Virus record (IMG/VR): IMGVR_UViG_3300017716_002598
Span: 1 to 45,744 of that record
Direction: 5' to 3' (one strand)
DNA: 45,744 nucleotides
Source: a virus
Made by a program: the position numbers and the translations under genes
Shown here: positions 1-45,744 of the stretch, in pieces
How the letters are laid out: every line of letters starts with the position of its first letter
How positions within the stretch are numbered: the first letter of the stretch is position 1
Notes under the pieces: generated by a model
Databases searched by the model: none
What the model was told of the DNA's origin: nothing
Seen by the model: only the letters and a program-made list of their open reading frames with translations

Positions 1-118
1 CGCCGAGCTTGCCCGGCTGAAAGCGGAGCGGAAGGCCCTCAAGCCTGTCGTGTCGCTCTCGCCGGGGTTCAAGCGGTCACGCTCGTTCCGCCCGGAAGGG
101 GAGGGCCAGCGCCAGCCG
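1..118. repeat. Terminal direct repeat copy 1 (118 bp, identical to 45627..45744)
   Basis: Read base for base: 1-118 equals 45627-45744. The unique unit is therefore 45,626 bp. This fits a circularly closed or permuted contig, or a short terminal redundancy. Confidence 0.95.
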
Positions 119-406
119 AGGGAACGGGACAACGGCCATCTGGCCTACATCCGCCGCCTTCCTTGCGCCTCCTGCGGCACTTCCGGCCCCTGCGATGCGG
201 CCCACGTTCGGATGCCCGATCTTGAGCGAGGGAAGCGATACACCGGCAAGGCCGAGAAGCCCTCTGACCGCTGGACGGTCCCGCTCTGCCGGCCATGCCA
301 TGAGCGCCAGCACTCCGGGTCGGAGGCGGCGTTCTGGTCTGCCCTGGGGATCGACGTGATCGCCCTCTGCATCCGTCTTTACGAACAAGGACAAGCCAAT
401 GACTGA
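1..406 (+). CDS. Cys-rich HNH-type (DUF968/Ref-like) nuclease, 3-prime part of an ORF that starts at ATG 45604 and crosses the window junction
   Basis: Motifs LPCASCG, DAAHV and PLCRPCHERQH form a CxxC...H...CxxCH zinc/HNH-like pattern. The frame of ATG 45604 maps through the repeat onto the frame of track ORF 50..406. The gene sits directly after recT. Confidence 0.7.
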   Translation, partial: AELARLKAERKALKPVVSLSPGFKRSRSFRPEGEGQRQPRERDNGHLAYIRRLPCASCGTSGPCDAAHVRMPDLERGKRYTGKAEKPSDRWTVPLCRPCHERQHSGSEAAFWSALGIDVIALCIRLYEQGQAND

Positions 407-487
407 CCCGACGCTCCGAGCCTTGGCCGAGGTGTTCCGGCCTCGCTCTCTCTTTCTGCTGGCCGTGGTGGCTGGTGTCGTTTCGTT

Positions 488-736
488 GTGGTGGCTTACG
501 TGAGTGCCGACGATATGGAGGCCCGCACCCCTGCACTAGAGGGGGAGGTGGGCGCGCTGATTGCCCGTCATGCGCTTCTCGACACCCTTGAACGCCAAGC
601 CGCTGAGATAGAGAGGCTGCGGGCCTTACTGATGCTCGCCCGCCCGTTCGTTGCTGATGACACGGAAGCAACGTGCGACCTTGCCGACCGCATCGACGCC
701 GCCCTTACAGGAGAAGACGCCGGGGGGAAGGGATGA
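488..736 (+). CDS. Hypothetical protein (82 aa, GTG start; ATG 515 is an alternative)
   Basis: Codon usage is rich in G+C at the third position. The stop overlaps the xis ATG (ATGA at 733-736). No similarity recognised. Confidence 0.5.
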   Translation: MVAYVSADDMEARTPALEGEVGALIARHALLDTLERQAAEIERLRALLMLARPFVADDTEATCDLADRIDAALTGEDAGGKG

Positions 737-927
737 CCGCCGCAAACGACAACCGGCTGTGCGATCTCCTGGCGTATGGCATACCCGAAGCCGCCGCGGC
801 CTTGAGCGTGGGGCAATCAACGATCTGGCGCTGGATCAAGGCCGGCCAGCTGCGGACGATCAAGCTGGGCGGCCGGACTGTGATCCGCCGGGAGGAGCTT
901 CTCCGGCTGCTTGACGAAGCGGCCTGA
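733..927 (+). CDS. xis: Excisionase / AlpA-MerR-type helix-turn-helix protein
   Basis: The sequence LSVGQSTIWRWIKAGQLRTIKLGGRTVIRREEL is a typical excisionase HTH. The protein is small (64 aa from ATG 733) and lies immediately upstream of attP and int. Confidence 0.8.
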   Translation: MTAANDNRLCDLLAYGIPEAAAALSVGQSTIWRWIKAGQLRTIKLGGRTVIRREELLRLLDEAA

Positions 928-936
928 AATGCAGCC

Positions 937-1181
937 TGTGGGGTAACTTGTGGGGCGAGGGGTCTGGGGCGGGTCCGGTTTCCTTTTGGAAACAACGCCC
1001 AAGCCCCCGAGATTTGGCTCCGCGGGTAGGGGCCGCATTGGTATCCCAGCCGGTCCCGTTTACCCCCGTTCAATCCCGCCCCGCGGGCTTTACAGGGGCC
1101 TCGGCCTCGGCTTAAGCCCCCATGTTACCCCACACGCTCCCGCTCAATACCGTGCGCGCCTGTGGGGTAGATTGTGGGGCG
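937..1181. other. attP region: arm-type repeats flanking a tRNA-3-prime-like core
   Basis: The tandem TGTGGGGTA-N3-TGTGGGGCG occurs at 937-957 and again at 1161-1181. An inverted copy, TACCCCACA, lies at 1126-1134. Between them, 1068-1088 (GTTCAATCCCGCCCCGCGGGC) looks like a T-loop, T-stem 3-prime half and acceptor 3-prime strand. Confidence 0.65.
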
Positions 1182-1184
1182 CCT

Positions 1185-2366
1185 ATGGCCCGAGCCATCA
1201 ATCGGCTGACCGCCAGGACGGTCGCGGCCATGACCCGGCCGGGCCGTCATGCGGACGGCGGCGGGCTCTATCTCATAGTCGACAAGGTGCCGGCCAACGC
1301 GGACGACAAGACCGCTCCGGCAAAGCGATGGGCGCTCCTCGTATCCGTCCGGGGAAAGCGGCGCGAGATCGGCCTGGGGGGCGTGACCTCGACCAACGGG
1401 CTGGCGGAGGCCCGAAAGAACGCCGCCGAGGCCGTCCGCGCGATTGAGCGGGGCGACGACCCGACCCGGCCCAAGGTGGCCGCCCCCGCCTTCCGTATTG
1501 CGGCCGAGCAGGTGATCAAGGACCTGGCCCCCGGCTGGCGCGGCGCGAAGACCGAGGACGGCTGGCGGCGGAACCTCCTAACCCATGCGGCGGATATCGG
1601 ATCCGTGCCGGTCGATCTGATCACGACCGACGACGTGCTTTCCGTTGTTCGCCCCCTTTGGACCGAGAAGCCGGAGAGCGGCGGGAAGCTGCGCGCCCGG
1701 ATCGAGGTTGTCCTCGACGCCGCCAAGGCGCGGGGCTGGCGGGAAGGGGAGAACCCGGCGCGGTGGCGGGGGCATCTCGACCGACTCCTCCCCAAGCCGA
1801 GGAAGCTGGTCCGGGGCCATCACAAGGCGCTGCCCTACGCCAAACTCCCCGCGTTCATGGCGGCCCTTGCCGAACAGACGGCCAGTTCCGCCCGGGCGCT
1901 CGAGTGGACGATCCTGACCGCCTCCCGAGAGGATATGACCCTCAACGCCCGCTGGGGGGAGGTCGAGGGCGATATCTGGACGATCCCCGGCTCTCGCATG
2001 AAGATGGCCCAAGACCTGCGCGTCCCCCTGCCGGCGGCGGCCCTGGCGGTGTTGGCCGCGGTCAAGATCGGCGAGCCCCGGCCGGAGGCGCTGATATTCC
2101 CCGGCAAGAAGAAGGACCGGCCAATGTCGAACGCGACGATGGACGCCCTTCTCGACCGCATGGGCGTCCCCGTCACGGTCCACGGCTTCCGCTCAACATT
2201 CCGCGACTGGGCCGGGGATATGACCGAACACCCGCGCGAGGTCGCCGAGGCGGCCCTGGCCCACGCCGTAGGGAACGCGGTCGAGCGATCCTATCGCCGG
2301 GGGGATGCGCTGGAGAAGCGCCGGGCGCTCATGGCGGACTGGGCCGCCTATTGCCGCCCCGCATAA
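1185..2366 (+). CDS. int: Tyrosine integrase (P4-like family)
   Basis: The C-terminal catalytic region HGFRSTFRDWAGD...LAHAVGNAVERSYRRGD carries the H-x-x-R and Y signatures. The N-terminus (GGGLYLIV) is typical of this family. ATG 1185 is preferred over the longer track ORF start at 1122. Confidence 0.9.
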   Translation: MARAINRLTARTVAAMTRPGRHADGGGLYLIVDKVPANADDKTAPAKRWALLVSVRGKRREIGLGGVTSTNGLAEARKNAAEAVRAIERGDDPTRPKVAAPAFRIAAEQVIKDLAPGWRGAKTEDGWRRNLLTHAADIGSVPVDLITTDDVLSVVRPLWTEKPESGGKLRARIEVVLDAAKARGWREGENPARWRGHLDRLLPKPRKLVRGHHKALPYAKLPAFMAALAEQTASSARALEWTILTASREDMTLNARWGEVEGDIWTIPGSRMKMAQDLRVPLPAAALAVLAAVKIGEPRPEALIFPGKKKDRPMSNATMDALLDRMGVPVTVHGFRSTFRDWAGDMTEHPREVAEAALAHAVGNAVERSYRRGDALEKRRALMADWAAYCRPA

Positions 2367-2392
2367 ATACGCGCCGAGTGCGTAAATAGGCG

Positions 2393-2420
2393 TTGACATT
2401 ACACTAGCGGAGCGTAATAT
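2393..2420 (+). promoter_or_regulatory. Near-consensus sigma70-type promoter of cassette A
   Basis: The promoter reads TTGACA (2393-2398), 16 nt, TAATAT (2415-2420), in an A+T-rich island. A TGCGTAAATA box (2379-2388) lies 4 nt upstream of the -35. The first ATG (2485) is 64 nt downstream of the -10. Confidence 0.7.
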
Positions 2421-2484
2421 CCCCTTATTGAAACGGGGCATCCGCCCCCACCCAGCCGGGGGGAACCGGCAAAGGGGGTCTCCC

Positions 2485-2670
2485 ATGACCTACTTCTCCG
2501 CCACCGACCACGCGATCCGCGCGGCCAGCGCGTCTCAGACCTTGCGTCTGGTCGAACGTCCCTCGCGGTTCGGCGGGGCGTTCGTCGCCATCGAAGACGG
2601 CTTCGGCCTAATCGAGGTGGCCGACGATATGCCGGCGGCCCAGGCTCGTGTCGCACAGTGTGCGGCATGA
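2485..2670 (+). CDS. Hypothetical small protein A1 (61 aa)
   Basis: ATG 2485 is preceded by the purine-rich AAAGGGGG. The stop overlaps the next ATG (ATGA). No similarity recognised. Confidence 0.6.
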   Translation: MTYFSATDHAIRAASASQTLRLVERPSRFGGAFVAIEDGFGLIEVADDMPAAQARVAQCAA

Positions 2671-2903
2671 GCGGGCTAGAGGAGCGAAACGGTCGGAAAT
2701 TCGCCTCTCCCAAACACCAGGCCCTTTACGACCTATTTCGCCGCGATCCGCCGACCGCCGGCTTCGGCGGGGGCAACGCCGCGGCCTATCGCTTCGGCTT
2801 CGCCAACCCCGAGAAGCCCGCGAAACACGTTCGCGGGTCGACCGCATACGCCGCCTGGGCCGCTGGCGTGGATACTGCCCGCGCCCTGGCCCCTAACCCT
2901 TAA
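2667..2903 (+). CDS. Hypothetical small protein A2 (78 aa)
   Basis: ATGA-coupled to A1. Codon bias is coding-like. No similarity recognised. Confidence 0.6.
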   Translation: MSGLEERNGRKFASPKHQALYDLFRRDPPTAGFGGGNAAAYRFGFANPEKPAKHVRGSTAYAAWAAGVDTARALAPNP

Positions 2904-2916
2904 GGAACCCGAGCCG

Positions 2917-3075
2917 ATGACCCGCCCTGACCTTGTTTGGCATCACCGCGCCCTTGTGGCGGAGGTCGCCGCCCATAACCTCGCCGTCATTGTCCGCCGC
3001 CGTCGCGGTGGAGATTGGAGCGCGCCGGAGAACCAGTATCGCAACGCCCTGGCCGAGATCGAGGCGCTGGCATGA
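2917..3075 (+). CDS. Hypothetical small protein A3 (52 aa; below the ORF-track cutoff)
   Basis: Translated by hand: MTRPDLVWHHRALVAEVAAHNLAVIVRRRRGGDWSAPENQYRNALAEIEALA. AAGGA lies about 10 nt upstream. The stop overlaps ATG 3072 (ATGA). Confidence 0.5.
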   Translation: MTRPDLVWHHRALVAEVAAHNLAVIVRRRRGGDWSAPENQYRNALAEIEALA

Positions 3076-3305
3076 TCCAGATGACCGAGACCAGCACCGG
3101 CCCGGCGTTCTCAACCGAGGCCCGCGGCGTGACCTATTATCTCCGCACCGACCGGCTGGGCCGTTACGAGTTGAGCAGCCAACGCATCTCCCTTCGCGCC
3201 TCGCGGACGGGCGGCACCGTTCGTCACTTCGCTTCGCTGGATCAGGTCGAGGCCGAGGTCAAAGCCTTTGCCGGCCTTAGCGCCCTGATTGGAAACCCCG
3301 CATGA
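3072..3305 (+). CDS. Hypothetical small protein A4 (77 aa)
   Basis: ATG 3072 is ATGA-coupled on both sides. No similarity recognised. Confidence 0.6.
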   Translation: MIQMTETSTGPAFSTEARGVTYYLRTDRLGRYELSSQRISLRASRTGGTVRHFASLDQVEAEVKAFAGLSALIGNPA

Positions 3306-3541
3306 CCCCCGCCGAGATCACCGCCGCCCGGGCCGCCCTTGGCGCGCAATGGGGCTTCCCCCGGCCGCTCCTCAAAAGCGAACTGGGCCGGGCCTTGGGC
3401 TTCGACGGGCGCGACCCTGGCCGGCAGATCGCCGAGCTCGAGGCGGGAACGTCGGCCTTGACCGGATCGACCGCCCAGCTTCTCCGGGTCTATCTCGCCG
3501 GGGCCCAGCCCCCGGGCGGGGTTGAGACGATCAAACGCTGA
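3302..3541 (+). CDS. XRE-type helix-turn-helix protein A5 (79 aa), last gene of cassette A
   Basis: MTPAEITAARAALG...SELGRALG...IAELEAGTSALTGSTAQLLRVYL matches the usual short phage XRE/antitoxin-like HTH pattern. It shares the MTPAE..AA..LG N-terminus with ORF 32652..32870. Confidence 0.6.
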   Translation: MTPAEITAARAALGAQWGFPRPLLKSELGRALGFDGRDPGRQIAELEAGTSALTGSTAQLLRVYLAGAQPPGGVETIKR

Positions 3542-3551
3542 GACGACAAAA

Positions 3552-3583
3552 GGCCCCGCCGCCCCCGAAGGAGCAGCGGGGCC
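3552..3583. terminator. Convergent-operon terminator hairpin
   Basis: GGCCCCGC (3552-3559) pairs with GCGGGGCC (3576-3583). On the minus strand the hairpin is followed by TTTTG, an intrinsic terminator for the late operon. It also lies 11 nt after the stop of cassette A. Confidence 0.7.
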
Positions 3584-3638
3584 ACAAGTCCCTTGCAGGG
3601 AACGGGGTTGCCTATCCCGGGACGCTGAACTCGGCGGG

Positions 3639-3806
3639 TTAGGAGGGGGAGGCGAGAAGCAGCCTCATGCTCTCCGCCACCGCTTCGGCCCGGTCGTGGC
3701 TCATCGGCACGAAGCCCTCAAGCTCGGGATCATGGCCTTGATATTGCCCCATCCCGGTCATGGCAAAGCTACCGGGTGCGATCTCGACAACCTCGATCTG
3801 ATGCAT
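3639..3806 (-). CDS. Hypothetical small protein (55 aa; below the ORF-track cutoff), last late gene
   Basis: Translated by hand: MHQIEVVEIAPGSFAMTGMGQYQGHDPELEGFVPMSHDRAEAVAESMRLLLASPS. GAGGGG lies 6 nt upstream of the ATG. The gene sits directly after the stop of the Kelch-like gene. Confidence 0.5.
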   Translation of the reverse strand: MHQIEVVEIAPGSFAMTGMGQYQGHDPELEGFVPMSHDRAEAVAESMRLLLASPS

Positions 3807-3815
3807 TGTGACCCC

Positions 3816-5243
3816 TCACACGACCATGCAGCGCATGACGATAGTCGACGTGTTCAGGATATACTGAATGAACCGGACCCCGGTTTCGGGCTCCACCACG
3901 TCAAAAGCTGTGTCGCCGAGGATTGCCGCACCGGACGGATAGACGTTGACAGACCAGCCCACCATCGACTGCTCTGCGAAGTCGTATCGGAACCAGCGGC
4001 CCGTCGCCTCCTTGGCGATGTAGAGATAGCCGTCCGCATAGACCCATTTCGTCCCGGTCGTGAAGGTCTCGGCCGCCGGAGCATAGGTGACGCCCGAGAC
4101 CCAAGTGTTTGCGGCGATGTCGTAATAGTCCAGCACCGCCCCAGCCCCACCCCGGAAGGAATAGATGCGGCGGCCGTTGATGATGCTGTTCTCATCGGAC
4201 CAGCGGGAATCCCGGGCCGAAGGGACGTTATAGACCCAGCTTCCACTGGCCCCGAGCCCAGGTGCAGCCGCGCGGGCCGCTGTAGGGGAGAGGGTCGTCC
4301 ATGTGTTTCCGCTAATCGAGTAGCGATACAGCGTGACCGCATTATTCCCCATCAGATATAGGAAGTCGTCGTTGCCCTCGATGTGATACTGGCTGGTCGC
4401 GTCGGGGGTCGTCGTCCATGCCGCCGAGACGGTCAGGGCCGTGCCGGTGTTGCTGGCAATGGTGCGGATTTGGCCCGCGCCGGTGCCGGCGACGATCTTG
4501 ACCTGAGAGTTGGCCCACTGGTTCGCGGCCCAGGCCTTCGCAGAGTTGCTGAGCGTGGTCGATGTTCCGCCGGTCGCCGTGCCAGTCGCGAAATTGATGT
4601 CAACGCCGTTGTCGGCGTAGCTCGGCGTGGCCACCATCCGGCCATCGGTGCCCCAAGAAGCGGGCAGGCCGGTGATGGTCAGCGTGGTCCAGGCGTTCGT
4701 GGCGAAGTCATAGACCCGGAAGGATCCGGCTGCGAGCGTGCCCGCCCCCAGCACATAGTAGCGCGGGGTGATCAGTCGATAGGTCGAGGAGGCCGTGATC
4801 GCCGCCGAGAACGGGACCGTGGGCGTCACGACGCCGTTCGCGCCGACCGTATTGAAGGCAATGGTCCGAACGTCGCCCGCGCCGGGTCCGCCCGTGATCT
4901 CGACCTGATACCCGGCCAGCGAACGCGCCAAGGTCAGGTTGGTGTTCAGCGCCGTCGTGCTGCCGCCGGTCGCCGTGCCGCTTGGCCCGATGGCAGCGCC
5001 GGTTCCGCAGGCCCCGGCCCCGAACGTGCCCGCCAGAGCCGCGGACGGGATCTGGATATAGCCGTCCTCAGCCGGATAGTAGAGATACTGCACCGTGTTG
5101 CTGACGACATACAGTTGCCGCTGCTGCGAAAGGCGCGAGGAGATCACAAACGTCCCCGCAGCCGTGGCGGCCGGCGCGGGCGAGGTCATCACCGTCCAGC
5201 GTTTTTGATCGAGGATTTTGCGGTTGAAATTGGCAACGGGCAT
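3816..5243 (-). CDS. Kelch-like beta-propeller fibre / receptor-binding candidate with a duplicated N-terminal module
   Basis: Kelch-type strands recur: FRVYDFATNAWTTL, LYRYSISGNTWTTL, VLDYYDIAANTWVSG, WFRYDFAEQS. Two roughly 70-aa repeats share GTATGG..T.L...V.I..G.GAG..RTIA.NT......(S/T).Y. Confidence 0.6.
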   Translation of the reverse strand: MPVANFNRKILDQKRWTVMTSPAPAATAAGTFVISSRLSQQRQLYVVSNTVQYLYYPAEDGYIQIPSAALAGTFGAGACGTGAAIGPSGTATGGSTTALNTNLTLARSLAGYQVEITGGPGAGDVRTIAFNTVGANGVVTPTVPFSAAITASSTYRLITPRYYVLGAGTLAAGSFRVYDFATNAWTTLTITGLPASWGTDGRMVATPSYADNGVDINFATGTATGGTSTTLSNSAKAWAANQWANSQVKIVAGTGAGQIRTIASNTGTALTVSAAWTTTPDATSQYHIEGNDDFLYLMGNNAVTLYRYSISGNTWTTLSPTAARAAAPGLGASGSWVYNVPSARDSRWSDENSIINGRRIYSFRGGAGAVLDYYDIAANTWVSGVTYAPAAETFTTGTKWVYADGYLYIAKEATGRWFRYDFAEQSMVGWSVNVYPSGAAILGDTAFDVVEPETGVRFIQYILNTSTIVMRCMVV

Positions 5244-5255
5244 GGGCTTCGATCC

Positions 5256-5558
5256 TTAGCTGATCACGATGTTTTGGCGCAGACTGGCCTCAGCCATCTG
5301 GGTCAGGGCGACGACTTGCTGGTTGGCGGCGATGCCGCCGATGTTCGCCTGGTTCGTCACCGTGCCAACGGTTGTCACCGTCGTAATGGTGGCGATGTTG
5401 GCCACAACCTCGGCCGTGACCCGCAGACGCCCGGCGATGTCAGGAGACAGATTGCCCAGACTGTCGGCGATGTCAGACAGCCGGACCGCAAGCTCCCGAA
5501 GAAGCCCGGTCACGTCTGCGTTTTGCGCCAGCCCGGCGAAGGGTTCTTGGTCGGCCAT
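5256..5558 (-). CDS. Hypothetical fibre-associated protein (100 aa)
   Basis: Sits between the collagen-like and Kelch-like genes and is tightly packed against both. No similarity recognised. Confidence 0.6.
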   Translation of the reverse strand: MADQEPFAGLAQNADVTGLLRELAVRLSDIADSLGNLSPDIAGRLRVTAEVVANIATITTVTTVGTVTNQANIGGIAANQQVVALTQMAEASLRQNIVIS

Positions 5559-5559
5559 G

Positions 5560-6303
5560 TCAGGTCCCGTCGTTGACGATCAGATTGATGATGGCCCCGC
5601 CCGCGTCCGTAACCCACCAGTGCCAGGGGCCGGGCTGCGTCGGCCTGATTTGCTGCACATAGACCCCGGTGGGGCCGGCTGGCCCTGTCGCGCCGGTCTC
5701 GCCCTGCGCGCCTGTCGGGCCTTGAGCGCCGGCGGGGCCGGTGGCTCCTTGCGGCCCTGTCGCTCCGGTAGGCCCTGCGGCTCCGGTGTTTCCTTGGGGG
5801 CCAGCGGGGCCTTGCGGGCCGGCGGCGCCCTGGGGGCCGGTTGCGCCGACATCGCCTTGGGGGCCTTGGGGGCCGGTGCCGCCGGTGCCGCCGGTGGCGC
5901 CTTGGATGCCTTGCGGTCCCGTGTCTCCGGTGTCGCCTTTAGGTCCGGTCGGGCCTGTCCCTCCGGTCGCCCCCGTTGGCCCGGTGCTGCCCTGAGGCCC
6001 GGTCGGTCCTGTAGGGCCAGCCGGTCCGGTGTCGCCCTGCGGGCCGGTGGCCCCTTGCGGGCCGGTTGCGCCCGCCGCGCCGGCTGGGCCTGCCGGGCCT
6101 TGGGGGCCGGTCGCACCCGTCGCTCCCGCCGCCCCTTGTGGTCCTTGGCTGCCCTGCGGCCCTTGCGGTCCTTGCCCCCCCGGAGCGCCGCTGACCACGT
6201 TGAGCTCGAAGGTCGGAGCGCTGGCGACTTCCAGTTCAGCCGAGGCCGCGGGGATTTCGAGACTGGTCGTCCCGCCGTCGACAATCGAAAGGTCCGGGAT
6301 CAC
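5560..6303 (-). CDS. Collagen-like (Gly-X-Y repeat) fibre protein
   Basis: An uninterrupted run of G-X-Y triplets ([28 protein letters not shown]...) covers most of the 247 aa. A globular C-terminus follows. Confidence 0.85.
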
Positions 6304-6611
6304 AGGCCGAACTCGATCTTGACCGGCCGGGTCGACTGACGGACCCCGCCCGAGAGGTAGGAGACGGTCAGCGCATAGGCCCCTTTCGTCATCTCCTCGG
6401 TCGTCTGGTATTGCGCCGTGAAGCTGCCCGGGCTGGCGGTCTGGTTCGCCAGCGTCACCGTCATCGGGATCTTGGTGTTCGTTGCCGGCTCCCGCAGCCA
6501 GGCCTCAACCGTGATGCCGGCCGTCGTCAGATTGACCAGAGCGCCGTTCGCGTCGCGATAGGCCCCGGTGATCGACAGAGTGTCACCGAGGGTCAGATAG
6601 GGGGTGGACAT
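6300..6611 (-). CDS. Hypothetical beta-sandwich-like protein (103 aa)
   Basis: ATGA-coupled to the collagen-like gene. Its composition and length resemble ORF 11816..12214. Confidence 0.6.
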
Positions 6612-6662
6612 GGCGGGCTCCAGAAAGGCTTTCGCGGTTTGGCGGGGCAGGGGCCGGGGAGG

Positions 6663-6809
6663 TCAGCCCATCTCCGGGTCGCCGTCGTTAAGGGTGCCAG
6701 GATCGGGCCGGCGGTCTGTCGCTGACCTTGGAACCGGGTGGCCGACGCGGGCCTGATAGCGCGCGAACTTGGCGCTGGCCCTGCGGTTCAGCCCCCGGTT
6801 CGCCTCCAT
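6663..6809 (-). CDS. Possible small ORF (48 aa) in the 227-bp gap
   Basis: Translated by hand: MEANRGLNRRASAKFARYQARVGHPVPRSATDRRPDPGTLNDGDPEMG. G+C at the third position is high, but there is no convincing Shine-Dalgarno sequence. Confidence 0.25.
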   Translation of the reverse strand: MEANRGLNRRASAKFARYQARVGHPVPRSATDRRPDPGTLNDGDPEMG

Positions 6810-6838
6810 GAACAGGAGGTGGGCGAAGGGGGCGAGGG

Positions 6839-8077
6839 TCATGCTGCGAACGCCCGGCGCTCTTGCGGGACGAACGAGACGCCCTCTGCATCGTGGCCGC
6901 GCCGGATCGCGTCATAGACCATCTGGATCGGGACCGTCCGCCTTCCGATGTCGCCGTAGGTCCGGCTGCGGAACACAAGGCTCATGCTCTGCCGGGCGCG
7001 ATAGCCGCTCTCCTTGTGCCACTTGTCGCCTCGAGCGAGGGTGTTCCATGACTCGATGATGATGCCGTTCCGCTCCTTGACCGACATCTTGTGATGGATG
7101 TGGCCGACGTCGACGTAGTGGAAAACCGTCTCGGCGAAGTCCTGCTTGAAGTCGGACATCATCACTTCGGCCAGCCGCTCAATCGGGCAACGGTCGCTGT
7201 GGTGGGTCATCACCAGCGTCTTGCCCATCCGGTAGCCGATGAAGACGCTCTCGTTGTCGATGACGTGGACTCGCCCGCTCTCGGCATAGGCCACCGTCAG
7301 CAGTTCGTTCATGTAGAGATCGCCGAACCGGCTGTGATTGCCCTGGTTGATGATGACATCGACGTTCCGGGCCTTCGTCAGCGCGAGGTCGATCACGAAC
7401 CGCATGACCTTGCTGGACGTGCGGATCATCAGCCGGGGCCGCTGGGCGTCCAACGGAACGCGGGACCGGGCCGTCAGCTTCTCGGTGTTCTCGATGTGGT
7501 CGCGGTCGCCGAGGTCGTTGACCACGATGCGCTCGCAGGGCTCGATCTGGTCGATCAGCAGCCGGAACGCCGCGCACATTTCGCGCTCGGCAATCTCGAC
7601 GTTGAAGTCTGCGCCGGCCTCCGCTTCGTGGGCCAGCATCCCGATATGAGCGTCACCGATCTGAATCCACGGCACCACGTCGTAAGACGGGTCCGGGCAG
7701 GAGAAGGCCGGGACGACAATCGGCGTCTCCATGAAGGCGGCGACACCTTCGCGGATCAGGTCTTGCGCCGCGGCGTCCGGCGATTGCCTTTCCCAGACCC
7801 GCTCGACCCCACCGGGACCGCGCTGGATGGTAACCTTGCCCATCCGATAGCCGGGGGCCGTGCCGTCGTTGAAATGCCCCGGCGCGTGGCCGTGACGGGC
7901 GGCGGCTCTCTTGTAGGTGTCCAACGCCTCCCAGACCGCGTTGGGGGCCACACCGAGCGCCCTGGCCGCGGCGCGTTGGGTGCCGTGTTCCTTGACGGCT
8001 TCCAGATATTTGATCTGGGTCTCGGTCACCCAGCGGGGATACTTGTCGTCTTCGAGGGGAACGAAGGACAGGGCCAT
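6839..8077 (-). CDS. N-terminal HTH fused to a calcineurin-like metallophosphoesterase
   Basis: The HTH is around residues 20-55 (TQIKYLEAVKEHGTQRAAARALGVAPNAVWEAL). The full metallophosphoesterase motif set follows: GDAH (141), GDRDH (190), GNH (246), THH (291), GHIHH (325). Confidence 0.7.
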   Translation of the reverse strand: MALSFVPLEDDKYPRWVTETQIKYLEAVKEHGTQRAAARALGVAPNAVWEALDTYKRAAARHGHAPGHFNDGTAPGYRMGKVTIQRGPGGVERVWERQSPDAAAQDLIREGVAAFMETPIVVPAFSCPDPSYDVVPWIQIGDAHIGMLAHEAEAGADFNVEIAEREMCAAFRLLIDQIEPCERIVVNDLGDRDHIENTEKLTARSRVPLDAQRPRLMIRTSSKVMRFVIDLALTKARNVDVIINQGNHSRFGDLYMNELLTVAYAESGRVHVIDNESVFIGYRMGKTLVMTHHSDRCPIERLAEVMMSDFKQDFAETVFHYVDVGHIHHKMSVKERNGIIIESWNTLARGDKWHKESGYRARQSMSLVFRSRTYGDIGRRTVPIQMVYDAIRRGHDAEGVSFVPQERRAFAA

Positions 8078-8080
8078 GAT

Positions 8081-8383
8081 TCAATCCCAGAAGCGCCAGA
8101 AGGGCCGGGAGGGAGGCGTCAGCGCCCGCGTCTGGGCGTCGAAGGCTTGCACGGCCAGATCCCGGCGACCGTCGCACACGGCCAGCGCAGAGGCCCGGGC
8201 GGCATAGGTCGCGTCGAGGTCGGCCTGTGTCGGGCTATCCGGCAGAACCGGCAGTCGGCACCGCTCCCGCGCGGCCGGCGGCAGGGTCAGGATCGGCGCA
8301 GAAGCCGGGGAACTCGTCGCACAGGCGGAGGTCATGAGAGCGAAGGCGATCAGCCCGCTCAGGGGCAAGAGGCGTGTCGGCAT
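8081..8383 (-). CDS. o-spanin (Rz1-like outer-membrane lipoprotein)
   Basis: A signal peptide ends in the lipobox-like LMTSAC. The mature part is proline-rich. The gene starts inside the i-spanin gene in another frame. Confidence 0.7.
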   Translation of the reverse strand: MPTRLLPLSGLIAFALMTSACATSSPASAPILTLPPAARERCRLPVLPDSPTQADLDATYAARASALAVCDGRRDLAVQAFDAQTRALTPPSRPFWRFWD

Positions 8384-8666
8384 CGGGCGCGTTCCTCGCT
8401 TCGGTTTCGGCCTGAGCGGCGATCTCGCGCACGACGACCTCCCGCGTGTGAAAGGTCTCGGTGGCGACGGCGATCTCGGCCTGCCCGGCCGCCTCGCGCT
8501 CCAGGGTCGAGACCTGGCCCTCCAGCCGGTCGGCCTTGGCTTCGGCGCGATGAGCGGACCACTGCGGCGTGAATGGTATGAACCGGGCCGCGTGGTTCAG
8601 CCCCGCAAGGATCAGCAGCCCGGCGGCGATGTAGCCGAGCAAGGCCCACGGGATGCGGGCAGTCAC
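8235..8666 (-). CDS. i-spanin (Rz-like)
   Basis: An N-terminal transmembrane helix (WALLGYIAAGLLILAGL) is followed by a charged coiled-coil. The GTG start overlaps the endolysin stop. Confidence 0.7.
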   Translation of the reverse strand: MTARIPWALLGYIAAGLLILAGLNHAARFIPFTPQWSAHRAEAKADRLEGQVSTLEREAAGQAEIAVATETFHTREVVVREIAAQAETEARNAPDADTPLAPERADRLRSHDLRLCDEFPGFCADPDPAAGRAGAVPTAGSAG

Positions 8667-9046
8667 GGGTAACGCTTCCGGTCGAGTTCGACGTGCGGGC
8701 CGTCCCTCAGGGAGCGCCAGTCCCCGCCCCAGATGATCGGGACGTTCAGCTCCTTGGCTGCCCGCTTGAACGCGACCGCGACCTGACCATAAAGCGGCCA
8801 GTCCCAGCGAACCTTCCCTCCCACCAGGACCGCAAAGTCGATGGCGTGGCCGGTGATGTGGCGCGAGTTCATCGTTTGGGATGCGCCCGCCGCCTTGAGT
8901 TCACGCTGGCGAGCGACCGACCGCAGGCCCTCGGTGATGGTAAAGTCATGCGGGCTGTAGGTCAGGGCAAGTTCAACGACGCGCACCAGATCCGGGTGGA
9001 CGCCCTTCAGTCGGGACAGGGAGCGAGAGCCGAGAACGAAGGTCAT
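8663..9046 (-). CDS. Endolysin, peptidase M15 (L-alanyl-D-glutamate peptidase-like)
   Basis: Zn-ligand pattern SRHITGHAIDF ... GPHVE, at the typical size (127 aa). It lies between the holin and the spanins. Confidence 0.8.
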   Translation of the reverse strand: MTFVLGSRSLSRLKGVHPDLVRVVELALTYSPHDFTITEGLRSVARQRELKAAGASQTMNSRHITGHAIDFAVLVGGKVRWDWPLYGQVAVAFKRAAKELNVPIIWGGDWRSLRDGPHVELDRKRYP

Positions 9047-9288
9047 GGTTTCTTCCAGCTTGCGACGATGCGGGCGAGGTCGGACGCGGAAGCCCCGGCC
9101 ATGTAGAGCAGGGCGAAGAACGCTTGCGAGCCGATCAGGGCCAGCGCCACGTCACGCAGCGGTGCGCTCTCGGTCATCTGGGAAACGATGAAGGCCAGCA
9201 GGCCCGCCGTGACGGTCAGGTAGCCGATGGTGACCCAGCGCCGCCAACGGTGCGACGGCTCGGGAACGGGGTTGTCGGGGTCGATCAC
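9043..9288 (-). CDS. Holin candidate (81 aa, two transmembrane helices)
   Basis: The hydrophobic segments are WVTIGYLTVTAGLLAFIV and VALALIGSQAFFALLYMAG. The gene is immediately upstream of the endolysin. Confidence 0.65.
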   Translation of the reverse strand: MIDPDNPVPEPSHRWRRWVTIGYLTVTAGLLAFIVSQMTESAPLRDVALALIGSQAFFALLYMAGASASDLARIVASWKKP

Positions 9289-9563
9289 GCCGGGGGCCTC
9301 CGTCGCGTCGTATTGGTGAAGTGCTGCTCAAACAGACGGGTCAGGTGCTTCACCGCCTCCTCCACCCGAATGAGGGCGTTCGAGGTTTCGCGGTGCGCCA
9401 TCGACTCCGCGTCGGCCTTGGCATTGGCGGCGGCGAGATCAGCGTGAAGCGTCACAAGCTGCTCCTTCTGATTGTTGACGCGGCCCTCCAGCCGGACCAG
9501 CCAGATGATGACGGTCACGGCAGCAGCGCCGAGCGTGACGATGGTTCCAGCGTCCAGCGTCAT
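9285..9563 (-). CDS. Membrane-anchored coiled-coil protein (92 aa); possible second holin, antiholin or lysis regulator
   Basis: ATG 9563 overlaps the upstream stop (TGATG). It has an N-terminal transmembrane helix (IVTLGAAAVTVIIWLV). The longer track ORF 9285..9845 overlaps the upstream gene and is Arg/Gly-rich junk. Confidence 0.6.
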   Translation of the reverse strand: MTLDAGTIVTLGAAAVTVIIWLVRLEGRVNNQKEQLVTLHADLAAANAKADAESMAHRETSNALIRVEEAVKHLTRLFEQHFTNTTRRRPPA

Positions 9564-10615
9564 CAGGCTTCTCGCAGGAAAGAAAGCGCCGAGACCAGCA
9601 TCCGCCCCCGGACGCTCTCGGCCTCGGGGATCACCGCCAGGTCCACGGTGGGGTCGGTGTTGAACTTGGCCTCGCACATATAAGCGTTGCCGGTCCAGTT
9701 CTTGACCCAGACCGCCGGGTTGCTCACGACGTATCGCAGCGGCGAGGTGTAGGCCGCGCCTTCGTGGCCGTCCTTGTTGGTGCCGCCGCCCATCATCAGC
9801 CAGTAGGACCAGAGGGGCTCGAGCGGGATGTCGACGTCCACCCATCCGCTATCGGCCACATATTCGGTAGTGTTTGGCGCATACAGACCGCCGCCGCCGA
9901 AGCCGAGCTCGTCGCTGATGCAGGTTGCCTGGTTGAACGCGTTGACGAACGCCACCGACCCGTTGCCCGCCGGGTCCGCGCCCCAGTTGTAGGTTCCGAT
10001 CCTGGGGGCACCAGGGATGCGCGTCTGGAAATGCTGGAGGATCTTGGTGTTCCGACCCATCGACATATTCTGGGCCCGCATCCGCCAGCGCATCACCCAG
10101 CCCGACAAGTCATCCGTGGCAGGGCGGCCGATGCTGTTGTTCAGGACCGAGAAGTCGGGATAGCCGAGGTTCGGCGGCGCGAAGGCGTCGCCGTGCGCCG
10201 AATAGGATTGCAGCAGCAGCCGGATCTGCGCGACCCGGCGGTGATTCTCGTCGTCCGCCATCTTGGGCGAGACGCTGCCGGTCCGGGCGCTCAACGCGCC
10301 GCCGGTCTTCGTATATCGGCCGTGCTTCGTGCTGTCGGTGCTGTAGCAATACAGGATGTCCCCGTTCGCCCTTGCCCCGATGTCCGCCACCATCTTGGCA
10401 TAGGCGTCGTTGCTACCGTCTGGCGTCGAGAAGTATTCGACCGTGGGAACCTCGGTCCCGATGTTGATCTCGATAGCCGAGACCGCATCGTCCGCCGTCA
10501 CCACGCGGCGGGGGTGCGCGATGTAGGAAAGCCCCCCCGGCGCGGGCGAATAGAAGAACTTTGCCACCTTCGCGTCGGTGTTAAAATCCGTCCGCCAGTG
10601 TTCAACCAGAGCCAT
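9563..10615 (-). CDS. Tail-associated hypothetical protein (350 aa)
   Basis: ATG 10615 is preceded by AGGAGG. The N-terminal extension in the track ORF (to 10939) overlaps the upstream gene and looks non-coding. Confidence 0.7.
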   Translation of the reverse strand: MALVEHWRTDFNTDAKVAKFFYSPAPGGLSYIAHPRRVVTADDAVSAIEINIGTEVPTVEYFSTPDGSNDAYAKMVADIGARANGDILYCYSTDSTKHGRYTKTGGALSARTGSVSPKMADDENHRRVAQIRLLLQSYSAHGDAFAPPNLGYPDFSVLNNSIGRPATDDLSGWVMRWRMRAQNMSMGRNTKILQHFQTRIPGAPRIGTYNWGADPAGNGSVAFVNAFNQATCISDELGFGGGGLYAPNTTEYVADSGWVDVDIPLEPLWSYWLMMGGGTNKDGHEGAAYTSPLRYVVSNPAVWVKNWTGNAYMCEAKFNTDPTVDLAVIPEAESVRGRMLVSALSFLREA

Positions 10616-10625
10616 GCCAGGCCTC

Positions 10626-11816
10626 CTATTTGCTGAAGCGCGCGAGCGCGTAGATGCGGCTGTTGGCCATTGCGTAGAAGTCGGTCTGACTTGAAGCTGC
10701 GGCCTCGTCCGCCGGAACCCGGCGGTCAACCCTGACGAGGTAGAGCAGGCTCGACACGGGATCGCGGGCGATGACGCCGACGTCCCCCGCCAGCCAGCGC
10801 CCGGTCGCAACCTGGTCGACCGCGTTGAAGTCCCGGATCTGGAGATATTCAGCGTCGTTGAAGCCAACGATCTTGATGAGCATCCCGCCCTCTGCGGGGC
10901 GGTCTGCCGGGAACCTGACGTGAAGGTAGGTGTTCGCAAAGCTGTTGTTGGGCAGCGGGGTCAGCAGCGTGACGAGCAGTTTGGTCGGATCGCCTCCGTC
11001 CGCCACCGAGGTTCCGACTACATGGTAGGAGGGTGTCTTTGCCGGGACGAGGGCTTCGCTGGGGCTGACCGTGTAGTTGGTCATGACGAGGACGAACTTG
11101 TCGATGTCCGGCCTGTAGCGCATCAGCACGACCCCGTTGTCGCCCCAAGCCGGCACGGGAAGCAGGTCGGCCGTCGCGCTCATCAGGGGCTTGGCCCCGA
11201 TGCCGTCGATGTTGAGCGTGACGGTGCCCGAACTGTTCGACACCGCCATCGGGCAGAGGAACAGGTCGTTGATGTTGTAGGCCCCAAGGTTGCCATACTG
11301 GGTGGTCGTGACGATGGCGTTGGCGGTTGATGCGCCCGTCCTGAAAATATAGGCGAACCGGCCGTCCTGGCTCAGGTTGTTCGGGTAGACCAGAAAGTAG
11401 ACGCCGCTCGCCGCCGCATACTTGAGGAGGGCGAACTGGCCGGCGATCAGGGAGTTTGCCAGCAGGGATATGCCGGACGCGGCACGAACGGGGCGCGCGA
11501 TCCCGCCTCCGACGTCTGGAACGGTCAGGGTCACGGCCCCGGTGTTGTTGGCGGTGATCGGCAGAAGCAGCAGCTGGTCGGCCGCCCCGCCCACGATTGG
11601 CGTTCCCGTCACGGGGCTGCTCACCAGGGCGTTGGCCGTCCCCGTGGGCGTGTTGAGCGGCACAAGATACCGGACGGCCCCGACAGCCGTTGCCGCTGAC
11701 GCCGCCGCCGCCGCCGCGCTCGCAGCCGCGGCAGAGACCAAGGGGGCCAGCAACGCCGTGCCGGAAACCTCGACGGCAACCGCGTTGTTGACGACGGAAA
11801 TTTCGGCAATAGCCAT
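10626..11816 (-). CDS. Tail fibre protein
   Basis: The N-terminus is Ala-rich. Two related modules are present (NTGAVTLTVPDVGGGIARPV...YFLV and SSGTVTLNIDGIGAKPL...KFVLV). It lies in the fibre gene neighbourhood. Confidence 0.6.
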   Translation of the reverse strand: MAIAEISVVNNAVAVEVSGTALLAPLVSAAAASAAAAAASAATAVGAVRYLVPLNTPTGTANALVSSPVTGTPIVGGAADQLLLLPITANNTGAVTLTVPDVGGGIARPVRAASGISLLANSLIAGQFALLKYAAASGVYFLVYPNNLSQDGRFAYIFRTGASTANAIVTTTQYGNLGAYNINDLFLCPMAVSNSSGTVTLNIDGIGAKPLMSATADLLPVPAWGDNGVVLMRYRPDIDKFVLVMTNYTVSPSEALVPAKTPSYHVVGTSVADGGDPTKLLVTLLTPLPNNSFANTYLHVRFPADRPAEGGMLIKIVGFNDAEYLQIRDFNAVDQVATGRWLAGDVGVIARDPVSSLLYLVRVDRRVPADEAAASSQTDFYAMANSRIYALARFSK

Positions 11817-12214
11817 CAGACCGTGACCCCTTCTGCGATGATGAACCGACCCTCAAGCCAGCGGGTCTTGGCGACGCCGCCGCCCGTGATGATCAGGTCG
11901 TAGAACAGGACCACGTCGGTCCCGGCTTTCTGGCCGTTGGTCGAGGCCGGCAGCAGCGTGTCGATGGTGGACTCGTCGATCTGGATTTTCAGCGTGGAAA
12001 CGCTGACGCCGCTTTCCGTCGTAACCACGACCGAGAGGCCTTGCGTCCCGGCCGTCTGGTTGGTCAGGCTGATCAGCGCCGATCCCGCCGCGCCGGGCAA
12101 AAGGCGGACCTGAAGCGCGAACGTGCCGCCGGTAAAATTCAGCCCAACGAACCGAATGTCGTCAACGAAGGGCGTGTTGCGATAGACAGTGATGTCTAGG
12201 GTGCCAGGCGTCAT
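11816..12214 (-). CDS. Hypothetical beta-sandwich-like tail protein (132 aa)
   Basis: The start overlaps the downstream gene by one nucleotide. No specific similarity recognised. Confidence 0.6.
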   Translation of the reverse strand: MTPGTLDITVYRNTPFVDDIRFVGLNFTGGTFALQVRLLPGAAGSALISLTNQTAGTQGLSVVVTTESGVSVSTLKIQIDESTIDTLLPASTNGQKAGTDVVLFYDLIITGGGVAKTRWLEGRFIIAEGVTV

Positions 12215-12258
12215 TTTTCGGTTCCTCGCGCGGGCGTCGGGTTAGGCGGGTTTGGGCG

Positions 12259-12930
12259 TCACGCCCCGTAAAGGATCTCGATCAGGTATCGCTCGAGGGT
12301 CAGGGTGTCGCCCGCGTTCGCCAGCAGCCCGGTGATCCGAATGTCGAAGTTGGCCGAGGTGTCGATGGCAGAAGTGGCGTTGGCTCCGCCGTTCGTGCCG
12401 TAAGTGCCCGCGCCTGCCGTGGCCGCTATCTGCGAGCTCTGGGAGTTCCGGTTTATGATCGTTCTCAGGCCCTCATGCGTAAGGGTCGAGGCCAGCGAGA
12501 AGTTCTGAAAGGCGCTTCCGCCGAAGCGGTAGCGGATGTTCTTGGCGTTGGCGTTGTTTGCCCCGGCCGAGGCCAGAGTCGTGATCTGGATCGCCCCGTT
12601 CGGCCCCATCGCCCCGCCGGGCACGGTGACCAGAACAAAGTCCGTCTCGGTCGTCGTCCCCGTCAGGGGAATGGCGACGTTGCCCCGGGCCAGCACCCGC
12701 CAGCGGTCCCGGTCGACATATTCCGTCGTGGCCAGTTGAGTGCTTCTGGTGCCGGCGGCAGCGGTCGGGGCGGTCGGTGTTCCCGTGATGGCCGGGCTGC
12801 CAAGAATCCAGGAACGAACCGCCGACCAAAGCCAGCGCGCGTTCTGTCCGCTCTTGAGCCCGACGACGCTGTCGGCTCCATCGACGACCGTTTCCGCCCA
12901 CGATGCGTCGCTGAACTTCTCATTTGCCAT
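12259..12930 (-). CDS. Tail fibre protein with a conserved N-terminal fibre motif
   Basis: GTPTAPTAAAGTRSTQLATTEYV is the widely conserved fibre motif (G.PTAPT......T..ATT.(F/Y)V). Confidence 0.7.
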   Translation of the reverse strand: MANEKFSDASWAETVVDGADSVVGLKSGQNARWLWSAVRSWILGSPAITGTPTAPTAAAGTRSTQLATTEYVDRDRWRVLARGNVAIPLTGTTTETDFVLVTVPGGAMGPNGAIQITTLASAGANNANAKNIRYRFGGSAFQNFSLASTLTHEGLRTIINRNSQSSQIAATAGAGTYGTNGGANATSAIDTSANFDIRITGLLANAGDTLTLERYLIEILYGA

Positions 12931-12933
12931 TGG

Positions 12934-14784
12934 TCAGCCCAAGTTGATGAATGCGCCGGACTCGGCCAGCAGGAAGTCGCCCGGCTCGGTCAGCATCAGG
13001 TCCGCCAGGACCGCGCTCGCTGGCCCGACCGGCACGGACTCATTGCCGTCTGCATCGACGCTGGTGACCCAGTAGAACCAGGTCCCGGCCCCTGGCGTGT
13101 CCGTTGCCGTCCGGTTTTCCAGAAGGGCCCCGACTGACCCGCCGATCAGTGTCGCCGACCCGAAGACGGAAGAAGCGCCCCGATAGCGGCGCGTCGCATC
13201 GAACAGGGTGCCCGGGTTCCGCCACTCCAGCGTCACCGTCGCCCCCGCGACCGACACCGAGAAGCTGGACGGTGGCTCGACATAGGGCCCGGGAGGAGCG
13301 TCCGGGGTCACCGCCGGCGGTGCCACGCCGACTTGTGCCAAGGCCGCAGCGTGTTTGGCGTCCGTCTCTTGCCGGAAGGTGATCTCCACGCCGCCGGTCA
13401 TGGGGTCATAGGACCGATTGAGGCAGCGAACCTTGACCCCGTCCAGCAGGAAGCCGGGCTCGGCGAAGGTGAAGCAGTCGCCCGGCTCGATCCGGCGCAT
13501 ATGAGCCCGGAACGGCACGGTGCCCTGGATCGGCTCGCGCCGGTTGGCCAGTTCGTAATAGGTCAGCTGGGCGGCTTGATCTTCGTCCGGCACATAAGGG
13601 AGGTCGAACCCGGTCCCGCGCTCCCCGCCGTCCGCCGCAACCCACGCTGCGTCGGTAATCGGCTCGCGGGGCGTCATCTCCCAGTTGGCGGACTCGAGCC
13701 AGCAGCGCGGAATGGCGGTGTTGCGCCGCTTGATCCTGGACTGCCCGAAAGACAGGCGCACCGGCCCGTTGGTATCGGCCCCCGTGACGGTCACGACCGA
13801 CGCGACCTCCTCGGTGTGGACGATGCAGCTGATCCGGCCGGCCTTGCGCGAGGGCTCCGCGCCGCAGGCGGCCAGCAGTTTGGTCAGGACCTCATATTTG
13901 TCGTCGGTCGAGGTCGGGACCGCGGCGACCGTCCATCCGTTCGCGTCCGAGACGTTCGCGGCGGTGACGAAGGCCGCGACGTCGATCCCGTCCAGCGAGG
14001 AGCCGATCCCGGCGACGAGAGAGCAGTCGTAGGGCACCCCGTAGCGGTCCGGGGTGTAGGAGGCGGACAGGCCTTCCCAGCGTCCGATGGCCCAGTTCAG
14101 CGCGGCGAGGCCGGGGTTGTCGATCCAGACCCATGTCGTCGGGTCTTCAAGCCGGCAGGAACCGGACCCGCCCGGCCAGGTCGTATCGAGGCGGGGGTCC
14201 CATCCATAGACGCCCTCGAGGATGAAACGCGGCTTGACGATCCCGCCGGGGAACTCGCTGAACTTCGAGTTTTCCAGCATGGTCAGGCAATAGACGGCCC
14301 GGCCGGATGCCTTGTGGTCCGCCGTCCAGTTCGGAGCCGGGATTCCCGCGCCGCTTCCGGTCGGGCTGGTAAGCGCCGTCTGCGGCTGCGTCCCCAGTTT
14401 GGTCTGGAGCCACATCGCGCCGGAGTGTTCGCCGTTCGTCGCCTTGTTCAGCACCCCGTCGAAGGAGGTCAGTTCATCGTCGGCCGCAAAGCTGACGATT
14501 GACTGAATTGGTCCCGAGGCCGCGAGGGTGGCGAAGATCGACTGATATCGGTTCGTCGCGTCGTAGGTCACGCGATAGTTGACGTCGCCTGCGTATGGCA
14601 CTCGGCCGAACGGGATCGGGAGGCCGGCGTCGGTGCGATAGCTGAATTCCGTGGCCCGCGTCTCCGCGTCGAAAGTCGGGCGCGAGGAAGCGATCAGGAA
14701 GCCCGTGACGCCGAAAAGCAGAGTCGCGCCGACCGTCCCGAGGCCACCGATGAAATCCCCGACCGCCGCAACCGCCTTTCCCAT
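12934..14784 (-). CDS. Host-specificity / central tail fibre protein (lambda gpJ / RcGTA g15-like)
   Basis: Supported by size, by position after the NlpC/P60 gene, and by a C-terminal FN3-like segment (VTLEWRNP...WFYWVTSVDADGNES). ATG 14784 is chosen because it abuts the upstream stop. Confidence 0.75.
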   Translation of the reverse strand: MGKAVAAVGDFIGGLGTVGATLLFGVTGFLIASSRPTFDAETRATEFSYRTDAGLPIPFGRVPYAGDVNYRVTYDATNRYQSIFATLAASGPIQSIVSFAADDELTSFDGVLNKATNGEHSGAMWLQTKLGTQPQTALTSPTGSGAGIPAPNWTADHKASGRAVYCLTMLENSKFSEFPGGIVKPRFILEGVYGWDPRLDTTWPGGSGSCRLEDPTTWVWIDNPGLAALNWAIGRWEGLSASYTPDRYGVPYDCSLVAGIGSSLDGIDVAAFVTAANVSDANGWTVAAVPTSTDDKYEVLTKLLAACGAEPSRKAGRISCIVHTEEVASVVTVTGADTNGPVRLSFGQSRIKRRNTAIPRCWLESANWEMTPREPITDAAWVAADGGERGTGFDLPYVPDEDQAAQLTYYELANRREPIQGTVPFRAHMRRIEPGDCFTFAEPGFLLDGVKVRCLNRSYDPMTGGVEITFRQETDAKHAAALAQVGVAPPAVTPDAPPGPYVEPPSSFSVSVAGATVTLEWRNPGTLFDATRRYRGASSVFGSATLIGGSVGALLENRTATDTPGAGTWFYWVTSVDADGNESVPVGPASAVLADLMLTEPGDFLLAESGAFINLG

Positions 14785-14785
14785 T

Positions 14786-15205
14786 TTAGACCGTCCTCCA
14801 GGCGTGTAGGGCGTCGGCAATCCGGGCCACGACCGCGCCATCGTGCCCGTCGAGGAAGGTCAGCATTGCGCCGTTGCCGGTATGGACGGCCAAGGCCCCA
14901 ACGCCGCAGGTTGAGGGGATGGCGATCAAGTCCCCCAGACGGGCCGAGGCCCAGCCGATGCGGGGAAGACCCAAGGCGTCGACGGCAGCGTGAAGGTCGT
15001 CAAACCCCTTGCGCTTCAAGAGGCGCATCCCGGACCGCTCGCAGGACCATTTGCAGCCCTTCAAGATTGGCACCGCGACGCCGAGGTGATGAAGGAGATG
15101 CGCGGTCATACGCACGTCGTCGTTCTTGCCCGGGGCGTAGGTTTTGCCCTGGAACCGCGCGAGGCAGGCCGCGACGGCGGCGGCCCTCAGTTCTTGAGGC
15201 GTCAT
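14786..15205 (-). CDS. Tail-associated NlpC/P60-family peptidase (lambda gpK / RcGTA g14-like)
   Basis: ATG 15205 is ATGA-coupled. Sequence features are LGDLIAIP....GALAVHTG...TFLDG plus a conserved Cys region. It sits between the hub gene and the gpJ-like gene. Confidence 0.7.
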   Translation of the reverse strand: MTPQELRAAAVAACLARFQGKTYAPGKNDDVRMTAHLLHHLGVAVPILKGCKWSCERSGMRLLKRKGFDDLHAAVDALGLPRIGWASARLGDLIAIPSTCGVGALAVHTGNGAMLTFLDGHDGAVVARIADALHAWRTV

Positions 15206-15777
15206 CCGAGGGAGTTGTTCGGGTCGTCGGCCCGCCAATAGACCTTGACCTTGGCCCGGGACTGGAACTCGTAATGACGCTCGCCCGGCCAGACCTTCTG
15301 ATGGAACGCATCCGACTGGATCCGCTCCTCGTTCGGCTCCAGCATCCGGGCCTCCTCGGTGATGCACTCAAGATTGAGGGTCAGGTCCGCAGAGACGCCA
15401 AGGCTCGCGACGTCGAGTTCAACGCGCTGCAAGAGCTCTGGCTCGCCGACCAGAAGGCCAGTCGCCCGGTCAACGGCCCCAAGGTGAAGGGTGATCAGCG
15501 AGCCTTGAGCATCCTCCGCCGCCAGGTCCGCGACGGCCGCAATCGGCGGCATGATCGTCATCGCCCAGCTTGTGGCCTGATCGCCAGCCCCGTCCTCGAT
15601 CTTCTCAAGGTCGGCCATCGTCCCGAACGTCGCGCTGACCTCGCGGTAGGTTTGGCCGCCCCAGACGACGAAGCCGCCATCCGTCCAGCGGATCGTTGAG
15701 CCGGGCAGGATGACGGTGACCAGATGAACTCCGAGCGGCGCTGGGCCCTCGAGTTCGTCGATCAGGTCGGGGTCCAT
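15202..15777 (-). CDS. Tail hub / minor tail protein (RcGTA g13- or gpL-position)
   Basis: Called from position and a DUF2163-like N-terminus (IRWTDGGFVVWGGQTY). Confidence 0.55.
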   Translation of the reverse strand: MDPDLIDELEGPAPLGVHLVTVILPGSTIRWTDGGFVVWGGQTYREVSATFGTMADLEKIEDGAGDQATSWAMTIMPPIAAVADLAAEDAQGSLITLHLGAVDRATGLLVGEPELLQRVELDVASLGVSADLTLNLECITEEARMLEPNEERIQSDAFHQKVWPGERHYEFQSRAKVKVYWRADDPNNSLG

Positions 15778-16371
15778 TTACGCCCGCTCTTTGATCGAGA
15801 AGGCCAGCCGATAGAACCGCTCGGTCCCGGAGATCGACCAGGCGTCGTCGGGCAGGGTTACGAAGCCCTCGATCTTCGGCTCGCCTAGTTCCACGACGTC
15901 GTTGTTGCCGTGCGGGGCGCGCAGGAGCGTTTGAAGGGTCACGGTCACGTTGCCGGACCCGTCCGCTACAGCCTCCGAGGCGGCGCGGTAGAGGTAGATC
16001 AGGCCGCCCGTGGTGATGTTGAGCCATTGGCCGCGGCGGATGACATAGCGCGGGGTCAGGCCGTCAAGGATCAGCGACGTCCCGGACTGGCCGGCCCCGT
16101 TGACCAGCGGAGCGCCGGGCGCTCCGGTGTCAAAGTCGATTTGCGGGATGGTGACAACGCAGGTTCCGGCCTCGGTCTCGATAATCGACCAGTCCATCGC
16201 CTCCTCGGGCGTCAGGGGCTCGGTCTCAAAGTCGAAGGCGTAGCGCGAGCCCATGCGGGCGAAGCGGGATTCCGAGGAGCCGATAGCCGGGCGGTTTTCC
16301 GTCCGGGTGGTGATCAGCCGGTGCGTCATGGAGACGAAGCCGGGGGAGGTCGGGAGAACAACAGATGTCAT
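15778..16371 (-). CDS. Distal tail protein (RcGTA g12- or gpM-position)
   Basis: Immediately downstream of the tape measure gene and overlapping it. The size (197 aa) is typical. Confidence 0.55.
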   Translation of the reverse strand: MTSVVLPTSPGFVSMTHRLITTRTENRPAIGSSESRFARMGSRYAFDFETEPLTPEEAMDWSIIETEAGTCVVTIPQIDFDTGAPGAPLVNGAGQSGTSLILDGLTPRYVIRRGQWLNITTGGLIYLYRAASEAVADGSGNVTVTLQTLLRAPHGNNDVVELGEPKIEGFVTLPDDAWSISGTERFYRLAFSIKERA

Positions 16372-18446
16372 CGGCCGCGGCCCCCCAGCGTAAAGGCTTC
16401 GGCGCGGGCGCGATCCGCCGGGACCGAGGCGCGTGAGGCCTGGACCGCCGTCGACCCGACCGCATTGGCGTAAGGCTGGGTGCGCTGATCGACATAGGCG
16501 TTGAAGCGGCGGTCTTCGGTCGTCACCCGGACGTCAACCCGCTGCGAACCGTTGGCCGTCGCGCCTTGCGAGGCCGAAGCCTGGGAGCGCGCGGTCGCGA
16601 TGCTGGAGTCGCGCGAGTTGATCGGGGCCGGGTTGTAAGAGCCAGACGACCCGCCGCCGCCGCCTCCGCCCGTCAGCTTCACCCCAATGGCAACCAGAGC
16701 CGCCAAGGTCGCCGCGCCGGCCGCAAGGTTGAGAGGGAAGGGGAGAGAGGCGAGAGCCCGCGCGACGGCCACGACCCCGTGCGAGGCCGCCCGGATAATG
16801 TTCTGGCCGACCGTGAAGGCCGTTTCCTGCCCGCCCATCATCATGGCTTGGACGCTCATGGCGAACTGATAGACGCGATAGGCCTGCTCGGCCGCTTGCA
16901 GGGCCTGGTAGCCGTCCGAGCCCTCTTTGAAGAAGCCCTTGGCGGCCCCGATCATATCCCCGTAGCTCTGGACCTGGGCCGAGGCCCGTTCCCGGTCGGC
17001 TTGGGCGGCGTCCAGCTGGCCCTCTTTCTGGGCCAGATTGATCTCCGCCAACCGGGACTGATAGCCCGTCATGGTCGTCAGCAGGTCGCCCATTGCCCGG
17101 CCGGCGTCGCCGAACGCCGAAGCCATGCCCCGGGCGGCGTCTTGGGCCAAGGTGTCGATCAGGCGCAGTTCGTCGGCGATGACCTGGAGCGGGTCGAGCA
17201 TTTCAACGACGGCGTCGAGAGGGCGCAGGTTGATGCGCTCGGTCGAGAACATGACCTCGCGGTCGGCAGCGTTACGGGTGGCCGCCGCGCGGGCCGGATC
17301 CCCTTCTCCAGCCTCGCGCCTGATCCGCCTGCGCGCCGCGTCCTGGATGCTTTCACCGATTGCCGCGAGTTGCCGGTCCACAATACCGGATGCGTCGGAC
17401 AAGCCGCCCGCGAACTCCCGCGCAATCGTCTCACCGGCGGTCCGGGCCGCGCCCGCGTTGGCGTTCGCCATCTCGGCAAGATCGACGGGCGAGAGGAGGA
17501 CAAGCCCCCGAGCCGCGGCAAAGGCCGGGTTGACCTCCGCCAGCCGCTTGGCGGCGGCAATCACGACGTTGAGCCCGACCACTGCCTTGTTGATCATCCA
17601 CTCGATTGCGCGGATCGCCCCGTTTGCCGCCGAGACGGCGAGGTCGCTCATCACGGCCGGGAGAGTCCCCCAGACGGCGCGGATAGCCCGGAACCCGCCG
17701 AGGAAAGTCCCGACGATCACCTTGATCGCTTGCACGGCGAACCGGGTGGCCTTGTCCATCACGTCGGAGAACCAGTCCCCGATCTTGGTGATGGCCGGGC
17801 CCAGATTGTCCCAGATGATGTCCTTGACGTATTGGAAGGTGCCGACGAGGACGTCGCCCATCGTCACGCCCTTGTTCTTGACCTTCTCGAGTTGTTCCTC
17901 GGTCAGTCCCAGCCCGGAGGCTAGGTCGCCGTTCTCTTTGTTGAGGGCCCGGGTGGCGAGGGCCAGCCCGCCGCCGATTACGGCCGCCGCCGCAGCAGCA
18001 GCAGCGATGAACGGCAGGAGCGGGGCCATCGCCGTCCAGATCGCGACGCCGGCCTGAAGCATGACCGCCTTGACCGAGGTCCCCGTCCGCTGGGCCGCCA
18101 TCTGGAAGGTGTCGAGGATTTGCGGGCCCTGCTGGATCGCGATCATCAGGGGGTTCATCCCCATCGCCGCGGTCACGCCGATATCGGTGAACTGGCGCGA
18201 GAGGTTGAGGCCCTCGGTGGCCGTGAGGCCAATCGCGCCCCGGGTCGCCCCCAGCGCCGCCTGTTGGGCCCGCAGCCCCGTGTTCATCGTAGCCGTTGCG
18301 CCCCCGGCATGGCGCGCGGCCGTGGCGAGGCTATCCGTCGCCGTCTCTGCCCGGCTGGCGGCCTGGGCCATACCGTCGAGCCGGTCCTCGGCGATCTCCG
18401 CCTGTTCGGACGTGATGACGATGCCAAGGCGGGCGAGGTCGGTCAT
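16368..18446 (-). CDS. Tail tape measure protein
   Basis: A 692-aa Ala/Gly-rich helical protein with a hydrophobic central segment, lying after the G/GT chaperone pair. No sheath gene is present, so the tail is non-contractile. Confidence 0.85.
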   Translation of the reverse strand: MTDLARLGIVITSEQAEIAEDRLDGMAQAASRAETATDSLATAARHAGGATATMNTGLRAQQAALGATRGAIGLTATEGLNLSRQFTDIGVTAAMGMNPLMIAIQQGPQILDTFQMAAQRTGTSVKAVMLQAGVAIWTAMAPLLPFIAAAAAAAAVIGGGLALATRALNKENGDLASGLGLTEEQLEKVKNKGVTMGDVLVGTFQYVKDIIWDNLGPAITKIGDWFSDVMDKATRFAVQAIKVIVGTFLGGFRAIRAVWGTLPAVMSDLAVSAANGAIRAIEWMINKAVVGLNVVIAAAKRLAEVNPAFAAARGLVLLSPVDLAEMANANAGAARTAGETIAREFAGGLSDASGIVDRQLAAIGESIQDAARRRIRREAGEGDPARAAATRNAADREVMFSTERINLRPLDAVVEMLDPLQVIADELRLIDTLAQDAARGMASAFGDAGRAMGDLLTTMTGYQSRLAEINLAQKEGQLDAAQADRERASAQVQSYGDMIGAAKGFFKEGSDGYQALQAAEQAYRVYQFAMSVQAMMMGGQETAFTVGQNIIRAASHGVVAVARALASLPFPLNLAAGAATLAALVAIGVKLTGGGGGGGSSGSYNPAPINSRDSSIATARSQASASQGATANGSQRVDVRVTTEDRRFNAYVDQRTQPYANAVGSTAVQASRASVPADRARAEAFTLGGRGR

Positions 18447-19203
18447 GCGCTCTCCTTGGCCTTCGGCGGGTTGTGCTTGGCGGCTTGGCCCCGGATCAGC
18501 GACAGCACGCCCTTTCCGTCACGGGCAGAGACCGTGTTGGACGCGGGCGCGGGGTTGAGGATCGGCAGGACGGCTTGATCGAGGCGGCGGATCAGGCGGA
18601 CGGACCAGACCCCGAGGGGCGTCATGGTCTGGCGCTTGAAGGCCTCGATCTCGGAGAAGGTGATCGGATTGGCGGCCATGCCGACCTGCCGGGTGCCGGC
18701 AAGGTCAACGAAGGCCTGCCAGACCGGCCCGAGGGGCTCGGGGAAGTCCGGCAGGTCCCGGCGGTTCGCGTAAACGGCCTCGGCGAAAGCGATCAGGCGC
18801 TCGGCGAGGCCTTCATGAAATTTGCCCGGTCTTCGATGAAGGCGCGGGCCTGGGCCGTGATCCACGGGAACCGTGCATAGAGCGCCCGGGCCTCGGCCTC
18901 CGTGCAATCCGGGGTCTTGCCGTCGATCTTGATGCCGTCCCACGCCACGGTGGCGCGGGCCAGATATTCGAGCTCGTTGGCGCGGGCCAGTTCCGCCGTC
19001 ACCCGCATCTGGCCTTGGTTCTTGAGGTAGCGGTTGGTCTGGCGCGTCGAGATCAGCGTCAGGGCGTCGCTATCGGCCCCCAGGAGGGTGATGGTGATCG
19101 GCTTGCCGCCGTCTTGCAGGAGGGGGGCACCGTCCGGGCCGCGCAGTTCAAGCTGCGCGCCCTGGTTGGCAACGTCGGCGGTGTCGAGGGTCGAGAGGTC
19201 CAT
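18443..19203 (-). CDS. Tail assembly chaperone frameshift product (gpGT-like, -1 frameshift at 18823..18817)
   Basis: The zero frame reads ...GCA AAT TTC ATG... After a -1 slip the frame reads AAA TTT CAT GAA (KFHE). This is the frame of track ORF 18443..18943, whose stop overlaps the tape measure start. Confidence 0.7.
18793..19203 (-). CDS. Tail assembly chaperone (gpG-like)
   Basis: Lies between the major tail and tape measure genes. It ends 24 nt after a slippery heptamer, and the -1 frame is open across that point. Confidence 0.8.
   Translation of the reverse strand: MDLSTLDTADVANQGAQLELRGPDGAPLLQDGGKPITITLLGADSDALTLISTRQTNRYLKNQGQMRVTAELARANELEYLARATVAWDGIKIDGKTPDCTEAEARALYARFPWITAQARAFIEDRANFMKASPSA
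18817..18823 (-). promoter_or_regulatory. Slippery heptamer A_AAT_TTC for -1 programmed ribosomal frameshifting
   Basis: A canonical X_XXY_YYZ heptamer in the gpG zero frame, verified by counting codons back from the TGA at 18795..18793. Confidence 0.7.
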
Positions 19204-19215
19204 ACGGGGTGTCCT

Positions 19216-19244
19216 TGGAAAAAGGACGGCGGGTGCGACCCGCC
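19216..19244 (-). terminator. Intrinsic terminator / attenuator downstream of the major tail gene
   Basis: Minus strand: GGCGGGT-cgc-ACCCGCC (19244..19228) followed by GTCCTTTTTCC. It lies in the 82-nt gap before the chaperone gene. Confidence 0.7.
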
Positions 19245-19285
19245 GCTAAGGTTGGGGGGAGGCTGGTTCTTGCGGCCGGGCGGTC

Positions 19286-19774
19286 TTAGGTGCCGCCGGT
19301 GACCGCGGTCGAGGGAACCTCGTCAATCTCTGTGTCGATTGCACAGACGATGTTCCGCATATTGACGGCCGAGGACGAGCCCCGGTTGACCTTGGCGGAG
19401 AGGACGCGAGCGCCGAAATAGACGACCGAGTCGGTGTCGTTGGAATCGGCACCGTCCGCGGCCACGACCTTGATCGGATAGAGGCGGGCCGTTGCGGCCG
19501 CAGCGATGGCGGCGATCTGGCCGGCGTCGAGGGGGTCGTCCGCGCAGCCAAAGGTGATGTTGCCCGGGTTGACCGCGCCCTTGCGCTGGCGGGTTCGGCC
19601 GTCAGCCAGAGGCGTGTGGGAGATCACCGCGCCGTCGTCGCCGAACTCGGAGACGGTTTCGACGCCACCGATCTCGGTCCAGGTCAGGGAGGCATAGCCG
19701 GACGGGGTGCGGTTGGTTTCGGTGACGGCCGCCGCGATATAGACGCGGGTGCCGATGCCATCGGAGATTGCCAT
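19286..19774 (-). CDS. Major tail protein (TP901-1 / RcGTA g9-like)
   Basis: Called from its size (162 aa), from its position before the chaperone pair, and from the sequence pattern (TRVYIA...YASLTWTEIGGVETVSEFG). Confidence 0.75.
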   Translation of the reverse strand: MAISDGIGTRVYIAAAVTETNRTPSGYASLTWTEIGGVETVSEFGDDGAVISHTPLADGRTRQRKGAVNPGNITFGCADDPLDAGQIAAIAAAATARLYPIKVVAADGADSNDTDSVVYFGARVLSAKVNRGSSSAVNMRNIVCAIDTEIDEVPSTAVTGGT

Positions 19775-19811
19775 TGGAGGGGCCTTTCAGTTTTGAGGGG
19801 GACCGGACGTG

Positions 19812-19834
19812 AAAAAGGCCCGCCGGAGCGAGCC
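19812..19834 (-). terminator. Hairpin plus U-run upstream of the major tail gene
   Basis: Minus strand: GGCUCGC-uccg-GCGGGCC (one G-U pair) followed by TTTTTC. It lies in the 106-nt gap 19775-19880. Confidence 0.5.
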
Positions 19835-19880
19835 TGTTTTGGCCGTGCCGTGTGGCCGGTCCAATGCTGAGGCTGGGCCC

Positions 19881-20279
19881 TTAGCGGGCGGTCCAGCCTA
19901 TCGTGACGGGGACGCGCGTGTCGGCGTCGTCGAGCAGGGGCGAGGCGGCGTAGGGCTGGCGCGAAATCTTGACGCCGCCGGTCAGGCCCAGGCCCTTGGG
20001 GAAGTGGTCGATCACGTCCGAGGCCAGCCGCATCAGGGCGGGGATGCCTTGGCCCTTCGGCCCAACGACCGTGACTTGCAGGAGGCCTTGATCCATCCGG
20101 CCGGCGGCGAGGCCTTCCCATGCCGGGCGGTTGTAGAAGATCGACACCTCCAGATATTTCCCATCGGCCGGCGGCGTAAACGCGACGTCTGGATAGGCAA
20201 TCGGGAGGGCCGGGGAGCCGACCGAGAGCGTGGCGGCGCGGGCCAGAAGGCCGGAGGCAATCAAGGCGGGGTCGGACAT
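19881..20279 (-). CDS. Tail completion / tail terminator-like protein (DUF3168-like)
   Basis: Lies between the HK97 gp10-like gene and the major tail gene. ATG 20279 is chosen because the longer track ORF overlaps the upstream gene. Confidence 0.6.
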   Translation of the reverse strand: MSDPALIASGLLARAATLSVGSPALPIAYPDVAFTPPADGKYLEVSIFYNRPAWEGLAAGRMDQGLLQVTVVGPKGQGIPALMRLASDVIDHFPKGLGLTGGVKISRQPYAASPLLDDADTRVPVTIGWTAR

Positions 20280-20284
20280 AGGGC

Positions 20285-20728
20285 TTAACCTCCCGCCCGG
20301 GCCTGCGCCTCGGTTGCGACTTCGGAGACGATGCGCTGCCACTGTTGGGCGGCGAGGGCGACGAAGCGATCCCCGGGCTGGCCGCGCGACCCATACTCCC
20401 GGGGCCTGGCGTAGTTGGCCGTGTAAGCGACCGTGATCGTGTTGGTGATATCCGCCCCGTTGATCACAAGATTGATCTGGCCCGCGTCATAGGCGAAGGC
20501 GGCGACCCCGTCCGGCTTGGCTTGCAAGGGGGGCAGGATCCCGGTCGTCGTGGCGACCAGCGAGGCGCGGAGAAAGCCGGTGTCGACCCTCATATTCCCG
20601 CCGGCCGCCCGAGGGACCTGCATCGTCTCGACAACCCGCTGGGCGCTCTCGCGATAGACCGCGTCCGTCCGGGCTTTGGTTTCGCGGACCCAGTCGCTGA
20701 CCTGGGCGGCGAATGAGCCTTGGGCCAT
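20285..20728 (-). CDS. Head-tail joining protein, HK97 gp10 family
   Basis: The sequence DTGFLRASL...YANYARPREYG is the typical gp10-family signature. Confidence 0.7.
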   Translation of the reverse strand: MAQGSFAAQVSDWVRETKARTDAVYRESAQRVVETMQVPRAAGGNMRVDTGFLRASLVATTTGILPPLQAKPDGVAAFAYDAGQINLVINGADITNTITVAYTANYARPREYGSRGQPGDRFVALAAQQWQRIVSEVATEAQARAGG

Positions 20729-20910
20729 TAGAGCGGCTCGAGCCCGTCCGATTGCGAACCGAGGACCGCCAAGGAGAGGACGTCCGGCTCGATGAGGTCC
20801 TTGTCGTCGCCTGTGTAGGCGGCGAGAAGCTCCTCGGCCCGGGCCACCTTGTCGCCGGGTGCCGCCGCCTCAACCGCTTCGAGGATTTCAGCCAGCGTCA
20901 TATTCGCCAT
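20728..20910 (-). CDS. Small acidic protein (60 aa) overlapping the 3-prime end of the MuF-fusion gene
   Basis: MANMTLAEILEAVEAAAPGDKVARAEELLAAYTGDDKDLIEPDVLSLAVLGSQSDGLEPL. It overlaps the upstream gene by 23 nt and the downstream start by TAATG. Confidence 0.55.
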   Translation of the reverse strand: MANMTLAEILEAVEAAAPGDKVARAEELLAAYTGDDKDLIEPDVLSLAVLGSQSDGLEPL

Positions 20911-22834
20911 CGTATTTCCTGAAGATCGCCAGAAGCGCCGGGTGGATCCGGCCGTGTTCGGCCAAGGGGCGCGACATATAGAGCGAGAAGGCCTCGGCGA
21001 CATATTCCTTGTCGTTCGCGCTGCTGTAGTGCGAGAGCGCGTATTGCCAGCCCGTCTCCCGGGGCTTGAAGGCCGCCAGGAAGCGGTCGATCTCCGGCCC
21101 GATCCGCTTGTCGACCAGATGCAGGACGTGCCCGAACTCATGATAGGTCGTCACCGACCGGGTGCGGTCCCCGGATAGGGACGAGATCGACCAACCGTAG
21201 CGGCCGGCCTCGACGGCGTTCATCGCCGCTTCGGCGTCCGGGGCGGTCTTTCCGGGCGACTTCTTGCGCTGCTCAAACGCCAGCCGAGCTTCTTTCGTAT
21301 ATCGAGGCGAGCCCAGTTCGCCCATCGCGGTCTGGCGGTCGGCGTCTTTCTGGTCGCCGAACTTCGTCGGCATGTGGAACGCGGCGTAGGTGTTGCCGTC
21401 GCGGAGGCGTCCCGAGAACAGGGCGGCGTTCGCGTTCCTGGGGGCGCTAACCCGGAACGGTGCGCCGCTGCGGGTGATCGGACCCATGAAGTCCAGCGGC
21501 GCGAGGCCGAACCGCTCGACAACCTCATGGGCCGCGTTGAGCGAGGGAGCGATGTTGCGGATCGCCATCCCGGTCAGGTCGGCGTTCAGAGCGATGCCGG
21601 CGGCTCGGATATAGTCTCGGGCTCCGGCGGCGTCCTTGGGAAGCCTGGCGTCTCGGTAGCCAACCCGGCGGGGCGGGGCTGGCGCAGGTTCCGGGGCAGG
21701 GGGCACGGGGGCGACCGGAGCGGGAACCTGGGCCGGCGGCGGTGCTGGGGCGACCGGCGGGGCGGGAGGAGCCCGCACGACCGGCGGGACGGCCGGGGCG
21801 AGGTTGGAGAGGAAGTCAATGCGATACTCAACGTCGCAGCGGCAGTTGATGATCTCGCCCGCCCCGGCTCCGAGGCTGGTGTCGAGGGGGTAGAGCATCC
21901 GGGCACCCGAGGGGGTGACGAACGGCTCGCGGAAGGCGACCGAGTCCCCGTTGAGCGCGCGATGGGTATGCCGGACCCGGAAGTCGCCCGCCGAGCGCCA
22001 GACCTTGCGGACGGCGCTCTCGGCGACCTGACCGGACTCGATTGCCTGGCGGTAGGCCTCATGCTTGGCGGCTTGGAGCGCGGACAATGCCTCGACCCGG
22101 CCGATGGTATCGCCCCGCAGTTTGAGGAGGCGGGATTCATAGGCCAGGATCGCCTTGCGGATTGTCGCGGCCGGCGGCGCGGTCTCCTCGCGGATTGCCC
22201 GCTCGATGGTCCGGTCGAAACGCTTGTCCCGCTGTTTGCGCCCCAGATAGGCGCGCAGGGCGGTCGGGTCGCCGGAGGTCAACTCCTCCCGGGCGTTCCT
22301 GACATAGCCCTCCTGGGGGCCAGAGAGGCCGAGGATGCCCCCTTCGCGCTTGCCGGTCGCCCGGTTGAGCGTCCCGACGATGCGGAGCGCCGCGGTCCGG
22401 GGGTTGACCCCTGCCTCGAGGCTATCGCGGAGAGAGGCGCGGGCGGCGGCGCGCTGGTCTTCCGTGATGCGGGTGATCAGCTGCGAGGAATGGTCCCGGA
22501 GCCATTGTTCCGCCGCCGGGTTCCGGCCGGAGAAGCGCACGACGAGGGCCGAGCCGTCCGGCTTGCGCTTGGGGAAATCTTCAATCGCCGCCTTGCCGCC
22601 CTCGGTCTGGGCGTTGCGGATCGCGTCGAGCATGTCCTCGTAGGCTGCCGCGTCGATATTGAGGGCGGCCAGGGCCTCCTCGATCTGTCCCGCCTCAATC
22701 GCCGCCGTGACCCTCTGTAGCGCGGCCCCGGCCCGGATGCTTTCGACGGCCGCAAGGAACGCCGCCGCGACCTCCCGGCCGTAGCGTTGCGCGAGCGCGT
22801 CGAATAGCGCGCCCTTCGCCCGGGTGTCTGTCAT
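20888..22834 (-). CDS. MuF / SPP1 gp7-like head morphogenesis domain, Pro-rich linker and C-terminal HExxH metallopeptidase-like domain
   Basis: The MuF signature is VWRSAGDFRVRHTHRALNGDSV...INCRCD (about residues 278-334). A P/A linker spans about residues 346-389 (21668-21799). HEFGH is encoded at 21142..21128, with a downstream EYVAEAF. Confidence 0.75.
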   Translation of the reverse strand: MTDTRAKGALFDALAQRYGREVAAAFLAAVESIRAGAALQRVTAAIEAGQIEEALAALNIDAAAYEDMLDAIRNAQTEGGKAAIEDFPKRKPDGSALVVRFSGRNPAAEQWLRDHSSQLITRITEDQRAAARASLRDSLEAGVNPRTAALRIVGTLNRATGKREGGILGLSGPQEGYVRNAREELTSGDPTALRAYLGRKQRDKRFDRTIERAIREETAPPAATIRKAILAYESRLLKLRGDTIGRVEALSALQAAKHEAYRQAIESGQVAESAVRKVWRSAGDFRVRHTHRALNGDSVAFREPFVTPSGARMLYPLDTSLGAGAGEIINCRCDVEYRIDFLSNLAPAVPPVVRAPPAPPVAPAPPPAQVPAPVAPVPPAPEPAPAPPRRVGYRDARLPKDAAGARDYIRAAGIALNADLTGMAIRNIAPSLNAAHEVVERFGLAPLDFMGPITRSGAPFRVSAPRNANAALFSGRLRDGNTYAAFHMPTKFGDQKDADRQTAMGELGSPRYTKEARLAFEQRKKSPGKTAPDAEAAMNAVEAGRYGWSISSLSGDRTRSVTTYHEFGHVLHLVDKRIGPEIDRFLAAFKPRETGWQYALSHYSSANDKEYVAEAFSLYMSRPLAEHGRIHPALLAIFRKYDGEYDAG

Positions 22835-22837
22835 GGG

Positions 22838-23053
22838 TTAGCGGCCGAGGATCGCCAAGGCGGACCGGACGACGGCTCCGTTCAGGTCGAGGCAGATGTC
22901 GAGCATATCGTGCGCCTCCTGCCGTATCTCTTGAGCCGCGGCCTCGTCGCCCCGCAGGAGCGCCGCCTGATAGGCATACAGCTTCGCGCTGACGTCTTTC
23001 CACGCCGCTGCCGCCAAGGCTGCGGGCTGGGGGTGGTCGTCTATCGGCGGCAC
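22838..23053 (-). CDS. Hypothetical protein (71 aa)
   Basis: Compact ORF within the head-completion block. No similarity recognised. Confidence 0.55.
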   Translation of the reverse strand: MPPIDDHPQPAALAAAAWKDVSAKLYAYQAALLRGDEAAAQEIRQEAHDMLDICLDLNGAVVRSALAILGR

Positions 23054-23403
23054 TGGACTTCAAACATGACCGGGCTCCCGGCGGGGCTCAACTGCTTGAG
23101 CGGAGGGACGATCCTATAGACCGTTCCGTCCGCCTCAACCAACTTGTCATCCAGCGCCGGGGTGATGGTGAGGGAGCCAACGGCGAGGAGCGCCTTCTTG
23201 TCGGTCGCCAGGACCCTCGTCCCGTCGATCTCTCTGGCCGTGTAATCCATGACCGCGAAGAAAGCGGCGTAATCGACCTCGGCCCCCGGCGTCGGGTCGT
23301 AGTCCGGCCCGGTCGGGGCCACGGTGCGGCGGATCGCGCCAAGCTGGCCGAACTCGGCGATCAGGTCGTCGGCGACCGCGGCCATTTCGGCGTAGAAGGT
23401 CAC
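23041..23403 (-). CDS. Head-tail adaptor / head closure candidate (120 aa)
   Basis: Called from position and size. It is ATGA-coupled to the gp6-like connector gene. Confidence 0.5.
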   Translation of the reverse strand: MTFYAEMAAVADDLIAEFGQLGAIRRTVAPTGPDYDPTPGAEVDYAAFFAVMDYTAREIDGTRVLATDKKALLAVGSLTITPALDDKLVEADGTVYRIVPPLKQLSPAGSPVMFEVQCRR

Positions 23404-23900
23404 GACCGGGAAATCCGAATGCCGTTGCCGGCCGTCAGGAACGGGGCGAGCAGCTGGTCGATGGCGTTGAAGGTCCGGCTTTGCCGGCTGTGGTCCTGGT
23501 ATTCGATCTCGATCTCGCCGACCCGCTTGCGCTTCACGTTCTGGGTCTGGTCCGGGATCAGGTCGGTATCCGCCCGGTTGGCCGCCTCGATGTTGGCCCG
23601 TTTGACCGCCTCGGGGACTTCGTCGCTCGGGTAGTAGGAGGCGATCTCCCCGTAGCCCGGGCCGTCCTTCATCGGGACGTCGTAGCGGGGCCAGTCGAGG
23701 GCTTGGGTGGTCGAGGTCCGGGTGCCGGCCCAGCGGTCGCGATAGACCGTCACCAGATAGTCCGCGCCCTTGCGGAGCCGCTGCTCGATCACCGTGTCCG
23801 CCGGGTAGCTGATCCCCCGGGCGTCGCAGTAGGCCTTGAACTCCGCGAGGGTGGCGTAGGAATCCGCGTTGGCGGCCCCCGGGGTGACGATCAGGGGCAT
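23400..23900 (-). CDS. Head-tail connector protein (gp6-like)
   Basis: The N-terminus ANADSYATLAEFKAYCDARG is characteristic of gp6-like connectors. Confidence 0.65.
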   Translation of the reverse strand: MPLIVTPGAANADSYATLAEFKAYCDARGISYPADTVIEQRLRKGADYLVTVYRDRWAGTRTSTTQALDWPRYDVPMKDGPGYGEIASYYPSDEVPEAVKRANIEAANRADTDLIPDQTQNVKRKRVGEIEIEYQDHSRQSRTFNAIDQLLAPFLTAGNGIRISRS

Positions 23901-23904
23901 GGGG

Positions 23905-24318
23905 TCAGGCTCCGGGGCAAGGCGCGCGGCGGGCCAGTTCGGCGGCGATTGCCGCGACGGCTTGGCGCTTGTTCAGGATCGGGGCCGGGCTCAGGGCCGA
24001 GGCGAGGGCGCGAAGGCTTGTTCCCCGGCCCGTCTGCGACCACGGCAGGGATTGCCAGTCGTCGGGGATCGGAACGGCGGCCGGATCCTCGGCCTGTCCC
24101 GTAATCAACCCGGTCGTGGCGGGCTTGCGGTCGAGTTCGGGCCGCCCGTAGTGGTTCACCGTCACGCCCCGGGCGAGATAGGCGTCTTCGATCTCCGGCC
24201 AGTCACCGACGAGGACGACGCGCGAGACGCCGGCCTCGGGTTCGGTGAAAAAGCGGGGGTTACGCTGGGCCTGGCCGCCGTTGAGGGCTTGCGCCTCCCG
24301 GGCATAGACCAGTTCCAT
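23905..24318 (-). CDS. Hypothetical head protein (137 aa) with a C-terminal HeH/SAP-like motif
   Basis: The C-terminus is SLRALASALSPAPILNKRQAVAAIAAEL. The gene lies after the coat gene. Confidence 0.5.
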   Translation of the reverse strand: MELVYAREAQALNGGQAQRNPRFFTEPEAGVSRVVLVGDWPEIEDAYLARGVTVNHYGRPELDRKPATTGLITGQAEDPAAVPIPDDWQSLPWSQTGRGTSLRALASALSPAPILNKRQAVAAIAAELARRAPCPGA

Positions 24319-24320
24319 GA

Positions 24321-24491
24321 TCAGGCTTTGGCCTTCGCAGCAGGGGCGGCCTTCTCGGCGGCCGGGGCCTTGGCCGGGGCCTCGCTGTAGAGGCGGTGGA
24401 CCTTCGCGTCAAAGTCCGTCTCGTTGATCACCACATATCCGCCGGGGACCTTGTCGTCGGCGACGCGGACGGTCGGGCAGGCATCGGACAT
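24321..24491 (-). CDS. Small protein (56 aa) with an Ala/Lys/Pro-rich tail
   Basis: ATG 24491 is preceded by GGAGGA. The longer track ORF start is unsupported. Confidence 0.55.
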   Translation of the reverse strand: MSDACPTVRVADDKVPGGYVVINETDFDAKVHRLYSEAPAKAPAAEKAAPAAKAKA

Positions 24492-24579
24492 GGCGTCCTC
24501 CAAGGGTGTTTCGGGGGGGGAGAAAGGTGGGGCCGAGCGGTTAAGCCCGGCCCCGGTCTTCACGCTTACAAGCCGGAGG

Positions 24580-25743
24580 TTAGCCCAGCAGGATGCCGAG
24601 GTGTTCCGGCTTCACGCACTTCACGCCCCAGGCCAGGCCGACCTCATACTTGATCCGGCGATACTGCTTGTAGACGGCGATCTGGAAGACCAGACCCGAC
24701 ACCGGATCCGTGACAGTCGTCACGTCGTCGGCGTCGTCGCCGCCCGCCGGCATGGCCGGGGTGCGGGCAGCCAGCAGCAGGGCGCTCTGCGAGAAGAACA
24801 GGTTGGCGGTGTAGTTGCCGCCGAGCGTGATCGCCGTGGCGGAGGCCGGGATGGCCTGGCGCAGGCCCGGAGCGGCGAGGGTGATGGTGCCGCCGCCCGA
24901 GACGTCCGCATCCCCGGAGGCGACCACATACTTGTTGGTGTCGCCCGCGAAGGTGATGACGTCGCCGGCCAGGATCGTGCCGGTGCCGGCCGAGGCGAGG
25001 GTGATCACGGTAGCGCCGATGGCATAGCCAGCGGTGTTCGTGGTCGCCGACGCACCCGTGCCCTTCGTGACGGCAGCGACGCCGCCCGAATAGCCGAGGT
25101 TGAAGCCCATGAGCTGGCGCTGTTGGCGCTGGCGCAGGAGGGCCCCAGCGTCGCCCGACTCGTTGACCTTAAACAGTTCGCTGTGCTTGCCCTCGAGGTT
25201 GGCGCGAGCGGCACCGCCGAGGATCATGGCGCGACCCGAGGCGGGGGCCCCGTTGTCGTCCAGGATGCGGTTGGCGTTGGAGAAGTCCGAGAGGTCGGCG
25301 GCGGTGGCGAACGGGGTCGTGCCGGCCGTGCCGTATGCGCGCGAGGAGGCGACATACAGGGCGGCGAGATCGGCCTCGACTTCGTTGGCGGCGGCACGGA
25401 AGGCCTGGGCAAACTGGTTGCTCAGGATCGTGTTGATCACGCCGTCCTTCGTCACCGACAGCTGCTCCTCGCCGGTCCAGCGGATCGGGAAGGCGCGGGC
25501 CTTGGTGATGGCGAGGTCGACGTAGCCAACGGTCTGGTCGCCGGAGTCCGCGGGCGTGTTGCCGGCGGTGATGTTCTCGCCAGCGATGGCGGGGACGACG
25601 GGCGAGCGGACGGTCTGGTTGACCGCGCCGGACTCGGCGGTCGCGTCGCGCTGGACGTTCGGGATGAAGCCGATCAGTTCGCGCGAAACGACGTCGAGGC
25701 CGTTGTAGATGGTGGGGATCAGACCCGTGAGGGTGTTGGCCAT
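24580..25743 (-). CDS. Major capsid protein, P22 coat-like (HK97 fold with an insertion domain)
   Basis: GDVITFAGD resembles the GDKISFAGV segment as I recall the P22 coat sequence. The C-terminal GLAWGV...PEHLG also resembles the P22 coat C-terminus. The gene follows the scaffold gene. Confidence 0.8.
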   Translation of the reverse strand: MANTLTGLIPTIYNGLDVVSRELIGFIPNVQRDATAESGAVNQTVRSPVVPAIAGENITAGNTPADSGDQTVGYVDLAITKARAFPIRWTGEEQLSVTKDGVINTILSNQFAQAFRAAANEVEADLAALYVASSRAYGTAGTTPFATAADLSDFSNANRILDDNGAPASGRAMILGGAARANLEGKHSELFKVNESGDAGALLRQRQQRQLMGFNLGYSGGVAAVTKGTGASATTNTAGYAIGATVITLASAGTGTILAGDVITFAGDTNKYVVASGDADVSGGGTITLAAPGLRQAIPASATAITLGGNYTANLFFSQSALLLAARTPAMPAGGDDADDVTTVTDPVSGLVFQIAVYKQYRRIKYEVGLAWGVKCVKPEHLGILLG

Positions 25744-25888
25744 TGGGGTGCCCTTTCAAGGCTTGGGGGGAGACGAGGGGGAGAGGCTGAGGTTCGGAGG
25801 GGTTCGGCCTTGCCTGTGCCGGTAGGGAGCCATCCGGCTCAGGCGCCCCCCCGCATCCACGGGACGGCCTTGTCGTAGGGGTGGTGGC

Positions 25889-26677
25889 TTAGTCGACGAT
25901 TGAGACGTCGGAGGCGGTCGCCGCCTTCATCCGGTCGCTTGGGGGGAGAGCGTCAAACTCGGCGCGCGTGATCGTGCGCTTGCCGCCGCCGCCACCGTTG
26001 TTCTGGGCCCCGCCGCCGGGACGAATGTCGCCCTTGAGGATCGAGTCGCGCGTGGGGTGAGCGTCAACCAGGAGCTCCAGCGCCTCATCGAACCCAGCGA
26101 CCTCGCCGGGCTTGGCGCGGCTGTAGATTTTGTTCTTGTCCGGCCCGTAGGCCACGACCTGGCCGTCCTCGATCTTGAAGTTCCCGCCGAACTTGGCTTG
26201 CAGGAAGTCGGCGGGGATCGCGACCTTCTCGGCGATGAACTTGGACCGGGCGAAGGAGCCGCCGATCTTCTCGCCATACAGCTGGCCCTCGAAGTCGTCG
26301 CCGCGCTTGTTGGCGGCGGCCAGCTTCTCCTCGTAGCCCTTGGCGATCTCGGCCTTGACCTTCTCGACCTCGCCCGCGTCGATCAGTTTCTTTTGGTCGA
26401 GGGAGCCGACCGTTTCCAGCGCCTTGATGGCGGCGGCCGGGTCGGTGATTCCCTCGAATGCCTTGAGGGCCCGCTCGGCGGCTTCCTTGCCCTCGCGGTG
26501 GCTTTTGGCCTCGCCGTTGAGCCGGGTGATGGTGCCGATAGTGCCGGGCGCGTCGAAGGCCACGTCCTTGCCGGTGTCGTCCGTGAAGACCGGCTTGCCG
26601 TCCTGGACGGCCGCGTAGGTGACGCCGTCGATCTCGATGGTCTTGAGCTTCATGGTGGGGTGGGCTTTCTCCGGCAT
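25889..26677 (-). CDS. Scaffolding protein candidate (start 26677 or 26653)
   Basis: The protein is charged, helical and K/E/A-rich, and lies directly upstream of the coat gene. Confidence 0.6.
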   Translation of the reverse strand: MPEKAHPTMKLKTIEIDGVTYAAVQDGKPVFTDDTGKDVAFDAPGTIGTITRLNGEAKSHREGKEAAERALKAFEGITDPAAAIKALETVGSLDQKKLIDAGEVEKVKAEIAKGYEEKLAAANKRGDDFEGQLYGEKIGGSFARSKFIAEKVAIPADFLQAKFGGNFKIEDGQVVAYGPDKNKIYSRAKPGEVAGFDEALELLVDAHPTRDSILKGDIRPGGGAQNNGGGGGKRTITRAEFDALPPSDRMKAATASDVSIVD

Positions 26678-26742
26678 CCGCCGGCCTTGGGTGGGCTATC
26701 TGGCCCGGACGCCCCGCCGATCCCGGCTGAGGGCAGAGGTGG

Positions 26743-27246
26743 TTAGGACGCGAGCCAGTCCGGCGTCGGGCGTCCGAGGAGGTCGGCGGTCCAGCCGCTC
26801 ATTGAGCGGGCGCGGTCGCCGATGGCGGGGAGGGCTTGCCGCCAGCCGGCGCGGAGGATTTCGGCGGACCGCCAAGGCCAGGGCTCGGTGATGTGCCGGG
26901 CCTGCTCATCCATCGGGACGCCGCAGAGGACGGCGCGGTCATATCCGAGATCGACCAGCGCGACCTTGAGGGCGAACAGGCCGGAGGAGCCGGAGCGATC
27001 CTGGCCGGGGAAGGCCCAGCCGTGGGTGAAGACTTGGGGAGCAGGGGGGTAGCCTTTGGATGCCCGGCGCTCGGCCCATCCGGGCCAGAGATCGGGGTGA
27101 AGGGTTGCCGCCGCGTCTATGGGGCCCGGCCAGTCGGCGGCGATATCGTTGCAGGCGACGATCCCGTCCGCCTCGGTTAGCGCCAGTGCGGCCTCGACGT
27201 CATCCCAGACAGTCGTGGCACCGCCCAGCACAAGGGCGAGGGTCAC
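26743..27246 (-). CDS. Uncharacterised Rossmann-like protein (167 aa) inserted between portal and scaffold
   Basis: The GTG start overlaps the portal stop. The pattern LVLGGA...DGIVACND...GSSGLFALKVALVDLGYDRAVLCGVPMD loosely recalls DUF115/MptE-like folds. This is a weak, by-eye call. Confidence 0.5.
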   Translation of the reverse strand: MTLALVLGGATTVWDDVEAALALTEADGIVACNDIAADWPGPIDAAATLHPDLWPGWAERRASKGYPPAPQVFTHGWAFPGQDRSGSSGLFALKVALVDLGYDRAVLCGVPMDEQARHITEPWPWRSAEILRAGWRQALPAIGDRARSMSGWTADLLGRPTPDWLAS

Positions 27247-28688
27247 GCGGCGTCGGCGTCCTCGTCCGGGGCGTCGCCGGGCATGGCCGCGGCGATATCC
27301 GCCTCGTCGTCCAGATCCGGCATTTCCTCGGTGATCTTGTCCTGCTCGTCTTCAAACTCAACGTCGGCCGCGAGTTCGCCGCGGCGCTTCATCTCGGCCA
27401 AGGCGGTCTTGCCGGAGATCAGGCCGGAATCCTTCATAGCCAGAACCAGTTGGCCGGAGGCTTGCGAGAGGCTCGTCGCGCCGAAGTCCTTGAACAGCGA
27501 GGCGTGGCCGCCCGAGCCGAGGTTGGCGTAGTCGGCCATCATTTGCAGGGCCAGGTCGAGGCTGTCCTCGAAGCCCTCGGTGATCCGTTGCAGGTCCGAT
27601 TTGTTGCCCTCGGCGTCGTTGGCCGATTCCGTCGCGCTCCGGTCGCCCGGCTTCTTGACCAGCAACTCCGCGCCGGCCTGGATCATCTGCTCCTCAAGAG
27701 CGTCGAGCGACTCCTGCCCGGCCTTGATCGCCGCCCCGGTATGCTCGACCCACTCCATCGTGCCGCCAACGGGGAGCATGACAGCCGAGGAGCCGCCGAT
27801 GGTCAGGGAGGTTTTGGAGTCCGCCCCGGAGATCGCAAGGATCGGCACCCGCGCGACGTGAAGGATCGTGTCCTGATCGCTCTGCGACTGCCAGTGTTTG
27901 ACGTTGAGATAGGCGAGGTCCAGCAGGGGCGGCCGGGCCGTCATGTAGCCGGTCCGCCAGCCGTAGAAGGGCACGAACGGGATATAGGGGAGGCCGGTCA
28001 GGCCAGCGTCGATCCTGCGCCATTCATCACCGCCGGCTGCCGTGACCCGCTCGGTCTTTTCCCAGACCTCAAACGCGCCCGGGGTCAGAACCCGCACCCG
28101 CTTGACGGTCTTCTCGCCATAGAGGCCGTCCGCGACCGTTGCGTCCTCGGCGATCCGCAGCTGGGCCAAGGCCCGCGCTCCGTTGGCCGAGGCGATGCGG
28201 TAGCCGAGAATCTGGCGGTGCATGACGCGGACGAAATAGGGCCGCATCCCGGCCTGTTGCTGTTCGGCCCTGGTTTGGACCCTGCCCGATCCCGCGCCCT
28301 CCTGCTTGGGGGCCTCGACCAACACGCCGCAAAGGCCGTGCGCCAGGGACTCGCCCATCATTTCGGCGCAGAAGACGTGAAGGTTGACCCCTTCGCGGTC
28401 GATATCCTCGGCCCATTCCCTGATCTGGGCGGGGACGTCGTCGCCGAGCGTCAGGGCCTTGGAGAAGGGCTTGCCGACCATGACCGAGACGGTGCGGCGA
28501 AAGGCGGGGAACAGGGTCGCGGTCTCGAGGCGGGACTTATAGGCGTCGTCCTCCTCCTTGGGCCATTTCGGCAGCAGGGTCTTGGCCGCGCGCATCGCCT
28601 CGGTGCCGCCCATAAGCGGCTCGGTCACGCCCCAGGCCTTGCCCATTGCGCCGATAGAGGGCGAGAGCGCGTCCACCGTTGCGGTCAT
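27243..28688 (-). CDS. Portal protein
   Basis: Called from its size (481 aa), its position after TerL, its acidic C-terminus and a DUF4055-like N-terminal region. Confidence 0.8.
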   Translation of the reverse strand: MTATVDALSPSIGAMGKAWGVTEPLMGGTEAMRAAKTLLPKWPKEEDDAYKSRLETATLFPAFRRTVSVMVGKPFSKALTLGDDVPAQIREWAEDIDREGVNLHVFCAEMMGESLAHGLCGVLVEAPKQEGAGSGRVQTRAEQQQAGMRPYFVRVMHRQILGYRIASANGARALAQLRIAEDATVADGLYGEKTVKRVRVLTPGAFEVWEKTERVTAAGGDEWRRIDAGLTGLPYIPFVPFYGWRTGYMTARPPLLDLAYLNVKHWQSQSDQDTILHVARVPILAISGADSKTSLTIGGSSAVMLPVGGTMEWVEHTGAAIKAGQESLDALEEQMIQAGAELLVKKPGDRSATESANDAEGNKSDLQRITEGFEDSLDLALQMMADYANLGSGGHASLFKDFGATSLSQASGQLVLAMKDSGLISGKTALAEMKRRGELAADVEFEDEQDKITEEMPDLDDEADIAAAMPGDAPDEDADAA

Positions 28689-28697
28689 GCGGTCTCC

Positions 28698-30269
28698 TTA
28701 CAGGCGCAGGGGGGCGACGGTGGCAGGCGCGGGGCCCAGCGCCAGTTCGTTGAAGGCGTCGGCCGCGGCGTCGACCCGGTCGTCGTGGGCCCCGGCCGGG
28801 AAGCCGCAAAGCTCGTCGACGAAGGTCTCGATCCATGCGTCCCGGTCGGGATCGCCGGTTGCCAGGATATAGACGTTCCCGGCCTCGGCTTGGGTCGCCA
28901 AGGCCAGCGCCCGGGTTTCCTTGGAGCCGGTCGGGCGCTCGACCTTGACCGCGTAGCCGGGGAGCATCTTGACGAGGGTCTGGACGTAGCCCTTGCCGGC
29001 CGCGCCGGGGTCTTGGGGGAGGCGGATGATCACGTCCGGGGTATCGGCCGCCGCGGTCAGTTTCAGTTGGGCTTCGAGGTTGGCCGGCGACCACTGGCCC
29101 GCCCGGCAGTCCGTGAAATAGAAGGTTGCGGCCTCGCCGTTGCCGACCTTGGTGCAACGGACGCCCGCGCTCGGGTCGCCCCCGCCTTCGGTCGCCCCGA
29201 TATCCCAAGCCCGGACCGTGCGGCGTGTCCCGGCGGGCAGGGTGTTGGCGATCTTGAACCACGACCGCTGGAATAGGCCGCCATCGCGCGGCGCGGGCCG
29301 CTGCTGATACTGCCCCGCCCAGGCATAGGCGCCCTTGCCCCTCTTGAGCGTCTCGACCTCGGCGGCCGGGAAGCGTTCGGGGAACAGGAGCTCGCCCTCG
29401 ATCCGCCGGGGATCCTCAAAGAACAGGGCCCCGTTGACGTAGGTGCGGCAGGGGCCGGCGGTTTGTTTGCCGTCCGCCCCGATCCGCGCCGCCTCGTATT
29501 CCATCGGCAGGTTGAGGTGGACGAACCCGATCTCGAGGCCCATCGCCACGGCCGCCACGTCCTTCGCGTGAAGGCGCTGCATGATGATCACGATGGCGCT
29601 GGTCTGCACGTCGTTGAGGCGGTCGGTGATTCCCTCGCGGAAAATCCGGGTCGCCGTCTCGCGCTCGACCTCCGACTCCGCCGTCTCGGTAGAGTGCGGG
29701 TCGTCGATCTTGACCCTATCGGCCCGGCCCCCGGTCATGGAGCTGAACGGGCGGGCCTCCGAGAAGCCGTTGGCCGTGTTCTCGAATTTGCCCTTGGCGT
29801 TCTGGTCGCCGCGGAGGGCCAGCGGCCAGAGGGCTTGAAACTTCTCGCTCTCGACCAGACGCCGGAGTTTGAGGTTATCGCGAAGCACGTTCGCTTGGCT
29901 GTAGCTGGTCGCCAGGACTTGCAGATGGGCCGCGCCTTGCGGTCCCCACTCCCAAGCGGTCCAGAAGACCAGCAGGAGAGACTTCATCATCCCCGGGGGG
30001 ACGGTGATCAGGAGCCGCTTGATCTCCCCGCGCGAAACCGCCTCGAGGTGGGCGCACATCGCCCGGAGCGCCCAGCCCCCTACGAACGGTCGCGCCGGCT
30101 CCAAGGTGTGCCAGAACTCGGCGATGAACCCGTAGAGCGGCCGGCAACCGGAGACGATTTCCGACCGCTGCGTCTCAACCCGGTGGCGATCCGCCCGGGC
30201 CTGCTTCTCCCGCAAGGCGGCGAGGAGCCGCTCCCGGTCAGTCCTCGTCAGCGGGCGCGTCATCCGCAT
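28698..30269 (-). CDS. terL: Terminase large subunit
   Basis: The ATPase region reads KSLLLVFWTAWEW...VKIDDPH. The nuclease C-terminus reads AWDIGATEGGGDPSA...GAHDDRVDAAADAF. Confidence 0.9.
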   Translation of the reverse strand: MRMTRPLTRTDRERLLAALREKQARADRHRVETQRSEIVSGCRPLYGFIAEFWHTLEPARPFVGGWALRAMCAHLEAVSRGEIKRLLITVPPGMMKSLLLVFWTAWEWGPQGAAHLQVLATSYSQANVLRDNLKLRRLVESEKFQALWPLALRGDQNAKGKFENTANGFSEARPFSSMTGGRADRVKIDDPHSTETAESEVERETATRIFREGITDRLNDVQTSAIVIIMQRLHAKDVAAVAMGLEIGFVHLNLPMEYEAARIGADGKQTAGPCRTYVNGALFFEDPRRIEGELLFPERFPAAEVETLKRGKGAYAWAGQYQQRPAPRDGGLFQRSWFKIANTLPAGTRRTVRAWDIGATEGGGDPSAGVRCTKVGNGEAATFYFTDCRAGQWSPANLEAQLKLTAAADTPDVIIRLPQDPGAAGKGYVQTLVKMLPGYAVKVERPTGSKETRALALATQAEAGNVYILATGDPDRDAWIETFVDELCGFPAGAHDDRVDAAADAFNELALGPAPATVAPLRL

Positions 30270-30711
30270 CCCCGCTCAAGGTGGCGATCTCCGCCGCGAG
30301 CTCTTCGTCCGAGAGGTGCGAGAACGTATGCGCCACGCGTTGAACCGGGGCCGTCTTCGGGGCCATCCGAGCCGCGGCCCACTTCAAGGCGTCGAGGTAA
30401 ACGCGCGCGCCGGCCGGGTCGATCTTGTGACCGTTGACCGATTGGCCGAGCGCCGCAGCCTTGGTGACGGTCAGCCCGTCCTCTTGCAGCGTCTCGGCCC
30501 GTTCCTCGCGCGCGCTCGCGTATTGTTGGCGGCGGCCCTCGTCTTGATTGATCCAGGTGTGCGCCGACGACGGGTCGATCCCAAGTTTGCGACAGGCGGC
30601 ACGAAGCGACTTCCCGGAGCCGATGATCGCCATCATGGGGGCGAGGTCTTCGGCGGTCGGGCGGCGCTTGCCTTCCTCCGCGGCGTCCTGGACTTCGTTG
30701 TTCTCGCTCAT
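30238..30711 (-). CDS. terS: Terminase small subunit
   Basis: An HTH region (SLRAACRKLGIDPSSAHTWI...YASAREERAE) lies directly upstream of terL and overlaps it. Confidence 0.75.
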   Translation of the reverse strand: MSENNEVQDAAEEGKRRPTAEDLAPMMAIIGSGKSLRAACRKLGIDPSSAHTWINQDEGRRQQYASAREERAETLQEDGLTVTKAAALGQSVNGHKIDPAGARVYLDALKWAAARMAPKTAPVQRVAHTFSHLSDEELAAEIATLSGDADDAPADED

Positions 30712-31625
30712 GCGACCTTGACGAGCCTCATTCCGTATTCGTTGGGGGCGGGGTCGAGGTTGAGGTCGGGGCGGCGGATCAGGCGTTGGCGCTTGAACCG
30801 GGAATAGTCGACGTGATGGTGAACCCGGCGATAGCGGAAGATCACCTCCGCGACGTCGGGATGAACGGCCGCCAGCATCTTCGACTTAGCGACCGTGCCC
30901 GTGTCCGCGTATTTCTCGCCGGCCCGGACCGTCCCCTCGGCGTGGTAGAACTCCGCAGTGTTCCCCCCCGGTAGCTTCTGGGTCTCCATCTTCTCTTGCA
31001 GGAAGGCGTTGAACTGGATCGTGCACCAGCCGGCCTTGAGCATATCGAGCGAGAGGATCGTGTCCTCGTTGTATCGGCCGCGCCAGCGGAAGGGGGCGTC
31101 GTTGCGGATCAGGTTGCAGGAATAGATGCGGGTGTTCGCGACGAAGGGCGGGCGCTTACATTTTCGCTCGGCGAACATGAAATAGTTGGGGCCGGCCATC
31201 GCGACGTTGAGATAGCGAAGGGTGAAGTCCTCCATCGCCGCCCAATAGCCGGGGCTAGTCGTCCTGACCTTGAGGTTATGGTTCCAGCGGAAGAACCAGA
31301 TGATGTTGTCATCCATCACCCAATGCCAGGCGTGGCCCGCGGCGATGGAGTGTTCCCAAGCGAAGTTGCGGGCCGGGCCGGGGCCGGTGCTTTTCGAGAG
31401 GCCGAGGTCGTCGCAGAGCTCGTAGCGATCCTTGAAGGAGAGATCGAGCGGGAGGACGGTCGCGAGGAGGTCCATTGACCGGATCGCGGTCTCGTATGCC
31501 TCGACCTCCTGGGGCTCAACGACAACGAAGTGGGGGACGCCCATCCGGGTTAGGGCCTTGCTCGTCACCATATAGGCGGAGCGGCCCTTCGAGACGATGT
31601 AGAGCGGGAAGCGGGGGTTATTCAT
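30708..31625 (-). CDS. GT-A-fold nucleotide-sugar transferase-like protein (TAGT-like?)
   Basis: The N-terminus is PLYIVSKGRS. The sequence GPGPARNFAWEHSIAAGHAWHWVMDDN matches the GT-A pattern ARN...A.G....hhhDD(D/N). It is coupled to ParB (8-nt overlap) and to terS (ATGA). Confidence 0.5.
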   Translation of the reverse strand: MNNPRFPLYIVSKGRSAYMVTSKALTRMGVPHFVVVEPQEVEAYETAIRSMDLLATVLPLDLSFKDRYELCDDLGLSKSTGPGPARNFAWEHSIAAGHAWHWVMDDNIIWFFRWNHNLKVRTTSPGYWAAMEDFTLRYLNVAMAGPNYFMFAERKCKRPPFVANTRIYSCNLIRNDAPFRWRGRYNEDTILSLDMLKAGWCTIQFNAFLQEKMETQKLPGGNTAEFYHAEGTVRAGEKYADTGTVAKSKMLAAVHPDVAEVIFRYRRVHHHVDYSRFKRQRLIRRPDLNLDPAPNEYGMRLVKVA

Positions 31626-32244
31626 ACCGCTTGTCGGCGTATCGCTCGATCTGGATTTCGGGATACCAGACGAAGCGGGTCTTCGACGTGATCGCGAACT
31701 CGGTCATGGTCGTGAAGGCGTCGACCGCGGCTTGGTCGGGAAAGTGAACGACGAGCGACCGGAACGCCTTTTTGTCGGTCTGGGAGAACTCCGGCATCCC
31801 TTGCCATTCGGCTTCGGCGTCGTTCTCGCCTTCCTCGCGCGGGAGGAGGAGGTTCTGAATCTCCCCCGCGTCGAAGCCGATCAGGTCCAGGTCATACCCG
31901 CCCTCGGCGAGCGCCTCGATTTCGGCACGGAGGGCGTCGTCATCCCATCCGGCGTTGAGGGCCAGCTTGTTGTCCGCGATCACATAGGCCCGGCGCTGGG
32001 CTTCGGAGAGGTGGTCGAGGACGAGGACCGGGACGGTTGCGAGCCCGAGGGATTGAGCGGCGAGAACCCGTCCGTGCCCGGCGATGATCCCGCCTTCGGC
32101 GTCGACGAGGACCGGGTTGGTAAACCCGAACTCGGTGATTGAGGCGGCGATCTGCGCGACCTGGGCCTCGGAGTGCGTCCGGGAGTTCCGGGCATAGGGC
32201 GTCAGGTCGGCAATCGGCCGCTGCTCGAGGTCTTTCGGGGTCAT
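31618..32244 (-). CDS. ParB/Srx-like N-terminal domain protein lacking the usual methyltransferase domain
   Basis: ParB-type motifs are present (LTPYARNSRTHSEAQVAQIAASI...IIAGHGRVLAA). The EWQGMPEF...VVHF......F linker is normally followed by an N6/N4 DNA methylase in phage ParB-methyltransferase fusions. Confidence 0.7.
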   Translation of the reverse strand: MTPKDLEQRPIADLTPYARNSRTHSEAQVAQIAASITEFGFTNPVLVDAEGGIIAGHGRVLAAQSLGLATVPVLVLDHLSEAQRRAYVIADNKLALNAGWDDDALRAEIEALAEGGYDLDLIGFDAGEIQNLLLPREEGENDAEAEWQGMPEFSQTDKKAFRSLVVHFPDQAAVDAFTTMTEFAITSKTRFVWYPEIQIERYADKRYE

Positions 32245-32256
32245 GCGTCCTCAGGT

Positions 32257-32333
32257 CTTCGCCCCGACCGCGCCGGTTGGATCGCTGCTCTGTCGGGCGT
32301 AAATCGGTCGATCACCGCGGGGTCGGGGCGAAG
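32257..32333 (-). promoter_or_regulatory. Large leader stem-loop abutting the Shine-Dalgarno sequence of the first late gene
   Basis: An 11-bp and a 5-bp helix (32257-32272 paired with 32316-32333, with a 2-nt bulge) enclose a 43-nt loop. The 3-prime arm ends 12 nt before ATG 32244, just before GAGGA. Confidence 0.6.
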
Positions 32334-32564
32334 GTGAACCAGTCCCGGCTGTGACCGCCTTGCCGGGCTACATGAAACGGCCGAAGCCGCCCCGCGCCCC
32401 CGGTGCGCTTCCCGCGCTAAGGCCGGTCGGAATCAGCCCTCGGCCGGGGCAGGACGCTGCGAGAATAGGCGCGGGGCAGTAAGGGGTGAGCGCCCGTCCC
32501 CGGTTCGGCCTTGCGGCTAGGGGGCGATCTGCGCTCGTGCCGGGGCCTGTATCGCCCGGCGGAT

Positions 32565-32598
32565 GCAAAAACGGCCCCGGCCGGTGAAGGCTGGGGCC
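32565..32598 (-). terminator. Intrinsic terminator between cassette B and the late leader
   Basis: Minus strand: GGCCCCAGCC-ttcacc-GGCCGGGGCC (one G-U pair) followed by GTTTTTG. Confidence 0.75.
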
Positions 32599-32633
32599 GA
32601 TCTGGTCGCGTCTTGCGCGTATGGGCTTCTGCA

Positions 32634-32642
32634 CACGTTACC
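32634..32642 (-). promoter_or_regulatory. Fourth GGTAACGTG box (operator, or -10-like TAACGT)
   Basis: The 9-mer is identical to the boxes at 41279-41287 and 42188-42196. It lies 10 nt after the stop of ORF 32652..32870 and 36 nt before the terminator hairpin. Confidence 0.5.
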
Positions 32643-32651
32643 GCTCCGCTG

Positions 32652-32870
32652 TCAATCCGTAGGGGGTCGGGGCGCACAGGACGCTAGTTCTTGCGCCCAC
32701 GCCGCCGGGGACAGCTTGAGGGCCATTAGGACCGCCCTCGCCGCAGGACCGGACGGCCCGACTGTGGCATAGTTCTGTGCGGTCTTCGGGCTGACCATGA
32801 GCCACCGGCCCGCAGCCTGCTGCGACAGGCCGAGGGGTGCGAGGGCGGCGCGGTATTCAGCGGGGGTCAT
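32652..32870 (-). CDS. XRE-type helix-turn-helix protein B4 (72 aa), last gene of cassette B
   Basis: MTPAEYRAALAPLGLSQQAAGRWLMVSPKTAQNYATVGPSGPAARAVLMAL fits the short XRE HTH pattern. ATG 32870 is ATGA-coupled to the upstream ORF. Confidence 0.6.
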   Translation of the reverse strand: MTPAEYRAALAPLGLSQQAAGRWLMVSPKTAQNYATVGPSGPAARAVLMALKLSPAAWAQELASCAPRPPTD

Positions 32871-33046
32871 TCGGGCAACTCCGAACAAAACACGATTTCC
32901 GCACCGGGCGCATAAATCGCGACAAGATCGCGGGCGGTTTCCTTCATGTCGGACCAGCACTCTCCGTCCACATCAAACTGACGACCATCCTCTAGGGTCA
33001 GCAGCGCCCATTTTGCCGTTTGCCGCTCAAGGTGAACCTCACGCAT
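32867..33046 (-). CDS. Hypothetical small protein B3 (59 aa)
   Basis: ATG 33046 is preferred over 33097, which would give a long overlap. No similarity recognised. Confidence 0.5.
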   Translation of the reverse strand: MREVHLERQTAKWALLTLEDGRQFDVDGECWSDMKETARDLVAIYAPGAEIVFCSELPE

Positions 33047-33275
33047 GAACGTTGCGTCCCGTTTCAACAAAATGCCGAGCGTTGAGCGCCGAAGCATATT
33101 CCTTGCGAAGCTGCGCCAGACGACGCTCCTTGCGGGATTCTTTGTCGTCCGACGCCTTCACGGCTTCCGCTTGCTGCACGATACCGGCCATAACAGCGGT
33201 CCAATCGGTCTTGGCAAGCGCGCGGCGCTGGACCTTTCCCTTAGCAGCGTCCGAAAGGTCAATGTATCGGGCCAT
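33039..33275 (-). CDS. Hypothetical small protein B2 (78 aa)
   Basis: The protein is charged and helical. It is preceded by AGGAAACAGACAG directly before the ATG. No similarity recognised. Confidence 0.6.
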   Translation of the reverse strand: MARYIDLSDAAKGKVQRRALAKTDWTAVMAGIVQQAEAVKASDDKESRKERRLAQLRKEYASALNARHFVETGRNVHA

Positions 33276-33324
33276 CTGTCTGTTTCCTGAAGGATGGAGA
33301 GGCGGGGCCGAAGCCCCTGCCGGG

Positions 33325-33585
33325 TTAGTCAGCCATCGCGCGTTGGTAAGCGTAGGCTTGCGAACCCTCTAGGTCGCGAACGATGCGGGCGAGACCGGGC
33401 ATCGTCGGACCGTCAGAACCGCAAAAGTATGTTTTACCGGCGACAGACCGGAGCATCAAATGAATGTCGGGCGAGGTCGGCGGCCCGGCCCAGTTTGTGC
33501 AATGAATGAGAACGCCGACGCAGGAGCCGTCTTGCATCAGGGCCGATTCTTCGGCGTTCAGGGGGATGGCGTTATAGCTGGTCAT
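33325..33585 (-). CDS. Hypothetical small protein B1 (86 aa)
   Basis: Preceded by the same GGAAACAGACAG 12-mer before the ATG. No similarity recognised. Confidence 0.6.
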   Translation of the reverse strand: MTSYNAIPLNAEESALMQDGSCVGVLIHCTNWAGPPTSPDIHLMLRSVAGKTYFCGSDGPTMPGLARIVRDLEGSQAYAYQRAMAD

Positions 33586-33646
33586 CTGTCTGTTTCCGTC
33601 CGGCTAGTGCTTGATTGCCCTGCGCCGATGAAGTGACCCTAAGCAC

Positions 33647-33689
33647 ATTTTACGCAGGTCGCAATAGGCGGTTGCGTATTATTTACGCA
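33647..33689 (-). promoter_or_regulatory. Candidate promoter of cassette B, with the same box geometry as cassette A
   Basis: Minus strand: TGCGTAAATA (33689..33680), 4 nt, GCAACC, 17 nt, TAAAAT (33652..33647). The inverted repeat TACGCA-N16-TGCGTA lies at 33651-33678. The ATG is 61 nt downstream. Confidence 0.5.
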
Positions 33690-33749
33690 GCGGACAAGCG
33701 GGAGGACAACCTGTCCGCCACTGTCCCCCCGTTTTGTCCCGGCGTCCCG

Positions 33750-34541
33750 CTATTCCAGACCATACGCGACGGCCGCGCAGTCCAGCGCCAGGACCAGGGC
33801 CACCGAAATGCTAGCCTGCACCGAGCCGCTGTTGCTCAACGAGCGCAGATTAGAGCCCTTACCGGCGATCTCTCGCAAGGCCCAGACGGCCCGGCCGGTG
33901 CGCTCGACGGCGGTCCTGCCGTTCGCGCCCTTGAAGGTCCGGTCCTCCTCCTGGATCAGCTTCTCCAAATCTCGGACGAACAGTTCCCGCTCGGTCCGCT
34001 TGGCGGCCCAGCCTTCGCCGCCCCGCGTGATATTCCGCGACTGGTCGATGGCCGGCGGGGTGAGCCCCTTCTCCGGGTCGAGGAGTTCGTAGTCCGTGCG
34101 GAACCGGAGCCCGGCCGCATACTGGTTTGGCGAGAGCGACCGGGTGGTCATCAGGGTCTCAAGCCCGTCGCGCGAGGCAATGCGCTTCCGACCTTCGTGT
34201 TCCTTCCGGTCCGAGGTCTCGATCTGCGAGCCCCGGAGGGCTTCGAGCCCCACGGTCTCGGCTATGTCGTTTGCCACCCGGATCGCCTGCTGGGCCGCCG
34301 CGATCTCCTCCTCGAGGCGGAGCATGGCCTCCCGGCCTTCCCGGCGCTGGCGGAGGTCTGGGGACGCCTCGGCTTGGACCGCCTGACGGAACCGGCGGGC
34401 CTGGCCCTCGGTGAGCGTCTGGCCCGATACGGTCAGGGAGCCGTTGTCGTTGGCAATCCCGGCCCCGTTATCGTTTGCCCCGATCATCCGGGGGGCGGAG
34501 GCGCGGGCCTGGCGCTTCTTGCGTTGGCGGGCGGAGGTCAT
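33750..34541 (-). CDS. Hypothetical protein (263 aa), last gene of the early replication operon
   Basis: Codon bias is good and the gene is ATGA-coupled upstream. LSPNQYAAGLRFRTDYE vaguely recalls DUF6456-type proteins (low certainty). Confidence 0.65.
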   Translation of the reverse strand: MTSARQRKKRQARASAPRMIGANDNGAGIANDNGSLTVSGQTLTEGQARRFRQAVQAEASPDLRQRREGREAMLRLEEEIAAAQQAIRVANDIAETVGLEALRGSQIETSDRKEHEGRKRIASRDGLETLMTTRSLSPNQYAAGLRFRTDYELLDPEKGLTPPAIDQSRNITRGGEGWAAKRTERELFVRDLEKLIQEEDRTFKGANGRTAVERTGRAVWALREIAGKGSNLRSLSNSGSVQASISVALVLALDCAAVAYGLE

Positions 34542-34705
34542 GCGTTCGGCTCCTGGGGGGTGGGGTTGGCGGCTTGGCGGGCCTCGGCCTCAATCGCCCG
34601 TGATACCGCGTCGGCGGCGTCCATCAGGGCAAAGCGGAGGGCCGATCCGATACGGGCGGCGGTGATCCGCCCGACGATCTCAGTCTGGATGGCGTGGAGG
34701 GTCAT
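34538..34705 (-). CDS. Hypothetical small protein (55 aa; below the ORF-track cutoff)
   Basis: Translated by hand: MTLHAIQTEIVGRITAARIGSALRFALMDAADAVSRAIEAEARQAANPTPQEPNA. It has ATGA overlaps at both ends. Confidence 0.55.
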   Translation of the reverse strand: MTLHAIQTEIVGRITAARIGSALRFALMDAADAVSRAIEAEARQAANPTPQEPNA

Positions 34706-35697
34706 GCGGCGCGCTCCTGTTTGGCTTGGGTTCTGTCGTTTGCGGCCGCGACGGCGACGCTGATCCGGCGCTCGGCGAAATACCCGGCCAGTTCGGCCTT
34801 GAGCGTTTCCGCCACGGTCGCGTTGATGGCGAGGATCGTCCGGTCGGCCCCCCGCCAGCGGCAGTAATGGTCAAGCCAGCGCCGGGCGAAGGCGTCGTCC
34901 TTGAGCGCGACGATCCTGGCGCGGAGTTCGGGCGGGCCGTCGAAGGTCGGGGCTGGACCTGTGGAATTCGCAGGGCCAGCCTCGGCCCCCCAGTTGAGGT
35001 GCTTCCCGTCCTTGAGCCACACGGCCATATCGGGCGCACCCTTGCCGCCGCACGTCTCGCCGACGTTGGGGGCGAACCGCCGGATCGCCGCGACCAGGCC
35101 CTCGCGCTCGTCGGCCGGCAGCTTGGCCCAGACCGCCGCCGCGTTCGGCTTGGAGGATCGGCCCTTGTGGTGCGGGTATTCCTTCCACGCCGCCTCGAAG
35201 GCCTCCGGGTAAGACCTCGCCTTCGGGGCTTTCGTCGCTCCCGGCGACAAGGAAGCGTTAGCTTCCAATTCTATCTGGCTTCTAGCTTCTAGTATGGCAT
35301 TGCGGTCGCATCCGTTGTGCATTGCATCCGCATGGTCCGGGTCGTTGTTTTCCTTGGCTTTTGCCCTAGAGTTTTCCCACCGGGCGTTTGCCGCCTCTGT
35401 CGACTTTTCAACGAGTTTCTGACGACTTTCGAGCGATTTAACCGCGCGGGCGTTGGTCAGGAAGCCGTCGATCAGGGTCAGTTTCCCGAGGTCGAGGAGG
35501 GTGTCGAGCGCCTTCTGTGTGGCGGTCGGGCGCATCCGGCAGCGGCGGGACAGGCGGGCCAGATTGAGGGGCCAAGGGCCGCCGCCGTCATAGATCAGGT
35601 TGAGAACGATGGTGTAGACCCAGCCCTCGCCCGGCTCGAGTTCCGAGACGCCGTGCAGGAAGTCGCCCGGGAACCACTTAATCCAAGGGTCTTTCAT
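34702..35697 (-). CDS. DUF1376 (YdaU-like) replication initiation / primosome-organising protein
   Basis: The N-terminus WIKWFPGDFLHGVSELEPGEGWVYTIVLNLIY is typical of DUF1376. The gene is directly downstream of dnaB and overlaps it. Confidence 0.7.
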   Translation of the reverse strand: MKDPWIKWFPGDFLHGVSELEPGEGWVYTIVLNLIYDGGGPWPLNLARLSRRCRMRPTATQKALDTLLDLGKLTLIDGFLTNARAVKSLESRQKLVEKSTEAANARWENSRAKAKENNDPDHADAMHNGCDRNAILEARSQIELEANASLSPGATKAPKARSYPEAFEAAWKEYPHHKGRSSKPNAAAVWAKLPADEREGLVAAIRRFAPNVGETCGGKGAPDMAVWLKDGKHLNWGAEAGPANSTGPAPTFDGPPELRARIVALKDDAFARRWLDHYCRWRGADRTILAINATVAETLKAELAGYFAERRISVAVAAANDRTQAKQERAA

Positions 35698-37187
35698 TCC
35701 CCGCCCCCATAGCTAAAGCGCCCGCCCTGGGCCTCGTAATCGGTCTGGCGGGCGAGGTTCCCGAACCGGGTGGTGTTGTCGTCAAAGGAGAGGCGGACGG
35801 TGCCGATAGGGCCGTGGCGCTGCTTGCCGACGATCACCTCGGCTTGGCCGTGGGCCAGCGTCATGGCCTCGGTCCATTCGAGGTGCGCGGCGCTCCCCGG
35901 CTTGGGCTCAGAGCGGCCGAGATAGTAGCTCTCGCGGTAGACGAACATCACGCAATCCGCGTCCTGTTCGATGCTCCCCGACTCCCGGAGGTCCGAGAGC
36001 ATCGGCCGCTTGTCGTCCCGGCTCTCGACCTGGCGGGAAAGCTGCGAGAGGGCAATGATCGGGATGCCGAGTTCCTTGGCCAGCGCCTTGAGCGCCCCGG
36101 TGATCTCCGAGACCTCCTGCGTCCGGTTGCGCTGGCCCCGGCCGTCGCCGGTCGTGCAGAGTTGGAGATAATCGACAATCAGGAGGTCCAAGCCCTCGCG
36201 GCGGTGCTGCCGGCGGACCCGGGCGCAAAGCTTGGCGATATGGATTCCGCCCGTCTCGTCGATATGGAGCGGGATCGACCGGATCAGGTCCCGGGCCTCC
36301 CGGATCCGGCCGAAGTCCTCGCGGGTGATGTAGCCCTTCCGCATTTTGTCGGAGGAGACCCCCGAGGCGTCCGCGAGGATGCGCTGGGCCAGCTGCTCCT
36401 TGGACATTTCCAGCGAGGAGAACATGACCCGCCCGCCCGCGGTCGTCCGGCGACCGTGGGGCGCGTCCGGGTCGGTCTCGAAGCGATATGCGCGGGCGAC
36501 GTTGAAGCCGATGTTGGTGGCCAGGGCGGTCTTGCCCATCGACGGGCGGCCGGCGAGGATCAGGAGGTCGGACGGGTGGAGGCCCCCGATCTTCTGGTCG
36601 AGGTCGATCAAGTCGGTCGCGAGGCCCGAGAGCTTGCCGTCCCGTTTGAAGGCGGCCTCGATCATTTCCATCGCCCCGTCGACGGCGTCGGAGAAGGCGA
36701 AGACCGCCGAGGCCTGCTCCCCGGACTCCGCGAGGGTGAACAGGGCGTTTTCTGCCGCCGCGACGTGGTCGAGCGCGGGCTTGTCAGGGTCGAGCGCCTC
36801 GGCGCTGATCTGGTCTGCGATCCGAACGAGGTCCCGGCGAGTCGCAAGGTCGATGATTGACCTGGCGCAGTCTATAGCCACTCGGGCGGCCGGGGCCTTG
36901 TCCAGCAGCCCGAACAAATAGGCCGCGCCGCCGAAGTCGGGGAAGGCCGGATCCGTTGCGAAGGTATCCGCCAGCAGGGAAGGCGAGACCGACCGGCCCG
37001 CCGTGACGGCTTCGGTGATCGCGTCAAACAGGCGCTGATGGAATGGCTCAAAGAAGTGGGCGCCGCGCAGCCGGTCGGGAAGGCGCTCCATCAGGCCGGT
37101 GTCGTAGAGGATAGCGCCGAGGAGATCGCACTCGGCGGGGACGTTGGATGGGAGGCCTGGCGCGGCGGCGTCTCGGGGGTCGGTCAT
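35694..37187 (-). CDS. dnaB: Replicative DNA helicase DnaB
   Basis: Walker A is GRPSMGKTALA. The sequences LLIVDYLQL, SQLSRQVESRDDKRPMLSDLRESGSIEQDAD and the N-terminal domain are all DnaB-typical. Confidence 0.95.
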   Translation of the reverse strand: MTDPRDAAAPGLPSNVPAECDLLGAILYDTGLMERLPDRLRGAHFFEPFHQRLFDAITEAVTAGRSVSPSLLADTFATDPAFPDFGGAAYLFGLLDKAPAARVAIDCARSIIDLATRRDLVRIADQISAEALDPDKPALDHVAAAENALFTLAESGEQASAVFAFSDAVDGAMEMIEAAFKRDGKLSGLATDLIDLDQKIGGLHPSDLLILAGRPSMGKTALATNIGFNVARAYRFETDPDAPHGRRTTAGGRVMFSSLEMSKEQLAQRILADASGVSSDKMRKGYITREDFGRIREARDLIRSIPLHIDETGGIHIAKLCARVRRQHRREGLDLLIVDYLQLCTTGDGRGQRNRTQEVSEITGALKALAKELGIPIIALSQLSRQVESRDDKRPMLSDLRESGSIEQDADCVMFVYRESYYLGRSEPKPGSAAHLEWTEAMTLAHGQAEVIVGKQRHGPIGTVRLSFDDNTTRFGNLARQTDYEAQGGRFSYGGGE

Positions 37188-37366
37188 GACTTGTCGCCTT
37201 CAAAGAGAGGCCCGCAGCGGATTGTCTCGGCGCGGTCGAGGGCGGCGTCGGCCCAGCGGTTGAGGCGCTCGGCGGCTGCCGGGTATCGCTTCGCCCGAGC
37301 CTTGGCCTCGCGGCGGAGCGTGGCGGCGTAAAACTGCTCGAAGGAGACCAGGTCGCGGCGGTTCAC
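37184..37366 (-). CDS. Hypothetical small protein (60 aa, GTG start)
   Basis: GTGA overlap upstream and ATGA overlap with dnaB. The long track ORF (to 37708) is Arg-rich and overlaps the neighbouring gene. Confidence 0.5.
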   Translation of the reverse strand: MNRRDLVSFEQFYAATLRREAKARAKRYPAAAERLNRWADAALDRAETIRCGPLFEGDKS

Positions 37367-37728
37367 GTCTCGCCCCCGTCGTTGGCGGCCTTCGTCATCC
37401 GGGCAAAGGCGTGTTCGGCCGCCGCGCTTTTGATGCCGCGGTCCAGCCGGAAGATCGCGCAAACGTCCGCCGCGACCCTGTTGAGCCCGGTTGCGGTCTC
37501 GACCCGCCCCAGGATCGGGTGACGATGCTCGGCGGCGACGTCGATCATGTAGCCCAGAAGGGCGGCCTTCTCGGCCGGGTCGGAGAGGTCGGCCAAGGCA
37601 CCGACGACCAGCCGGCGGGCGGTCATGCGGAGGAAGCTCGCGCGGGCGGCGCGTTCGGCCTTGGCGCGCGGAGCCTCCCGTTTCCGGTCGATTCGCTCGG
37701 CCATCCAATTCTGCTTGCCGTTGGTCAT
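37363..37728 (-). CDS. Hypothetical protein (121 aa)
   Basis: ATGA-coupled, with coding-like composition. Confidence 0.6.
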   Translation of the reverse strand: MTNGKQNWMAERIDRKREAPRAKAERAARASFLRMTARRLVVGALADLSDPAEKAALLGYMIDVAAEHRHPILGRVETATGLNRVAADVCAIFRLDRGIKSAAAEHAFARMTKAANDGGET

Positions 37729-37898
37729 CGCGATGTCCGAAGCCCGAACAGGACCAGCGACCGCTTGGCCTGGATCAGGTGGCGCACCGGCTTGTGGTTC
37801 CGGCGCGCGTCCGCGATCTGGCGCTCTATCGGGCGCAGGGCTCGGCGAAGACGCCAGCGGGCCAGTTCGTAGCGGAGGATTTCGAGGAGGCGGTTCAT
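37725..37898 (-). CDS. Hypothetical small protein (57 aa; alternative start 37910)
   Basis: ATG 37898 gives a TGATG overlap with the upstream stop. Confidence 0.5.
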   Translation of the reverse strand: MNRLLEILRYELARWRLRRALRPIERQIADARRNHKPVRHLIQAKRSLVLFGLRTSR

Positions 37899-38092
37899 CA
37901 GGTCACCCATCCGTCGTTGTCGTTCATGTGGGCCCGGCAGACCCGGGCGAGGGCGGCTTGAGCGGCCGCATGGGCCCCGGACATTCCGGCGACGTCCCGG
38001 ATCGCGCGGAGAGAGCCTTCGATCCTGGCGGTCTCAACGCGGATCACGTCGGCCTTGAGCATGGCCGTGCGGATGTCTTGAGCGATGGTCAC
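37898..38092 (-). CDS. Hypothetical small protein (64 aa)
   Basis: Coupled on both sides. No similarity recognised. Confidence 0.55.
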   Translation of the reverse strand: MTIAQDIRTAMLKADVIRVETARIEGSLRAIRDVAGMSGAHAAAQAALARVCRAHMNDNDGWVT

Positions 38093-38289
38093 GTCCCGCC
38101 CCGATCCAGCCGCTCGGTCACCACTTCCCCATTTGAGCGCCAGACGCGCCAGCGGCCCGGCTTGCAGACCCGGTCGACGCGATGTTCTGCGACCGCGCGC
38201 TGGGCCTTCCTGAGCTCGAGCGCGTCCGGCCCGTAGGCATGACAGAACAGGCAGTCATGGATCATCTCGACCAACTCCCTCCACATCAC
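38089..38289 (-). CDS. Hypothetical small Cys-containing protein (66 aa)
   Basis: CLFCH...C suggests a possible metal site. The gene is ATGA-coupled to the GcrA-like gene. Confidence 0.55.
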   Translation of the reverse strand: MMWRELVEMIHDCLFCHAYGPDALELRKAQRAVAEHRVDRVCKPGRWRVWRSNGEVVTERLDRGGT

Positions 38290-39038
38290 GCGGCCTCCGC
38301 GCGGGCTTCGTCCCAGATCGTCCGCTCGGTTTCCCGGCGGTTCGGCCGGTCCCTTTCGATCCGCTCGCTACGCGTGAAGAAGCTCGCGGCCCCGGTCGAT
38401 TGACCTTTGAAGCGCCGGGCCCCGTCCGTTCCGACCGCGTGATGGCCAGCGCACCAGCCCCGGGCCAGAACCGGGTTGCAGCAGGAGAGCGCGGACATCC
38501 CCTCGCCGATCAGCCAAGTGCATTCACCGAACTTGCGGCCGTCCATCCAAGGGCGGGCGTTCGGGCTTTCAATGCTGGCCAAGGTAACCCGCACCGGCTC
38601 GGGCGCGGCGGCGGGCTTGCCTCTGTCGTTTGCCGGCTGGGGGAGGTTGCCGAACACCAGCGCGGGCTTGTTCCGCGGGGCCCTGATCTTCGGCGGCGCG
38701 GGGAGCCTGGCGGGCTTGGATGCCGGCTTCCGGGCGCTCGCCATCCAGCCCATGCGGTGAGCCTTGCCGATGATCGTGTTTCTGGTCGCCCCGTGGCCAA
38801 GGATGGCCGCGACCTCGGCCGCGCTCTTGCCCTCGTCGATGTAGAGCCTTCGCGCATCCTCCACCCGCGTCGGCGTCCAGAAGGCACCGAGGCGCGCCGG
38901 GAGGCCGAGGCGGATCCGCAGCTTGTCCATCGTCGATTGGCCGATCTTGAACAGGACCAGTATCTCGGCGACGGTCACGCCCTCTTTCCAAAGGGCGGCG
39001 AAGCGGCGCTCCTCGGCGTCGGTAAAATGGACGGTCAT
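38286..39038 (-). CDS. gcrA: GcrA-family cell-cycle regulator homologue with a duplicated N-terminal HTH
   Basis: WTPTRVEDARRLYIDEGKSAAEVAAILGHGATRNTIIGKAHRMGW is the GcrA N-terminal signature. A second, degenerate copy precedes it. The C-terminal CTWLIGEG...CC...WCAGHHAV matches the GcrA C-terminal motif. Confidence 0.8.
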   Translation of the reverse strand: MTVHFTDAEERRFAALWKEGVTVAEILVLFKIGQSTMDKLRIRLGLPARLGAFWTPTRVEDARRLYIDEGKSAAEVAAILGHGATRNTIIGKAHRMGWMASARKPASKPARLPAPPKIRAPRNKPALVFGNLPQPANDRGKPAAAPEPVRVTLASIESPNARPWMDGRKFGECTWLIGEGMSALSCCNPVLARGWCAGHHAVGTDGARRFKGQSTGAASFFTRSERIERDRPNRRETERTIWDEARAEAA

Positions 39039-39040
39039 GG

Positions 39041-39550
39041 TCAGGCGCTCCGTTGAAAGTTGATGGGGTCCCAGCGGCCGGCCTGGGTCGGGTGGCGCAG
39101 GCGCAGGGCGCAGAGCCAGATCCCGAAGGCGTCGGCCTCGTCGGAACATGAGGGGGTGAAACCGTAGCGGCGGGCGGCGGCGAGCATCTGCTCCTTGTCT
39201 GCCCGGCCGGAGCCCGTGAGGGCCTTCTTGACTTGGGAGGTCGCAACCTCGGCGCACTCGATCCCAAGGCGGTGGCAGACCATCTCCGTGACCCCGGCCA
39301 TGCCTTGCAGCTTGCGGGTCGTCGCCATCTGGGTCTGGGCCGGGAGGATGGGAGCCTCAAAGATCAGGAGGCTCGGCTCGATCTCGCGGACCTTCGGCTC
39401 CAGCCAGTCCTGCCATGCACAAAGGAACCGGCCGACGTCGGGGCCGGTCGAGGGCATACGGACGTGGCCGAGCGTCGGAACCTCGCCGGTGTCGGCGGGG
39501 CCGAAGCAGAAGCCGGTCTGGGTTGCGAGATCGAGCGCGAGGGCGGTCAT
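39041..39550 (-). CDS. ruvC: RuvC-like Holliday junction resolvase
   Basis: Sequence features are LALDLATQTGFCFG, LLIFEAP and SDEADAFGIWLCA, which carry the catalytic acidic residues. The start gives a TGATG overlap. Confidence 0.8.
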   Translation of the reverse strand: MTALALDLATQTGFCFGPADTGEVPTLGHVRMPSTGPDVGRFLCAWQDWLEPKVREIEPSLLIFEAPILPAQTQMATTRKLQGMAGVTEMVCHRLGIECAEVATSQVKKALTGSGRADKEQMLAAARRYGFTPSCSDEADAFGIWLCALRLRHPTQAGRWDPINFQRSA

Positions 39551-40143
39551 CAGGCGGCGTCGCTCGTTGCGGCCGCGTCGTCGTTGGCCACCAGCTTCAA
39601 GCCGCTGGACGCCTTCTCCGGGTTGTGCCCGGCCTCGCTCATCGCCCAGGCCAGCTTCTCTTGCCCTGCGTGATAGCCGCGCAGGAAGGCCGGCGCGTGA
39701 TGCGGCGGGAAGTTGTCCGGCATGGTCGAGTCGTCGCCCCGGAGGCCGGCGGTGTAGCCTTGTCCCTCGGCGAAGACCTCGTCCTGGGCGAGCGAGGGGG
39801 TGGCGAACAAATCGGTCTGCGTCCCGGCCGGGAGGCCCGCCCATTCCCGCAGCTGGGCCCGGCGTTGTTCCTCGGCGGTCAGGTCGCGGCGGCTGGATGC
39901 GCCGTCCTCAAGGATGGCTTGCAGTTCCTTGCGGGTGAACCCGTCCGCCTTCGCGTCCCGAAACATATCGGTCAGGACGCTCCGCTCGGCGTCGTATTCG
40001 GCCTTCTTGATCGCCGCCTTCGCTTGCTGGATGCGGAGCTTGTTCAGGTGCGAGAGGAAGACCGCCTCCTCGTTGCGGTTCGGGATTTGCGGAGCCGACC
40101 CGGCATCCGGGGCTTCCGCTTCGCTCTTGAGTGTCTTGGCCAT
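39550..40143 (-). CDS. Hypothetical protein (197 aa)
   Basis: Coding-like. No similarity recognised. Confidence 0.65.
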   Translation of the reverse strand: MAKTLKSEAEAPDAGSAPQIPNRNEEAVFLSHLNKLRIQQAKAAIKKAEYDAERSVLTDMFRDAKADGFTRKELQAILEDGASSRRDLTAEEQRRAQLREWAGLPAGTQTDLFATPSLAQDEVFAEGQGYTAGLRGDDSTMPDNFPPHHAPAFLRGYHAGQEKLAWAMSEAGHNPEKASSGLKLVANDDAAATSDAA

Positions 40144-40192
40144 TCGGCCCTCCTTGTCGTCCGGTCATCGGGCCGGGCGTTCCCGTTGGTCG

Positions 40193-40630
40193 TCAGGTCG
40201 CCTTGTCGGCGGCGGTTAGGGCGGCCTCTGTGCGGTCCAGCGCGTCGCGGGCTTCGCGGAGTTCCTCAAAGCCGCGCTTGATCTCGCGGGGGGTCAGGAC
40301 GCGATCCGCGAGGGCAGTGCGGAGGTGCCGCTGGACGTCGCTCGCCTGTTCGGTGAAGGCGCAGGCCAGATCGGCCAGCCGCTCGGCCCCGACCTCGACC
40401 CGGGACCGCTTGGCCAAGGCGTCGCTGATCACTGGGTGACCGCAGTAGCGTTCAAGGGCGGCGAGGATGTCGAGGGGGAGGTAGCAGCCCGTGCCGACCG
40501 TCTGGCACCGGGAAAGCTGGGGCACCGAATAGTGCCGGGCGAGCGCCTCGCATGCCGCCGAAGCCTCCGCGAGCCCTCCGCAACGCGCGATCAGTTTCTC
40601 GGTCAGGAGGGCAAGAAGGCGGTCGCTCAT
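40193..40630 (-). CDS. Hypothetical protein (145 aa), possible CII/CP76-like regulator
   Basis: It is the third gene after cro. The C-terminus is helical, with LTPREIKRGFEEL. The family assignment is uncertain. Confidence 0.55.
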   Translation of the reverse strand: MSDRLLALLTEKLIARCGGLAEASAACEALARHYSVPQLSRCQTVGTGCYLPLDILAALERYCGHPVISDALAKRSRVEVGAERLADLACAFTEQASDVQRHLRTALADRVLTPREIKRGFEELREARDALDRTEAALTAADKAT

Positions 40631-40676
40631 GGTCGGTAAGGTCCGGGGTGCGATTTACGGGGCGTTGGTCGGCGGC

Positions 40677-40991
40677 TTAGGCCAAGGTCTCGCCCGGCTC
40701 AGAAGGAGTGCAGGGGTGTTTGTCATTCGCGGCGTCAGGCTGTTTTTCGGCCCGGCTGGCCAATGGGACCGGGCCGTGGGGCGTCCACTGCTTGAGGTTC
40801 AGTGCCTCTGCGGCCTTCTCTTGGGCGGCGATTACGAGGTCGAGGAGCGGCAGTTGTGCCGCCGCGACGGAGGCCAGTTCCAAAAGCAGAACCCGCGCCT
40901 TCGGCTCGTCACCGTCGCGGGCGCAATGGTCGGCGGTCATGGCCAGCCGATAGACCCGCCGGGCGACGACAAGGGCGTCGTGAACAATCAT
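40677..40991 (-). CDS. Hypothetical protein (104 aa)
   Basis: ATGA-coupled to the cro-like gene. Confidence 0.6.
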   Translation of the reverse strand: MIVHDALVVARRVYRLAMTADHCARDGDEPKARVLLLELASVAAAQLPLLDLVIAAQEKAAEALNLKQWTPHGPVPLASRAEKQPDAANDKHPCTPSEPGETLA

Positions 40992-41212
40992 GCGGCCCGG
41001 TCCTGCGAGGCTGTGTCGTTGGCCGGGACATGACTGGCGGCCTTCAACACCTCGAGCGTGATGTCGGGATAGGCGTCGATCAGTTCAGCCCAAGCGGCGC
41101 GCGGGATCGTGTTCCGGCTTTTCCACATTCGGACGTTGATGGCAGGGACGCCCAGCTTCGCCGCAATTTCGGCGGAGCCCTTGGCGGCGATAAGGTCGGA
41201 GTGCGTTGTCAT
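40988..41212 (-). CDS. Cro-like HTH protein (74 aa)
   Basis: It is divergent from the repressor gene. The HTH region is SAEIAAKLGVPAINVRMWKSRNTIP. ATG 41212 lies 7 nt after a -10-like hexamer and has no Shine-Dalgarno sequence. Confidence 0.7.
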   Translation of the reverse strand: MTTHSDLIAAKGSAEIAAKLGVPAINVRMWKSRNTIPRAAWAELIDAYPDITLEVLKAASHVPANDTASQDRAA

Positions 41213-41293
41213 GCCCGGCACGTTACGAACGGTTACGCGATAACGCAAGACCTTGTTACGCCCAGATACATCCTTTCCGGTAACGTGATCGGC
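41213..41293. promoter_or_regulatory. Immunity switch region: divergent promoters and GTTAC/GTAAC operator repeats
   Basis: GTTAC occurs at 41222, 41232 and 41255, and GTAAC at 41280. Minus-strand promoter: TTGCGT (41248..41243), 17 nt, TAACGT (41225..41220). GGTAACGTG (41279-41287) lies 6 nt before the repressor ATG. Confidence 0.7.
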
Positions 41294-41677
41294 ATGGATG
41301 ATCGCTGGAAAACCGCCGCCGACTCTCACGACCGCCTGCGTTGGGCCCGGATCCAATGGCAGGAGGCCAAGGGCATCAAGCCGGACGCCGGGGCCGCGGC
41401 GGAGAGCCTGGGCATCAAGGCGCACACCTATCGTGCCTATGAGCGCCGCCCCGACTCCTCAAAGCACACCCGTCTTGACGATCAGCGCGCGATCCAGTTC
41501 GCGCGCAAATTCGGCGTCAACTGGACCTGGCTGCTGACGGGCGAGGGAAGCCCCGACGCGAGCGACGACCGCCTGACGCCAACAGAGCGCCGGATGATCG
41601 ACGCCCTACGAGAGGCCCCAGAGGCCCGGCAGGCCGCAGCCGCCGATGCGATCATCCAGCTGCTCAAGATTGCCTAA
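41294..41677 (+). CDS. CI-like XRE-family repressor (127 aa, no peptidase domain)
   Basis: The HTH region is AAESLGIKAHTYRAYERRPDSSKHTRLDDQRAIQFARKFGVNWTWLLTGEG. The gene is divergent from the cro-like gene. Confidence 0.75.
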   Translation: MDDRWKTAADSHDRLRWARIQWQEAKGIKPDAGAAAESLGIKAHTYRAYERRPDSSKHTRLDDQRAIQFARKFGVNWTWLLTGEGSPDASDDRLTPTERRMIDALREAPEARQAAAADAIIQLLKIA

Positions 41678-41728
41678 GGGCTACGTCAGTTTCGGTCGGA
41701 GGCTCCGACGCAGCAGGGAAATTCCGGG

Positions 41729-42136
41729 ATGCTGGCCTTCATCTTGATCGGGGCGGTCCTGCAAGAGCCGGCGCGATCCGACCTGCGGCGGGAAGCCCCC
41801 GTCCTGATCCAACAGTCTATTGCTGAGATCGTTGATAGCTCCGGCGACTTGGCCGAGGCCCTGGGCCGGTGCGCCAGCGTCTATCCTGGCGGATCCGCCA
41901 ATCCGTATGTCGTGCGGGCCAGAAGCGAGGTGGCCGACTTGGGGATAGAGGACCTGACCTTTTCCGTGCAGCACGTCGAGTCCGTCTTGTTCGCTCAAGC
42001 GGCGGCCGAGCCGTCCGATCCGGTCCGAACCGTCCGAGGTTGCGCCGAGGAAATCGAAGCTGCCGCCGAAGACGTGAGGGCCCAAGCGGTCGGGTTCCGG
42101 GGTCTGATCGTGGCTCTCTCGCGGCTGGAGCAGTAG
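41729..42136 (+). CDS. Hypothetical protein (135 aa) in the lambda rexAB position
   Basis: The plus frame has the better composition and third-position G+C. The competing minus ORF 41681..42232 shares third-position phase and is G/R/P/S-rich. The N-terminus MLAFILIGAVL is hydrophobic. Confidence 0.45.
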   Translation: MLAFILIGAVLQEPARSDLRREAPVLIQQSIAEIVDSSGDLAEALGRCASVYPGGSANPYVVRARSEVADLGIEDLTFSVQHVESVLFAQAAAEPSDPVRTVRGCAEEIEAAAEDVRAQAVGFRGLIVALSRLEQ

Positions 42137-42145
42137 GCTTGGCGC

Positions 42146-42195
42146 GTAACCCAACGTAACTTTCCGCTTGCGTTGTGAGTAACGATAGGTAACGT
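42146..42195 (+). promoter_or_regulatory. PL-like early promoter with four phased GTAAC operator repeats
   Basis: GTAAC occurs at 42146 and 42156, and at 42179 and 42189, with 10-bp spacing within each pair. The promoter reads TTGCGT (42168-42173), 16 nt, TAACGT (42190-42195). A GAGGGGA Shine-Dalgarno sequence precedes ATG 42221. Confidence 0.65.
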
Positions 42196-42220
42196 GGCCC
42201 CCTAACCAGAGGGGAGCCCC

Positions 42221-42871
42221 ATGTCGTTCCATTCAGTCCAAACCCCAGGCCTTCGCCATATCGGCGAGCCGCTCGGCGCGGTCGTCGTCGGCCTTGATCG
42301 GGCCGTCGCCGCGAAGGCCGGCAAGACGGTCATCCAGAACCTCGCCGACAAGGGGGGCTGGGAAGCCCCCGAACACGGCTCTGAACGCTATCTGATGCTC
42401 GAGGCCGCCTTGGCGAGCCGGGGCATGAGTTGGCGTTTCCGGGGCGGGGAGGGGGCGCACGACAACTGGTCGCTCGTCCGCGACTGCGCCCGGATTGCGG
42501 CGCAGCGGGACATGATGGAGGTCGAGCGGGACACCGCCGACTGGTCCGTCGCGGTTCCCGAAGACCGGGCGCGAATGGTCTTCACCCAATGGGGTCTGAC
42601 CGAGGTCCGGCTCCGTCACGCCAGCCCGGGCGATGTGCTTCTGTTCTCGATGGGGGAGGGGGTTCACCCCGCGATTATGTCCGCGCCCGGCGGGGACTAT
42701 TCGTGGTCGATGCTGCCCCGGAAGACGCTCCCCGAGGCCAAGATGATCCACGGCTATTACGCCCGCGCGATCATTGAGAGTTGGGTCGGCAAGTGGTGGT
42801 CCGACCGCCTGATCGGGGCTTTCAGCTTCGACGCTTCGGACCGGATGCGCGCCCTCAAGGTGGCGGCATGA
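42221..42871 (+). CDS. Early cytoplasmic NlpC/P60-like (papain-fold Cys-His-His) protein
   Basis: The ordered motifs RDCARI ... PGDVLLF ... VHPAIM ... MIHGY match the Cys / GD-hydrophobic / His / His layout of NlpC/P60 enzymes. No signal peptide is present. Confidence 0.5.
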   Translation: MSFHSVQTPGLRHIGEPLGAVVVGLDRAVAAKAGKTVIQNLADKGGWEAPEHGSERYLMLEAALASRGMSWRFRGGEGAHDNWSLVRDCARIAAQRDMMEVERDTADWSVAVPEDRARMVFTQWGLTEVRLRHASPGDVLLFSMGEGVHPAIMSAPGGDYSWSMLPRKTLPEAKMIHGYYARAIIESWVGKWWSDRLIGAFSFDASDRMRALKVAA

Positions 42872-43161
42872 CCCGGCACACCTTCACCACTTGTCTCTCG
42901 TTCGGCACGGACGGCGAGGCCGACTTCTGCGAACTGGATGTCACGGTGTCCTTTGGCTTCACGCCGGGCCGCGACGCGACGCCGCCCGCATACGACCACG
43001 GCGGGCTGCCCGCCGACCCGCCGGAGATCGGCGACATAGAGGTCGAGGCCATCGACGGGCGCCCGGTGACCGCTGGCGATTGGGAAGCCATCGACGCAAT
43101 CTTGGACCAGTTTGCGACCGGCGACTTCGACGGCGCCATGATGGACGTGGTGGGGGCGTGA
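42868..43161 (+). CDS. Hypothetical acidic protein (97 aa)
   Basis: ATGA-coupled at 42868. The longer track ORF start is unsupported. Confidence 0.6.
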   Translation: MTRHTFTTCLSFGTDGEADFCELDVTVSFGFTPGRDATPPAYDHGGLPADPPEIGDIEVEAIDGRPVTAGDWEAIDAILDQFATGDFDGAMMDVVGA

Positions 43162-43340
43162 TGGAACTCCGCATCACACCCGGGATTGAGCGCCTGTATC
43201 GCCTTGCATTGGTCGAGGACGACGGCGGGTTCTTCACCCTGTCGGAACACGACGCGATGGACGACGCGATCTTCGCGATGAAGTCGCTTGAGCGGTCCTG
43301 CGCCGACGCCGCGCGGGCCTTGGCGAGGGTTCGGACGTGA
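43161..43340 (+). CDS. Hypothetical small protein (59 aa)
   Basis: ATG 43161 overlaps the upstream TGA (GTGATG). Confidence 0.55.
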   Translation: MELRITPGIERLYRLALVEDDGGFFTLSEHDAMDDAIFAMKSLERSCADAARALARVRT

Positions 43341-43450
43341 ACCGCCCCCCTCGCGGGTTCCTCCGCCTTCCCCTGACCTTCGCCCTTGGCGTCTTCCTGA
43401 CCGCCCTGCCGCTGGTCGTCCTCACCAACCTGATCTGGAGCGTCCAATGA
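43337..43450 (+). CDS. Possible small membrane protein (37 aa, GTG start; below the ORF-track cutoff)
   Basis: Translated by hand: (M)NRPPRGFLRLPLTFALGVFLTALPLVVLTNLIWSVQ. It has a GTGA overlap upstream and an ATGA overlap downstream. Confidence 0.45.
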   Translation: MNRPPRGFLRLPLTFALGVFLTALPLVVLTNLIWSVQ

Positions 43451-43656
43451 AGCCGCGCCCGCACCCCCTTGGAATCACATCATCCCCCGATTGGGATGGG
43501 GTCTGGTCCCGCTACATCGACCTCTCCGAAGGCGTCGAGCCGGAAGCCGACGCGCCTCTGGAGGCGGACCGGGAGCCGTCGCGGATGCACGTCGCCCTCG
43601 GCATCCTCGGATGCATCTGCGCCGCGCTGGCCCTGTTCTCGGCGGTGCTTGGATGA
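43447..43656 (+). CDS. Small protein with a C-terminal transmembrane helix (69 aa)
   Basis: The C-terminus is MHVALGILGCICAALALFSAVLG. It is ATGA-coupled on both sides. Confidence 0.55.
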   Translation: MKPRPHPLGITSSPDWDGVWSRYIDLSEGVEPEADAPLEADREPSRMHVALGILGCICAALALFSAVLG

Positions 43657-44612
43657 CCTTGGCGAACCCCCGCACCCTGCCGGAAGGCCAACTGATCACC
43701 GAGCCGGGGGTCTATGACCTCCCGATTGAGGTCTATCACGGCCAACCCTGCGCTGGCCCGTCGATCTCCTCCGGGGGGCTGCGGACGATCTGGGCGCAAA
43801 GCCCGGCGCACTACTACGTCGACAGCGCGCTCAACCCGAACCGGGAGCCGCCAGCGGACAACCCGGCCTTCGCCCTCGGCCGGCTGGCGCACAAGCTGCT
43901 GCTGGAGGGCTCCTCCGGCCTTGCGGCCGAGTTCGTCACCCGCCCGGATTGCTGGTCGGACTGGCGGACGAAGGAGGCGAAGGTCTGGCGCGACGAACAA
44001 CTCCTCGCGGGTTTCACCATCATCACCGAGGCGGACCTCAAGGCCGTCACCGGCATGGCGGAGAGCCTGGCGCGTCACCCGCTGGTCGAGGCCGGTATCC
44101 TCGACGGCTATGTCGAGCGGTCGTTGATCTGGCAGGACGCGGCAACCGGGGTCTGGCTCAAGAGTCGCCCGGACGTGGTCCCCAAGGCATCGGGCCTGTT
44201 CTCCGATCTCAAGACGACGCCGAGCGTCTGCGACGACGACCTCCAGCGGTCGCTCGGCTCGTTCGGCTATCATTGCCAAGCCGCGCTGGTCGGCACGGCC
44301 TCCGAGGCGGTCCTTGGCCGCCCGATGGAGGAGTTCGCCCTCGTCTGGGTCGAGAAGGCCCCCCCGCACTGCGTCCGCGTCACCGTCTTGACCGGCGAGG
44401 ACCTTGAGCGCGGCCGGATGCAATGCCGCCGGGCCATTGACCAGTTCGCCGCTTGTGTCGCCTCCGGGGAGTGGCCGGGCCCGGGCGGATCGAAGCGCGA
44501 CGCCGAATATCTCCAACTCCCGGCCTGGGCCGCAAAGCGGATCGACCAGCAACTCGAGGTCGCCGCGGCCGAGGCAAACGACAACACCCGTCAACCCGAG
44601 AAAGCAGCCTGA
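43653..44612 (+). CDS. PD-(D/E)xK exonuclease (RecE/DUF3799-like), partner of RecT
   Basis: VYHGQP..PSISSSGL-type N-terminus. The core reads SRPDVV...FSDLKT...GYHCQAAL. The gene is immediately upstream of recT. Confidence 0.75.
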   Translation: MTLANPRTLPEGQLITEPGVYDLPIEVYHGQPCAGPSISSGGLRTIWAQSPAHYYVDSALNPNREPPADNPAFALGRLAHKLLLEGSSGLAAEFVTRPDCWSDWRTKEAKVWRDEQLLAGFTIITEADLKAVTGMAESLARHPLVEAGILDGYVERSLIWQDAATGVWLKSRPDVVPKASGLFSDLKTTPSVCDDDLQRSLGSFGYHCQAALVGTASEAVLGRPMEEFALVWVEKAPPHCVRVTVLTGEDLERGRMQCRRAIDQFAACVASGEWPGPGGSKRDAEYLQLPAWAAKRIDQQLEVAAAEANDNTRQPEKAA

Positions 44613-44614
44613 AA

Positions 44615-45607
44615 ATGACCGATCAATCCGTCGTCGTGACCATCCCGGAGCGCCAGCCGCGCTCGGTGTTGGTCGATATGTCCGGCCGCTACGGTATGGA
44701 GCCCGCCGCCTTTGAGGCGACCCTTCGCGCTACGGTCTGCAAGGGCAACGTCTCCCGCGAGGAGTTCGCCGCCTTCCTGCTGGTTGCCAAGGAATACGGC
44801 CTCAACCCGATGACGAAGGAGCTTTACGCCTTTCCGGCCAAGGGCGGCGGAATCCAACCCATCGTTTCAATCGACGGCTGGGCCCGCATTATCAACGATC
44901 ACCCGATGTTCGACGGGATGGACTTTGAGGACGTGCGCGAGGGCGAGGAGATGATAGCCATCACCTGCCGGATGCACCGTAAGGACCGGAGCCGGTCAAT
45001 CGAGGCGACCGAGTATATGGCCGAGTGCCGGCGCTCAACCGACGTATGGAAGACCTGGCCCCGCCGGATGCTGCGCCACAAGGCCATGATCCAGTGCGCC
45101 CGCTACGCCTTCGGTTTCTCCGGCATCGTTGAGCAGGACGAATACGAGCGCCAGATGACGGCCCACGACGTGACCCCGCGCGAGGCCCCGAACCTGGCCG
45201 CCCGTCTCGCCGCGCCGGCCGAGGCCGTCACCGAGGGCTTCACGGTCCACAACGGCCTCGACCCGGACGACCACATTCCCAATTTCGACGCCGCTCCCCC
45301 GGTGTCGAATGCGGAGGCCCCCGCCGCTGTTGCTGACGAAGCGACCCAGGCGGGGGCCGATGCCGCCGAGGAGGACTTCCCCGGCGACCGGCCTTCCGAT
45401 CCCAAGACGCCGACGCTGGCGACCGACCTGATCAAATGGGCCGACGACCTGATCCGGGACTTGCCGGACCTGACCGACGAACAGGTCGCGCATATCGAAA
45501 CCGACCGGCGCGAGCTCGCGAAGTTCGCGGTCCTCAAGACGCAGGATCTGGACAAGGCGAAGGAACTCGAGGCCGCGATCAATAAGCGGAAGCGGGGCCC
45601 CGCATGA
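44615..45607 (+). CDS. recT: RecT-family single-strand annealing recombinase
   Basis: EEFAAFLLVAKEYGLNPMTKELYAFP....IQPIVSIDGWARII...DGMDFE and WPRRMLRHKAMIQCARYAFG are RecT signatures. Confidence 0.9.
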   Translation: MTDQSVVVTIPERQPRSVLVDMSGRYGMEPAAFEATLRATVCKGNVSREEFAAFLLVAKEYGLNPMTKELYAFPAKGGGIQPIVSIDGWARIINDHPMFDGMDFEDVREGEEMIAITCRMHRKDRSRSIEATEYMAECRRSTDVWKTWPRRMLRHKAMIQCARYAFGFSGIVEQDEYERQMTAHDVTPREAPNLAARLAAPAEAVTEGFTVHNGLDPDDHIPNFDAAPPVSNAEAPAAVADEATQAGADAAEEDFPGDRPSDPKTPTLATDLIKWADDLIRDLPDLTDEQVAHIETDRRELAKFAVLKTQDLDKAKELEAAINKRKRGPA

Positions 45608-45744
45608 GGACCATCGCCCAGATCGACGCCGAGCTTGCCCGGCTGAAAGCGGAGCGGAAGGCCCTCAAGCCTGTCGTGTCGCTCTCGCCGGGGTTCAAGC
45701 GGTCACGCTCGTTCCGCCCGGAAGGGGAGGGCCAGCGCCAGCCG
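45604..45744 (+). CDS. 5-prime part of the HNH/DUF968-like nuclease ORF (continues at position 1)
   Basis: ATG 45604 overlaps the recT stop (ATGA). The reading frame runs into the terminal repeat and matches ORF 50..406. Confidence 0.7.
   Translation, partial: MRTIAQIDAELARLKAERKALKPVVSLSPGFKRSRSFRPEGEGQRQP
45627..45744. repeat. Terminal direct repeat copy 2
   Basis: Identical to 1-118. Confidence 0.95.

What the first reader, a model, noticed from the sequence alone, without database searches (positions are those of the whole stretch)
2368..3590. Cassette A: an int-proximal moron with a near-consensus sigma70 promoter, five coupled mini-ORFs ending in a paralogous HTH, and a terminator
A second unit with the same architecture lies directly after int, at what would be the prophage end once integrated at attP.
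- The promoter reads TTGACA-16-TAATAT (2393-2420). That is strikingly close to consensus for this GC-rich genome.
- It is preceded by the inverted repeat TACGC-N7-GCGTA (2368-2384).
- ORFs of 61, 78, 52, 77 and 79 aa follow, chained by ATGA overlaps. The 52-aa ORF at 2917..3075 is not in the supplied track.
- The last ORF is an XRE-type HTH whose N-terminus (MTPAEITAARAALG) parallels the HTH of cassette B (MTPAEYRAALAPLG).
- The unit ends at the hairpin 3552-3583.

A strong host-type promoter next to int suggests expression from the prophage. The cargo could be lysogenic conversion, exclusion or anti-defence genes, with the HTH as autoregulator.
Basis: partly seen in the sequence, partly recalled or inferred. 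Interest (0 to 1): 0.7.

Follow-up and report, generated by a model that had tools for sequence, protein, structure and literature searches.

The report
Self-regulated accessory gene cassette in phage
Next to the integrase of an uncultured alphaproteobacterial temperate phage lies a short operon with the genome's only strong host-type promoter, four swappable tiny genes of unknown function and a conserved DNA-binding protein that probably shuts off its own promoter. This layout resembles known anti-CRISPR/anti-defence operons and could help find new phage counter-defence genes.

Summary
The sequence features are real. TTGACA-16-TAATAT (2393-2420) is the only sigma70-like promoter in the 45.7 kb window. 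Five ORFs follow, and the unannotated 52-aa A3 is under purifying selection. A GC hairpin closes the unit.

Corrections:
- A2/A3 are separated by 13 nt, not joined by an ATGA overlap.
- The hairpin carries its U-tract on the minus strand, so it is mainly the late-operon terminator.
- Paralogy of A5 with the cassette-B HTH is weak (hhalign probability 43%).

New findings:
- A second palindrome, TACAC-N7-GCGTA (2400-2416), lies between -35 and -10.
- A5 models confidently as an XRE-fold HTH. The nearest structures are R-M controller proteins, HigA2, Aca2 and Aca10. No sequence family matches.
- About 72 related loci carry an A5 homologue as the distal gene. At least 45 have a promoter-embedded TAC-N11-GTA palindrome, and most share a GGGGC-NNC-GCCCC leader hairpin.
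- The cargo between promoter and A5 falls into about 60 unrelated families of small ORFans. One is a DNA methyltransferase.

Best reading: an Aca-like autorepressed accessory operon, probably counter-defence. This is a new member of a known kind. Binding by A5 and cargo function are inferred, not shown.

The parts
2368..2384 (.). O1: perfect palindrome TACGC-N7-GCGTA, ending 8 nt upstream of the -35 hexamer. Proposed auxiliary operator.
   Evidence: TACRC-N7-SCGTA is expected 0.10 times per window and is found only here and at 2400. O1 is kept in L001, in L011 (where int is inverted and only 55% identical) and in L009 (where int is reduced to a remnant), with different spacer bases. A matching upstream site at -32 or -44/-45 from O2 occurs in about 12 of 33 unique loci, against 1.7% of control windows.
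2393..2420 (+). Promoter P_A: TTGACA, 16-nt spacer, TAATAT.
   Evidence: the only sigma70-like site in the window on either strand. The same -35 and spacing occur in L001 (TATTGT), L011 (TATTCT) and L009 (18 nt, TAAGGT).
2400..2416 (.). O2: TACAC-N7-GCGTA palindrome (TAC-N11-GTA geometry) in the promoter spacer. Its right arm overlaps the -10 hexamer. Proposed main operator.
   Evidence: TAC and GTA are invariant in the 9-sequence promoter alignment. Under strict criteria the site is present in 33 of 72 loci, plus about 12 under relaxed criteria, against 7 sites in 809 kb of background.
2435..2448 (+). Leader stem-loop GGGGC-atcc-GCCCC within the conserved block gaaAC...CAC, at about +8 to +22 of the predicted transcript.
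   Evidence: It appears in the fold of the window leader. The same element, AAC-GGGGC-NNC-GCCCC-AC, lies about 20-25 nt before the first ATG in about 55 of 72 cassettes. There is no Rfam match. Its function is unknown.
2485..2670 (+). A1, 61 aa, acidic (pI 5.0), no transmembrane segment. Cargo of unknown function.
   Evidence: It has no hit in Pfam, PHROGs, NCBIfam or PADLOC. Homologues at 58-94% identity sit in other phages at other positions, among small ORFs near terminase or head genes.
2667..2903 (+). A2, 78 aa, basic. Member of a small-protein family with the motif RGSxAYAAWAAGVD. Cargo of unknown function.
   Evidence: 45 cluster representatives have E<=1e-3. The alignment is A2. The model is three helices with pLDDT 87. 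It has no fold match in PDB or BFVD, no Pfam hit and no match in cultured phages.
2917..3075 (+). A3, 52 aa. It is conserved next to A5 in L001.
   Evidence: Against L001 it shows 5 synonymous and 1 non-synonymous differences.
3072..3305 (+). A4, 77 aa. It is an insertion/deletion relative to L001. Cargo of unknown function.
   Evidence: It is absent from L001, where A3 is ATGA-coupled directly to A5. Homologues occur between the small and large terminase genes in L015/L016, with their own promoter in L018, and as the first gene of another A5-type cassette in L041.
3302..3541 (+). A5, 79 aa. XRE-fold helix-turn-helix protein and proposed autorepressor (Aca-like). It is the conserved distal gene of the cassette.
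   Evidence: The AF2 model has pLDDT 94.6 and five helices. Top Foldseek hits are C.Kpn2I, HigA2, C.Csp231I, Aca2, Aca10 and P22 c2, with probability 0.93-0.99 and TM about 0.6. PHROG 14076 matches at E 9.5e-5. The family has the invariant motif RPL..SE.GR.L..GRDPG and was found in 17 proteins plus 65 IMG/VR loci.
3552..3583 (.). GC-rich hairpin between the convergent cassette and the late operon. It is a canonical terminator for the minus strand and a hairpin without a U-tract for the plus strand.
   Evidence: It is kept in L001. In L011 and L009 the stem sequence is changed but still pairs.

Best explanation
Cassette A is an autoregulated accessory operon of the acr-aca type.

Proposed mechanism:
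- A strong host-sigma70 promoter (2393-2420) drives four small cytoplasmic cargo proteins (A1-A4) and, last, the XRE-fold protein A5.
- As A5 accumulates, an A5 dimer binds the TAC-N11-GTA palindrome O2 (2400-2416), which overlaps the -10. It probably also binds O1 (2368-2384) cooperatively.
- This throttles the promoter. The result would be an early burst after infection and a low basal level in the lysogen.
- The cargo is a recombining pool of small accessory genes. These are most likely counter-defence or host-takeover factors, and relatives carry an orphan DNA methyltransferase in the same slot.

Shown here:
- The anatomy of the unit.
- The uniqueness of the promoter within the genome.
- The predicted fold of A5.
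- Family-wide linkage of A5 homologues to a promoter-embedded palindrome and a leader hairpin.
- Extreme cargo turnover.

Inferred:
- That A5 is the protein bound at O1/O2, and that binding represses.
- The timing of expression.
- Any anti-defence activity of A1-A4.
For: Promoter:
- It is unique in 45.7 kb.
- O1 and O2 are the only TACRC-N7-SCGTA sites in the window, with 0.10 expected.

Palindrome across relatives:
- O2 sits between -35 and -10 in every close relative, and TAC...GTA is invariant in the 9-locus alignment.
- Across 72 loci with A5 homologues, 33 (strict) plus about 12 (relaxed) have a TTGnnn hexamer followed by a TAC-N11-GTA palindrome whose last TA starts the -10. It lies 246-1850 nt upstream on the same strand. 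Background is 7 sites in 809 kb.
- Both arms change together between clades: TACAGG/CCTGTA, TACGGG/CCCGTA, TACGAC/GTCGTA, TACGTC/GACGTA. This tracks the first recognition-helix residue after GRDPG. The Mantel test of operator against helix gives r=0.43, with 0 of 2000 permutations reaching it.

A5 and operon structure:
- The A5 model has pLDDT 94.6, and its best structural matches are autoregulators: C-proteins, HigA2, Aca2 and Aca10.
- The A5 homologue is the last or next-to-last gene and is often ATGA-coupled.

Cargo:
- 87 proteins fall into 60 families. Of 47 further representatives scanned, none hits Pfam and the 8 PHROG hits are all of unknown function.
- The one annotated cargo is phrog_757 DNA methyltransferase (E 1e-32 and 6e-63).
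- The mosaic junction between the window and L001 falls inside the promoter spacer at 2404/2405 and at the A3 ATG.
- A1 and A4 homologues move independently among phages.

Literature parallel:
- In the Aca2 system a strong promoter carries one inverted repeat across -35/-10 and a second in the 5' UTR, and the prophage makes basal Aca2 (PMC6765145).
- Aca-regulated operons carry DNA-modification genes and 5' UTR RNA motifs (PMC13551039).
Against: - No binding or expression data exist.
- The operator co-diverges with the rest of A5 as strongly as with the recognition helix (r=0.45 vs 0.43). The helix-specific partial correlation is only 0.17 (29 of 2000 permutations). Linkage and shared ancestry therefore explain much of the covariation.
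- No cargo protein matches any known anti-defence, defence or other family, and no Acr database was available.
- The host and its defence systems are unknown.
- O1 is centred near -51, a position also used by activators.
- About a third of the loci lack a clean palindrome.
- A5 has no sequence similarity to any Aca with a Pfam model or a solved structure.
- The same operator design occurs in L024/L025 and L033 without a detectable A5 homologue.
Confidence: 0.55

Rival explanations
1. Prophage-expressed moron or lysogenic-conversion cassette. The unit is switched on in the lysogen from a host-type promoter at the prophage end. Its products benefit the host or exclude other phages, and A5 only tunes the level.
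For: It has its own strong promoter. It lies directly after int and the attP-like region 928-1184, so it would sit near attL in the prophage. It is convergent with the late operon and closed by a hairpin. Cargo varies between relatives.
Against: No relative lacks the unit, so the insertion criterion for a moron is not met. Homologous cassettes sit beside terminase genes far from int. A1-A4 are soluble with no membrane segment, unlike many exclusion or conversion proteins. Nothing matches PADLOC defence models. The palindrome over the -10 argues for repression rather than constitutive expression.
Confidence: 0.2
2. A phage regulatory module. A5 is a Cro/C-type switch or timing regulator for the phage itself, possibly also acting on cassette B. 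The small ORFs are modulators of lysis-lysogeny or late expression.
For: The cassette-A and cassette-B promoters are the only two places in the window with three or more GCGTA/TACGC half-sites within 56 bp. This is 2 clusters against 0.15 expected, and 2 or more occurred in 3 of 300 simulations. Cassette B shares the ACAGACAGATG leader and the GGGGC...GCCCC hairpin and lies just upstream of the late operon. Several homologous cassettes abut the terminase genes.
Against: Cargo is not conserved (60 families), the genomic position varies, and A5 sits at the far end of an accessory-looking operon. A CII-like activator and the divergent early region lie elsewhere, at about 40.2-41.7 kb. The half-sites in cassette B are not in the TAC-N11-GTA arrangement.
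Confidence: 0.1
3. A toxin-antitoxin or abortive-infection pair, with A5 as a HigA-like antitoxin and autorepressor and the gene in front of it (A4) as the toxin.
For: Foldseek hits to HigA2 have probability 0.93-0.98. A4 and A5 are ATGA-coupled in toxin-first order. Palindromic autoregulation is typical of type II TA systems. An unrelated hicA-like operon with a TACGCA-N5-TGCGTA operator turned up in the pattern scan.
Against: The gene upstream of A5 differs in almost every clade: A4, A3, a methyltransferase, or 44-110 aa ORFans. No toxin family is hit. L001 lacks A4 altogether yet has an identical A5.
Confidence: 0.07
4. A remnant of a restriction-modification control unit. A5 is a C (controller) protein that once timed a methyltransferase/endonuclease pair.
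For: The best structural matches are C.Kpn2I and C.Csp231I. L001 and L011 carry a phrog_757 methyltransferase directly upstream of A3/A5. The two tandem palindromes recall the C-box OL/OR pair.
Against: The window has no methyltransferase or endonuclease. A methyltransferase is present in 2 of about 45 analysed cassettes, and no endonuclease was seen. C genes normally precede the endonuclease gene rather than ending an operon of ORFans.
Confidence: 0.05

Closest known systems
acrIF8-aca2 operon of Pectobacterium phage ZF40 (Aca2), and Aca-regulated anti-defence operons in general (PMC6765145, PMC9410906, PMC13551039)
   Same: Both have a strong near-consensus promoter, small variable genes first and a roughly 80-120 aa HTH regulator last. 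Both have a palindrome across the -35/-10 region, a second palindrome or hairpin nearby or in the 5' UTR, and DNA-modification genes among the cargo of some members. The regulator can be used as a guilt-by-association anchor. Foldseek aligns A5 to Aca2 (27-28% identity over 63 columns) and to Aca10.
   Different: A5 has no detectable sequence relationship to any Aca with a Pfam model or a solved structure. It has an unusually long invariant GxxGRDPG turn. The operator is TAC-N11-GTA. The leader hairpin does not resemble the DNA operator, unlike Aca2's IR2. No cargo gene is a known Acr. The host clade (Alphaproteobacteria) and its defences are unknown. Nothing has been tested experimentally.
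Restriction-modification controller proteins (C.Kpn2I, C.Csp231I, C.Esp1396I)
   Same: They are the best structural matches (rmsd 1.6 A over 65-66 columns). They are small dimeric XRE-fold autoregulators acting on paired palindromic operators next to their own promoter.
   Different: There is no R-M genes in the window. A5 is promoter-distal. The operator sequence and spacing differ: 32 bp centre to centre, with the -35 hexamer lying between the sites.
Phage morons (for example lambda bor and lom, HK97-type morons)
   Same: It is a compact unit with its own promoter, bounded by a hairpin, at a module boundary. Its contents are non-core and differ between related phages.
   Different: It is multi-gene with an in-built regulator. 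It is present as a conserved slot in all relatives examined rather than as an extra insertion. The hairpin's U-tract serves the opposite strand.
HigA2-type antitoxins
   Same: The fold matches, the protein is small, and it is translationally coupled to an upstream small gene.
   Different: There is no conserved toxin partner. The upstream neighbour changes between clades.

Membership tests
acr-aca type (Aca-regulated anti-defence) operon | A small HTH (or RHH) regulator gene is co-transcribed as the distal gene with small upstream genes. | tested here: met
   A5 has an XRE fold. It is the last gene in the window and last or next-to-last in relatives.
acr-aca type (Aca-regulated anti-defence) operon | Palindromic operator(s) lie within the operon's own promoter or 5' UTR and are conserved with the regulator family. 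| tested here: met
   O1 and O2 are present in the window. A promoter-embedded TAC-N11-GTA palindrome occurs in at least 45 of 72 loci, against 7 sites in 809 kb of background. A leader hairpin occurs in about 55 of 72 loci.
acr-aca type (Aca-regulated anti-defence) operon | The regulator binds those sites and represses the operon. | not testable with these tools
   Only indirect support is available: concerted arm changes and co-divergence with A5.
acr-aca type (Aca-regulated anti-defence) operon | At least one upstream gene is a known or demonstrated anti-CRISPR or anti-defence gene. | tested here: inconclusive
   A1-A4 and 47 other cargo representatives have no informative hit in Pfam, PHROGs, NCBIfam or PADLOC. 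No Acr or dbAPIS library was on hand. The only suggestive cargo is a phrog_757 DNA methyltransferase in L001 and L011.
Known Aca families (Aca1-Aca14) | Sequence homology to a described Aca family. | tested here: not met
   None of the 17 family members has a Pfam hit, including DUF1870/Aca2. A profile search of all PDB sequences, which include Aca1, Aca2 and Aca10, finds nothing. Families without a Pfam model or a structure could not be checked.
XRE / Cro-C1 helix-turn-helix superfamily | Five-helix bundle with an HTH formed by helices 2 and 3. | tested here: met
   The model has pLDDT 94.6 with helices at 3-16, 25-31, 39-48, 55-65 and 74-77. All top PDB matches have the XRE fold, with probability up to 0.99 and TM about 0.6.
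XRE / Cro-C1 helix-turn-helix superfamily | A match to the sequence profiles HTH_3, HTH_31 or similar. | tested here: not met
   Only PHROG 14076 'transcriptional regulator' matches, at E 9.5e-5.
Moron (independent extra transcription unit) | Own promoter and own terminator. | tested here: inconclusive
   The promoter criterion is met. The hairpin has a U-tract only on the opposite strand.
Moron (independent extra transcription unit) | Present in one phage between genes that are adjacent in a close relative. | tested here: not met
   Every relative recovered has the unit. Only its contents differ.
Moron (independent extra transcription unit) | Expressed from the repressed prophage. | not testable with these tools
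   No transcript data are available.
Type II toxin-antitoxin (HigBA-like) | A conserved toxin gene is adjacent to the antitoxin. | tested here: not met
   The upstream neighbour differs between clades. L001 lacks A4.
R-M controller (C) protein unit | Linked endonuclease and methyltransferase genes. | tested here: not met
   Neither is present in the window. A methyltransferase is present in only 2 relatives, and no endonuclease was seen.

The most novel reading that the evidence does not exclude
The A5 family (motif RPL..SE.GR.L..GRDPG), its TAC-N11-GTA operator and the invariant GGGGC-NNC-GCCCC leader hairpin together define a previously undescribed Aca-like control system in alphaproteobacterial phages. 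It would combine DNA-level and RNA-level control. It would mark about 60 or more families of small ORFan proteins, including A1-A4, as new counter-defence factors. It might also co-regulate a second cassette (B) in the same genome.
Probability: 0.3. Interest if true: 0.7.

Novelty: new member of a known kind. Interest (0 to 1): 0.5.

Why it matters
If A5 is an Aca-like autorepressor, it provides a guilt-by-association handle for phages of Caulobacter-like and other freshwater and soil Alphaproteobacteria. Almost no anti-defence genes are known in that group.

The handle has three parts: the protein family, a 17-bp operator and a leader hairpin. More than 70 cassettes recovered here already list about 60 unrelated small-protein families to test. 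All three elements are short and easy to assay.

The finding also shows that the mosaic exchange point lies inside the promoter spacer. This is a concrete example of how phages swap cargo while keeping the control elements.

It does not reveal a new principle. The logic is that of the known acr-aca operons.

Tried and rejected
Searches that found nothing:
- DNA similarity of 700-3700 to cultured phages found only distant integrase matches.
- tblastn of A2 and A5 against 50,697 phage records found no match.
- The A5 single-sequence scan of IMG/VR found nothing. The alignment-based scan later found 65 loci.
- The 19-mer promoter scan gave 0 hits in IMG/VR and 2 chance hits in GTDB genomes, in unrelated low-GC or Phycisphaerae contexts.
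- A2 had no usable Foldseek match.
- A profile of the A5 family against PDB sequences found nothing.
- PADLOC and NCBIfam found nothing for A1-A5 or the cassette-B proteins.
- Rfam found no family in the window, L012, L020 or L024.

My error:
- The single metagenome pattern scan used NN between TTGACA and TACRC, whereas the window has one base there. It therefore could not recover window-type loci. It returned only L024/L025, a soil element with the same two-operator design but no visible A5.

Ideas rejected or left open:
- I read the first 60 nt of L009 as a tRNA-Leu fragment, but ARAGORN and Rfam do not support this, so it is dropped.
- The L033 HTH-like protein, which sits behind an identical operator design, is not detectably related to A5 (hhalign probability 0.4). 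I do not count it as a member.
- Helical-phase arguments for O1-O2 spacing (32, 33, 44 and 45 bp) are suggestive only.
- Downstream hairpins after A5 homologues are only mildly enriched (31 of 54 vs 27 of 72).
- The TA, C-protein and strict-moron readings were each rejected on a defining feature (see the membership tests).
Full report
**Context.** The window looks like a complete temperate phage genome of about 45.7 kb with 67% G+C.
- Late genes run on the minus strand from about 32.2 kb down to 3.6 kb.
- Replication genes, including a DnaB-like helicase and a primosomal protein, and a CII-like activator lie on the minus strand at 33.7-40.6 kb.
- A plus-strand early arm runs from about 41.7 kb through the window end into 1-927. 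It includes a DUF968 protein and an HTH_17 excisionase-like gene at 733-927.
- An attP-like non-coding region follows at 928-1184. It has 24-nt arm-type repeats at 934-957 and 1158-1181 and an inverted copy at 1117-1138.
- Next comes a tyrosine integrase at 1185-2366, and then the cassette under study.
- The closest cultured terminase relatives are Rhizobium and Paracoccus phages at no more than 47% amino-acid identity. One A5 homologue sits in a Caulobacter sp. MAG. The host is therefore probably an alphaproteobacterium. The same phage appears in several freshwater metagenomes.

**Checking the observation: what holds.**
- TTGACA-16-TAATAT is at 2393-2420. It is the only promoter-like site in 900-4200 (0.3 expected) and the only one at 9/12 or better on either strand of the whole window.
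- TACGC-N7-GCGTA is at 2368-2384.
All show the G+C-by-codon-position pattern of coding sequence.
Against L001 it differs by five synonymous codons and one non-synonymous codon, so it is a real gene.

**Checking the observation: corrections.**
- A2 and A3 are separated by 13 nt. They are not ATGA-coupled.
- The hairpin at 3552-3583 is called as a terminator only on the minus strand (U-tract TTTTGTCGTC). It is more stable there, at -38.6 against -28.1 kcal/mol. It is therefore first of all the end of the convergent late operon. On the plus strand it is a hairpin without a U-tract.
- The claimed paralogy of A5 with the cassette-B HTH (32870-32652, minus strand) is weak. BLASTP finds no alignment, and hhalign gives probability 43%.

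- A second palindrome, TACAC-N7-GCGTA, lies at 2400-2416. It sits between -35 and -10, and its last TA forms the first two bases of the -10.
- The degenerate pattern TACRC-N7-SCGTA is expected 0.10 times in the window. It occurs only at these two sites, 32 bp apart, on either side of the -35 hexamer.

**A5.**
- No Pfam model hits A5 or any of 16 homologues. A family profile finds nothing among all PDB sequences. PHROG 14076 ('transcriptional regulator') matches at E 9.5e-5.
- An AlphaFold2 model built on the 17-sequence alignment is confident (pLDDT 94.6) and has five helices.
- All top Foldseek matches have the XRE fold: C.Kpn2I, HigA2, C.Csp231I, Aca2, Aca10 and P22 c2. Probabilities are 0.93-0.99, TM is about 0.6, and rmsd is 1.6 A for the C-proteins and Aca proteins.
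- The family has the invariant motif RPL..SE.GR.L..GRDPG, with an unusually long turn between helices 2 and 3.
- The 'XRE-type HTH' assignment is therefore right at the level of fold, but A5 belongs to no described sequence family.

**Close relatives: cargo varies while the ends stay fixed.**
- *L001.* Its integrase differs from the window's by one non-synonymous codon in 392. It has the same O1 and -35. From position 2405 onward, inside the promoter spacer, the sequence differs: a different -10 (TATTGT), a different leader, and genes of 89, 112, 98 and 239 aa. Homology resumes exactly at the A3 start codon. A4 is absent, A3 is ATGA-coupled to an identical A5, and the hairpin is the same.
- *L011.* Its integrase is inverted and only 55% identical, yet it keeps O1, the -35 and O2. 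It carries genes of 74, 89, 98, 114 and 210 aa before an 86%-identical A5, followed by one extra gene.
- *L009.* Only the last codons of int remain, but the promoter module is kept with four different small genes.
- The 239-aa and 210-aa proteins match phrog_757 'DNA methyltransferase' (E 1.6e-32 and 6.4e-63).
- O1 therefore belongs to the cassette rather than to int. The cargo is exchanged by recombination within the promoter spacer and at gene boundaries.

**The wider family.**
- More distant A5 homologues (about 50% identity) in L012, L019 and L020-L023 again close short runs of small genes. There the cassettes sit next to, and divergent from, the terminase genes.
- An alignment-based scan of IMG/VR added 65 loci.
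- In 33 of 72 loci under strict criteria, and about 12 more under relaxed criteria, the same arrangement appears. A TTGnnn hexamer is followed 1-3 nt later by a palindrome of TAC-N11-GTA geometry whose terminal TA starts the -10. The site lies 246-1850 nt upstream of the A5 homologue on the same strand. Elsewhere in these loci, on both strands, such sites occur 7 times in 809 kb. Most of the remaining loci show a degraded left arm at the same place.
- The inner bases of both arms change in concert between clades: TACAGG/CCTGTA, TACGGG/CCCGTA, TACGAC/GTCGTA, TACGTC/GACGTA and TACGTA/TACGTA. They loosely track the first recognition-helix residue: R with TAC(G/A)C, E with TACGG, A/T with TACAG, and Q/K/L with TACG(T/A).
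- A Mantel test shows that operator and helix co-diverge (r=0.43, 0 of 2000 permutations). The operator co-diverges equally with the rest of the protein (r=0.45). The helix-specific partial correlation is small (0.17, 29 of 2000 permutations). The covariation is therefore compatible with A5 binding but does not prove it.
- An upstream O1-like copy at -32 or -44/-45 is present in about 12 of 33 unique loci, against 1.7% of control windows.

**Conserved leader element.**
- The sequence AAC-GGGGC-NNC-GCCCC-AC lies about 20-25 nt before the first start codon in about 55 of 72 cassettes.
- In the window it is at 2435-2448 and forms the first stem-loop of the predicted leader.
- The stem hardly varies. 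L021 has a G.U pair and L068 has an A-U outer pair. Structure cannot therefore be separated from sequence conservation.
- No Rfam family matches. L001, L009 and L011 lack the element.
- Its role is open: an RNA site for A5 or another factor, an mRNA stabiliser, or a DNA site.

**Cargo.**
- Between promoter and A5 homologue there are one to five genes, mostly 44-110 aa. They are often translationally coupled.
- 87 cargo proteins fall into 60 BLASTP families.
- Of 47 further representatives, none hits Pfam, and the eight PHROG hits are all 'unknown function'.
- In the window, A1-A4 have no hit in Pfam, PHROGs, NCBIfam or PADLOC and no membrane segment.
- A2 belongs to a family with 45 cluster representatives. 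It has a confident three-helix model and no fold match.
- A1 and A4 homologues occur in other phages at other positions. They sit among small ORFs next to terminase or head genes, once with a private promoter, and once (A4) as the first gene of another A5-type cassette.

**Interpretation.**
- The features match the acr-aca and Aca-regulated anti-defence operons. These features are a uniquely strong promoter, a palindrome over the -10 plus an auxiliary one, a leader hairpin, rapidly exchanging tiny ORFan genes, and a conserved small HTH at the end.
- In ZF40 a strong promoter carries IR1 across -35/-10 and IR2 in the 5' UTR. Aca2 represses the operon, and the prophage makes basal Aca2 (PMC6765145).
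- Later work shows that Aca proteins often control several operons, are associated with 5' UTR RNA motifs, and have DNA-modification genes among their cargo (PMC13551039; see also PMC9410906).
- I therefore favour an autorepressed accessory operon whose cargo is probably counter-defence or host takeover. Confidence is about 0.55 for the regulatory logic plus accessory nature, and lower for anti-defence specifically.
- Rival readings are scored in their own sections. They are the prophage-expressed conversion moron, a phage timing regulator, a HigBA-like TA pair and a C-protein R-M remnant. The last three each fail a defining feature that was tested here.

**Possible link to cassette B.**
- The cassette-A and cassette-B promoter regions are the only two places in the window with three GCGTA/TACGC half-sites within 56 bp. 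That is 2 clusters against 0.15 expected, and 2 or more occurred in 3 of 300 simulations.
- Cassette B shares the ACAGACAGATG leader found in the A-type cassettes of relatives, and it has a GGGGC...GCCCC hairpin.
- The half-sites in cassette B are arranged differently, however, so co-regulation is only a lead.

**Novelty and limits.**
- The kind of system is known. The regulator family, its operator and the leader element appear undescribed in the libraries and papers searched, and the host clade is new for this architecture. I file it as a new member of a known kind.
- There is no experimental evidence, no Acr-specific database was available, and the host is unknown.
- One of my collection scans was mis-specified.
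- The structure-search E-values for A5 are individually weak (0.35-1) despite high Foldseek probabilities.

Noticed in passing
window 33700-32560 (minus strand): B1 33585-33325, B2 33275-33039, B3 33097-32867, B4/HTH 32870-32652: Cassette B is a second small-gene operon ending in an HTH-like protein and a T-run terminator at about 32606-32566. Its promoter region (33651-33688) holds three GCGTA/TACGC half-sites, the only such cluster in the window besides cassette A. It uses the leader ACAGACAGATG twice; A-type cassettes of L001 and L009 have the identical 11-mer and L011 and L012 close variants. It has a GGGGCttcgGCCCC hairpin at 33317-33304. Cross-regulation with A5 is possible.
   Followed up: partly
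window 2429-2451; L012, L019-L021 and about 50 IMG/VR loci (for example L034:3270-3324): A near-invariant leader element, AAC-GGGGC-NNC-GCCCC-AC, lies about 20-25 nt upstream of the first ATG of A5-type cassettes. L074 has a copy before each of its two genes. There is no Rfam family. It cannot be decided whether it acts as RNA or as DNA.
   Followed up: partly
window 928-1184: An attP-like non-coding region lies between the excisionase-like gene and int. It has 24-nt direct repeats (934-957 and 1158-1181, 92% identical) and an inverted copy (1117-1138), which are probably integrase arm-type sites. After integration, xis and int would end up at opposite prophage ends.
   Followed up: partly
L024:537-586 and L025:1910-1959 (soil metagenome contigs): These contigs have the same design: TACGC-N7-GCGTA, 8 nt, TTGACA, 2 nt, TACGC-N7-GCGTA/TATTAT. 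The flanks are otherwise unrelated and AT-richer. A leader of about 150 nt follows, whose end resembles a tRNA 3' half (ggttcgagtccctctacctccaccca, by eye; not called by ARAGORN or Rfam). Next comes a 213-aa protein with an HELGH motif. No A5 homologue is visible in the 2.3 kb available.
   Followed up: partly
L033:6470-5941 (minus strand; IMG/VR UViG_2889415604_000003): A GC-rich element next to a 911-aa gene I read by eye as relaxase/helicase-like (not scanned against any library) carries TATGC-N7-GCGTA, 8 nt, TTGACA and TACGC-N7-GCGTA. It also has a GGGGC...GCCCC leader hairpin, a 72-aa gene and an ATGA-coupled 76-aa HTH-like protein. That protein is not detectably homologous to A5 (hhalign probability 0.4).
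   Followed up: partly
L030:11101-11149 and L032:727-775: Low-GC viral contigs carry a consensus promoter whose spacer holds TACGCA-N5-TGCGTA, upstream of a gene whose N-terminus I read by eye as HicA-like (LKRADLIGRLEKNGWYL; not scanned against any library). This is an unrelated operon that matched the search pattern.
   Followed up: no
L009:214-567 and 575-610: In this TARA prophage-like contig the integrase is reduced to its last ~12 codons. A MUG113/T5orf172 (GIY-YIG-like) gene sits in its place, and the cassette promoter module is retained.
   Followed up: partly
window 40193-40630 (minus strand) and the divergent region 40.6-41.7 kb: A CII-like transcriptional activator (phrog_101, E 1.7e-8) lies at the head of the minus-strand replication arm. 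The phage's lysis-lysogeny switch is probably here, far from cassette A. No CI-like repressor was identified among the ORFs scanned.
   Followed up: no
L022 vs L023: These two near-identical contigs differ by the presence or absence of one 72-aa cargo gene directly upstream of the A5 homologue. This is a single-gene indel like A4 in the window compared with L001.
   Followed up: no

Follow-up and report, generated by a model that had tools for sequence, protein, structure and literature searches.

A temperate-phage MuF head protein carrying a predicted lethal factor-like peptidase domain and coupled to a small acidic gene

The window (the whole 45,744-nt stretch of viral DNA analysed here) encodes a 648-aa fusion of a MuF head-morphogenesis domain, a Pro/Ala-rich linker and a C-terminal domain. 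Alignments and structure modelling support the last as a gluzincin-type domain related to anthrax lethal factor (LF) and the Pro-Pro endopeptidases (PPEPs; M34), and thus as a predicted peptidase. Directly downstream lies a small acidic ORF, which is a real gene genomically coupled to the peptidase domain. We infer, with a probability of roughly one half, that the fusion protein is packaged in the capsid and ejected as an active protease effector against a host target, and that the small protein is its bound partner. The features of the locus are listed in Table 1.

Table 1 Features of the MuF-peptidase locus in the window.
Feature	Position	Strand	Basis
Neck1/tail-completion gene, downstream neighbour	20285..20728	(-)	phrog_169, E 4.6e-19
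Small acidic gene (candidate partner), 60 aa	20728..20910	(-)	ATG 20910; homolog starts ('MT') equivalent to ATG 20901
MuF-linker-peptidase fusion gene	20888..22834	(-)	648-aa ATG ORF; stop codon 20888..20890; ORF list, Pfam and PHROG matches
Predicted LF/PPEP-like (M34-like) zinc-metallopeptidase domain, residues 390-648	20891..21667	(-)	AF2, Foldseek, Pfam in relatives
AGGA Shine-Dalgarno-like element, 6 nt upstream of the small-ORF ATG	20917..20920	(-)	Inside the large-ORF end; read from sequence
Y603-x6-E610-xxx-E614 motif, YSSANDKEYVAE	20993..21028	(-)	Invariant Y, E and E in alignments
HEFGH zinc-binding/catalytic motif (His565, Glu566, His569)	21128..21142	(-)	Translation, alignments
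Pro/Ala-rich flexible linker, residues 346-389	21668..21799	(-)	Translation, composition
MuF (SPP1 gp7/Mu F) head-morphogenesis domain, residues 1-345	21800..22834	(-)	phrog_3517, PF04233
71-aa ORF, upstream neighbour	22838..23053	(-)	phrog_37208, E 3e-6
Hc1 head-closure gene, upstream	23041..23403	(-)	phrog_161, E 7.5e-25

The N-terminal part is a bona fide MuF domain, as had been predicted from the sequence of the window. It matched phrog_3517 ('head morphogenesis') over residues 11-344 with an E value of 1.7e-99 and PF04233 (Phage_Mu_F) with an E value of 1.9e-8 (35.5 bits, cutoff 29.6), and residues ~290-336 contain the MuF signature FRVRHTHRALNGDSV...EIINCRC. The linker that follows, APAVPPVVRAPPAPPVAPAPPPAQVPAPVAPVPPAPEPAPAPPR, has the length and the coordinates assigned to it at the outset, and its 44 residues comprise 21 Pro, 12 Ala and 7 Val (75% Pro+Ala). 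It evolves fast, with 50% amino-acid identity compared with 95-96% in the flanking domains and a dN/dS of 0.26-0.48, and in relatives both its length (26 to 58 aa) and its composition vary.

In the C-terminal domain, the sequence EYVAEAF lies 41 residues beyond the second His of HEFGH. The HExGH motif, Tyr603, Glu610 and Glu614 are invariant in two alignments of 65 and 47 sequences (112 in total, from 107 distinct proteins). HEFGH aligns with the HEFGH of LF, and YSSANDKEYVAE aligns residue for residue with SYGRTNEAEFFAEAF of LF and YVSAYPTEYFAEA of PPEP-2. By analogy with M34 enzymes, we take Tyr603 to be the catalytic Tyr and the Glu of the Y-x6-E-xxx-E motif to be the third zinc ligand. The active site is conserved and under strong purifying selection; compared with close relatives, the peptidase domain has a dN/dS of 0.06, a constraint like that on the MuF domain (0.07).

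Direct similarity of the domain to LF and PPEPs is low (about 17% identity). Its two best matches among PDB sequences were a Pro-Pro endopeptidase (6fpc; marginal, E 0.11-0.14) and LF, and the profile search against PDB sequences likewise gave marginal matches only, with neurolysin at E 0.027, where only the HExxH helix was matched, and LF at E 0.2. The Pfam family ATLF (PF07737) scored below threshold on the window protein (13.6 bits vs 27.4, E 0.055) and was significant in 23 of the 65 close and 28 of the 47 distant relatives, with a best E value of 3.8e-15. As the window protein falls below the ATLF cutoff and its relatives above it, membership applies at the level of the superfamily or of a divergent subfamily. 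The AF2 model of the domain, built on a 40-sequence alignment, reached a pLDDT of 95.3 and a pTM of 0.93 (three sequences gave a pLDDT of only 33). In this model HEFGH falls in helix 170-189 and the Glu motif in helix 223-236 (domain numbering). The original prediction of an HExxH gluzincin-like domain, which hinged on HEFGH lying in a zincin-like helix, is thus borne out by the helical HEFGH of the model, by motif alignment to M34 enzymes and by ATLF in relatives, and it had placed HEFGH correctly. When PDB was searched with Foldseek, ranks 1-24 were all anthrax LF (probability up to 0.93, E 7.5e-3 at best, TM 0.24, rmsd ~18 Å), and LF/PPEP was the sole fold family retrieved. Given the poor superposition and the weak direct scores, placement at family level is based mainly on the motifs and on the transitive Pfam hits.

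An exhaustive HMM search recovered 124 clusters related to the peptidase domain, from viral contigs and prophages, compared with the two relatives retrieved by a word-indexed protein search. The strain that harbours one representative in a prophage, Aliisedimentitalea scapharcae KCTC 42119, can be cultured. Neither the peptidase domain of the window nor that of a Gilliamella-type relative had a tblastn match in 50,697 deposited phage genomes; 160 deposited phage genomes matched the MuF half only. Almost all copies of the peptidase domain are fused to MuF: PF04233 was detected in 72 of 112 scanned relatives, and the remainder were mostly fragments. The Pfam contexts in these 112 relatives were MuF, Phage_min_cap2, intein, ART, Zeta and other phage-type domains. 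In some relatives, proteins of 1,300 to 7,260 aa, the peptidase occurs in tandem copies (3) or with ADP-ribosyltransferase or Zeta-toxin domains. Furthermore, the cassette of peptidase and small ORF is exchanged modularly between MuF backbones. For example, the peptidase of locus L013 is 47% identical to that of the window, yet its MuF domain gave no BLAST hit, while loci L063 and L050 have MuF domains that are 43% and 37% identical and peptidases that are only 31-32% identical.

The window phage is temperate on the evidence of an integrase at positions 1122..2366, and the fusion gene and the small ORF lie within its late structural operon. The order on the (-) strand is TerL, portal, 167-aa ORF, scaffold-like gene, major capsid, ORFs of 80 and 137 aa, Ad1 adaptor, Hc1 head closure, 71-aa ORF, MuF fusion, 60-aa ORF, Neck1/tail completion, tail terminator and major tail. 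Hence at least six genes separate the portal from the fusion, which lies between Hc1 and Neck1. Most relatives occupy the canonical portal-adjacent slot (portal>MuF), and a minority clade shares the placement between head closure and tail completion. Loci L009 and L011 show the same order of upstream neighbours (Hc1, 71-aa ORF), and a 648-aa ortholog with 95-99% amino-acid identity occurs in L009, L011 and L078. The placement away from the portal, which had been remarked on as unusual, is therefore real, and this position in the neck module could hint at a different assembly role.

The small ORF, correctly described from the start as a 60-aa acidic frame overlapping the large ORF by 23 nt, encodes a product (MANMTL...LEPL) with a pI of 4.05 and a net charge of -10.5, and its TAA overlaps the ATG of the Neck1/tail-completion gene (TAATG). 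In 46 of the 47 close loci, a homolog lies directly 3' of the peptidase domain. In six loci the small ORF is fused in frame to the peptidase, and one clade has it at the C-terminus. Where the two are unfused, its start lies -22 to 0 nt from the large-ORF stop, except in L041 (+39). Across loci the small ORF occurs in two different relative frames, so its initiation is separate and coupled. A frameshift fusion was rejected on the basis of these two frames, the gene's own ATG and AGGA element, and starts past the large-ORF stop in some loci. Whether the pair is portal-adjacent or in the neck position, the small ORF accompanies the peptidase, and its product is 47% identical to the copy in L001, where the peptidase is 37-39% identical. 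No family for it was found in Pfam, NCBIfam or PHROGs. The protein has a nearly invariant Asp in a [DE]-D-K motif, and the charges of the pair are complementary (median pI 9.3 for the peptidase domain vs 4.05). Three roles had been suggested originally for this ORF, namely partner, connector and immunity protein. The connector reading was rejected because the small ORF moves with the peptidase to the portal-adjacent slot, and it is also fused in six loci. Immunity has been weakened by the fusions and by the lack of a promoter of its own, whereas a role as partner of the peptidase is supported by the way the ORF tracks the peptidase and by the same fusions.

In the mechanism that we propose, a minor head protein would double as a delivery vehicle. 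Within the procapsid, the MuF domain would dock the protein at the portal, and the Pro/Ala linker would tether a putatively competent LF/PPEP-like zinc endopeptidase. On infection, the protein would leave the capsid with the DNA, and as soon as infection begins the peptidase would cleave at least one host protein, be it for takeover, for anti-defence or to influence the choice between lysis and lysogeny. The acidic protein of ~55 aa, whose translation is coupled, might bind the basic peptidase domain 1:1, and most likely it would keep the enzyme silent or folded in the producer cell, like a detachable pro-domain. MuF proteins are established as ejected in few phages, and an inhibitor fused to the peptidase would have to be removed.

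A more specific version of this mechanism, which we put forward tentatively and regard as possible but doubtful, is a two-piece latent protease. It would consist of the peptidase and a detachable acidic pro-domain of ~55 aa, encoded mostly by a separate coupled gene and fused in one clade. The pro-domain would mask the active site while the virion is built, possibly via the nearly invariant Asp of [DE]-D-K, and would be lost on packaging or ejection, and the protease would then fire in the next host, where it might cut a defence or regulatory protein. In addition, the protease may free itself from MuF at the linker.

The locus could also be read as a classical MuF polymorphic toxin, with a growth-inhibiting peptidase delivered to non-lysogenic competitors and the small ORF as the cognate immunity protein that protects prophage carriers. 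Its layout fits the definition of Jamet 2017 (PMC5576092), namely a MuF N-terminus, a C-terminal enzymatic domain, a small downstream ORF and a temperate phage, and the exchange of the cassette between MuF backbones agrees with it as well. However, we consider this reading unlikely. The small ORF lies in a late structural operon, is translationally coupled on both sides and has no promoter-like site inside that operon, and so would not be expected to be expressed from a repressed prophage. In-frame fusion, as in the six loci, would deliver toxin and antidote together. The dN/dS of the small ORF (0.11-0.28) gives no sign of diversifying selection. Moreover, no Rhs, CdiA, T6SS, LXG or other non-phage toxin scaffold was found among the 112 HMMER-retrieved relatives, so that a hallmark of polymorphic toxins is not seen in this peptidase subfamily. 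As a conserved, partly fused family in a late operon, the small ORF is better explained as a partner or pro-domain than as an immunity protein.

Alternatively, the protease might act on the assembly side, in the producer or in the capsid, by cutting its own Pro-rich linker (thereby releasing itself or MuF) or by trimming virion proteins, with the small protein as an assembly chaperone. The best PDB sequence match is a Pro-Pro endopeptidase, and seven Pro-Pro dipeptides occur in the window linker. No recognisable prohead protease was found among the profile matches of the window genes, and in the window clade the gene sits among neck and connector genes. Iyer 2017 (PMC5512222) also proposed that the MPTase domains of polyvalent proteins that are packaged, such as P1 DdrB, have autoproteolytic roles. 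On the other hand, the PPEP match is marginal, most relatives are portal-adjacent, and the linkers of many relatives are acidic or basic, 26-32 aa long and without Pro-Pro runs, so Pro-Pro self-cleavage cannot be the conserved function. A role in head maturation was rejected because relatives L080-L083 carry a separate Peptidase_S78 prohead protease directly after the peptidase/small-ORF pair. We therefore judge assembly-side processing improbable. Finally, a non-enzymatic structural or binding module with a retained zincin fold, beside which the small ORF would be merely another neck protein, is in keeping with the weak similarity to characterised M34 enzymes and with the neck genes adjoining the small ORF in the window, but is highly improbable given that all metal-binding and catalytic positions are invariant in both alignments, that dN/dS is so low, and that the small ORF follows the peptidase and not the neck genes when the pair is portal-adjacent.

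No phage proteins meet the host earlier than capsid-packaged enzymes, and this locus is a clean minimal example, with one anchor, one linker, one predicted protease and one candidate partner. It could be used to ask whether MuF-tethered proteases are really ejected, what they cut, and how a protease stays harmless during virion assembly. If the target proves to be a defence protein, a proteolytic, pre-packaged mode of anti-defence would be added; if not, the locus would be one more ordinary case of a class that has already been predicted. That class, capsid-delivered enzymes, was predicted in 2012-2017, MuF-fused effectors having been predicted from comparative genomics from 2012 onwards, and a dedicated small partner has not been described previously. 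No experimentally studied MuF-protease was found in the literature. The only MuF-fused effector studied as of Jamet 2017 was an ADP-ribosyltransferase of Enterococcus faecalis (PMC5576092).

Assignment of the fusion to the MuF toxins and polyvalent proteins, made in the original prediction, matches the literature (PMC5576092, PMC5512222). The window protein resembles the MuF toxins (PMC5576092; MuF polymorphic-toxin delivery, Zhang 2012, PMC3482391) in its PF04233 N-terminus, C-terminal enzymatic domain, temperate phage and small ORF, and in the exchange of the C-terminal cassette between MuF backbones. MuF toxins with metallopeptidase domains have been found on temperate phages, and such domains occur in 20% of 191 MuF toxins (Jamet 2017, PMC5576092). 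A small downstream ORF (<150 aa, a candidate immunity gene) accompanies 89% of MuF toxins, and low-toxicity peptidase effectors have been proposed to act at entry (PMC5576092). The described MuF toxins are mostly from Firmicutes, proteobacterial MuF extensions being mostly 'unknown domain', and 85% of phage muf genes lie near the portal or terminase (PMC5576092). In contrast, the window gene is not portal-adjacent, and its peptidase subfamily falls below Pfam thresholds, is unmatched in the deposited phage genomes and was found on no non-phage toxin scaffold, while the small ORF belongs to a conserved, partly fused late-operon family. COG2369, which we take to be Mu gp30-like, would be without HExxH. 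The Ct_MAD domain of Jamet 2017 is based on C-terminal extensions that hit the C-terminal part of this COG (PMC5576092).

For polyvalent proteins, MuF has been described as a hub for delivered effectors and MPTase as the commonest domain (PMC5512222). The likeness lies in a zincin peptidase linked to MuF and, in relatives, to other effector domains, and the same functional alternatives, autoprocessing or effector, have been proposed there (PMC5512222). The window protein, however, has a single effector domain and two domains in all, which is the simplest architecture. The 12 MPTase clades of Iyer 2017 are stated not to be specifically related to earlier-defined zincin clades (PMC5512222), whereas the window domain links to ATLF.

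SPP1 gp7 and Mu gpF share the homologous N-terminal domain, and the window protein is presumed to be a portal-associated minor head protein like them. SPP1 gp7 binds the portal, with 1-2 copies per capsid (PMC5576092); unlike the window protein, it has no enzymatic extension and its gene directly follows the portal gene. With anthrax LF and PPEP-1/-2 (MEROPS M34), the window domain has in common the HEFGH helix and the Tyr-x6-Glu-xxx-Glu helix, with ~40 residues between them. LF and the PPEPs are secreted and act outside the producer, whereas the window domain forms part of a phage head protein, held by its linker, and is accompanied by a small candidate partner.

Sequence comparison places the two halves of the fusion protein in different families. 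The N-terminal half was matched by the PHROG family phrog_3517 'head morphogenesis' over residues 11-344 (E = 1.7e-99) and by Pfam Phage_Mu_F at 35.5 bits (cutoff 29.6 bits); alone, it was matched in 160 deposited phage genomes, and the peptidase subfamily was not found in any of 50,697 such genomes. Searched as a single sequence against Pfam, the C-terminal domain gave a weak match to the anthrax toxin lethal factor family ATLF (PF07737; E = 0.055), and a PDB sequence search returned weak matches to a Pro-Pro endopeptidase (PPEP; 6fpc, E = 0.11) and to anthrax lethal factor (LF; 2l0r, E = 0.2-0.9). These PDB alignments nonetheless pair motif with motif, with HEFGH lying on HEFGH and the window's HYSSANDKEYVAEAF on SYGRTNEAEFFAEAF in LF and YVSAYPTEYFAEA in PPEP-2. 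When the domain served as query in an exhaustive HMM search, 124 clusters passed E ≤ 1e-3, of which 63 reached ≤ 1e-10 and 31 reached ≤ 1e-30; the majority are proteins of 520-640 aa that carry the peptidase domain C-terminally. In Pfam scans, Phage_Mu_F was present in 50 and ATLF in 23 of 65 close relatives (best ATLF E = 5.4e-6), and in 22 and 28, respectively, of 47 distant relatives (best ATLF E = 3.8e-15). Furthermore, PF04233 was detected in nine of ten further locus proteins, most of which had escaped a jackhmmer search that used the MuF domain of the window as seed.

Residues H565, E566, G568, H569, Y603, E610, and E614 were invariant in both alignments of relatives. By analogy with LF and PPEP-1, we infer that Tyr603 is a putative catalytic residue and Glu610 a putative third zinc ligand. 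The AF2 model of the peptidase domain, built from a 40-sequence alignment (pLDDT 95.3, pTM 0.93), comprises a four-stranded sheet followed by helix 170-189, which carries HEFGH, and by helix 223-236, which carries E225 and E229 (domain numbering). The original prediction had made a helical HEFGH segment a check on itself, and the model bears this out. In a Foldseek search against the PDB, ranks 1-24 were all anthrax lethal factor (probability up to 0.93), with a poor global superposition as judged by E-values of at least 7.5e-3, TM of 0.24, and rmsd of about 18 Å. In BFVD the top match was viral, a protein of 611 aa (E = 3.7e-6, TM 0.64), and 'phage head morphogenesis' proteins came next. We conclude that the C-terminal domain is a divergent LF/PPEP-like gluzincin, itself under the Pfam threshold and tied to ATLF via its relatives.

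Features of the fusion gene and its surroundings in the window
Feature	Coordinates	Strand	Description
Integrase	1122..2366	plus	tyrosine type-like; phrog_1, E 3.9e-29
Terminator-like hairpin	19226..19246	minus	GC-rich, with T-run; just 3' of the major tail protein gene
Small ORF	20728..20910	minus	60 aa, pI 4.05, charge -10.5
MuF-linker-peptidase ORF	20888..22834	minus	648 residues
HEFGH motif	21128..21142	minus	EYVAEAF downstream
Linker	21668..21799	minus	residues 346-389, APAVPPVVRAPPAPPVAPAPPPAQVPAPVAPVPPAPEPAPAPPR; 75% Pro+Ala
71-aa ORF	22838..23053	minus	phrog_37208, unknown function; between Hc1 and MuF
Scaffold-like gene	25889..26677	minus	phrog_784 (unknown function); weak scaffolding-family match
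167-aa ORF	26743..27246	minus	directly 3' of the portal gene; no PHROG match
Small terminase	30238..30711	minus	
Glucosyltransferase-like gene	within 30708..32244	minus	phrog_842 (beta-glucosyl-HMC-alpha-glucosyltransferase), E 7.6e-38
ParB-like nuclease N-domain gene	within 30708..32244	minus	phrog_15396, E 1e-56

Against the relatives L011 and L078 (approximately 85% DNA identity to the window), dN/dS was 0.07 for the MuF domain, 0.26-0.48 for the linker, and 0.06 for the peptidase domain. As the peptidase is constrained as much as the structural domain, this argues for a predicted working enzyme. The small ORF gave 0.11-0.28 against loci L009, L010, L011, and L002; its comparison with L078 was excluded for being out of register. 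The linker, which contains seven Pro-Pro dipeptides, is a divergence hot spot, with 50% amino acid identity to L011 versus 95-96% in both flanking domains. Linkers of relatives measure 26-58 aa; some are Pro/Ala-rich, others acidic or basic.

The small ORF overlaps the large one by 23 nt, has AGGA 6 nt 5' of its ATG, and shares TAATG between its stop and the start of the next gene. The first two homologs (proteins P0001 at L002 and P0002 at L001) were both followed by an overlapping small ORF, and the L001 small protein is 47% identical to the window's, with its peptidase at just 37-39%. A small-protein HMM was run iteratively on 77 loci drawn from genomes and IMG/VR. Of the 47 loci whose peptidase domain is close, 46 have the ORF directly 3' of that domain, L019 being the sole exception; the ORF was not detected beside more distant peptidase relatives (E ~1e-22 and weaker). 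Both genes lie on the same strand in every case, and the small ORF starts -22 to 0 nt from the large-ORF stop in all unfused loci except L041 (+39). Across loci it uses two different frames relative to the large ORF, which indicates separate but coupled initiation and rules out frameshifting as the source of the small protein. In one clade, six loci (L038, L044, L045, L047 at 2522-4396, L048, and L049) encode the small protein as an in-frame C-terminal extension of the large one, set off by a spacer of approximately 25 residues. Its alignment matched 38 of 5.8 billion proteins, each 51-64 aa long and free of Pfam domains; six contigs were sampled for two of the matches, and in every one a MuF protein precedes the small protein. 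No family for it was found in Pfam, NCBIfam or PHROG. One Asp, inside a [DE]-D-K motif, is nearly invariant; the small proteins are acidic (median pI 4.05, charge -8.5) and the peptidase domains basic (median pI 9.3). Judged from sequence, the small ORF is the predicted partner of the peptidase.

PHROG annotation gave the minus-strand order small terminase, large terminase, portal, 167-aa ORF, scaffold-like gene, major capsid protein, two small ORFs, Ad1 adaptor, Hc1 head closure, 71-aa ORF, MuF fusion, 60-aa ORF, Neck1/tail completion, tail terminator, major tail protein, and tape measure. The tight coupling of genes indicates that the pair belongs to the late operon. No promoter-like site was found within 19000-24500, where the hairpin is the sole terminator-like one on the gene strand. 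The integrase points to a temperate siphovirus or prophage, and no tRNA gene was found in the entire window. The ORF of 71 aa overlaps Hc1, stops 3 nt short of the MuF start, and is kept in L009 and L011. The L078 ortholog of the scaffold-like gene carries DUF6651, and the head module of the window has no recognisable prohead protease. Adjoining the small terminase, the glucosyltransferase-like and ParB-like genes possibly form a pair for DNA modification or anti-restriction.

Relatives with enough context were sorted into two arrangements. The canonical one runs portal, MuF-peptidase, small ORF, scaffold or protease, and capsid (e.g., L004, L005, L013, L016, L051, L064-L066, and L080-L083), and the second runs Hc1, MuF-peptidase, small ORF, Neck1, terminator, and major tail (the window, L002, L009-L012, L014, L019, L050, L078, and L079). 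The small ORF adjoins the peptidase in both. The unusual place noted in the original prediction is thus real; the neck position is a clade trait and does not define the family. In the window, the slot normal for MuF genes is occupied by the 167-aa ORF. Judged by its ORF layout, the second arrangement also occurs at L003 (4972..6932), a prophage of the cultured Rhodobacteraceae strain Aliisedimentitalea scapharcae KCTC 42119 (NZ_CP123584.1, about 59-72 kb), in which a 595-aa MuF-peptidase and its 58-aa partner, joined by an ATGA overlap, follow small upstream ORFs, with the major tail gene approximately 1.2 kb downstream. More distant relatives are carried by Gilliamella species.

Similarity to the window protein was uncoupled between the two domains. 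Among loci with full-length ORFs, the closest non-sibling peptidase is that of L013 (47% identity), whose MuF gave no BLAST match, and L063 and L050 have MuF identities of 43% and 37% with peptidases at just 31-32%. Together with the variable linkers, this indicates that peptidase and partner have moved as a cassette between MuF backbones. In several relatives MuF is interrupted by an intein (Pfam Intein_splicing / Hint_2), e.g., at residues 254-559 of P0024 and 210-509 of P0052. P0045 (1688 aa) contains three peptidase stretches, as does P0060 (1321 aa); in P0109 an ADP-ribosyltransferase is found alongside the LF-like domain, another relative has a Zeta toxin domain, and P0097 and P0116 reach 5045 and 7260 aa. 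The multi-copy, ADP-ribosyltransferase, Zeta, and intein relatives indicate that the domain belongs to the polyvalent-protein network (Iyer 2017, PMC5512222).

We give a probability of roughly 0.5 to a portal-anchored, DNA-ejected LF-like protease that cuts host protein(s) at entry, with the small protein binding the peptidase; the original prediction, which had proposed a packaged protease effector, was essentially right in its reading of a real feature, and its coordinates were all confirmed. MuF would anchor the protein at the portal in the head interior, as SPP1 gp7 is portal-bound at 1-2 copies per capsid (PMC5576092), and the linker would tether an active endopeptidase that exits with the DNA and cleaves its target(s) at entry. 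The small acidic protein would bind the peptidase, most likely holding it latent or folded during assembly. An interbacterial toxin with its immunity protein is an unlikely account, weakened by the late-operon position with no promoter found, by the fusion of the small protein to the peptidase in some loci, and by the absence of the domain from non-phage toxin scaffolds among the Pfam-scanned relatives. Equally doubtful is an assembly-side or self-processing protease cleaving Pro-Pro in its own linker: the PPEP match and the dipeptides of the window linker favour it, but some relatives have their own S78 prohead protease and some linkers lack Pro-Pro. That the domain is an inactive structural module is very improbable, being contradicted by the invariant active site.

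For the favoured reading of an ejected protease, the class is already known from computational prediction. Zhang 2012 (PMC3482391) named MuF as a delivery system based on the phage capsid and assigned the LF-like metallopeptidase to PVC and T2SS toxins, not to MuF. Jamet 2017 (PMC5576092) reported metallopeptidase domains in 20% of 191 MuF toxins and small downstream ORFs for 89%, with MuF toxins restricted to temperate phages and biased to Firmicutes and with proteobacterial MuF extensions mostly unannotated. In Iyer 2017 (PMC5512222), polyvalent proteins have zincin-like metallopeptidases (MPTases) as their main hub, with MuF as a delivery anchor. The literature search yielded no experimental work on a MuF-protease. 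New here are the specific divergent LF-like subfamily, in this protein missed by current Pfam, the gene's relocation, a representative that can be cultured, and a conserved small acidic partner family, sometimes fused. Specialists would expect the class; the partner protein is the one accessory undescribed so far.

Follow-up and report, generated by a model that had tools for sequence, protein, structure and literature searches.

The locus at 30708..32244 of the window (the whole 45,744-nt stretch of viral DNA analyzed here) raises the question of what a phage does with a ParB-like protein and a sugar transferase encoded together, directly ahead of its terminase genes. The first-pass annotation had described a ParB protein parted from its usual methylase and coupled to a GT-A-like transferase, and had suggested that the pair modifies progeny DNA. 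A hypothesis connecting TAGT glycosyltransferases with ParB proteins is credited to Iyer et al. (2013), as quoted in PMC8256090 and PMC13229309. On balance, we favor reading this locus as a two-protein, three-module DNA-modification device whose cargo is a DNA glycosyltransferase. Its features are as follows.

31618..32244, minus strand: gene for the ParB_N-X protein, 208 aa (ORF list, PF02195, PHROG ParB families, AF2 and Foldseek)
31846..32244, minus strand: ParB/Srx N-terminal domain, residues 1-133, the shared "chassis"
31621..31818, minus strand: tail domain X, residues ~143-208 (motif, HMM, locus counts)
31618..31625, minus strand: 8-nt overlap ATGAATAA of the ParB stop and TAGT start (sequence read)
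30708..31625, minus strand: gene for the TAGT-family GT-A glycosyltransferase, 305 aa (PF20691, phrog_842, AF2)
30708..30711, minus strand: ATGA overlap of the TAGT stop and terS start (sequence read)
30673..31861, minus strand: exchangeable cargo cassette comprising the X tail, TAGT, and terS codons ~1-13 (homology breaks)
30238..30711, minus strand: small terminase subunit, terS (PF20901 Sf6_terminase, E = 6e-14; phrog_1482)
28698..30269, minus strand: large terminase subunit, TerL (Terminase_6C; phrog_38, E = 1e-77)
32574..32591, minus strand: terminator-like hairpin upstream of the ParB gene (consensus scan)

Gene layout and domain assignments

Both open reading frames are real, and the 8-nt overlap and the ATGA coupling to terS described in the first-pass annotation are both present in the sequence. 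The genes for terS, TerL, and the portal protein lie downstream of the TAGT gene on the same strand (Pfam and PHROG matches). That the pair are the first genes of the late/packaging operon fits with an intergenic gap of ~400 nt and the hairpin upstream of the ParB gene, but is not proven by them. The hairpin is a possible operon boundary; terminator-like sites are no more common than in shuffled sequence (3 observed versus 3.6 expected, weak evidence). A promoter scan detected no sigma-70 site upstream of the ParB gene. GC content is 0.625 at window positions 31001-32000 versus 0.67-0.69 in the flanks. The window phage is temperate. A tRNA scan of the window returned zero genes, and no close relative at the DNA level was found in the GenBank phage collection.

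By sequence and modeled fold, the 305-aa protein is a TAGT-family GT-A enzyme. Residues 6-220 match positions 1-204 of the 205-position PF20691 (TAGT) profile, scoring 119.7 bits (cut-off, 27.5; E = 2.2e-34), and the protein also matches phrog_842 (E = 7.6e-38). Since comparison with PDB sequences gave no match, even at an E value of 10, structure prediction and Foldseek searches were needed. The AF2 model (pLDDT 88.5) adopts a compact globular GT-A fold; its best matches in the PDB are GT-A glycosyltransferases (E = 7e-6 to 4e-4), and in BFVD they are TAGT-domain proteins (TM up to 0.84). The family motifs are K13-G-R15, R86-N87, D105-D106-N107, and E187-D188-T189, of which R86, D105-D106-N107, and E187-D188 are invariant and T189 nearly so. 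The resulting R...DDN...EDT signature agrees, except at two positions (DDN and EDT), with the R...DDD...EDY/F motif of phage DNA GT-A enzymes and JGT (bioRxiv 10.1101/2023.12.21.572611). The earlier assignment to a GT-A-like transferase, with the TAGT family among those it named for a Pfam check, was thus borne out. Of the hallmarks it quoted, IVSKGRS, ARN, and VMDDN are present and fall in invariant columns, but the spacing reads ARN-x7-AAG-x5-VMDDN rather than as given. Homologues form >7,900 clusters, the best being ~65-94% identical.

The ParB/Srx N-terminal domain assigned to the 208-aa protein was likewise confirmed, by PF02195 (ParB_N; 29.4 bits, cut-off 26.3), by PHROG ParB families (E = 1e-56), and by Foldseek, where the AF2 model matched CTP-type ParB, Noc, and KorB proteins. 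These structural matches come from the N-domain (HMMER alignments span query residues ~4-85), and the only low-rmsd Foldseek alignment was to 6sdk_A (rmsd 2.2 over 91 columns). In the HMMER alignment to Noc, R22 aligns with the box I arginine, and box II reads GHGR versus the canonical GERR; R22 and G56-H57-G58-R59-x-x-A are conserved. Because box II is GHGR and not GERR, nucleotide use by ParB-X is uncertain. Of the top 120 homologues listed, most are free-standing ParB_N proteins (~205-230 aa) whose matches span roughly the entire query. In canonical ParABS systems, the helix-turn-helix (HTH) and dimerization domains of ParB serve DNA loading and closing. In contrast, the window protein has no HTH domain and no C-terminal dimerization domain, ending after its 65-aa X tail, and Pfam scans of the window found no ParA-type ATPase. 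By analogy with the systems compared below, the N-domain would be a generic DNA-engaging module that probably depends on NTP.

The ParB tail and its association with the glycosyltransferase

The N-domain is 63-69% identical over ~120 residues to that of phage ParB-N6/N4 methyltransferase fusions (e.g., Verrucomicrobia phage P8625 gp03, AcaML1 gp24/gp25), and the P8625 fusion gene, like the window ParB gene, lies directly upstream of terminase genes. Unlike in the window, the methylase cargo of these fusions is covalently joined and domain X is absent. The 208-aa protein stops at residue 208 with no N6_N4_Mtase domain, and its tail has no methylase similarity. Together with the TAGT assignment, the N-domain identity supports the proposal that the methylase has been replaced by a sugar-nucleotide transferase. 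However, the first-pass annotation had also taken the EWQGMPEF...VVHF segment of the tail for a linker that leads into N6/N4 methylases, and this view had to be abandoned. The fusions share only residues ~6-133 with the window protein, and a tblastn search with the tail alone against 50,697 phage records returned zero matches. Moreover, the W-x-G-M-P-E-F pattern led to 111 viral loci that an X-domain HMM confirmed, and at not one of them does the X-containing ORF also encode a methylase domain.

The tail, X, is ~65 aa long on ParB and has the motif W-x-G-M-P-E-F ... VHF ... F ... T-x-K-T-K/R-x-x-W-F/Y-P, with W147, M150, and P151 invariant. X matched no PHROG family, and stand-alone X proteins matched no Pfam family; in the AF2 model, the tail has a pLDDT of 52-91, and DSSP assigns helices only. 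X lies upstream of, or is fused to, TAGT at 149 of 152 assessable viral and genomic loci; a count of viral loci having upstream sequence gave 77 of 77. When the search was instead seeded with nothing but the X motif, TAGT followed X or was fused to it at 106 of 109 loci, and a methylase at none. This pairing is far above chance. X occurs in three arrangements: on ParB; as a stand-alone protein (~85 aa), which adjoins TAGT in PolB-encoding phages; and fused to TAGT, whose N terminus it forms in Aeromonas phage Aeh1, Vibrio 1.076.O, and Kuja. Across the motif-seeded loci, X more often lacked a recognizable ParB_N than had one (65 versus 34), so ParB is dispensable for many family members. X is a partner domain specific to this TAGT subfamily and belongs to no curated family. 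The near-obligate genomic link and the natural fusions are consistent with an adaptor, which may bind the enzyme physically.

The wider neighborhoods of X and TAGT bear on whether the acceptor is DNA at all. TAGT could instead glycosylate a protein (terminase, portal, capsid, or ParB) or an envelope polymer, with X and ParB as substrate or regulator; we consider this unlikely. The TAGT gene sits in the head/packaging operon, the GT-A enzymes that match its product best in fold in the PDB act on proteins or glycans, and a TagD/RfaE-like cytidylyltransferase gene follows TAGT in some loci, recalling envelope glycopolymer pathways. The TAGT-like domain of GREB1 is reported to O-GlcNAcylate a protein (PMC7968844), and the ~65% of glycosyltransferase contigs without a 5mYOX or ThyS neighbor have been judged "less likely" to act in DNA hypermodification (10.1101/2023.12.21.572611). 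However, the X/TAGT module precedes three unrelated terminase types (in 66 of 102 loci, TerL is encoded no more than 5 kb downstream) and accompanies three unrelated terminase/portal/capsid sets, which leaves it without a constant structural-protein partner. Lytic phages place X and TAGT among replication rather than structural genes, next to a DNA polymerase or clamp gene, and one TAGT homologue is fused to an SNF2 helicase. The compact, high-confidence globular model of TAGT also counts against a non-DNA acceptor.

Exchange of tail and enzyme in sister phages

Two sister phages, L180 and L185, share 82-93% nucleotide identity with the window, and in both the homology ends at window position 31862 and restarts at 30672. 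Between these borders, L180, the closest sister, carries another tail and a Mom-family gene (PF25680; phrog_1384, E = 3e-42) that overlaps the 3' end of its ParB gene. L185 carries a third tail followed by genes for a DpdA-like protein, QueD, QueE, FolE, and a PRTase, i.e., DpdA plus 7-deazaguanine (preQ0-synthesis) genes. Both sisters keep the same terS and the same ParB N-domain around their different cargo: the window N-domain is identical to those of the sister ParBs at 119/130 (P0155, the Mom-type ParB) and 124/130 (P0140, the DpdA-type ParB) positions. The N-domain stays 92-95% identical while the tail changes along with the downstream enzyme. Tail plus enzyme is an exchangeable cargo on a reusable ParB module. 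The cassette borders show only short, chance-level repeats and no obvious recombination site; the conserved ParB_N and terS coding sequences look like homology arms. terS forms the right-hand anchor of the cassette slot. In phages of E. coli and Lactobacillus, a fourth type of tail accompanies a TAGT-like subfamily that is only distantly related. Elsewhere, window 26743..27246 was considered as a homologue of the hexapeptide-repeat protein that a sister phage encodes at the same place, and proved not to be homologous.

This co-variation makes it very improbable that the two genes are independent, with ParB serving packaging or partition (pac-site recognition, nuclease) and TAGT being an unrelated moron in a hot spot. 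Such independence would fit with the common occurrence of ParB-like genes beside terminase genes, with the many TAGTs that pair with X without ParB_N, and with the tolerance of the region for insertions, as in a Kaistia prophage in which an Acb2/Tad1-like gene is inserted between ParB and TAGT. However, X is fused to TAGT in other phages, start and stop codons overlap in the window pair as well as in the sister phages, and neither a ParA partner nor an HTH domain was found.

The slot also speaks to the substrate. Because ParB-TAGT occupies the place held by known DNA-modifying enzymes in the sisters, the window phage probably adds sugar to its own DNA. The argument for DNA as the TAGT substrate is one of guilt by association: in relatives, the same slot and ParB N-domain come with Mom, with DpdA, or with a DNA methylase as fusion partner. 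Taken together, the comparisons strongly support the earlier proposal of a replaced methylase and of a pair that modifies progeny DNA, and disfavor the virion proteins and cell envelope that had been listed as other targets.

Under the favored reading of a DNA-modification device, the N-domain (residues 1-133) would be a DNA-engaging module reused across several DNA-modifying enzymes, a role suggested by the parallels with DpdB and with the ParB that accompanies 5mYOX. The X tail (~65 aa) would be the adaptor through which this TAGT subfamily is recruited or activated. TAGT would then take a host nucleotide-sugar and glycosylate phage DNA after replication, coinciding with expression of the late operon and terminase, and the packaged genomes would thereby resist restriction or other DNA-targeting defenses.

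The acceptor and comparison with known systems

All TAGT/GT-A DNA transferases characterized so far depend on a hydroxymethyl group or a pre-existing sugar as acceptor (PMC13216743; 10.1101/2023.12.21.572611). We therefore asked where such an acceptor would come from. Across essentially all coding-like ORFs of the 45.7-kb window, Pfam, PHROGs, or NCBIfam gave no match to TET/JBP, C5-methylase, thymidylate-synthase-like, or dCMP-hydroxymethylase genes. No alpha/beta-GT gene was detected in the window, and no PF12851 or other dioxygenase match that could be a 5mYOX partner for ParB. The 12 distinct Pfam-annotated related contexts listed likewise hold no hydroxymethyl-pyrimidine source and no alpha/beta-GT gene; one of them (L094) has a C5-methylase fragment 2 kb away. 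Furthermore, whereas the DpdA cargo holds a whole precursor pathway within the cassette, the TAGT cargo holds only X, and Aeh1 and phage 65, both carriers of X-TAGT, are without genes 42 and 56 (PMC2993671).

These observations also count against the classical role, in which TAGT would glycosylate 5-hydroxymethyl-cytosine or -uracil, or extend an existing sugar, with an overlooked acceptor enzyme supplied by a divergent phage 5mYOX or hydroxymethylase or by the host. This is the role of the T2/T6 beta-glucosyl-HMC-alpha-glucosyltransferase and of 5mYOX-associated GT-A enzymes (PMC13216743; 10.1101/2023.12.21.572611). 5mYOX contigs often hold glycosyltransferase, ParB, and terminase genes, and thousands of 5mYOX-like contigs lack Pfam annotation (PMC13229309), so Pfam can miss a 5mYOX; three window proteins of >190 aa are without annotation. 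However, two of these, of 263 and 197 aa, belong to the backbone common to the Mom-carrying sister, which has same-size genes at the same places, and they are therefore not TAGT specific. We regard the classical role as improbable here. With nothing but X and TAGT in the cargo, and with the searches for a hydroxymethylating enzyme negative, ordinary DNA probably already contains the acceptor, which may be a canonical base. A more specific possibility, which we put forward only tentatively, is that X and TAGT, with ParB_N optional, form a self-contained system that places sugar directly onto a canonical DNA component. The sugar could then be joined to an exocyclic amine or oxygen on a normal base, without a hydroxymethyl handle having been made first. 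Such a system would be widespread in temperate and lytic phages, and ~29% of complete E. coli genomes would carry a distant ParB(ynaK)-TAGT-like version of it.

The closest parallels to the proposed device are systems in which a modifying enzyme depends on a ParB-fold protein. 5mYOX176 requires its ParB on dsDNA (O'Toole et al., PNAS 2026, PMC13229309). There too, the gene for a post-replicative DNA-modifying enzyme adjoins one for a ParB-fold protein in which no DNA-binding domain is obvious; each ParB serves only its cognate enzyme, and the loci often include glycosyltransferase and terminase genes (PMC13229309). However, the enzyme there is a dioxygenase, whereas the window encodes a glycosyltransferase and no detected 5mYOX. 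The 5mYOX-type ParB joins its N-domain to a C-terminal dimerization domain, in contrast to the ~65-aa X tail of the window ParB, and X also occurs free-standing or fused to the enzyme. DpdA requires ATP hydrolysis by the ParB-like DpdB (NAR 2023, PMC10164549), a second case of a DNA-base-modifying enzyme requiring a ParB-fold protein, here an NTPase, and in L185 the DpdA-like, QueD, QueE, and FolE genes stand in this very slot with the same ParB N-domain. DpdB is larger, is modeled as a homodimer, and has a DGQQR motif and a helical C-domain, whereas the window ParB has GHGR and the X tail. DpdA exchanges a base; TAGT, judging from its family, would transfer a glycosyl group.

Other systems resemble the enzyme or the slot. 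The T2/T6 beta-glucosyl-HMC-alpha-glucosyltransferase and the JGT-like GT-A enzymes of 5mYOX loci share with the window protein the Pfam TAGT family, the GT-A fold, and the R...DD(D/N)...ED signature, although T6-type enzymes are too distant from the window TAGT to be found by tblastn. In contrast to the proposed device, they act on 5hmC or on glucose attached to it, with that acceptor made by gene 42 or by a methylase plus TET, neither of which was detected in the window, and they are not known to have an X partner. Phage Mu Mom, like the proposed device, is a late-expressed, anti-restriction, post-replicative DNA base modification function, and a Mom-family gene replaces X and TAGT in the closest sister phage. 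However, Mom belongs to an unrelated protein family and is paired with a different ParB tail. Its fold and chemistry are unrelated to those of TAGT.

These results bear on a large group of enzymes. A 2026 study recorded solitary TAGT homologues in 288 of 753 glycosyltransferase-encoding phage genomes and left their function undefined (PMC13216743), and a 2023 preprint set aside ~65% of glycosyltransferase-containing contigs for want of an obvious connection to DNA modification (10.1101/2023.12.21.572611). Orphan TAGTs now gain a context: a small obligate partner, X; a shared ParB delivery module; and a swap slot occupied in other cases by Mom, DpdA, or a methylase, making a role on DNA and the acceptor directly testable. 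Candidate phages for such tests are Aeh1, 65, and phiAS5, which carry the X-TAGT fusion, and Vibrio phage 1.076.O, and candidate prophages are those of Pantoea stewartii ATCC 8199 and Chryseobacterium gambrini DSM 18014 and the Rac-type prophages of E. coli. If the proposed device is real, the DNA-modifying enzymes that rely on ParB-fold accessory factors would gain a fourth and a fifth class. Were the acceptor a canonical base, the DNA modification chemistry would be new, with relevance to how phages withstand restriction and CRISPR and to tools that label DNA enzymatically.

Gene content and the TAGT enzyme

The GC-rich window (about 67%) comes from a temperate siphophage or prophage encoding an integrase, a DnaB helicase and loader, a GcrA-like regulator, RecT and a PD-(D/E)XK nuclease, along with lysis genes, tail genes and a minus-strand head/packaging module. 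The two ORFs reported in the first-pass annotation were recovered at the same sites in that module:

31618..32244, minus strand: ParB-X, 208 aa, with a ParB/Srx N-domain and a ~65-aa tail, X
ParB-X/TAGT overlap, minus strand: 8 nt, ATGAATAA
30708..31625, minus strand: TAGT, 305 aa
TAGT/terS overlap, minus strand: ATGA
3' of TAGT, in order: terS, TerL (small and large terminase subunits), portal

A terminator-like hairpin lies in the ~400-nt gap ahead of the ParB gene, which fits a new transcription unit without proving it. Between this gene and a conserved 263-aa gene, positions 32655-33749 (~1.1 kb; GC lower, at 0.61) hold 3-4 small ORFs of 76-102 aa, one HTH-like, and are missing in sister phage L180; this looks like a second variable spot beside the cassette. 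The GcrA-domain protein (38286-39257; 323 aa, domain at residues 127-193 after a ~125-aa N-terminal extension; 250 aa in the sister phage) points to an alphaproteobacterial host, and a related module is present in a Caulobacteraceae MAG. In the tail region, two long coding-like minus-strand ORFs without a family match (9563-10939 and 10626-11816) have listed coordinates that overlap by ~314 nt, and the downstream gene probably has its real start at an internal site.

The 305-aa protein had been read as a GT-A-like transferase, and a Pfam search bore this out, placing it in TAGT (PF20691, E 2.2e-34); it also matched phrog_842. Its AlphaFold model (pLDDT 88.5) resembles GT-A glycosyltransferases in the PDB and, in BFVD, phage proteins with a TAGT domain (top match A0A6G6XN95, 890 aa), and a search against PDB sequences found no solved relative. 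Homologues fall into >7,900 clusters, so the family is very large, and it is well conserved: the best 120 of these are mostly ~65-80% identical, the top one 94%. R86, D105-D106-N107 and E187-D188 do not vary and T189 hardly does; they are the counterpart of the R...DDD...EDY/F motif reported for DNA GT-A enzymes of phages and for trypanosome JGT (bioRxiv 10.1101/2023.12.21.572611).

Cargo exchange in sister phages

The nearest structures to the 208-aa protein are CTP-binding ParB, Noc and KorB. Its box II has GHGR in place of GERR, and it has no HTH domain, C-terminal dimerization domain or ParA partner. Over the replication and packaging modules, sister phage L180 and the window share 82-93% DNA identity, and the related fragment L185 is ~89-91% identical on either flank of the cassette slot, reaching from 5' of the ParB gene to within terS/TerL. 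In both, homology breaks off at ParB codon ~128 (31862) and picks up again at terS codon ~14 (30672), and their ParB N-domains match the window at 119/130 and 124/130 positions, respectively. The slot contents differ:

Window (30673..31861, minus strand): X tail and TAGT, 1,189 nt
L180-L184: a different tail and a Mom-family gene (PF25680; phrog_1384, E 3e-42) overlapping the ParB stop
L185: a third tail, DpdA-like (phrog_887, E 3e-28), QueD, QueE, FolE and PRTase

Because the sisters change tail and enzyme while keeping the N-domain, the ParB N-domain is a constant module and the tail plus DNA-modifying enzyme is cargo that can be swapped. Mom and DpdA both represent established systems of DNA-base modification. 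Their interchangeability with TAGT is the strongest argument that TAGT would also act on DNA, and a non-DNA acceptor is disfavored.

Pairing of X with TAGT

The first-pass annotation took the tail for a methylase linker. This fails: ParB-N6/N4-methylase fusions (P8625 gp03; AcaML1 gp24 and gp25) are 63-69% identical to the protein over residues ~6-133 only. X (residues ~143-208) is instead a TAGT partner domain, with the motif W-x-G-M-P-E-F ... VHF ... T-x-K-T-K-x-x-W-F-P. It matched no PHROGs family, stand-alone X proteins matched no Pfam family, and tblastn with the tail gave 0 matches in the phage collection.

Wherever a viral locus had a TAGT homologue and sequence 5' of it, X was directly upstream (77/77). 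Among 163 viral and genomic loci, X was upstream of or fused to TAGT in 149 of the 152 that could be assessed.

Architectures of the 163 loci
ParB_N-X and TAGT: 103
X without recognizable ParB_N: 31
X-TAGT fusion: 15
Contig edge: 11
X absent: 3

In the reverse test, 115 viral loci were picked solely by a back-translated W-x-G-M-P-E-F pattern. The X HMM was passed by 111, TAGT was downstream or fused in 106 of 109 assessable loci, and no X-containing ORF held a methylase; one locus encodes a triple ParB_N-X-TAGT fusion. In cultured phages, for example Aeromonas phage Aeh1 (p093), Vibrio phage 1.076.O and Vibrio phage Kuja (gp032/gp033), the TAGT protein itself begins with X, and a stand-alone X (~85 aa) sits immediately 5' of TAGT in PolB-encoding phages, near the polymerase or a clamp gene. 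Such movement of a single domain from one protein to another makes a good case for X and TAGT acting together.

Lactobacillus phage phi jlb1 and Rac-type E. coli prophages encode a distant TAGT-like subfamily (22-26% identity) paired with yet another, fourth kind of tail; the genes stand in the same order as in the window (ParB, TAGT-like, terS, TerL). Examples are L188:2205-3921 (E. coli phage vB_EcoS-683R6) and L189:4001-5717 (E. coli strain L73, with ynaK annotated as a truncated pseudogene). The E. coli order is trkG, ynaK (ParB/Srx), a 310-aa TAGT-like protein (WP_001204037.1, annotated "hypothetical protein"), a small ORF, terS and terL. Among 5,426 complete E. coli genomes, 1,580 contain DNA matching ynaK plus the TAGT-like gene, and coverage reaches 80% or more in 889 of them; a literature search on ynaK function, dominated by unrelated word matches, found no paper addressing it.

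The module precedes three unrelated terminase families, with a TerL gene within 5 kb downstream in 66/102 loci, and one TAGT is fused at its C-terminus to an SNF2-type helicase (L068:1901-4234), another to a class I SAM methyltransferase domain (L081:9110-10759). These features are further hints of action on DNA. In a Kaistia sp. MMO-174 prophage, a 75-aa Acb2/Tad1-hairpin gene (L002:5777-6004) lies between ParB-X and TAGT. Since this is an anti-CBASS/Thoeris sponge family, the slot may also gather other counterdefense genes.

Acceptor, donor and proposed mechanism

Neither the window nor the annotated related contexts gave a match to TET/JBP, a C5-methylase or a hydroxymethylase, save for a C5-methylase fragment 2 kb away in one such context. 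The backbone also serves sisters with other cargos, so any helper peculiar to TAGT is expected within the cassette, which offers only X. Vibrio phage Kuja (Ackermannviridae) encodes two tandem X-TAGT paralogues of 452 and 446 aa (L089:3581-6269) adjoining a "DNA end protector" gene; because ViI-type Ackermannviridae make 5hmdU-derived bases, its acceptor could be hmU. In a large PolB-encoding phage (L090:554-9543), X and TAGT have a family B DNA polymerase on one side and genes of the IMPDH/GMP-reductase and phosphoribosyltransferase families on the other, with a PP-loop ATPase gene close by; these purine-metabolism neighbors might be relevant to acceptor or donor. Aeh1 and phage 65 lack genes 42 and 56 (PMC2993671). 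Given that no acceptor-making gene was detected and that the cassette adds only X to TAGT, either a cryptic source of hydroxymethyl base supplies the acceptor or TAGT uses a canonical DNA component.

A cytidylyltransferase-like gene (~140 aa, PF01467; L014:9208-9642 and 17 further loci) occurs in ~11% of the 163 loci, directly after TAGT in 10 of these. It is most similar to glycerol-3-phosphate cytidylyltransferase and RfaE domain II, with both matches far under the cut-offs. The gene may make a special activated donor, and its occurrence in this minority is a hint that the donor is lacking in certain hosts.

Experiments on two known systems have shown that ParB-fold proteins enable DNA-modifying enzymes: DpdA requires ATP hydrolysis by the ParB-like DpdB (PMC10164549), and the 5-methylpyrimidine dioxygenase 5mYOX176 requires its cognate ParB on dsDNA (PMC13229309). 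By analogy, ParB_N would engage DNA, X would recruit or activate TAGT, and TAGT would glycosylate freshly replicated DNA before packaging, using a host NDP-sugar.

ParB genes beside glycosyltransferase and terminase genes have been remarked on in passing (PMC13229309; bioRxiv 10.1101/2023.12.21.572611), and solitary TAGTs are an acknowledged unknown (PMC13216743). The literature searched gave no account of X itself, its almost obligate association with this TAGT subfamily, the sharing of the ParB N-domain with methylase fusions or three-way cargo exchange at identical breakpoints. The system would represent DNA modification by a TAGT-family enzyme with ParB assistance, possibly with new DNA-modification chemistry; a canonical DNA acceptor, if true, would be such a chemistry.

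Follow-up and report, generated by a model that had tools for sequence, protein, structure and literature searches.

What is the role of a 407-nt stretch of apparently non-coding DNA that separates the replication genes from the packaging genes of a temperate phage? The sequence analysed here (IMG/VR record IMGVR_UViG_3300017716_002598), whose whole length of 45,744 nt is called the window, carries such a gap between a 1.1-kb insert of small ORFs and a ParB_N gene. The initial annotation regarded the gap as a late leader resembling the PR'/tR' region of lambda, and every element that it listed is present where it had been placed. On balance, comparison with related phages leads us to favor a model in which the control cassette of the late operon corresponds to window positions 32655..32567 on the minus strand, spanning a promoter-like block, a short hairpin and an intrinsic terminator.

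Genome setting of the gap

The window is the genome of a temperate phage, with a GC content of 67% and an organization reminiscent of lambda (Table 1). Genes for RecT and a PD-(D/E)XK nuclease are found on the plus strand, as are those for an integrase and an Xis-like protein, and a switch region that includes cI-like and cro-like genes is located at 41.2-42.2 kb. A minus-strand series codes for a GcrA homologue (PF07750), RuvC, DnaB, a replication initiator and a 263-aa protein, and continues with the insert (60% GC, four small ORFs) and the gap. The ParB_N gene on the far side of the gap is followed by genes for a TET-associated glycosyltransferase (TAGT), TerS, TerL and portal, and further on by those for scaffold, major head, tail terminator, major tail, chaperone, tape measure and tail fibre proteins. 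Because the replication genes and the 263-aa gene come before the gap and the packaging genes come after it, the gap occupies the position of Q-PR'-tR' in lambda.

The gap had been described as the longest non-coding stretch of the genome. This is approximately correct, although the region 3' of the integrase gene (about 2671..3301) is comparably coding-poor. A hidden gene was rejected, since no ORF in the gap carries the GC3 signature of real genes, and the synonymous-looking changes in the part of the gap named M2 (Table 1) sit in a frame that has no start codon. Rfam searches at gathering and permissive thresholds recovered no family in the window or its relatives, and no tRNA was found in the gap. 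When DNA similarity to sequenced phages was examined, the ParB gene alone gave matches.

Table 1. Positions of the features discussed in the text, numbered from the first nucleotide of the window.
Feature	Positions	Strand	Remark
Xis-like HTH protein	733..927	+	
Integrase	1122..2366	+	
Internal late-operon terminator, 3' of major tail gene	19246..19219	-	
Internal late-operon terminator, 5' of major tail gene	19856..19812	-	
ParB_N gene, first after leader	31618..32244	-	ATG at 32244
Large hairpin H	32333..32257	-	dG -43 kcal/mol; z = -3.95; 0/200 shuffles fold as well
Module M2, conserved in close clade alone	32479..32342	-	overall folding unexceptional, z = -0.2
Module M1, variable GC-rich filler	32566..32480	-	folding unexceptional, z = -1.2
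Intrinsic terminator, CGGCCCC-A-GCC / GGC-C-GGGGCCG + U5	32599..32567	-	dG -21.2 kcal/mol
Hairpin 1, CGCG-CAAGA-CGCG	32619..32607	-	near 5' end of predicted short transcript
Conserved CA, likely start site (inferred)	32623..32622 (-10/start region 32620..32631)	-	nearly invariant in relatives
Candidate weak -10, CAGAAG	32631..32626	-	18 nt past TTGACA
Conserved promoter-spacer motif GGAGCGGTAAC	32647..32637 (region with box 32634..32647)	-	from per-position conservation
-35-like hexamer TTGACA, perfect	32655..32650	-	5' edge of family-wide conservation
263-aa protein gene, candidate antiterminator or activator	33750..34541	-	synteny with cassette
Replication initiator	34702..35697	-	
DnaB	35694..37187	-	
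cro-like gene	41212..40988	-	switch region
GGTAACGTG, one-mismatch copy	41227..41219	-	
GGTAACGTG, further exact copy	41279..41287	+	
cI-like gene	41294..41677	+	switch region
GGTAACGTG, further exact copy	42188..42196	+	

The unit from TTGAC to the T-run

A unit of 84-89 nt that extends from TTGAC to a run of T nucleotides, and that is shared by a family of Caulobacterales phages, is present in about 35 of the 42 phage or prophage loci, including those of Brevundimonas, that carry a homologue of the 263-aa protein gene. Its anatomy consists of TTGAC, 17-18 nt, a hexamer of the GACAY or CAGAA type, the dinucleotide CA, a hairpin, a short linker, a GC-rich terminator and T4-6. The unit is located directly after the 263-aa gene or past inserted small genes, and its representatives include an unannotated one in the GenBank sewage phage MW091528 and another in a prophage of Brevundimonas vesicularis (JAMYEC010000003.1, assembly GCA_033790825.1). 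Of 80 phage loci that were retrieved via ParB, 79 lack the unit.

A reverse search, in which TTGACNNNGGANNGGTAATC was scanned for without a protein query, recovered 28 full units. The 263-aa gene lies upstream on the same strand in all 23 that could be assessed, meaning those with at least 1.5 kb of upstream sequence, compared with 1 of 37 chance matches to TTGACNNNGGANNGGTAATC, this one being a real unit cut by the end of its locus. Every assessable locus has the gene upstream of the cassette, at a distance of 40 nt to 1.2 kb. In the loci retrieved with the protein, the gene precedes the packaging genes, and in about half of them TerS or TerL is encoded 0.4-2.6 kb downstream. The unit remains with this gene while the downstream TerS and TerL types change. 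We consider it very probable that the cassette is a conserved functional unit, although its linkage to the protein could mirror common descent within one phage clade and not function.

Identical copies of the gap were found in two metagenomes, and ten further contigs share two anchor sequences that are separated by 171-519 nt. All of the anchor-sharing contigs carry the block from TTGACA to the T-run, where conservation begins exactly at TTGACA, behind three different upstream genes. Conservation of the leader in related phages, on which the earlier proposal had been staked, thus holds throughout the family for the first ~90 nt alone.

The best-conserved bases form the block TTGAC-N3-GGA-N2-GGTAATC-N-C-N-GACA, which is outside the predicted RNA. 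TTGAC is unchanged in 26 of 26 distinct units, and in the window the TTGACA hexamer contains the TGA stop codon of an upstream 72-aa ORF. When counted from TTGAC, the conserved spacer positions are G9, G10, A11 and G14-C20, and G24 and the CA dinucleotide are conserved as well. The spacer sequence GGAGCGGTAAC of the window has the family consensus GGAcAGGTAATC and the form GGAnnGGTAA(C/T), and this motif is a candidate loading site for a regulator.

In relatives, the proposed -10 is a GACAY(A/C) hexamer located 17 nt past TTGAC. This element is poor relative to the E. coli consensus and differs between clades, and an E. coli-style scan did not call the proposed promoter. The Caulobacter housekeeping promoter consensus is TTGACgS-N10-14-GCtANAWC. 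The GACAYC hexamer may resemble the -10 portion of this consensus, at a permitted spacing.

The initial annotation had drawn attention to a GGTAACGTG box at 32642..32634 on the minus strand. The box is indeed present, and its three exact copies in the window compare with 0.07 expected, a count reached by 0 of 100 shuffled sequences. The copies at 42188 and 41227..41219 are located 16-17 nt past TTGCGT and therefore mark early promoters. At the early promoters the TAACGT portion of the box had been read as the apparent -10, and in the leader it had been described as lacking a -35 at 16-17 nt. The latter is literally true, but the perfect TTGACA had been overlooked, which lies 9 nt from TAACGT and 18 nt from CAGAAG.

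Two observations make TAACGT unlikely as the -10 at this site. The 41-kb relative L100 has early promoters of the form TTGCGT-N17-TAACGT and keeps TAACGT(G) there, whereas its leader reads GGCCGT. In addition, the feature that is invariant throughout the family is TTGAC at 17-18 nt from a different -10-like hexamer. The spacer motif reads GGAGCAGTGGCC in L100 and L110, which are phages with the same early promoters, and the L100 leader carries GTGGCCGTG in place of GGTAACGTG, so the full box is not required there. The same substitution weakens the idea that the box is an immunity-specific operator, as does retention of its GGTAA part in phages far outside the close clade. Judging from these comparisons, the box is part of the conserved promoter-spacer motif, with which it overlaps, and a role as a -10 element is improbable.

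It is unlikely, though worth weighing, that the terminator merely ends the early or middle operon. In that case late transcription would start past 32567 from an activator-dependent promoter that is not evident from the sequence, for example one that needs the GcrA-like protein, and the upstream block would serve as a site for an activator or a repressor, or would be an element of the 3' UTR. This explanation would accommodate the weak -10 and the silent consensus scan, and the phage encodes a GcrA homologue. It could also draw on the occurrence of the box at the early promoters, such that contact with a repressor or a sigma factor is possible. However, the TTGAC block is followed by the terminator in constant order over a fixed 84-89 nt, and conservation starts at a perfect -35 hexamer. 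Moreover, nothing promoter-like is conserved past the terminator, where relatives have just 8-15 nt between the T-run and the next element (E2, described below), and neither a promoter scan nor reading of the sequence identified a further promoter-like sequence between the terminator and ParB.

The arrangement at locus L131 also bears on this question. There a separate terminator follows the 263-aa gene, and a gene in reverse orientation is located between it and the unit, leaving little for the unit to terminate. Therefore, the unit must supply its own transcripts at this locus, and its terminator cannot be merely the end of an early operon. In L112, L113 and L116, which form one sub-lineage, a hairpin with no U-run stands in place of the terminator, and in L107 the U-run is weakened. 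These changes indicate that the terminator is dispensable in some relatives, which weighs against the switch and for a terminator that merely ends the early or middle operon.

The predicted RNA of the unit forms two hairpins, called hairpin 1 and the terminator, which appear at the same positions in the minimum free energy folds of 26 of 26 distinct units when each is folded singly. The fold of the 63-nt transcript has a z-score of -3.8. Hairpin 1 has a stem of 4-7 bp across the units and occurs in at least five stem classes (CGCG/CGCG, GCGC/GCGC, GGUGCA/UGCGCC, GGUGC/GCGCC, GGGCG/CGCCC and CGUC/GACG) that exhibit compensatory changes and G·U pairs, and its loops vary too.

The hairpin and U-run that had been described as an intrinsic terminator are present at 32599..32567 and have the characteristics of a Rho-independent terminator, with a stem of 7 bp plus 3 bp of GC, a loop of 6 nt and a U5 run. 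Among the hairpin-plus-T-run sites of the window, it is second in strength to the operon-end terminator at 3583..3548. The third and fourth flank the major tail gene (19286..19774, which matches major-tail-protein families), in agreement with the earlier description, and all four are intergenic and on the coding strand. In relatives, the terminator stem covaries through the forms GGCCCC/GGGGCC, GGCUCC/GGGGCC, ACCCCC/GGGGGU and AGCCCCG/CGGGGCU.

In a loop-anchored structural alignment of the unit, 11 of 18 pairs have double changes, and U·G pairs are frequent. This alignment was made from the fold of each sequence, such that its 100% pairing arises by construction, whereas the variety of compensated stems does not. 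MAFFT misregistered hairpin 1, N-padding included, and pairs were counted in the structure-anchored alignment. The covariation analysis that the initial annotation had called for therefore reveals covarying pairs, G·U pairs included, in both hairpins of the unit. Because U·G pairs correspond to A·C mismatches on the opposite strand, they indicate a minus-strand RNA and not a DNA site.

We also considered that the unit is a free-standing small-RNA gene whose product is a two-hairpin RNA of ~55 nt, comparable to lambda oop or 6S RNA, with the late genes controlled elsewhere. The promoter-like block, the defined terminator and the stability of the fold suit a gene of this kind, as does the autonomy of the cassette in varied contexts. 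We nevertheless judge this quite improbable. Structure is kept and sequence is not, with no conserved unpaired seed among linkers such as ACCAGAU, GAGA, AAAGCAA and CCGAUAGA. The promoter block, which would not be transcribed, has the best-conserved bases, no Rfam family matches, and the unit is always located directly before late genes.

Elements past the terminator

Most distant relatives carry a 45-nt element, E2, that starts 8-15 nt past the T-run. Its outer stem covaries, and its apical hairpin (C-UNCG-G) is closed by G-C in some sequences and by C-G in others; the covariation exceeds that of all 500 shuffles and all slid controls. Since a promoter would not fit between the T-run and E2, read-through is the simplest way for the element to be transcribed. 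The window itself lacks E2, as the best matches to its model there have E values of at least 0.055 and none is within the leader. Its place is occupied by modules M1 and M2 and the large hairpin.

The initial annotation had included ~230 nt of GC-rich sequence in the arrangement. This part of the proposal is not upheld, as the corresponding region is swapped, shortened or split by small genes in close relatives. In some of these phages M1 gives way to an unrelated segment of 23 nt or ~200 nt. Most of them retain M2, with a diverged 102-nt version in the lineage of L083 and L100, and in some a small ORF separates M2 from the large hairpin. M2 includes a CGGC-UUCG-GCCG hairpin at 32389..32378 whose loop in relatives is GAGA or UUUG. 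The UUCG/GAGA loop swap in the clade of the window was counted toward transcription past the terminator. M1 and M2 together are a clade-specific, recombining GC-rich leader outside the switch.

The large hairpin that had been noted before the first late gene is present, and it folds far above shuffled sequences. However, it falls outside the conserved arrangement and occurs only with the 5' end of ParB in this clade. Its stem consists of 11 perfect base pairs with an interrupted extension, and it ends 4 nt before the Shine-Dalgarno sequence of ParB_N (GAGGA, 32252..32248). In every case it adjoins the ParB start, whether behind M2 or behind an inserted ORF. The stem shows no variation and hence carries no covariation information. 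We assign the hairpin to the 5' end of the ParB mRNA, where our guess is that it serves as a stabiliser or processing site.

The gap might instead be a DNA site, such as cos or pac, a site of packaging initiation or a ParB/parS-like site, with its hairpins being inverted repeats that are recognized by TerS or ParB. The location just upstream of ParB, TerS and TerL would fit such a function, as would the many metagenomic contigs of relatives that end near ParB or within the leader, and for the large hairpin alone, with its 11-bp perfect arms, this explanation might still apply. For the gap as a whole we find it very improbable. The contig ends occur at varied positions that are module junctions and look like assembly breaks, the stems of the unit are rich in U·G pairs that would be A·C mismatches on the complementary DNA strand, and the unit follows the 263-aa gene while TerS and TerL types change. 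More generally, contig breaks tend to coincide with module junctions, and a heterogeneous population that breaks the assembly at these junctions accounts more readily for the contig ends close to ParB than would a physical end of the genome. A genome end of the cos or pac type was rejected on the grounds that the ends fall at differing junctions.

A candidate regulator and known systems

The constant order of promoter, terminator and late genes, together with the internal terminators, supports antitermination. We are inclined, with reservations, to regard the cassette as a promoter-terminator switch that needs antitermination. The core of the earlier idea gains from the finding of one cassette of constant order and length in dozens of related phages, from its retention in L131 and from the RNA structures located after the terminator. 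Comparative data likewise favor a late start before the terminator and the need for a processive antiterminator, as had been proposed, and on this basis we infer the mechanism, including promoter activity, the start site, read-through, and the identity and loading of the factor.

In this model, host RNA polymerase of the sigma-70 type would start near 32622 from TTGACA, an 18-nt spacer and CAGAAG. The nascent RNA would fold the short 5' hairpin, and the strong intrinsic terminator would end the transcript ~55 nt from the start unless the polymerase is termination-resistant. Hairpin 1 may give a pause or shield the 5' end, which is speculation. Resistance would be conferred by the 263-aa protein, produced from the early or middle operon and recruited through the spacer motif GGAnnGGTAA(C/T), by analogy with lambda Q, Pseudomonas AlpA and Caulobacter GafZ, which are loaded between -35 and -10. 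The modified polymerase could also pass the internal terminators at 19.8 and 19.2 kb.

The candidate factors named in the initial annotation were the GcrA homologue, B4 and a small Cys protein (38089..38289), and synteny points instead to the 263-aa protein, which we put forward tentatively, as one possibility, for the antitermination factor. Its family has 142 close homologues, all hypothetical and many from Brevundimonas, and 272 representative clusters, all unnamed, and only one GenBank phage record carries the gene. The protein has a basic N-terminus with an Arg/Lys-rich stretch (MTSARQRKKRQAR), a long helix and a conserved C-terminal helical domain. Neither this protein nor the four small upstream ORFs have a significant Pfam or PHROG match. 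Searches of the PDB by sequence, and by fold with the full-length model and the C-terminal domain, recovered no match to Q-lambda, Q21, AlpA, sigma or another solved structure.

The only Pfam family touched is DUF6456, for which residues 135-160 give E = 0.065 and 13.8 bits compared with a cut-off of 26.3. Matches to DUF6456 were obtained for 2 of 28 close and 1 of 79 distant members (3 of 107 in total, the best at 5e-5). Foldseek against the viral models of BFVD returned phage proteins, including a DUF6456 protein and a Rhodobacter phage protein, at a probability of 1.0 and TM values of 0.32-0.53. A word-indexed search with distant members toward DUF6456 proteins returned the same 263-aa family alone.

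The cassette is always downstream of one uncharacterised protein, and thus resembles lambda-Q-style control although the parts are unrelated. As in the Q/qut/PR'/tR' system of lambda (also of phages 21 and 82), the gene of the candidate regulator closes the early region, and only tens of nucleotides separate a putative promoter from a strong intrinsic terminator, past which comes a long late operon with further terminators. A conserved DNA element is likewise positioned between the -35 and the proposed -10. The Q-type pairing of a promoter with a close terminator is found here (putative TTGACA-N18-CAGAAG, terminator 55 nt past the putative start; 26 distinct units). Unlike in lambda, a structurally conserved RNA hairpin lies between start site and terminator, the predicted short transcript is ~55 nt and not 194 nt, and the first late genes are those for ParB, a glycosyltransferase and terminase and not lysis genes.

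Loading of Q-type factors needs a -10-like pause element. In the alignment of the units, no pair of A/T columns four positions apart, as in NANNNT, is conserved downstream of the -10, and CATGGT is found in one hairpin class only. With no Q sequence or fold found and no such pause element, the Q-like protein suggested by the initial annotation loses support. The put-like RNA that it offered as an alternative fares no better, since the HK022 type has two stems in ~65 nt but here one variable hairpin of 4-7 bp precedes the terminator, with no Rfam match.

Some characteristics recall the N/nut system of lambda, namely the basic N-terminus of the 263-aa protein and a small hairpin near the 5' end of the RNA, upstream of terminators. 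Pairing of the N/boxB kind was rejected, however, as identical N-termini occur with different hairpin classes (the window versus L114, and L134 and L145 versus L127 and L139), and the hairpin 1 loops CAAGA, GAUA, GCAA and UUU do not co-vary with the N-terminus. No boxA-like motif was noticed by eye.

Further parallels are known from alphaproteobacteria. GafZ of Caulobacter crescentus, an antiterminator that binds an element situated between -35 and -10, is the split C-terminal equivalent of GafA (PMC11150451), the activator of the Rhodobacter capsulatus gene transfer agent, whose homologues are marked by DUF6456 (PMC9638019). The GafY/GafZ (PMC11150451) and GafA (PMC9638019) systems share with the present one an alphaproteobacterial host, a leader and terminators before phage-type structural genes, and DUF6456 as the only family with a signal for the 263-aa protein, although this signal is below threshold. 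In contrast to the palindromic ZBE of GafZ (GCGCCCG-CTGGCGC), the spacer motif is non-palindromic. Moreover, terGTA consists of 150-bp repeats after the first gene, whereas a canonical terminator is located here 55 nt from the putative start. No GafY-like partner was identified, and fold searches with the 263-aa protein recovered no sigma or helix-turn-helix fold.

Another relevant example is Bartonella BrrG, whose structure resembles that of Q21 and which depends on a -10-like element (bioRxiv 10.1101/2024.11.20.624540). The bgtA-K leader on which it acts has a constitutive-looking promoter and a long non-coding stretch with a terminator, as does the leader examined here. BrrG acts as a processive antiterminator, and its gene is part of the replication-side module of a phage-derived element in an alphaproteobacterium, a position that the gene of the present candidate shares. 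The likeness to Q21 and the -10-like element are seen in neither the 263-aa protein nor the cassette.

A more far-reaching and rather doubtful possibility is that the 263-aa proteins constitute a new structural class of processive antiterminator in temperate phages of Caulobacterales, with distant ties to GafA/GafZ. For loading, such proteins would rely on the spacer element and on a hairpin in the nascent RNA, which would be obligatory and would take the place of a sigma-dependent pause, and E2 would be a further, undescribed component of late leaders.

To our knowledge, late-gene control in alphaproteobacterial temperate phages is almost unstudied, and the worked examples are only the gene transfer agent regulators GafYZ and BrrG. 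The locus described here provides a compact and well-delimited cassette of ~90 nt, together with a single candidate protein, which occur in Brevundimonas and its relatives in bona fide phages and prophages alike. It offers a testable link between phage late regulators and those of gene transfer agents, and possibly a new antiterminator fold. The two unannotated conserved RNA structures, which are the leader hairpin with its terminator and E2, are candidates for RNA family collections, and both could be used to mark the boundary between early and late genes in prophage annotation.

The putative cassette promoter and its upstream neighbourhood

The promoter block of the cassette, a conserved 84-89 nt unit that runs from TTGAC through hairpin 1 to a terminator, includes the end of the preceding gene, whose stop codon, TGA, falls within the TTGAC of the -35 hexamer. 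The overlap is common to the window and a Brevundimonas vesicularis prophage (L150) despite their unrelated upstream genes. In the family consensus, the block carries three occurrences of TGACA or GGACA, which lie within the -35 element, the spacer and the -10 element.

The 263-aa gene, a candidate antiterminator or activator, is separated from the cassette in the window by 1.1 kb of DNA with a reduced GC content (~60%). The four small ORFs in this stretch have no family matches, and it also contains a promoter-like TTGCGA-N17-TAGGGT sequence with GCGTAAA direct repeats. A 41-kb relative (L100) lacks this stretch, and its 263-aa gene directly adjoins the cassette.

Feature coordinates (window unless a related locus is named)
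Feature	Position	Strand	Remarks
Stop codon in -35 hexamer	32652..32654; L150 3985..3987
TGACA/GGACA repeats	32654..32629		positions 2-6, 9-13, 23-27 from TTGAC
1.1-kb stretch	32652..33749
Promoter-like sequence and repeats	~33690..33640
E2	L114, L118, L120-L147; L149 2067..2106; L150 4075..4122
ParB_N protein	31618..32244	(-)
TET-associated glycosyltransferase	30708..31625	(-)	PF20691
Cro-like promoter/start region	41212..41260	(-)
Same, L100	1060..1106
Terminator	3548..3583	(-)	strongest of the genome; 14-bp GC stem, UUCG loop

Leader elements and terminator variants

In relatives, the cassette terminator is followed after 8-15 nt by E2, a conserved RNA-like element of ~45 nt with the consensus cUGACCAUGUuCgG-cGC-UNCG-GCa-AuGGCUGGAUCAGg. 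Its outer stem covaries and its tetraloop is UNCG. E2 is absent from the window and has no entry in Rfam.

The leaders of close relatives carry inserted small genes (L085, L086, L091, L092; L088), which encode either a 72-aa protein with a C-x7-C-x6-C-x2-C pattern or an unrelated ORF of ~80 aa. In the first four loci, the insertion point is between the leader module M2 and the large hairpin H. L112 and L114 have a 22-aa ORF, MR(H/L)FWK..., directly 5' of ParB or terS.

In one sub-lineage (L112, L113, L116), the cassette terminator is swapped for a hairpin lacking a U-run, and in L107 the U-run is weakened to AUUUCG. These natural variants should show constitutive read-through. The strongest terminator of the window genome (dG -32.5 kcal/mol) exceeds that of the cassette, and separates the att/int region from the tail-fibre end of the late operon.

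The switch region and the glycosyltransferase gene

The cro-like gene seems to lack a 5' leader, with its ATG 7 nt past the -10 element of a TTGCGT-N17-TAACGT promoter. Five repeats of the GTTAC/GTAAC type in the switch region could serve as operators.

The glycosyltransferase gene, whose PHROG family is named beta-glucosyl-HMC-alpha-glucosyltransferase, adjoins the ParB_N gene, and terS is directly downstream. Together, these observations suggest DNA hypermodification.

Follow-up and report, generated by a model that had tools for sequence, protein, structure and literature searches.

A horizontally acquired cassette of small genes in an uncultured temperate phage and its assignment to a mobile family with a conserved leader and a putative XRE-fold regulator

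The window analysed here is the complete 45,744-nucleotide IMG/VR record IMGVR_UViG_3300017716_002598. On its minus strand, which carries all the parts of the locus described below, a compact unit of four short open reading frames lies between the early genes and the late operon and is referred to as cassette B. Frames of 86, 78, 59 and 72 residues had been listed in the initial annotation and all of them are present: B1 (33325..33585, 86 aa), the first cargo gene; B2 (33039..33275, 78 aa), helical and charged; B3 (32867..33046, 59 aa), the partner of B2, whose ATG overlaps the B2 stop codon by 8 nt; and B4 (32652..32870, 72 aa), the probable regulator, which overlaps B3 as ATGA. The same four frames appear in the JGI gene calls on identical contigs. 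They are preceded by the 164-bp gap 33586-33749, described from the outset as A+T-rich, with a G+C content of 58.5% vs. 67.3% in the window. The low G+C noticed for the unit as a whole is equally borne out, since among all 1185-bp stretches of the window the unit has the lowest G+C (0.608–0.616 vs. a mean of 0.673, s.d. 0.019), and GC3 of B1–B3 is 0.60–0.69 vs. 0.8–0.9 for the adjoining genes. This composition fits a foreign origin, as most contigs hosting the cassette family described below have a G+C content of 57–59%.

The gap contains the inverted repeat TACGCA-N16-TGCGTA originally reported, together with a tighter, perfect palindrome, TGCGTA-AATAA-TACGCA (33673..33689), which has a unique exact match in the window and is a candidate distal operator. 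Downstream of it follow a −35-like hexamer TTGCGA (33659..33664; family consensus TTGCGT), whose distance to the leader hairpin is constant across 24 non-redundant promoters, a third TGCGTA box within the promoter spacer (33651..33656), a candidate proximal operator, and an extended −10-like element TGc-TTAGGG(T) (33636..33645) in register with the family consensus ATGTG-ggAcaa / TGC-TATGTT. The proximal box, as CTGCGTAAAA(A/T)GTGCTT, recurs in the L055-type promoters. A simple sigma-70 consensus scan called no promoter in the region, and the promoter is proposed from family conservation and not from such a scan. The whole 45.7 kb contains only eight TGCGTA/TACGCA hexamers, and three of these fall into 39 bp of the gap (Poisson expectation over the window ~2e-5). 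No hexamer is more strongly enriched in the family promoters (31 non-redundant sequences), with 34 occurrences observed vs. 1.1 expected, a ~30-fold enrichment that overstates the number of independent events because the compared promoters are homologous. The palindrome TGCGTAAATAATACGCA is matched exactly in IMG/VR by contigs outside the lineage as well (L045–L047); these matches were discarded as chance, the contigs concerned having 37–45% G+C and neither leader nor B4.

Close to where the transcript is predicted to begin, the leader would fold into the hairpin CGGC-GC-AG-G-GC-AAUCAA-GC-A-CU-A-GCCG (33601..33627). Over 33 distinct leaders its eight pairs are formed in 98.9% of cells, compared with 16–38% for slid controls, with compensatory changes at three pairs, one G-U, and a covariation score reached by 0 of 500 shuffles; as the promoters are homologous, these counts again overstate independent events. 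The single-sequence stability of the hairpin is not significant (z −1.3), and what speaks for it is the covariation. The hairpin is followed by the 12-mer GGAAACAGACAG (33586..33597), the consensus 3' end of a family-wide 41-nt leader and its putative ribosome-binding region, which abuts the ATG of B1 and adjoins the first cargo ATG in ~25 further loci. An identical 12-mer ahead of B2 had been pointed out and is confirmed (33276..33287); the 15-mer GGAAACAGACAGATG has just two copies in the window, one at the start of B1 and one at that of B2, a number reached in 0 of 100 shuffles. Since L051, L056 and L070 have the same 20-nt GGAAACAGACAGATGGCCCG where leader and cargo join, the copy at B2 appears to be the remnant of a second leader, which suggests that B2-B3-B4 once stood directly behind a leader; the leader itself has one copy only in the window. 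Between B1 and B2, the predicted G+C-rich, UUCG-capped hairpin (33301..33321) folds as described, though the 55-nt region around it (−18.7 kcal/mol) is hardly more stable than shuffled versions (z −1.96) and there is no U-run. Neither the whole window nor the region of the unit at a relaxed threshold gave any Rfam match.

Comparison with related phages delimits the cassette. In ten relatives lacking it, p263 (84–93% nucleotide identity) runs almost straight into a terminator, and ParB_N is 85–95% identical where the locus covers it. For seven of these (L003, L006, L007, L010, L011, L013 and L029), blastn homology extends up to 33749 and resumes at 32656, 32655 or 32648, with a junction spacer of only ~37–44 bp; L008, L009 and L012 are likewise without insert. 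The inserted cassette, comprising promoter, leader and B1 to B4, thereby spans 32657..33748. The ten relatives have closely similar late genes, with amino acid identities, where covered, of up to 98.6% for ParB_N and 84–96% for TerL; TAGT is 94% identical in L003. In addition, three contigs retain a promoter and leader 100% identical down to 33601 and a ~96% identical B4 but carry a different 420-bp cargo, the homology breakpoints with respect to L005 and L042 lying at 33601, just past the leader, and at 32858, 12 nt into B4. Judged by these junctions, cassette B is a real gene cassette of ~1.1 kb that was acquired horizontally. Its copies from independent samples differ by 1 nt in 1469, and a blastn search of the region against GenBank phages gave matches only in the ParB_N and helicase flanks.

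The hairpin and U-run that had been taken to close the unit (32598..32565) form a strong terminator both by folding (−28.4 kcal/mol, z −3.8) and in a terminator scan. It is not cassette-specific: since it is also present in relatives without the cassette, it is ancestral and lies outside the cassette. It belongs to an element (32562..32656) that is 82–98% identical in these relatives and consists of a TTGACA, a −10-like hexamer, a short stretch presumed to be transcribed and the intrinsic terminator; the TTGACA (32655..32650) includes the B4 stop codon. In the window p263 is the last early gene, and the ancestral promoter/terminator element precedes the late genes. A relation of p263 to GafA/DUF6456 was rejected as below threshold (best E 0.023, in two of eight members), and its comparison with the PDB gave no match. 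There is no terminator between p263 and the cassette, so that read-through from the early operon would also transcribe the latter. The phage itself is temperate, with an integrase (1122-2366) and a CII-like gene.

None of the four proteins has a significant match in Pfam, PHROGs, NCBIfam or PADLOC. The designation of B1–B3 as orphans is nevertheless too strong. A full phmmer scan recovered two distant homologues of B1 (63% and 46% identity) with a set of residues conserved in all three proteins, and one of the two is the first gene behind a divergent promoter, adjoining DNA methyltransferases. P0132, a repetitive protein of 1331 residues, was rejected as a further relative because its weak multi-repeat match (E 1e-5) looks compositional. 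AlphaFold plus Foldseek had been proposed for B1–B3; B1 was modelled, and the AF2 model obtained from the three-sequence alignment was unusable (pLDDT 47.6). B2 has six homologues with an invariant N-terminus, MARYIDLSDAA. It travels with B3 in L117–L119, where the pair keeps the same 8-nt overlap and is inserted, in reverse orientation, into a tail operon, the third gene there being a different, RHH-like one; beyond these copies, no homologue of B3 was found among 1.84 billion representatives. The RHH-like protein of L117 is unrelated to B4, having only the first four residues (MTPA) in common with it, while B3 is ~88% identical. With respect to the L117 copy, dN/dS is 0.056 for B2 and 0.050 for B3, at saturating dS in both cases. 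These ratios indicate purifying selection on B2 and B3, and the cassette genes are accordingly regarded as real.

The proposal that B4 is an XRE-type helix-turn-helix protein is supported by its AF2 model (pLDDT 93.6, five helices), for which the nearest structures in Foldseek are C.Kpn2I, HigA2, Aca1, Aca10 and Aca2. All top matches are XRE-fold regulators, with weak E-values (0.2–3) owing to the small size of the domain. The Pfam Xre-like-HTH score is below the gathering threshold (E 0.037; 14.8 bits vs. a cutoff of 25.8), and the assignment is thus one of predicted fold only. A B4 profile gave no match at E ≤ 10 among all PDB chains, including Aca1, Aca2 and Aca10, a comparison which covers the named Aca families with a solved structure, and tblastn against GenBank phages found none either. 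The B4 family itself is large, with more than 220 protein clusters and the invariant core LGLSQxAAGRWLxVSPKTAQNYAxxGPSGPA. Its dN/dS is 0.12–0.38. In bacterial genomes it is almost missing, being found in only two phage-sized MAG contigs among 185,579 species.

Around B4 a common architecture becomes apparent: a promoter (TTGCGT, extended −10), the near-invariant 41-nt leader with its covarying hairpin, one to three small genes, and finally the highly conserved B4 protein of 57–72 residues, ATGA-coupled to the upstream frame in ~55 of 68 loci. The leader lies 218–1007 nt upstream of B4 on the same strand in 60 of the 68 B4 loci, and the first ATG follows 40–42 nt after the leader start. In the reverse search, the exact 25-nt leader was recovered from 50 contigs, one copy each, with B4 downstream in 47 and the other three contigs truncated. 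The genes in between are hypervariable. The 103 cargo frames fall into 57 clusters, and 32 unrelated families stand directly ahead of B4. Pfam gave no significant match for 51 cargo representatives, four marginal ones (E 0.0009–0.01) all being to unrelated families; PHROGs matched three of the 51, the only annotated one as a DNA methyltransferase. This label concerns one of two ~210-aa families with an 'HPPC' motif, neither of which has a match in Pfam or the PDB. In SU10-portal-type phages a second, variant promoter/leader lies 76–77 nt after B4, ahead of the packaging genes. Cassette B is a member of a widespread, hitherto undescribed family of mobile cassettes in uncultured phages.

We favor the interpretation that cassette B is an accessory cassette under Aca-like autoregulation, with recombination exchanging its cargo, and assign to it a probability of about 0.6. 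Transcription would start near 33629 from a sigma-70-type promoter (TTGCGA, a spacer of 16–17 nt, extended −10), and the first ~30 nt of the transcript would fold into the conserved hairpin, followed by the fixed ribosome-binding region. B1 would then be translated, followed by the B2-B3 pair, B4 being reached via the ATGA overlap. As a small dimeric protein, B4 may bind the TGCGTA boxes around and within the promoter, possibly also the leader hairpin, and thereby shut the cassette off once an early burst is over, as acr operons are shut off by their Aca proteins. The leader on the 5' side and the start of the B4 gene on the 3' side may serve as homology arms, and as both are conserved, cargo could be exchanged between phages by recombination. 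The temperate, lambda-like phage of the window would have acquired its copy by recombination between p263 and the ancestral promoter/terminator element. The cargo would consist of small early-acting proteins directed at the host. The initial reading of the unit as an anti-defence operon holds for its architecture, strengthened by the same promoter/leader and B4 flanking unrelated cargo in ~60 viral contigs; as to the proteins themselves, no cargo, here or in the 51 family-wide representatives compared with Pfam and PHROGs, matches a known anti-defence protein. A counter-defence role of the cargo is plausible and our leading guess, at somewhat less than even odds.

B4 might instead govern the timing of (middle or late) transcription in its native phages, with the cargo representing variable early genes of the 'nin-region' type and the phage of the window having captured a piece. 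In favor of this unlikely explanation, B4 is always the final gene before the packaging or late module and is conserved far above any neighboring gene, and the variant promoter and leader head the TerS/TerL operon at many loci, so that in SU10-portal-type phages B4 could be a general temporal regulator and not a repressor dedicated to the cassette. On the other hand, B4 is missing at this site in the ten relatives with the same late genes and must thus be dispensable for late expression in this lineage, for which the essential late regulator initially considered is excluded. The single leader copy in the window also argues against it, as does the exact variant-A leader, which always precedes B4 and is never found alone. 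The TGCGTA box within the promoter spacer, moreover, suggests repression over activation.

A HigBA-style moron for toxin-antitoxin, abortive-infection or superinfection-exclusion functions, with B3 or B2-B3 as effector and B4 as HTH antitoxin and autorepressor, is an improbable reading of the unit. An effector followed by an ATGA-coupled HTH is indeed the HigBA gene order, HigA2 is among the closest B4 structures, the phage is temperate, and the protein following B2-B3 in L117 is RHH-like, RHH being another classic antitoxin fold. However, antitoxins normally co-evolve with one toxin, whereas the invariant B4 core stands behind 32 upstream families that are unrelated to one another, and B3 itself is paired with B4 here and with the unrelated RHH-like protein in L117. 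B2 and B3 match no toxin, Abi or PADLOC family (Pfam, NCBIfam, PADLOC), no membrane segments are predicted in B1–B3 (sequences judged by eye), and the near absence of B4 from bacterial genomes likewise speaks against this option, which had been listed initially and is disfavored. Typical RelE/HigB-type toxins have ~85–100 residues; B3, with 59, is shorter. That the genes are non-functional passengers, a decaying fragment carried by illegitimate recombination, is hardly credible: the low G+C and GC3 and the very few homologues of B1 and B3 would agree with it, but the dN/dS of ~0.05 for B2 and B3 at saturating dS, the intact leader-to-ATG spacing and ATGA coupling, the near identity of independent copies and the residues that B1 shares with its two homologues do not.

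The autoregulated accessory cassette can be taken one step further, in a form which we consider rather unlikely. B4 would then found a new Aca-like family reading both TGCGTA DNA boxes and the AAUCAA-capped leader RNA hairpin, and leader, cargo and B4 would constitute a recombination-driven cassette system, integron-like in effect, by which unrelated freshwater phages would exchange dozens of uncharacterized proteins for counter-defence or host takeover; with its 57 clusters, the cargo would in this case be a ready catalogue of new anti-defence candidates. If B4 is Aca-like, highly specific searches can start from its gene and from the exact 25-nt leader, opening a large pool of family-less small proteins from uncultured freshwater phages, a source from which no anti-defence genes are known to have been characterized. 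At the locus itself, cassette gain, loss and cargo replacement are caught among ~90% identical phages, and the breakpoints, one at the conserved leader and the other where the regulator gene begins, document how such accessory modules move.

Among known regulators, C proteins such as C.Kpn2I and the HigA antitoxins are the best structural matches of B4 and are small dimeric XRE-fold autoregulators acting on repeated boxes in their own promoters. B4 differs from them in being accompanied by neither restriction-modification genes nor a toxin fold and in having unrelated partners from locus to locus; B2 and B3 match no known toxin fold in Pfam, NCBIfam or PADLOC and no cognate, co-evolving pair as in HigBA is seen. 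A lambda Q or nin-type region would be conserved with the late operon, whereas the unit is missing in the ten relatives. With morons, cassette B shares the autonomous promoter-gene(s)-terminator arrangement (the terminator it uses being ancestral), the deviant G+C, an insertion point flanked by two genes in a temperate phage and the absence from close relatives, and the B2-B3 insert in the tail operon is moron-like as well; classic morons, in contrast, have no common family-wide leader and regulator.

Aca systems comprise 5'-UTR RNA motifs, control of neighboring operons and RHH-type Aca proteins (PMC13551039), and in archaeal viruses anti-defence genes are marked by conserved regulatory sequences (PMC11065993). 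The resemblance of the cassette to acr-aca operons, compared for Aca1, Aca2, Aca10, Aca12 and the RHH-type Aca14, with Aca1, Aca2 and Aca10 as fold neighbors of B4, concerns the putative strong, repeat-bearing promoter, the one to three tiny hypervariable genes ahead of a small conserved HTH regulator as last gene, the conserved structured 5' UTR, the related regulatory motif before a neighboring operon and an RHH-like protein that now and then takes the place of the HTH, here in L117, all of these being described for Aca systems (PMC13551039). It differs in that B4 has no sequence similarity to Aca proteins of the PDB or to Pfam, NCBIfam or PHROG families, that no cassette cargo matches a known Acr or anti-defence protein, and that it has a new candidate operator half-site (TGCGTA) and a new leader. 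As to mobility, there is a functional analogy only, with no sequence relation, to the PeSLs of T4-type phages, conserved promoter/stem-loop motifs that flank small uncharacterized ORFs and appear to drive their insertion, deletion and replacement by recombination among closely related phages (PMC2839356, PMC4122927). In both cases conserved promoter/stem-loop motifs bound the exchanged segments. Whereas PeSLs combine a terminator with an early promoter, have no regulator gene of their own and are located in hyperplastic regions of large lytic myoviruses, the 3' homology arm of the cassette is a conserved regulator gene, and the cassette also passes between unrelated phage types.

Comparative analysis best supports reading cassette B, the low-G+C minus-strand unit picked out in the initial annotation, as a putative Aca-like, self-regulated accessory cassette. 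All of the features listed in that annotation were found in place: the minus-strand ORFs B1 (86 aa, 33585..33325), B2 (78 aa, 33275..33039), B3 (59 aa, 33046..32867) and B4 (72 aa, 32870..32652) coincide with those called by JGI on two contigs of near-identical sequence, the B2 stop and the B3 ATG share an 8-nt overlap, the B3/B4 junction is an ATGA overlap, and the repeat GGAAACAGACAGATG, present at the starts of B1 and B2, has exactly two copies in the window. The unit is indeed the window's lowest-G+C stretch of 1185 bp (0.61 vs. 0.673 ± 0.019), with GC3 values of 0.60–0.69 for B1–B3 vs. 0.8–0.9 in adjoining genes and a G+C content of 58.5% in the 164-bp gap (33586–33749). Most contigs carrying B4 homologues have 57–59% G+C, which explains this low G+C inside a 67% genome.

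Comparison of 68 B4 loci reveals a near-invariant leader, GGCGCAGGGCAATCAAGCACTAGCCGGA(A)CGGAAACAGACAG, located on the same strand 218–1007 nt upstream of B4 in 60 of them, with the first cargo ATG always 40–42 nt from the leader start. The 12-mer of the initial annotation is the 3′ end of the consensus leader; about 25 other loci likewise have it directly before their first ATG. A reverse search with the exact 25-nt leader yielded 50 IMG/VR contigs with one copy apiece; B4 lies 221–1968 nt downstream in 47 of these, and the remaining three are truncated. When 24 non-redundant upstream regions were aligned on the leader, they showed TTGCGT at a constant distance, an ATGTG/TGn motif with a –10-like hexamer and, farther upstream, an A-rich stretch. 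Family conservation thereby marks a –35-like TTGCGA (33664..33659) and, 16–17 nt from it, an extended –10-like TGc-TTAGGG(T) (33645..33636) on the minus strand, from which transcription is predicted to start near 33629; a simple consensus promoter scan found nothing. The TGCGTA/TACGCA repeats are real: three of the window's eight copies fall within 39 bp, two of them forming a perfect palindrome just upstream of the –35 (33689..33673) and the third lying in the promoter spacer. The same hexamer is the most enriched in 31 non-redundant promoter windows (34 observed vs. 1.1 expected), with 2–3 copies in varying arrangement in 10 of them. A hairpin capped by an AAUCAA loop is predicted for the leader's first 27 nt (33627..33601): in 33 distinct leaders, pairing holds in 98.9% of cells, vs. 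16–38% in controls with the partner slid by 1–3 columns, and compensatory double changes occur in three of eight pairs (at least two separate combinations), although these leaders are related sequences and shuffle statistics overstate their independence. Because the arms differ in length and one leader sequence has a G-U pair, the comparison favours an RNA hairpin rather than a DNA palindrome.

A second, variant promoter/leader (TATTGCGTAAC...GGGATAAC...CGGGGCGCGGCAATCAAGCAGCACCCG) occurs at positions 5214–5290 of the related locus L050 and in about 17 other loci, and it is in its hairpin that the compensatory changes are found; a third, more divergent copy lies approximately 1.1 kb upstream of B4 in loci L063 and L080. 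The variant lies 76–77 nt past the B4 stop and heads an operon that encodes TerS, TerL and an SU10-type portal. Since it fronts TerS/TerL in these SU10-portal-type phages, a wider role of B4 as a temporal regulator in its native phages is a live alternative.

B4 begins with ATGAC, and in approximately 55 of the 68 loci the ATGA ends an upstream ORF; the ORFs coupled in this way belong to 32 mutually unrelated families. In total, 103 ORFs in 57 clusters lie between leader and B4. None of 51 cargo representatives has a significant Pfam match (four marginal ones, E 0.0009–0.01, involve unrelated families) and only three match a PHROG, one annotated as DNA methyltransferase. The leader–cargo–B4 architecture is conserved across these loci and the cargo is not. 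Two unrelated cargo families of approximately 210 aa directly upstream of B4 (L049 410–1051; L073 3390–4004 and relatives) contain an HPPC motif reminiscent of motif IV of cytosine-C5 methyltransferases; one matches PHROG 757 ("DNA methyltransferase"), and both lack Pfam and PDB matches.

The sequences further indicate that the cargo genes are real and that B2 and B3 travel together. When 1.84 billion representatives were scanned in full with phmmer, B1 had two homologues (63% and 46% identity) and B3 none beyond its own cluster; the six homologues of B2 share an invariant N-terminus. B2 (85%) and B3 (about 88%) recur with their 8-nt overlap in three related contigs (L117 1054–1686, L118 77–709 and L119 273–905), followed not by B4 but by an ATGA-coupled 57-aa protein that is ribbon-helix-helix-like by eye, the whole forming a reversed insert without leader between tail-completion-like and major-tail-like genes. 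These contigs are phage or GTA-like, with 58% G+C. Against these copies, B2 and B3 have dN/dS values of 0.056 and 0.050, respectively (dS about 1.4); the B4 values are 0.12–0.38. Another contig of 67% G+C carries a B1 homologue as the first gene behind a divergent promoter, adjoining DNA methyltransferases. At this locus (L121) methyltransferase genes lie on both sides, and the promoter region (2073–2263) has a different operator-like repeat, ATGTATGACA/TGTCATACAT, in three copies. The second GGAAACAGACAG, before B2, shares a 20-nt identity with the leader/cargo junctions of L051, L056 and L070, so that the window's cassette probably arose when a leader-B1 unit fused with a leader-B2-B3-B4 unit. 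The toxin-antitoxin pair also considered in the initial annotation, in view of the ATGA coupling of B3 to B4, is unlikely, as the partners of the invariant B4 come from 32 unrelated families and B3 is elsewhere paired with an unrelated DNA-binding-like protein.

Homologues of B4 itself fall into more than 220 protein clusters; the 120 best listed are 56–113 aa long, carry no Pfam domain or name, and share the near-invariant core LGLSQxAAGRWLxVSPKTAQNYAxxGPSGPA. B4 was not found in deposited GenBank phages, and 185,579 species genomes yielded only two MAG contigs, both phage-sized. The AlphaFold2 model built with the family alignment has five helices (pLDDT 93.6), and its top Foldseek PDB matches are all XRE-fold regulators (C.Kpn2I controller protein, HigA2, Aca1, Aca10, Aca2, ClgR and P22 c2), with TM-scores of 0.5–0.66, probabilities up to 0.98 and E-values of only 0.2–3 because the domain is so small. 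The XRE-type HTH assignment thus holds for the fold but not for family membership, the Pfam Xre-like-HTH profile scoring below threshold.

The genome in the window is that of a temperate, lambda-like phage, with an integrase at 1122–2366. Its minus strand runs down to 33750 through a CII-like gene, a DnaB-like helicase, a DUF1376 primosomal protein, a 55-aa ORF and p263 (a 263-aa product); the cassette is followed by a ParB_N protein, a TET-associated glycosyltransferase, TerS, TerL and the remaining late genes. Scanning IMG/VR with p263 gave 42 related loci, whose junctions were compared by tblastn and blastn. Ten close relatives (p263 84–93% identical in nucleotides, ParB_N up to 98.6% in amino acids) do not contain the cassette: the p263 stop is followed by a spacer of about 37–44 bp and a conserved, roughly 95-bp element that begins with ATTGACA and corresponds to window 32656..32562. 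By this comparison cassette B is an insertion, and since these relatives join p263 to the element, the cassette proper is delimited to 33748..32657, with the B4 stop codon falling within the ancestral TTGACA. The terminator thought to close the unit is a strong hairpin (–28.4 kcal/mol, z –3.8) but not the cassette's own, as it also ends the element in seven of the ten relatives; L008, L009 and L012 have another hairpin, without U-run, at this position. In L005, L042 and L054 the 164-bp gap is 100% identical down to 33601 and B4 is kept, the cargo being a different 420 bp (ORFs of 59 and 72 aa) before homology resumes at 32858, 12 nt inside B4. The same site holds another insert of 392 bp without B4 in L004 (5958–6349), encoding a 31-aa hydrophobic peptide and an ORF of about 88–107 aa, and about 550 bp in the more distant L019 (6786–7335). 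The site where p263 meets the terminator element is a hotspot for insertions. An essential late regulator, also considered initially, is excluded for the window's phage because its closest relatives have no B4 at this site.

The ancestral element (32562–32656, minus strand) directly follows p263 (33750–34541) in cassette-less relatives. Its TTGACA is separated by 17–18 nt from a –10-like hexamer, which reads CAGAAG in the window and CATAAG or CATAGG in relatives; next come about 45 nt that include a small CGCG hairpin, and finally the strong terminator. The last early gene, p263, matches DUF6456 (GafA-type) below threshold. This arrangement recalls lambda Q/PR′/6S RNA/tR′ and may constitute the actual late switch. 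Between terminator and ParB_N gene, a 317-bp non-coding stretch (32245–32561, 69–74% G+C) contains a 17-nt inverted repeat, 94% complementary (32257–32273/32317–32333), and differs among relatives, L003 having 227 bp more between positions matching 32342 and 32334. The ParB_N protein (208 aa) and then the glycosyltransferase (30708–32244, minus strand) lie immediately upstream of TerS; the latter (Pfam TAGT, E 2e-34; PHROG "beta-glucosyl-HMC-alpha-glucosyltransferase") hints at DNA hypermodification.

In the Aca-like accessory cassette, promoter and structured leader would drive the small cargo genes, and the XRE-fold B4, made by translational coupling to the cargo, would probably repress its own promoter through the candidate TGCGTA boxes and possibly act on the leader RNA as well. 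Cargo exchange would use the conserved leader and the B4 start as homology arms. By analogy only, the cargo may be counter-defence. Published features of Aca systems, namely repression via promoter repeats, 5′ UTR RNA motifs, control of neighbouring operons and RHH-type Aca proteins (PMC13551039), match such a reading, as does work that located anti-defence genes by their conserved regulatory sequences (PMC11065993). The exchange mechanism proposed here resembles that of the PeSL cassettes of T4-type phages (PMC2839356, PMC4122927).
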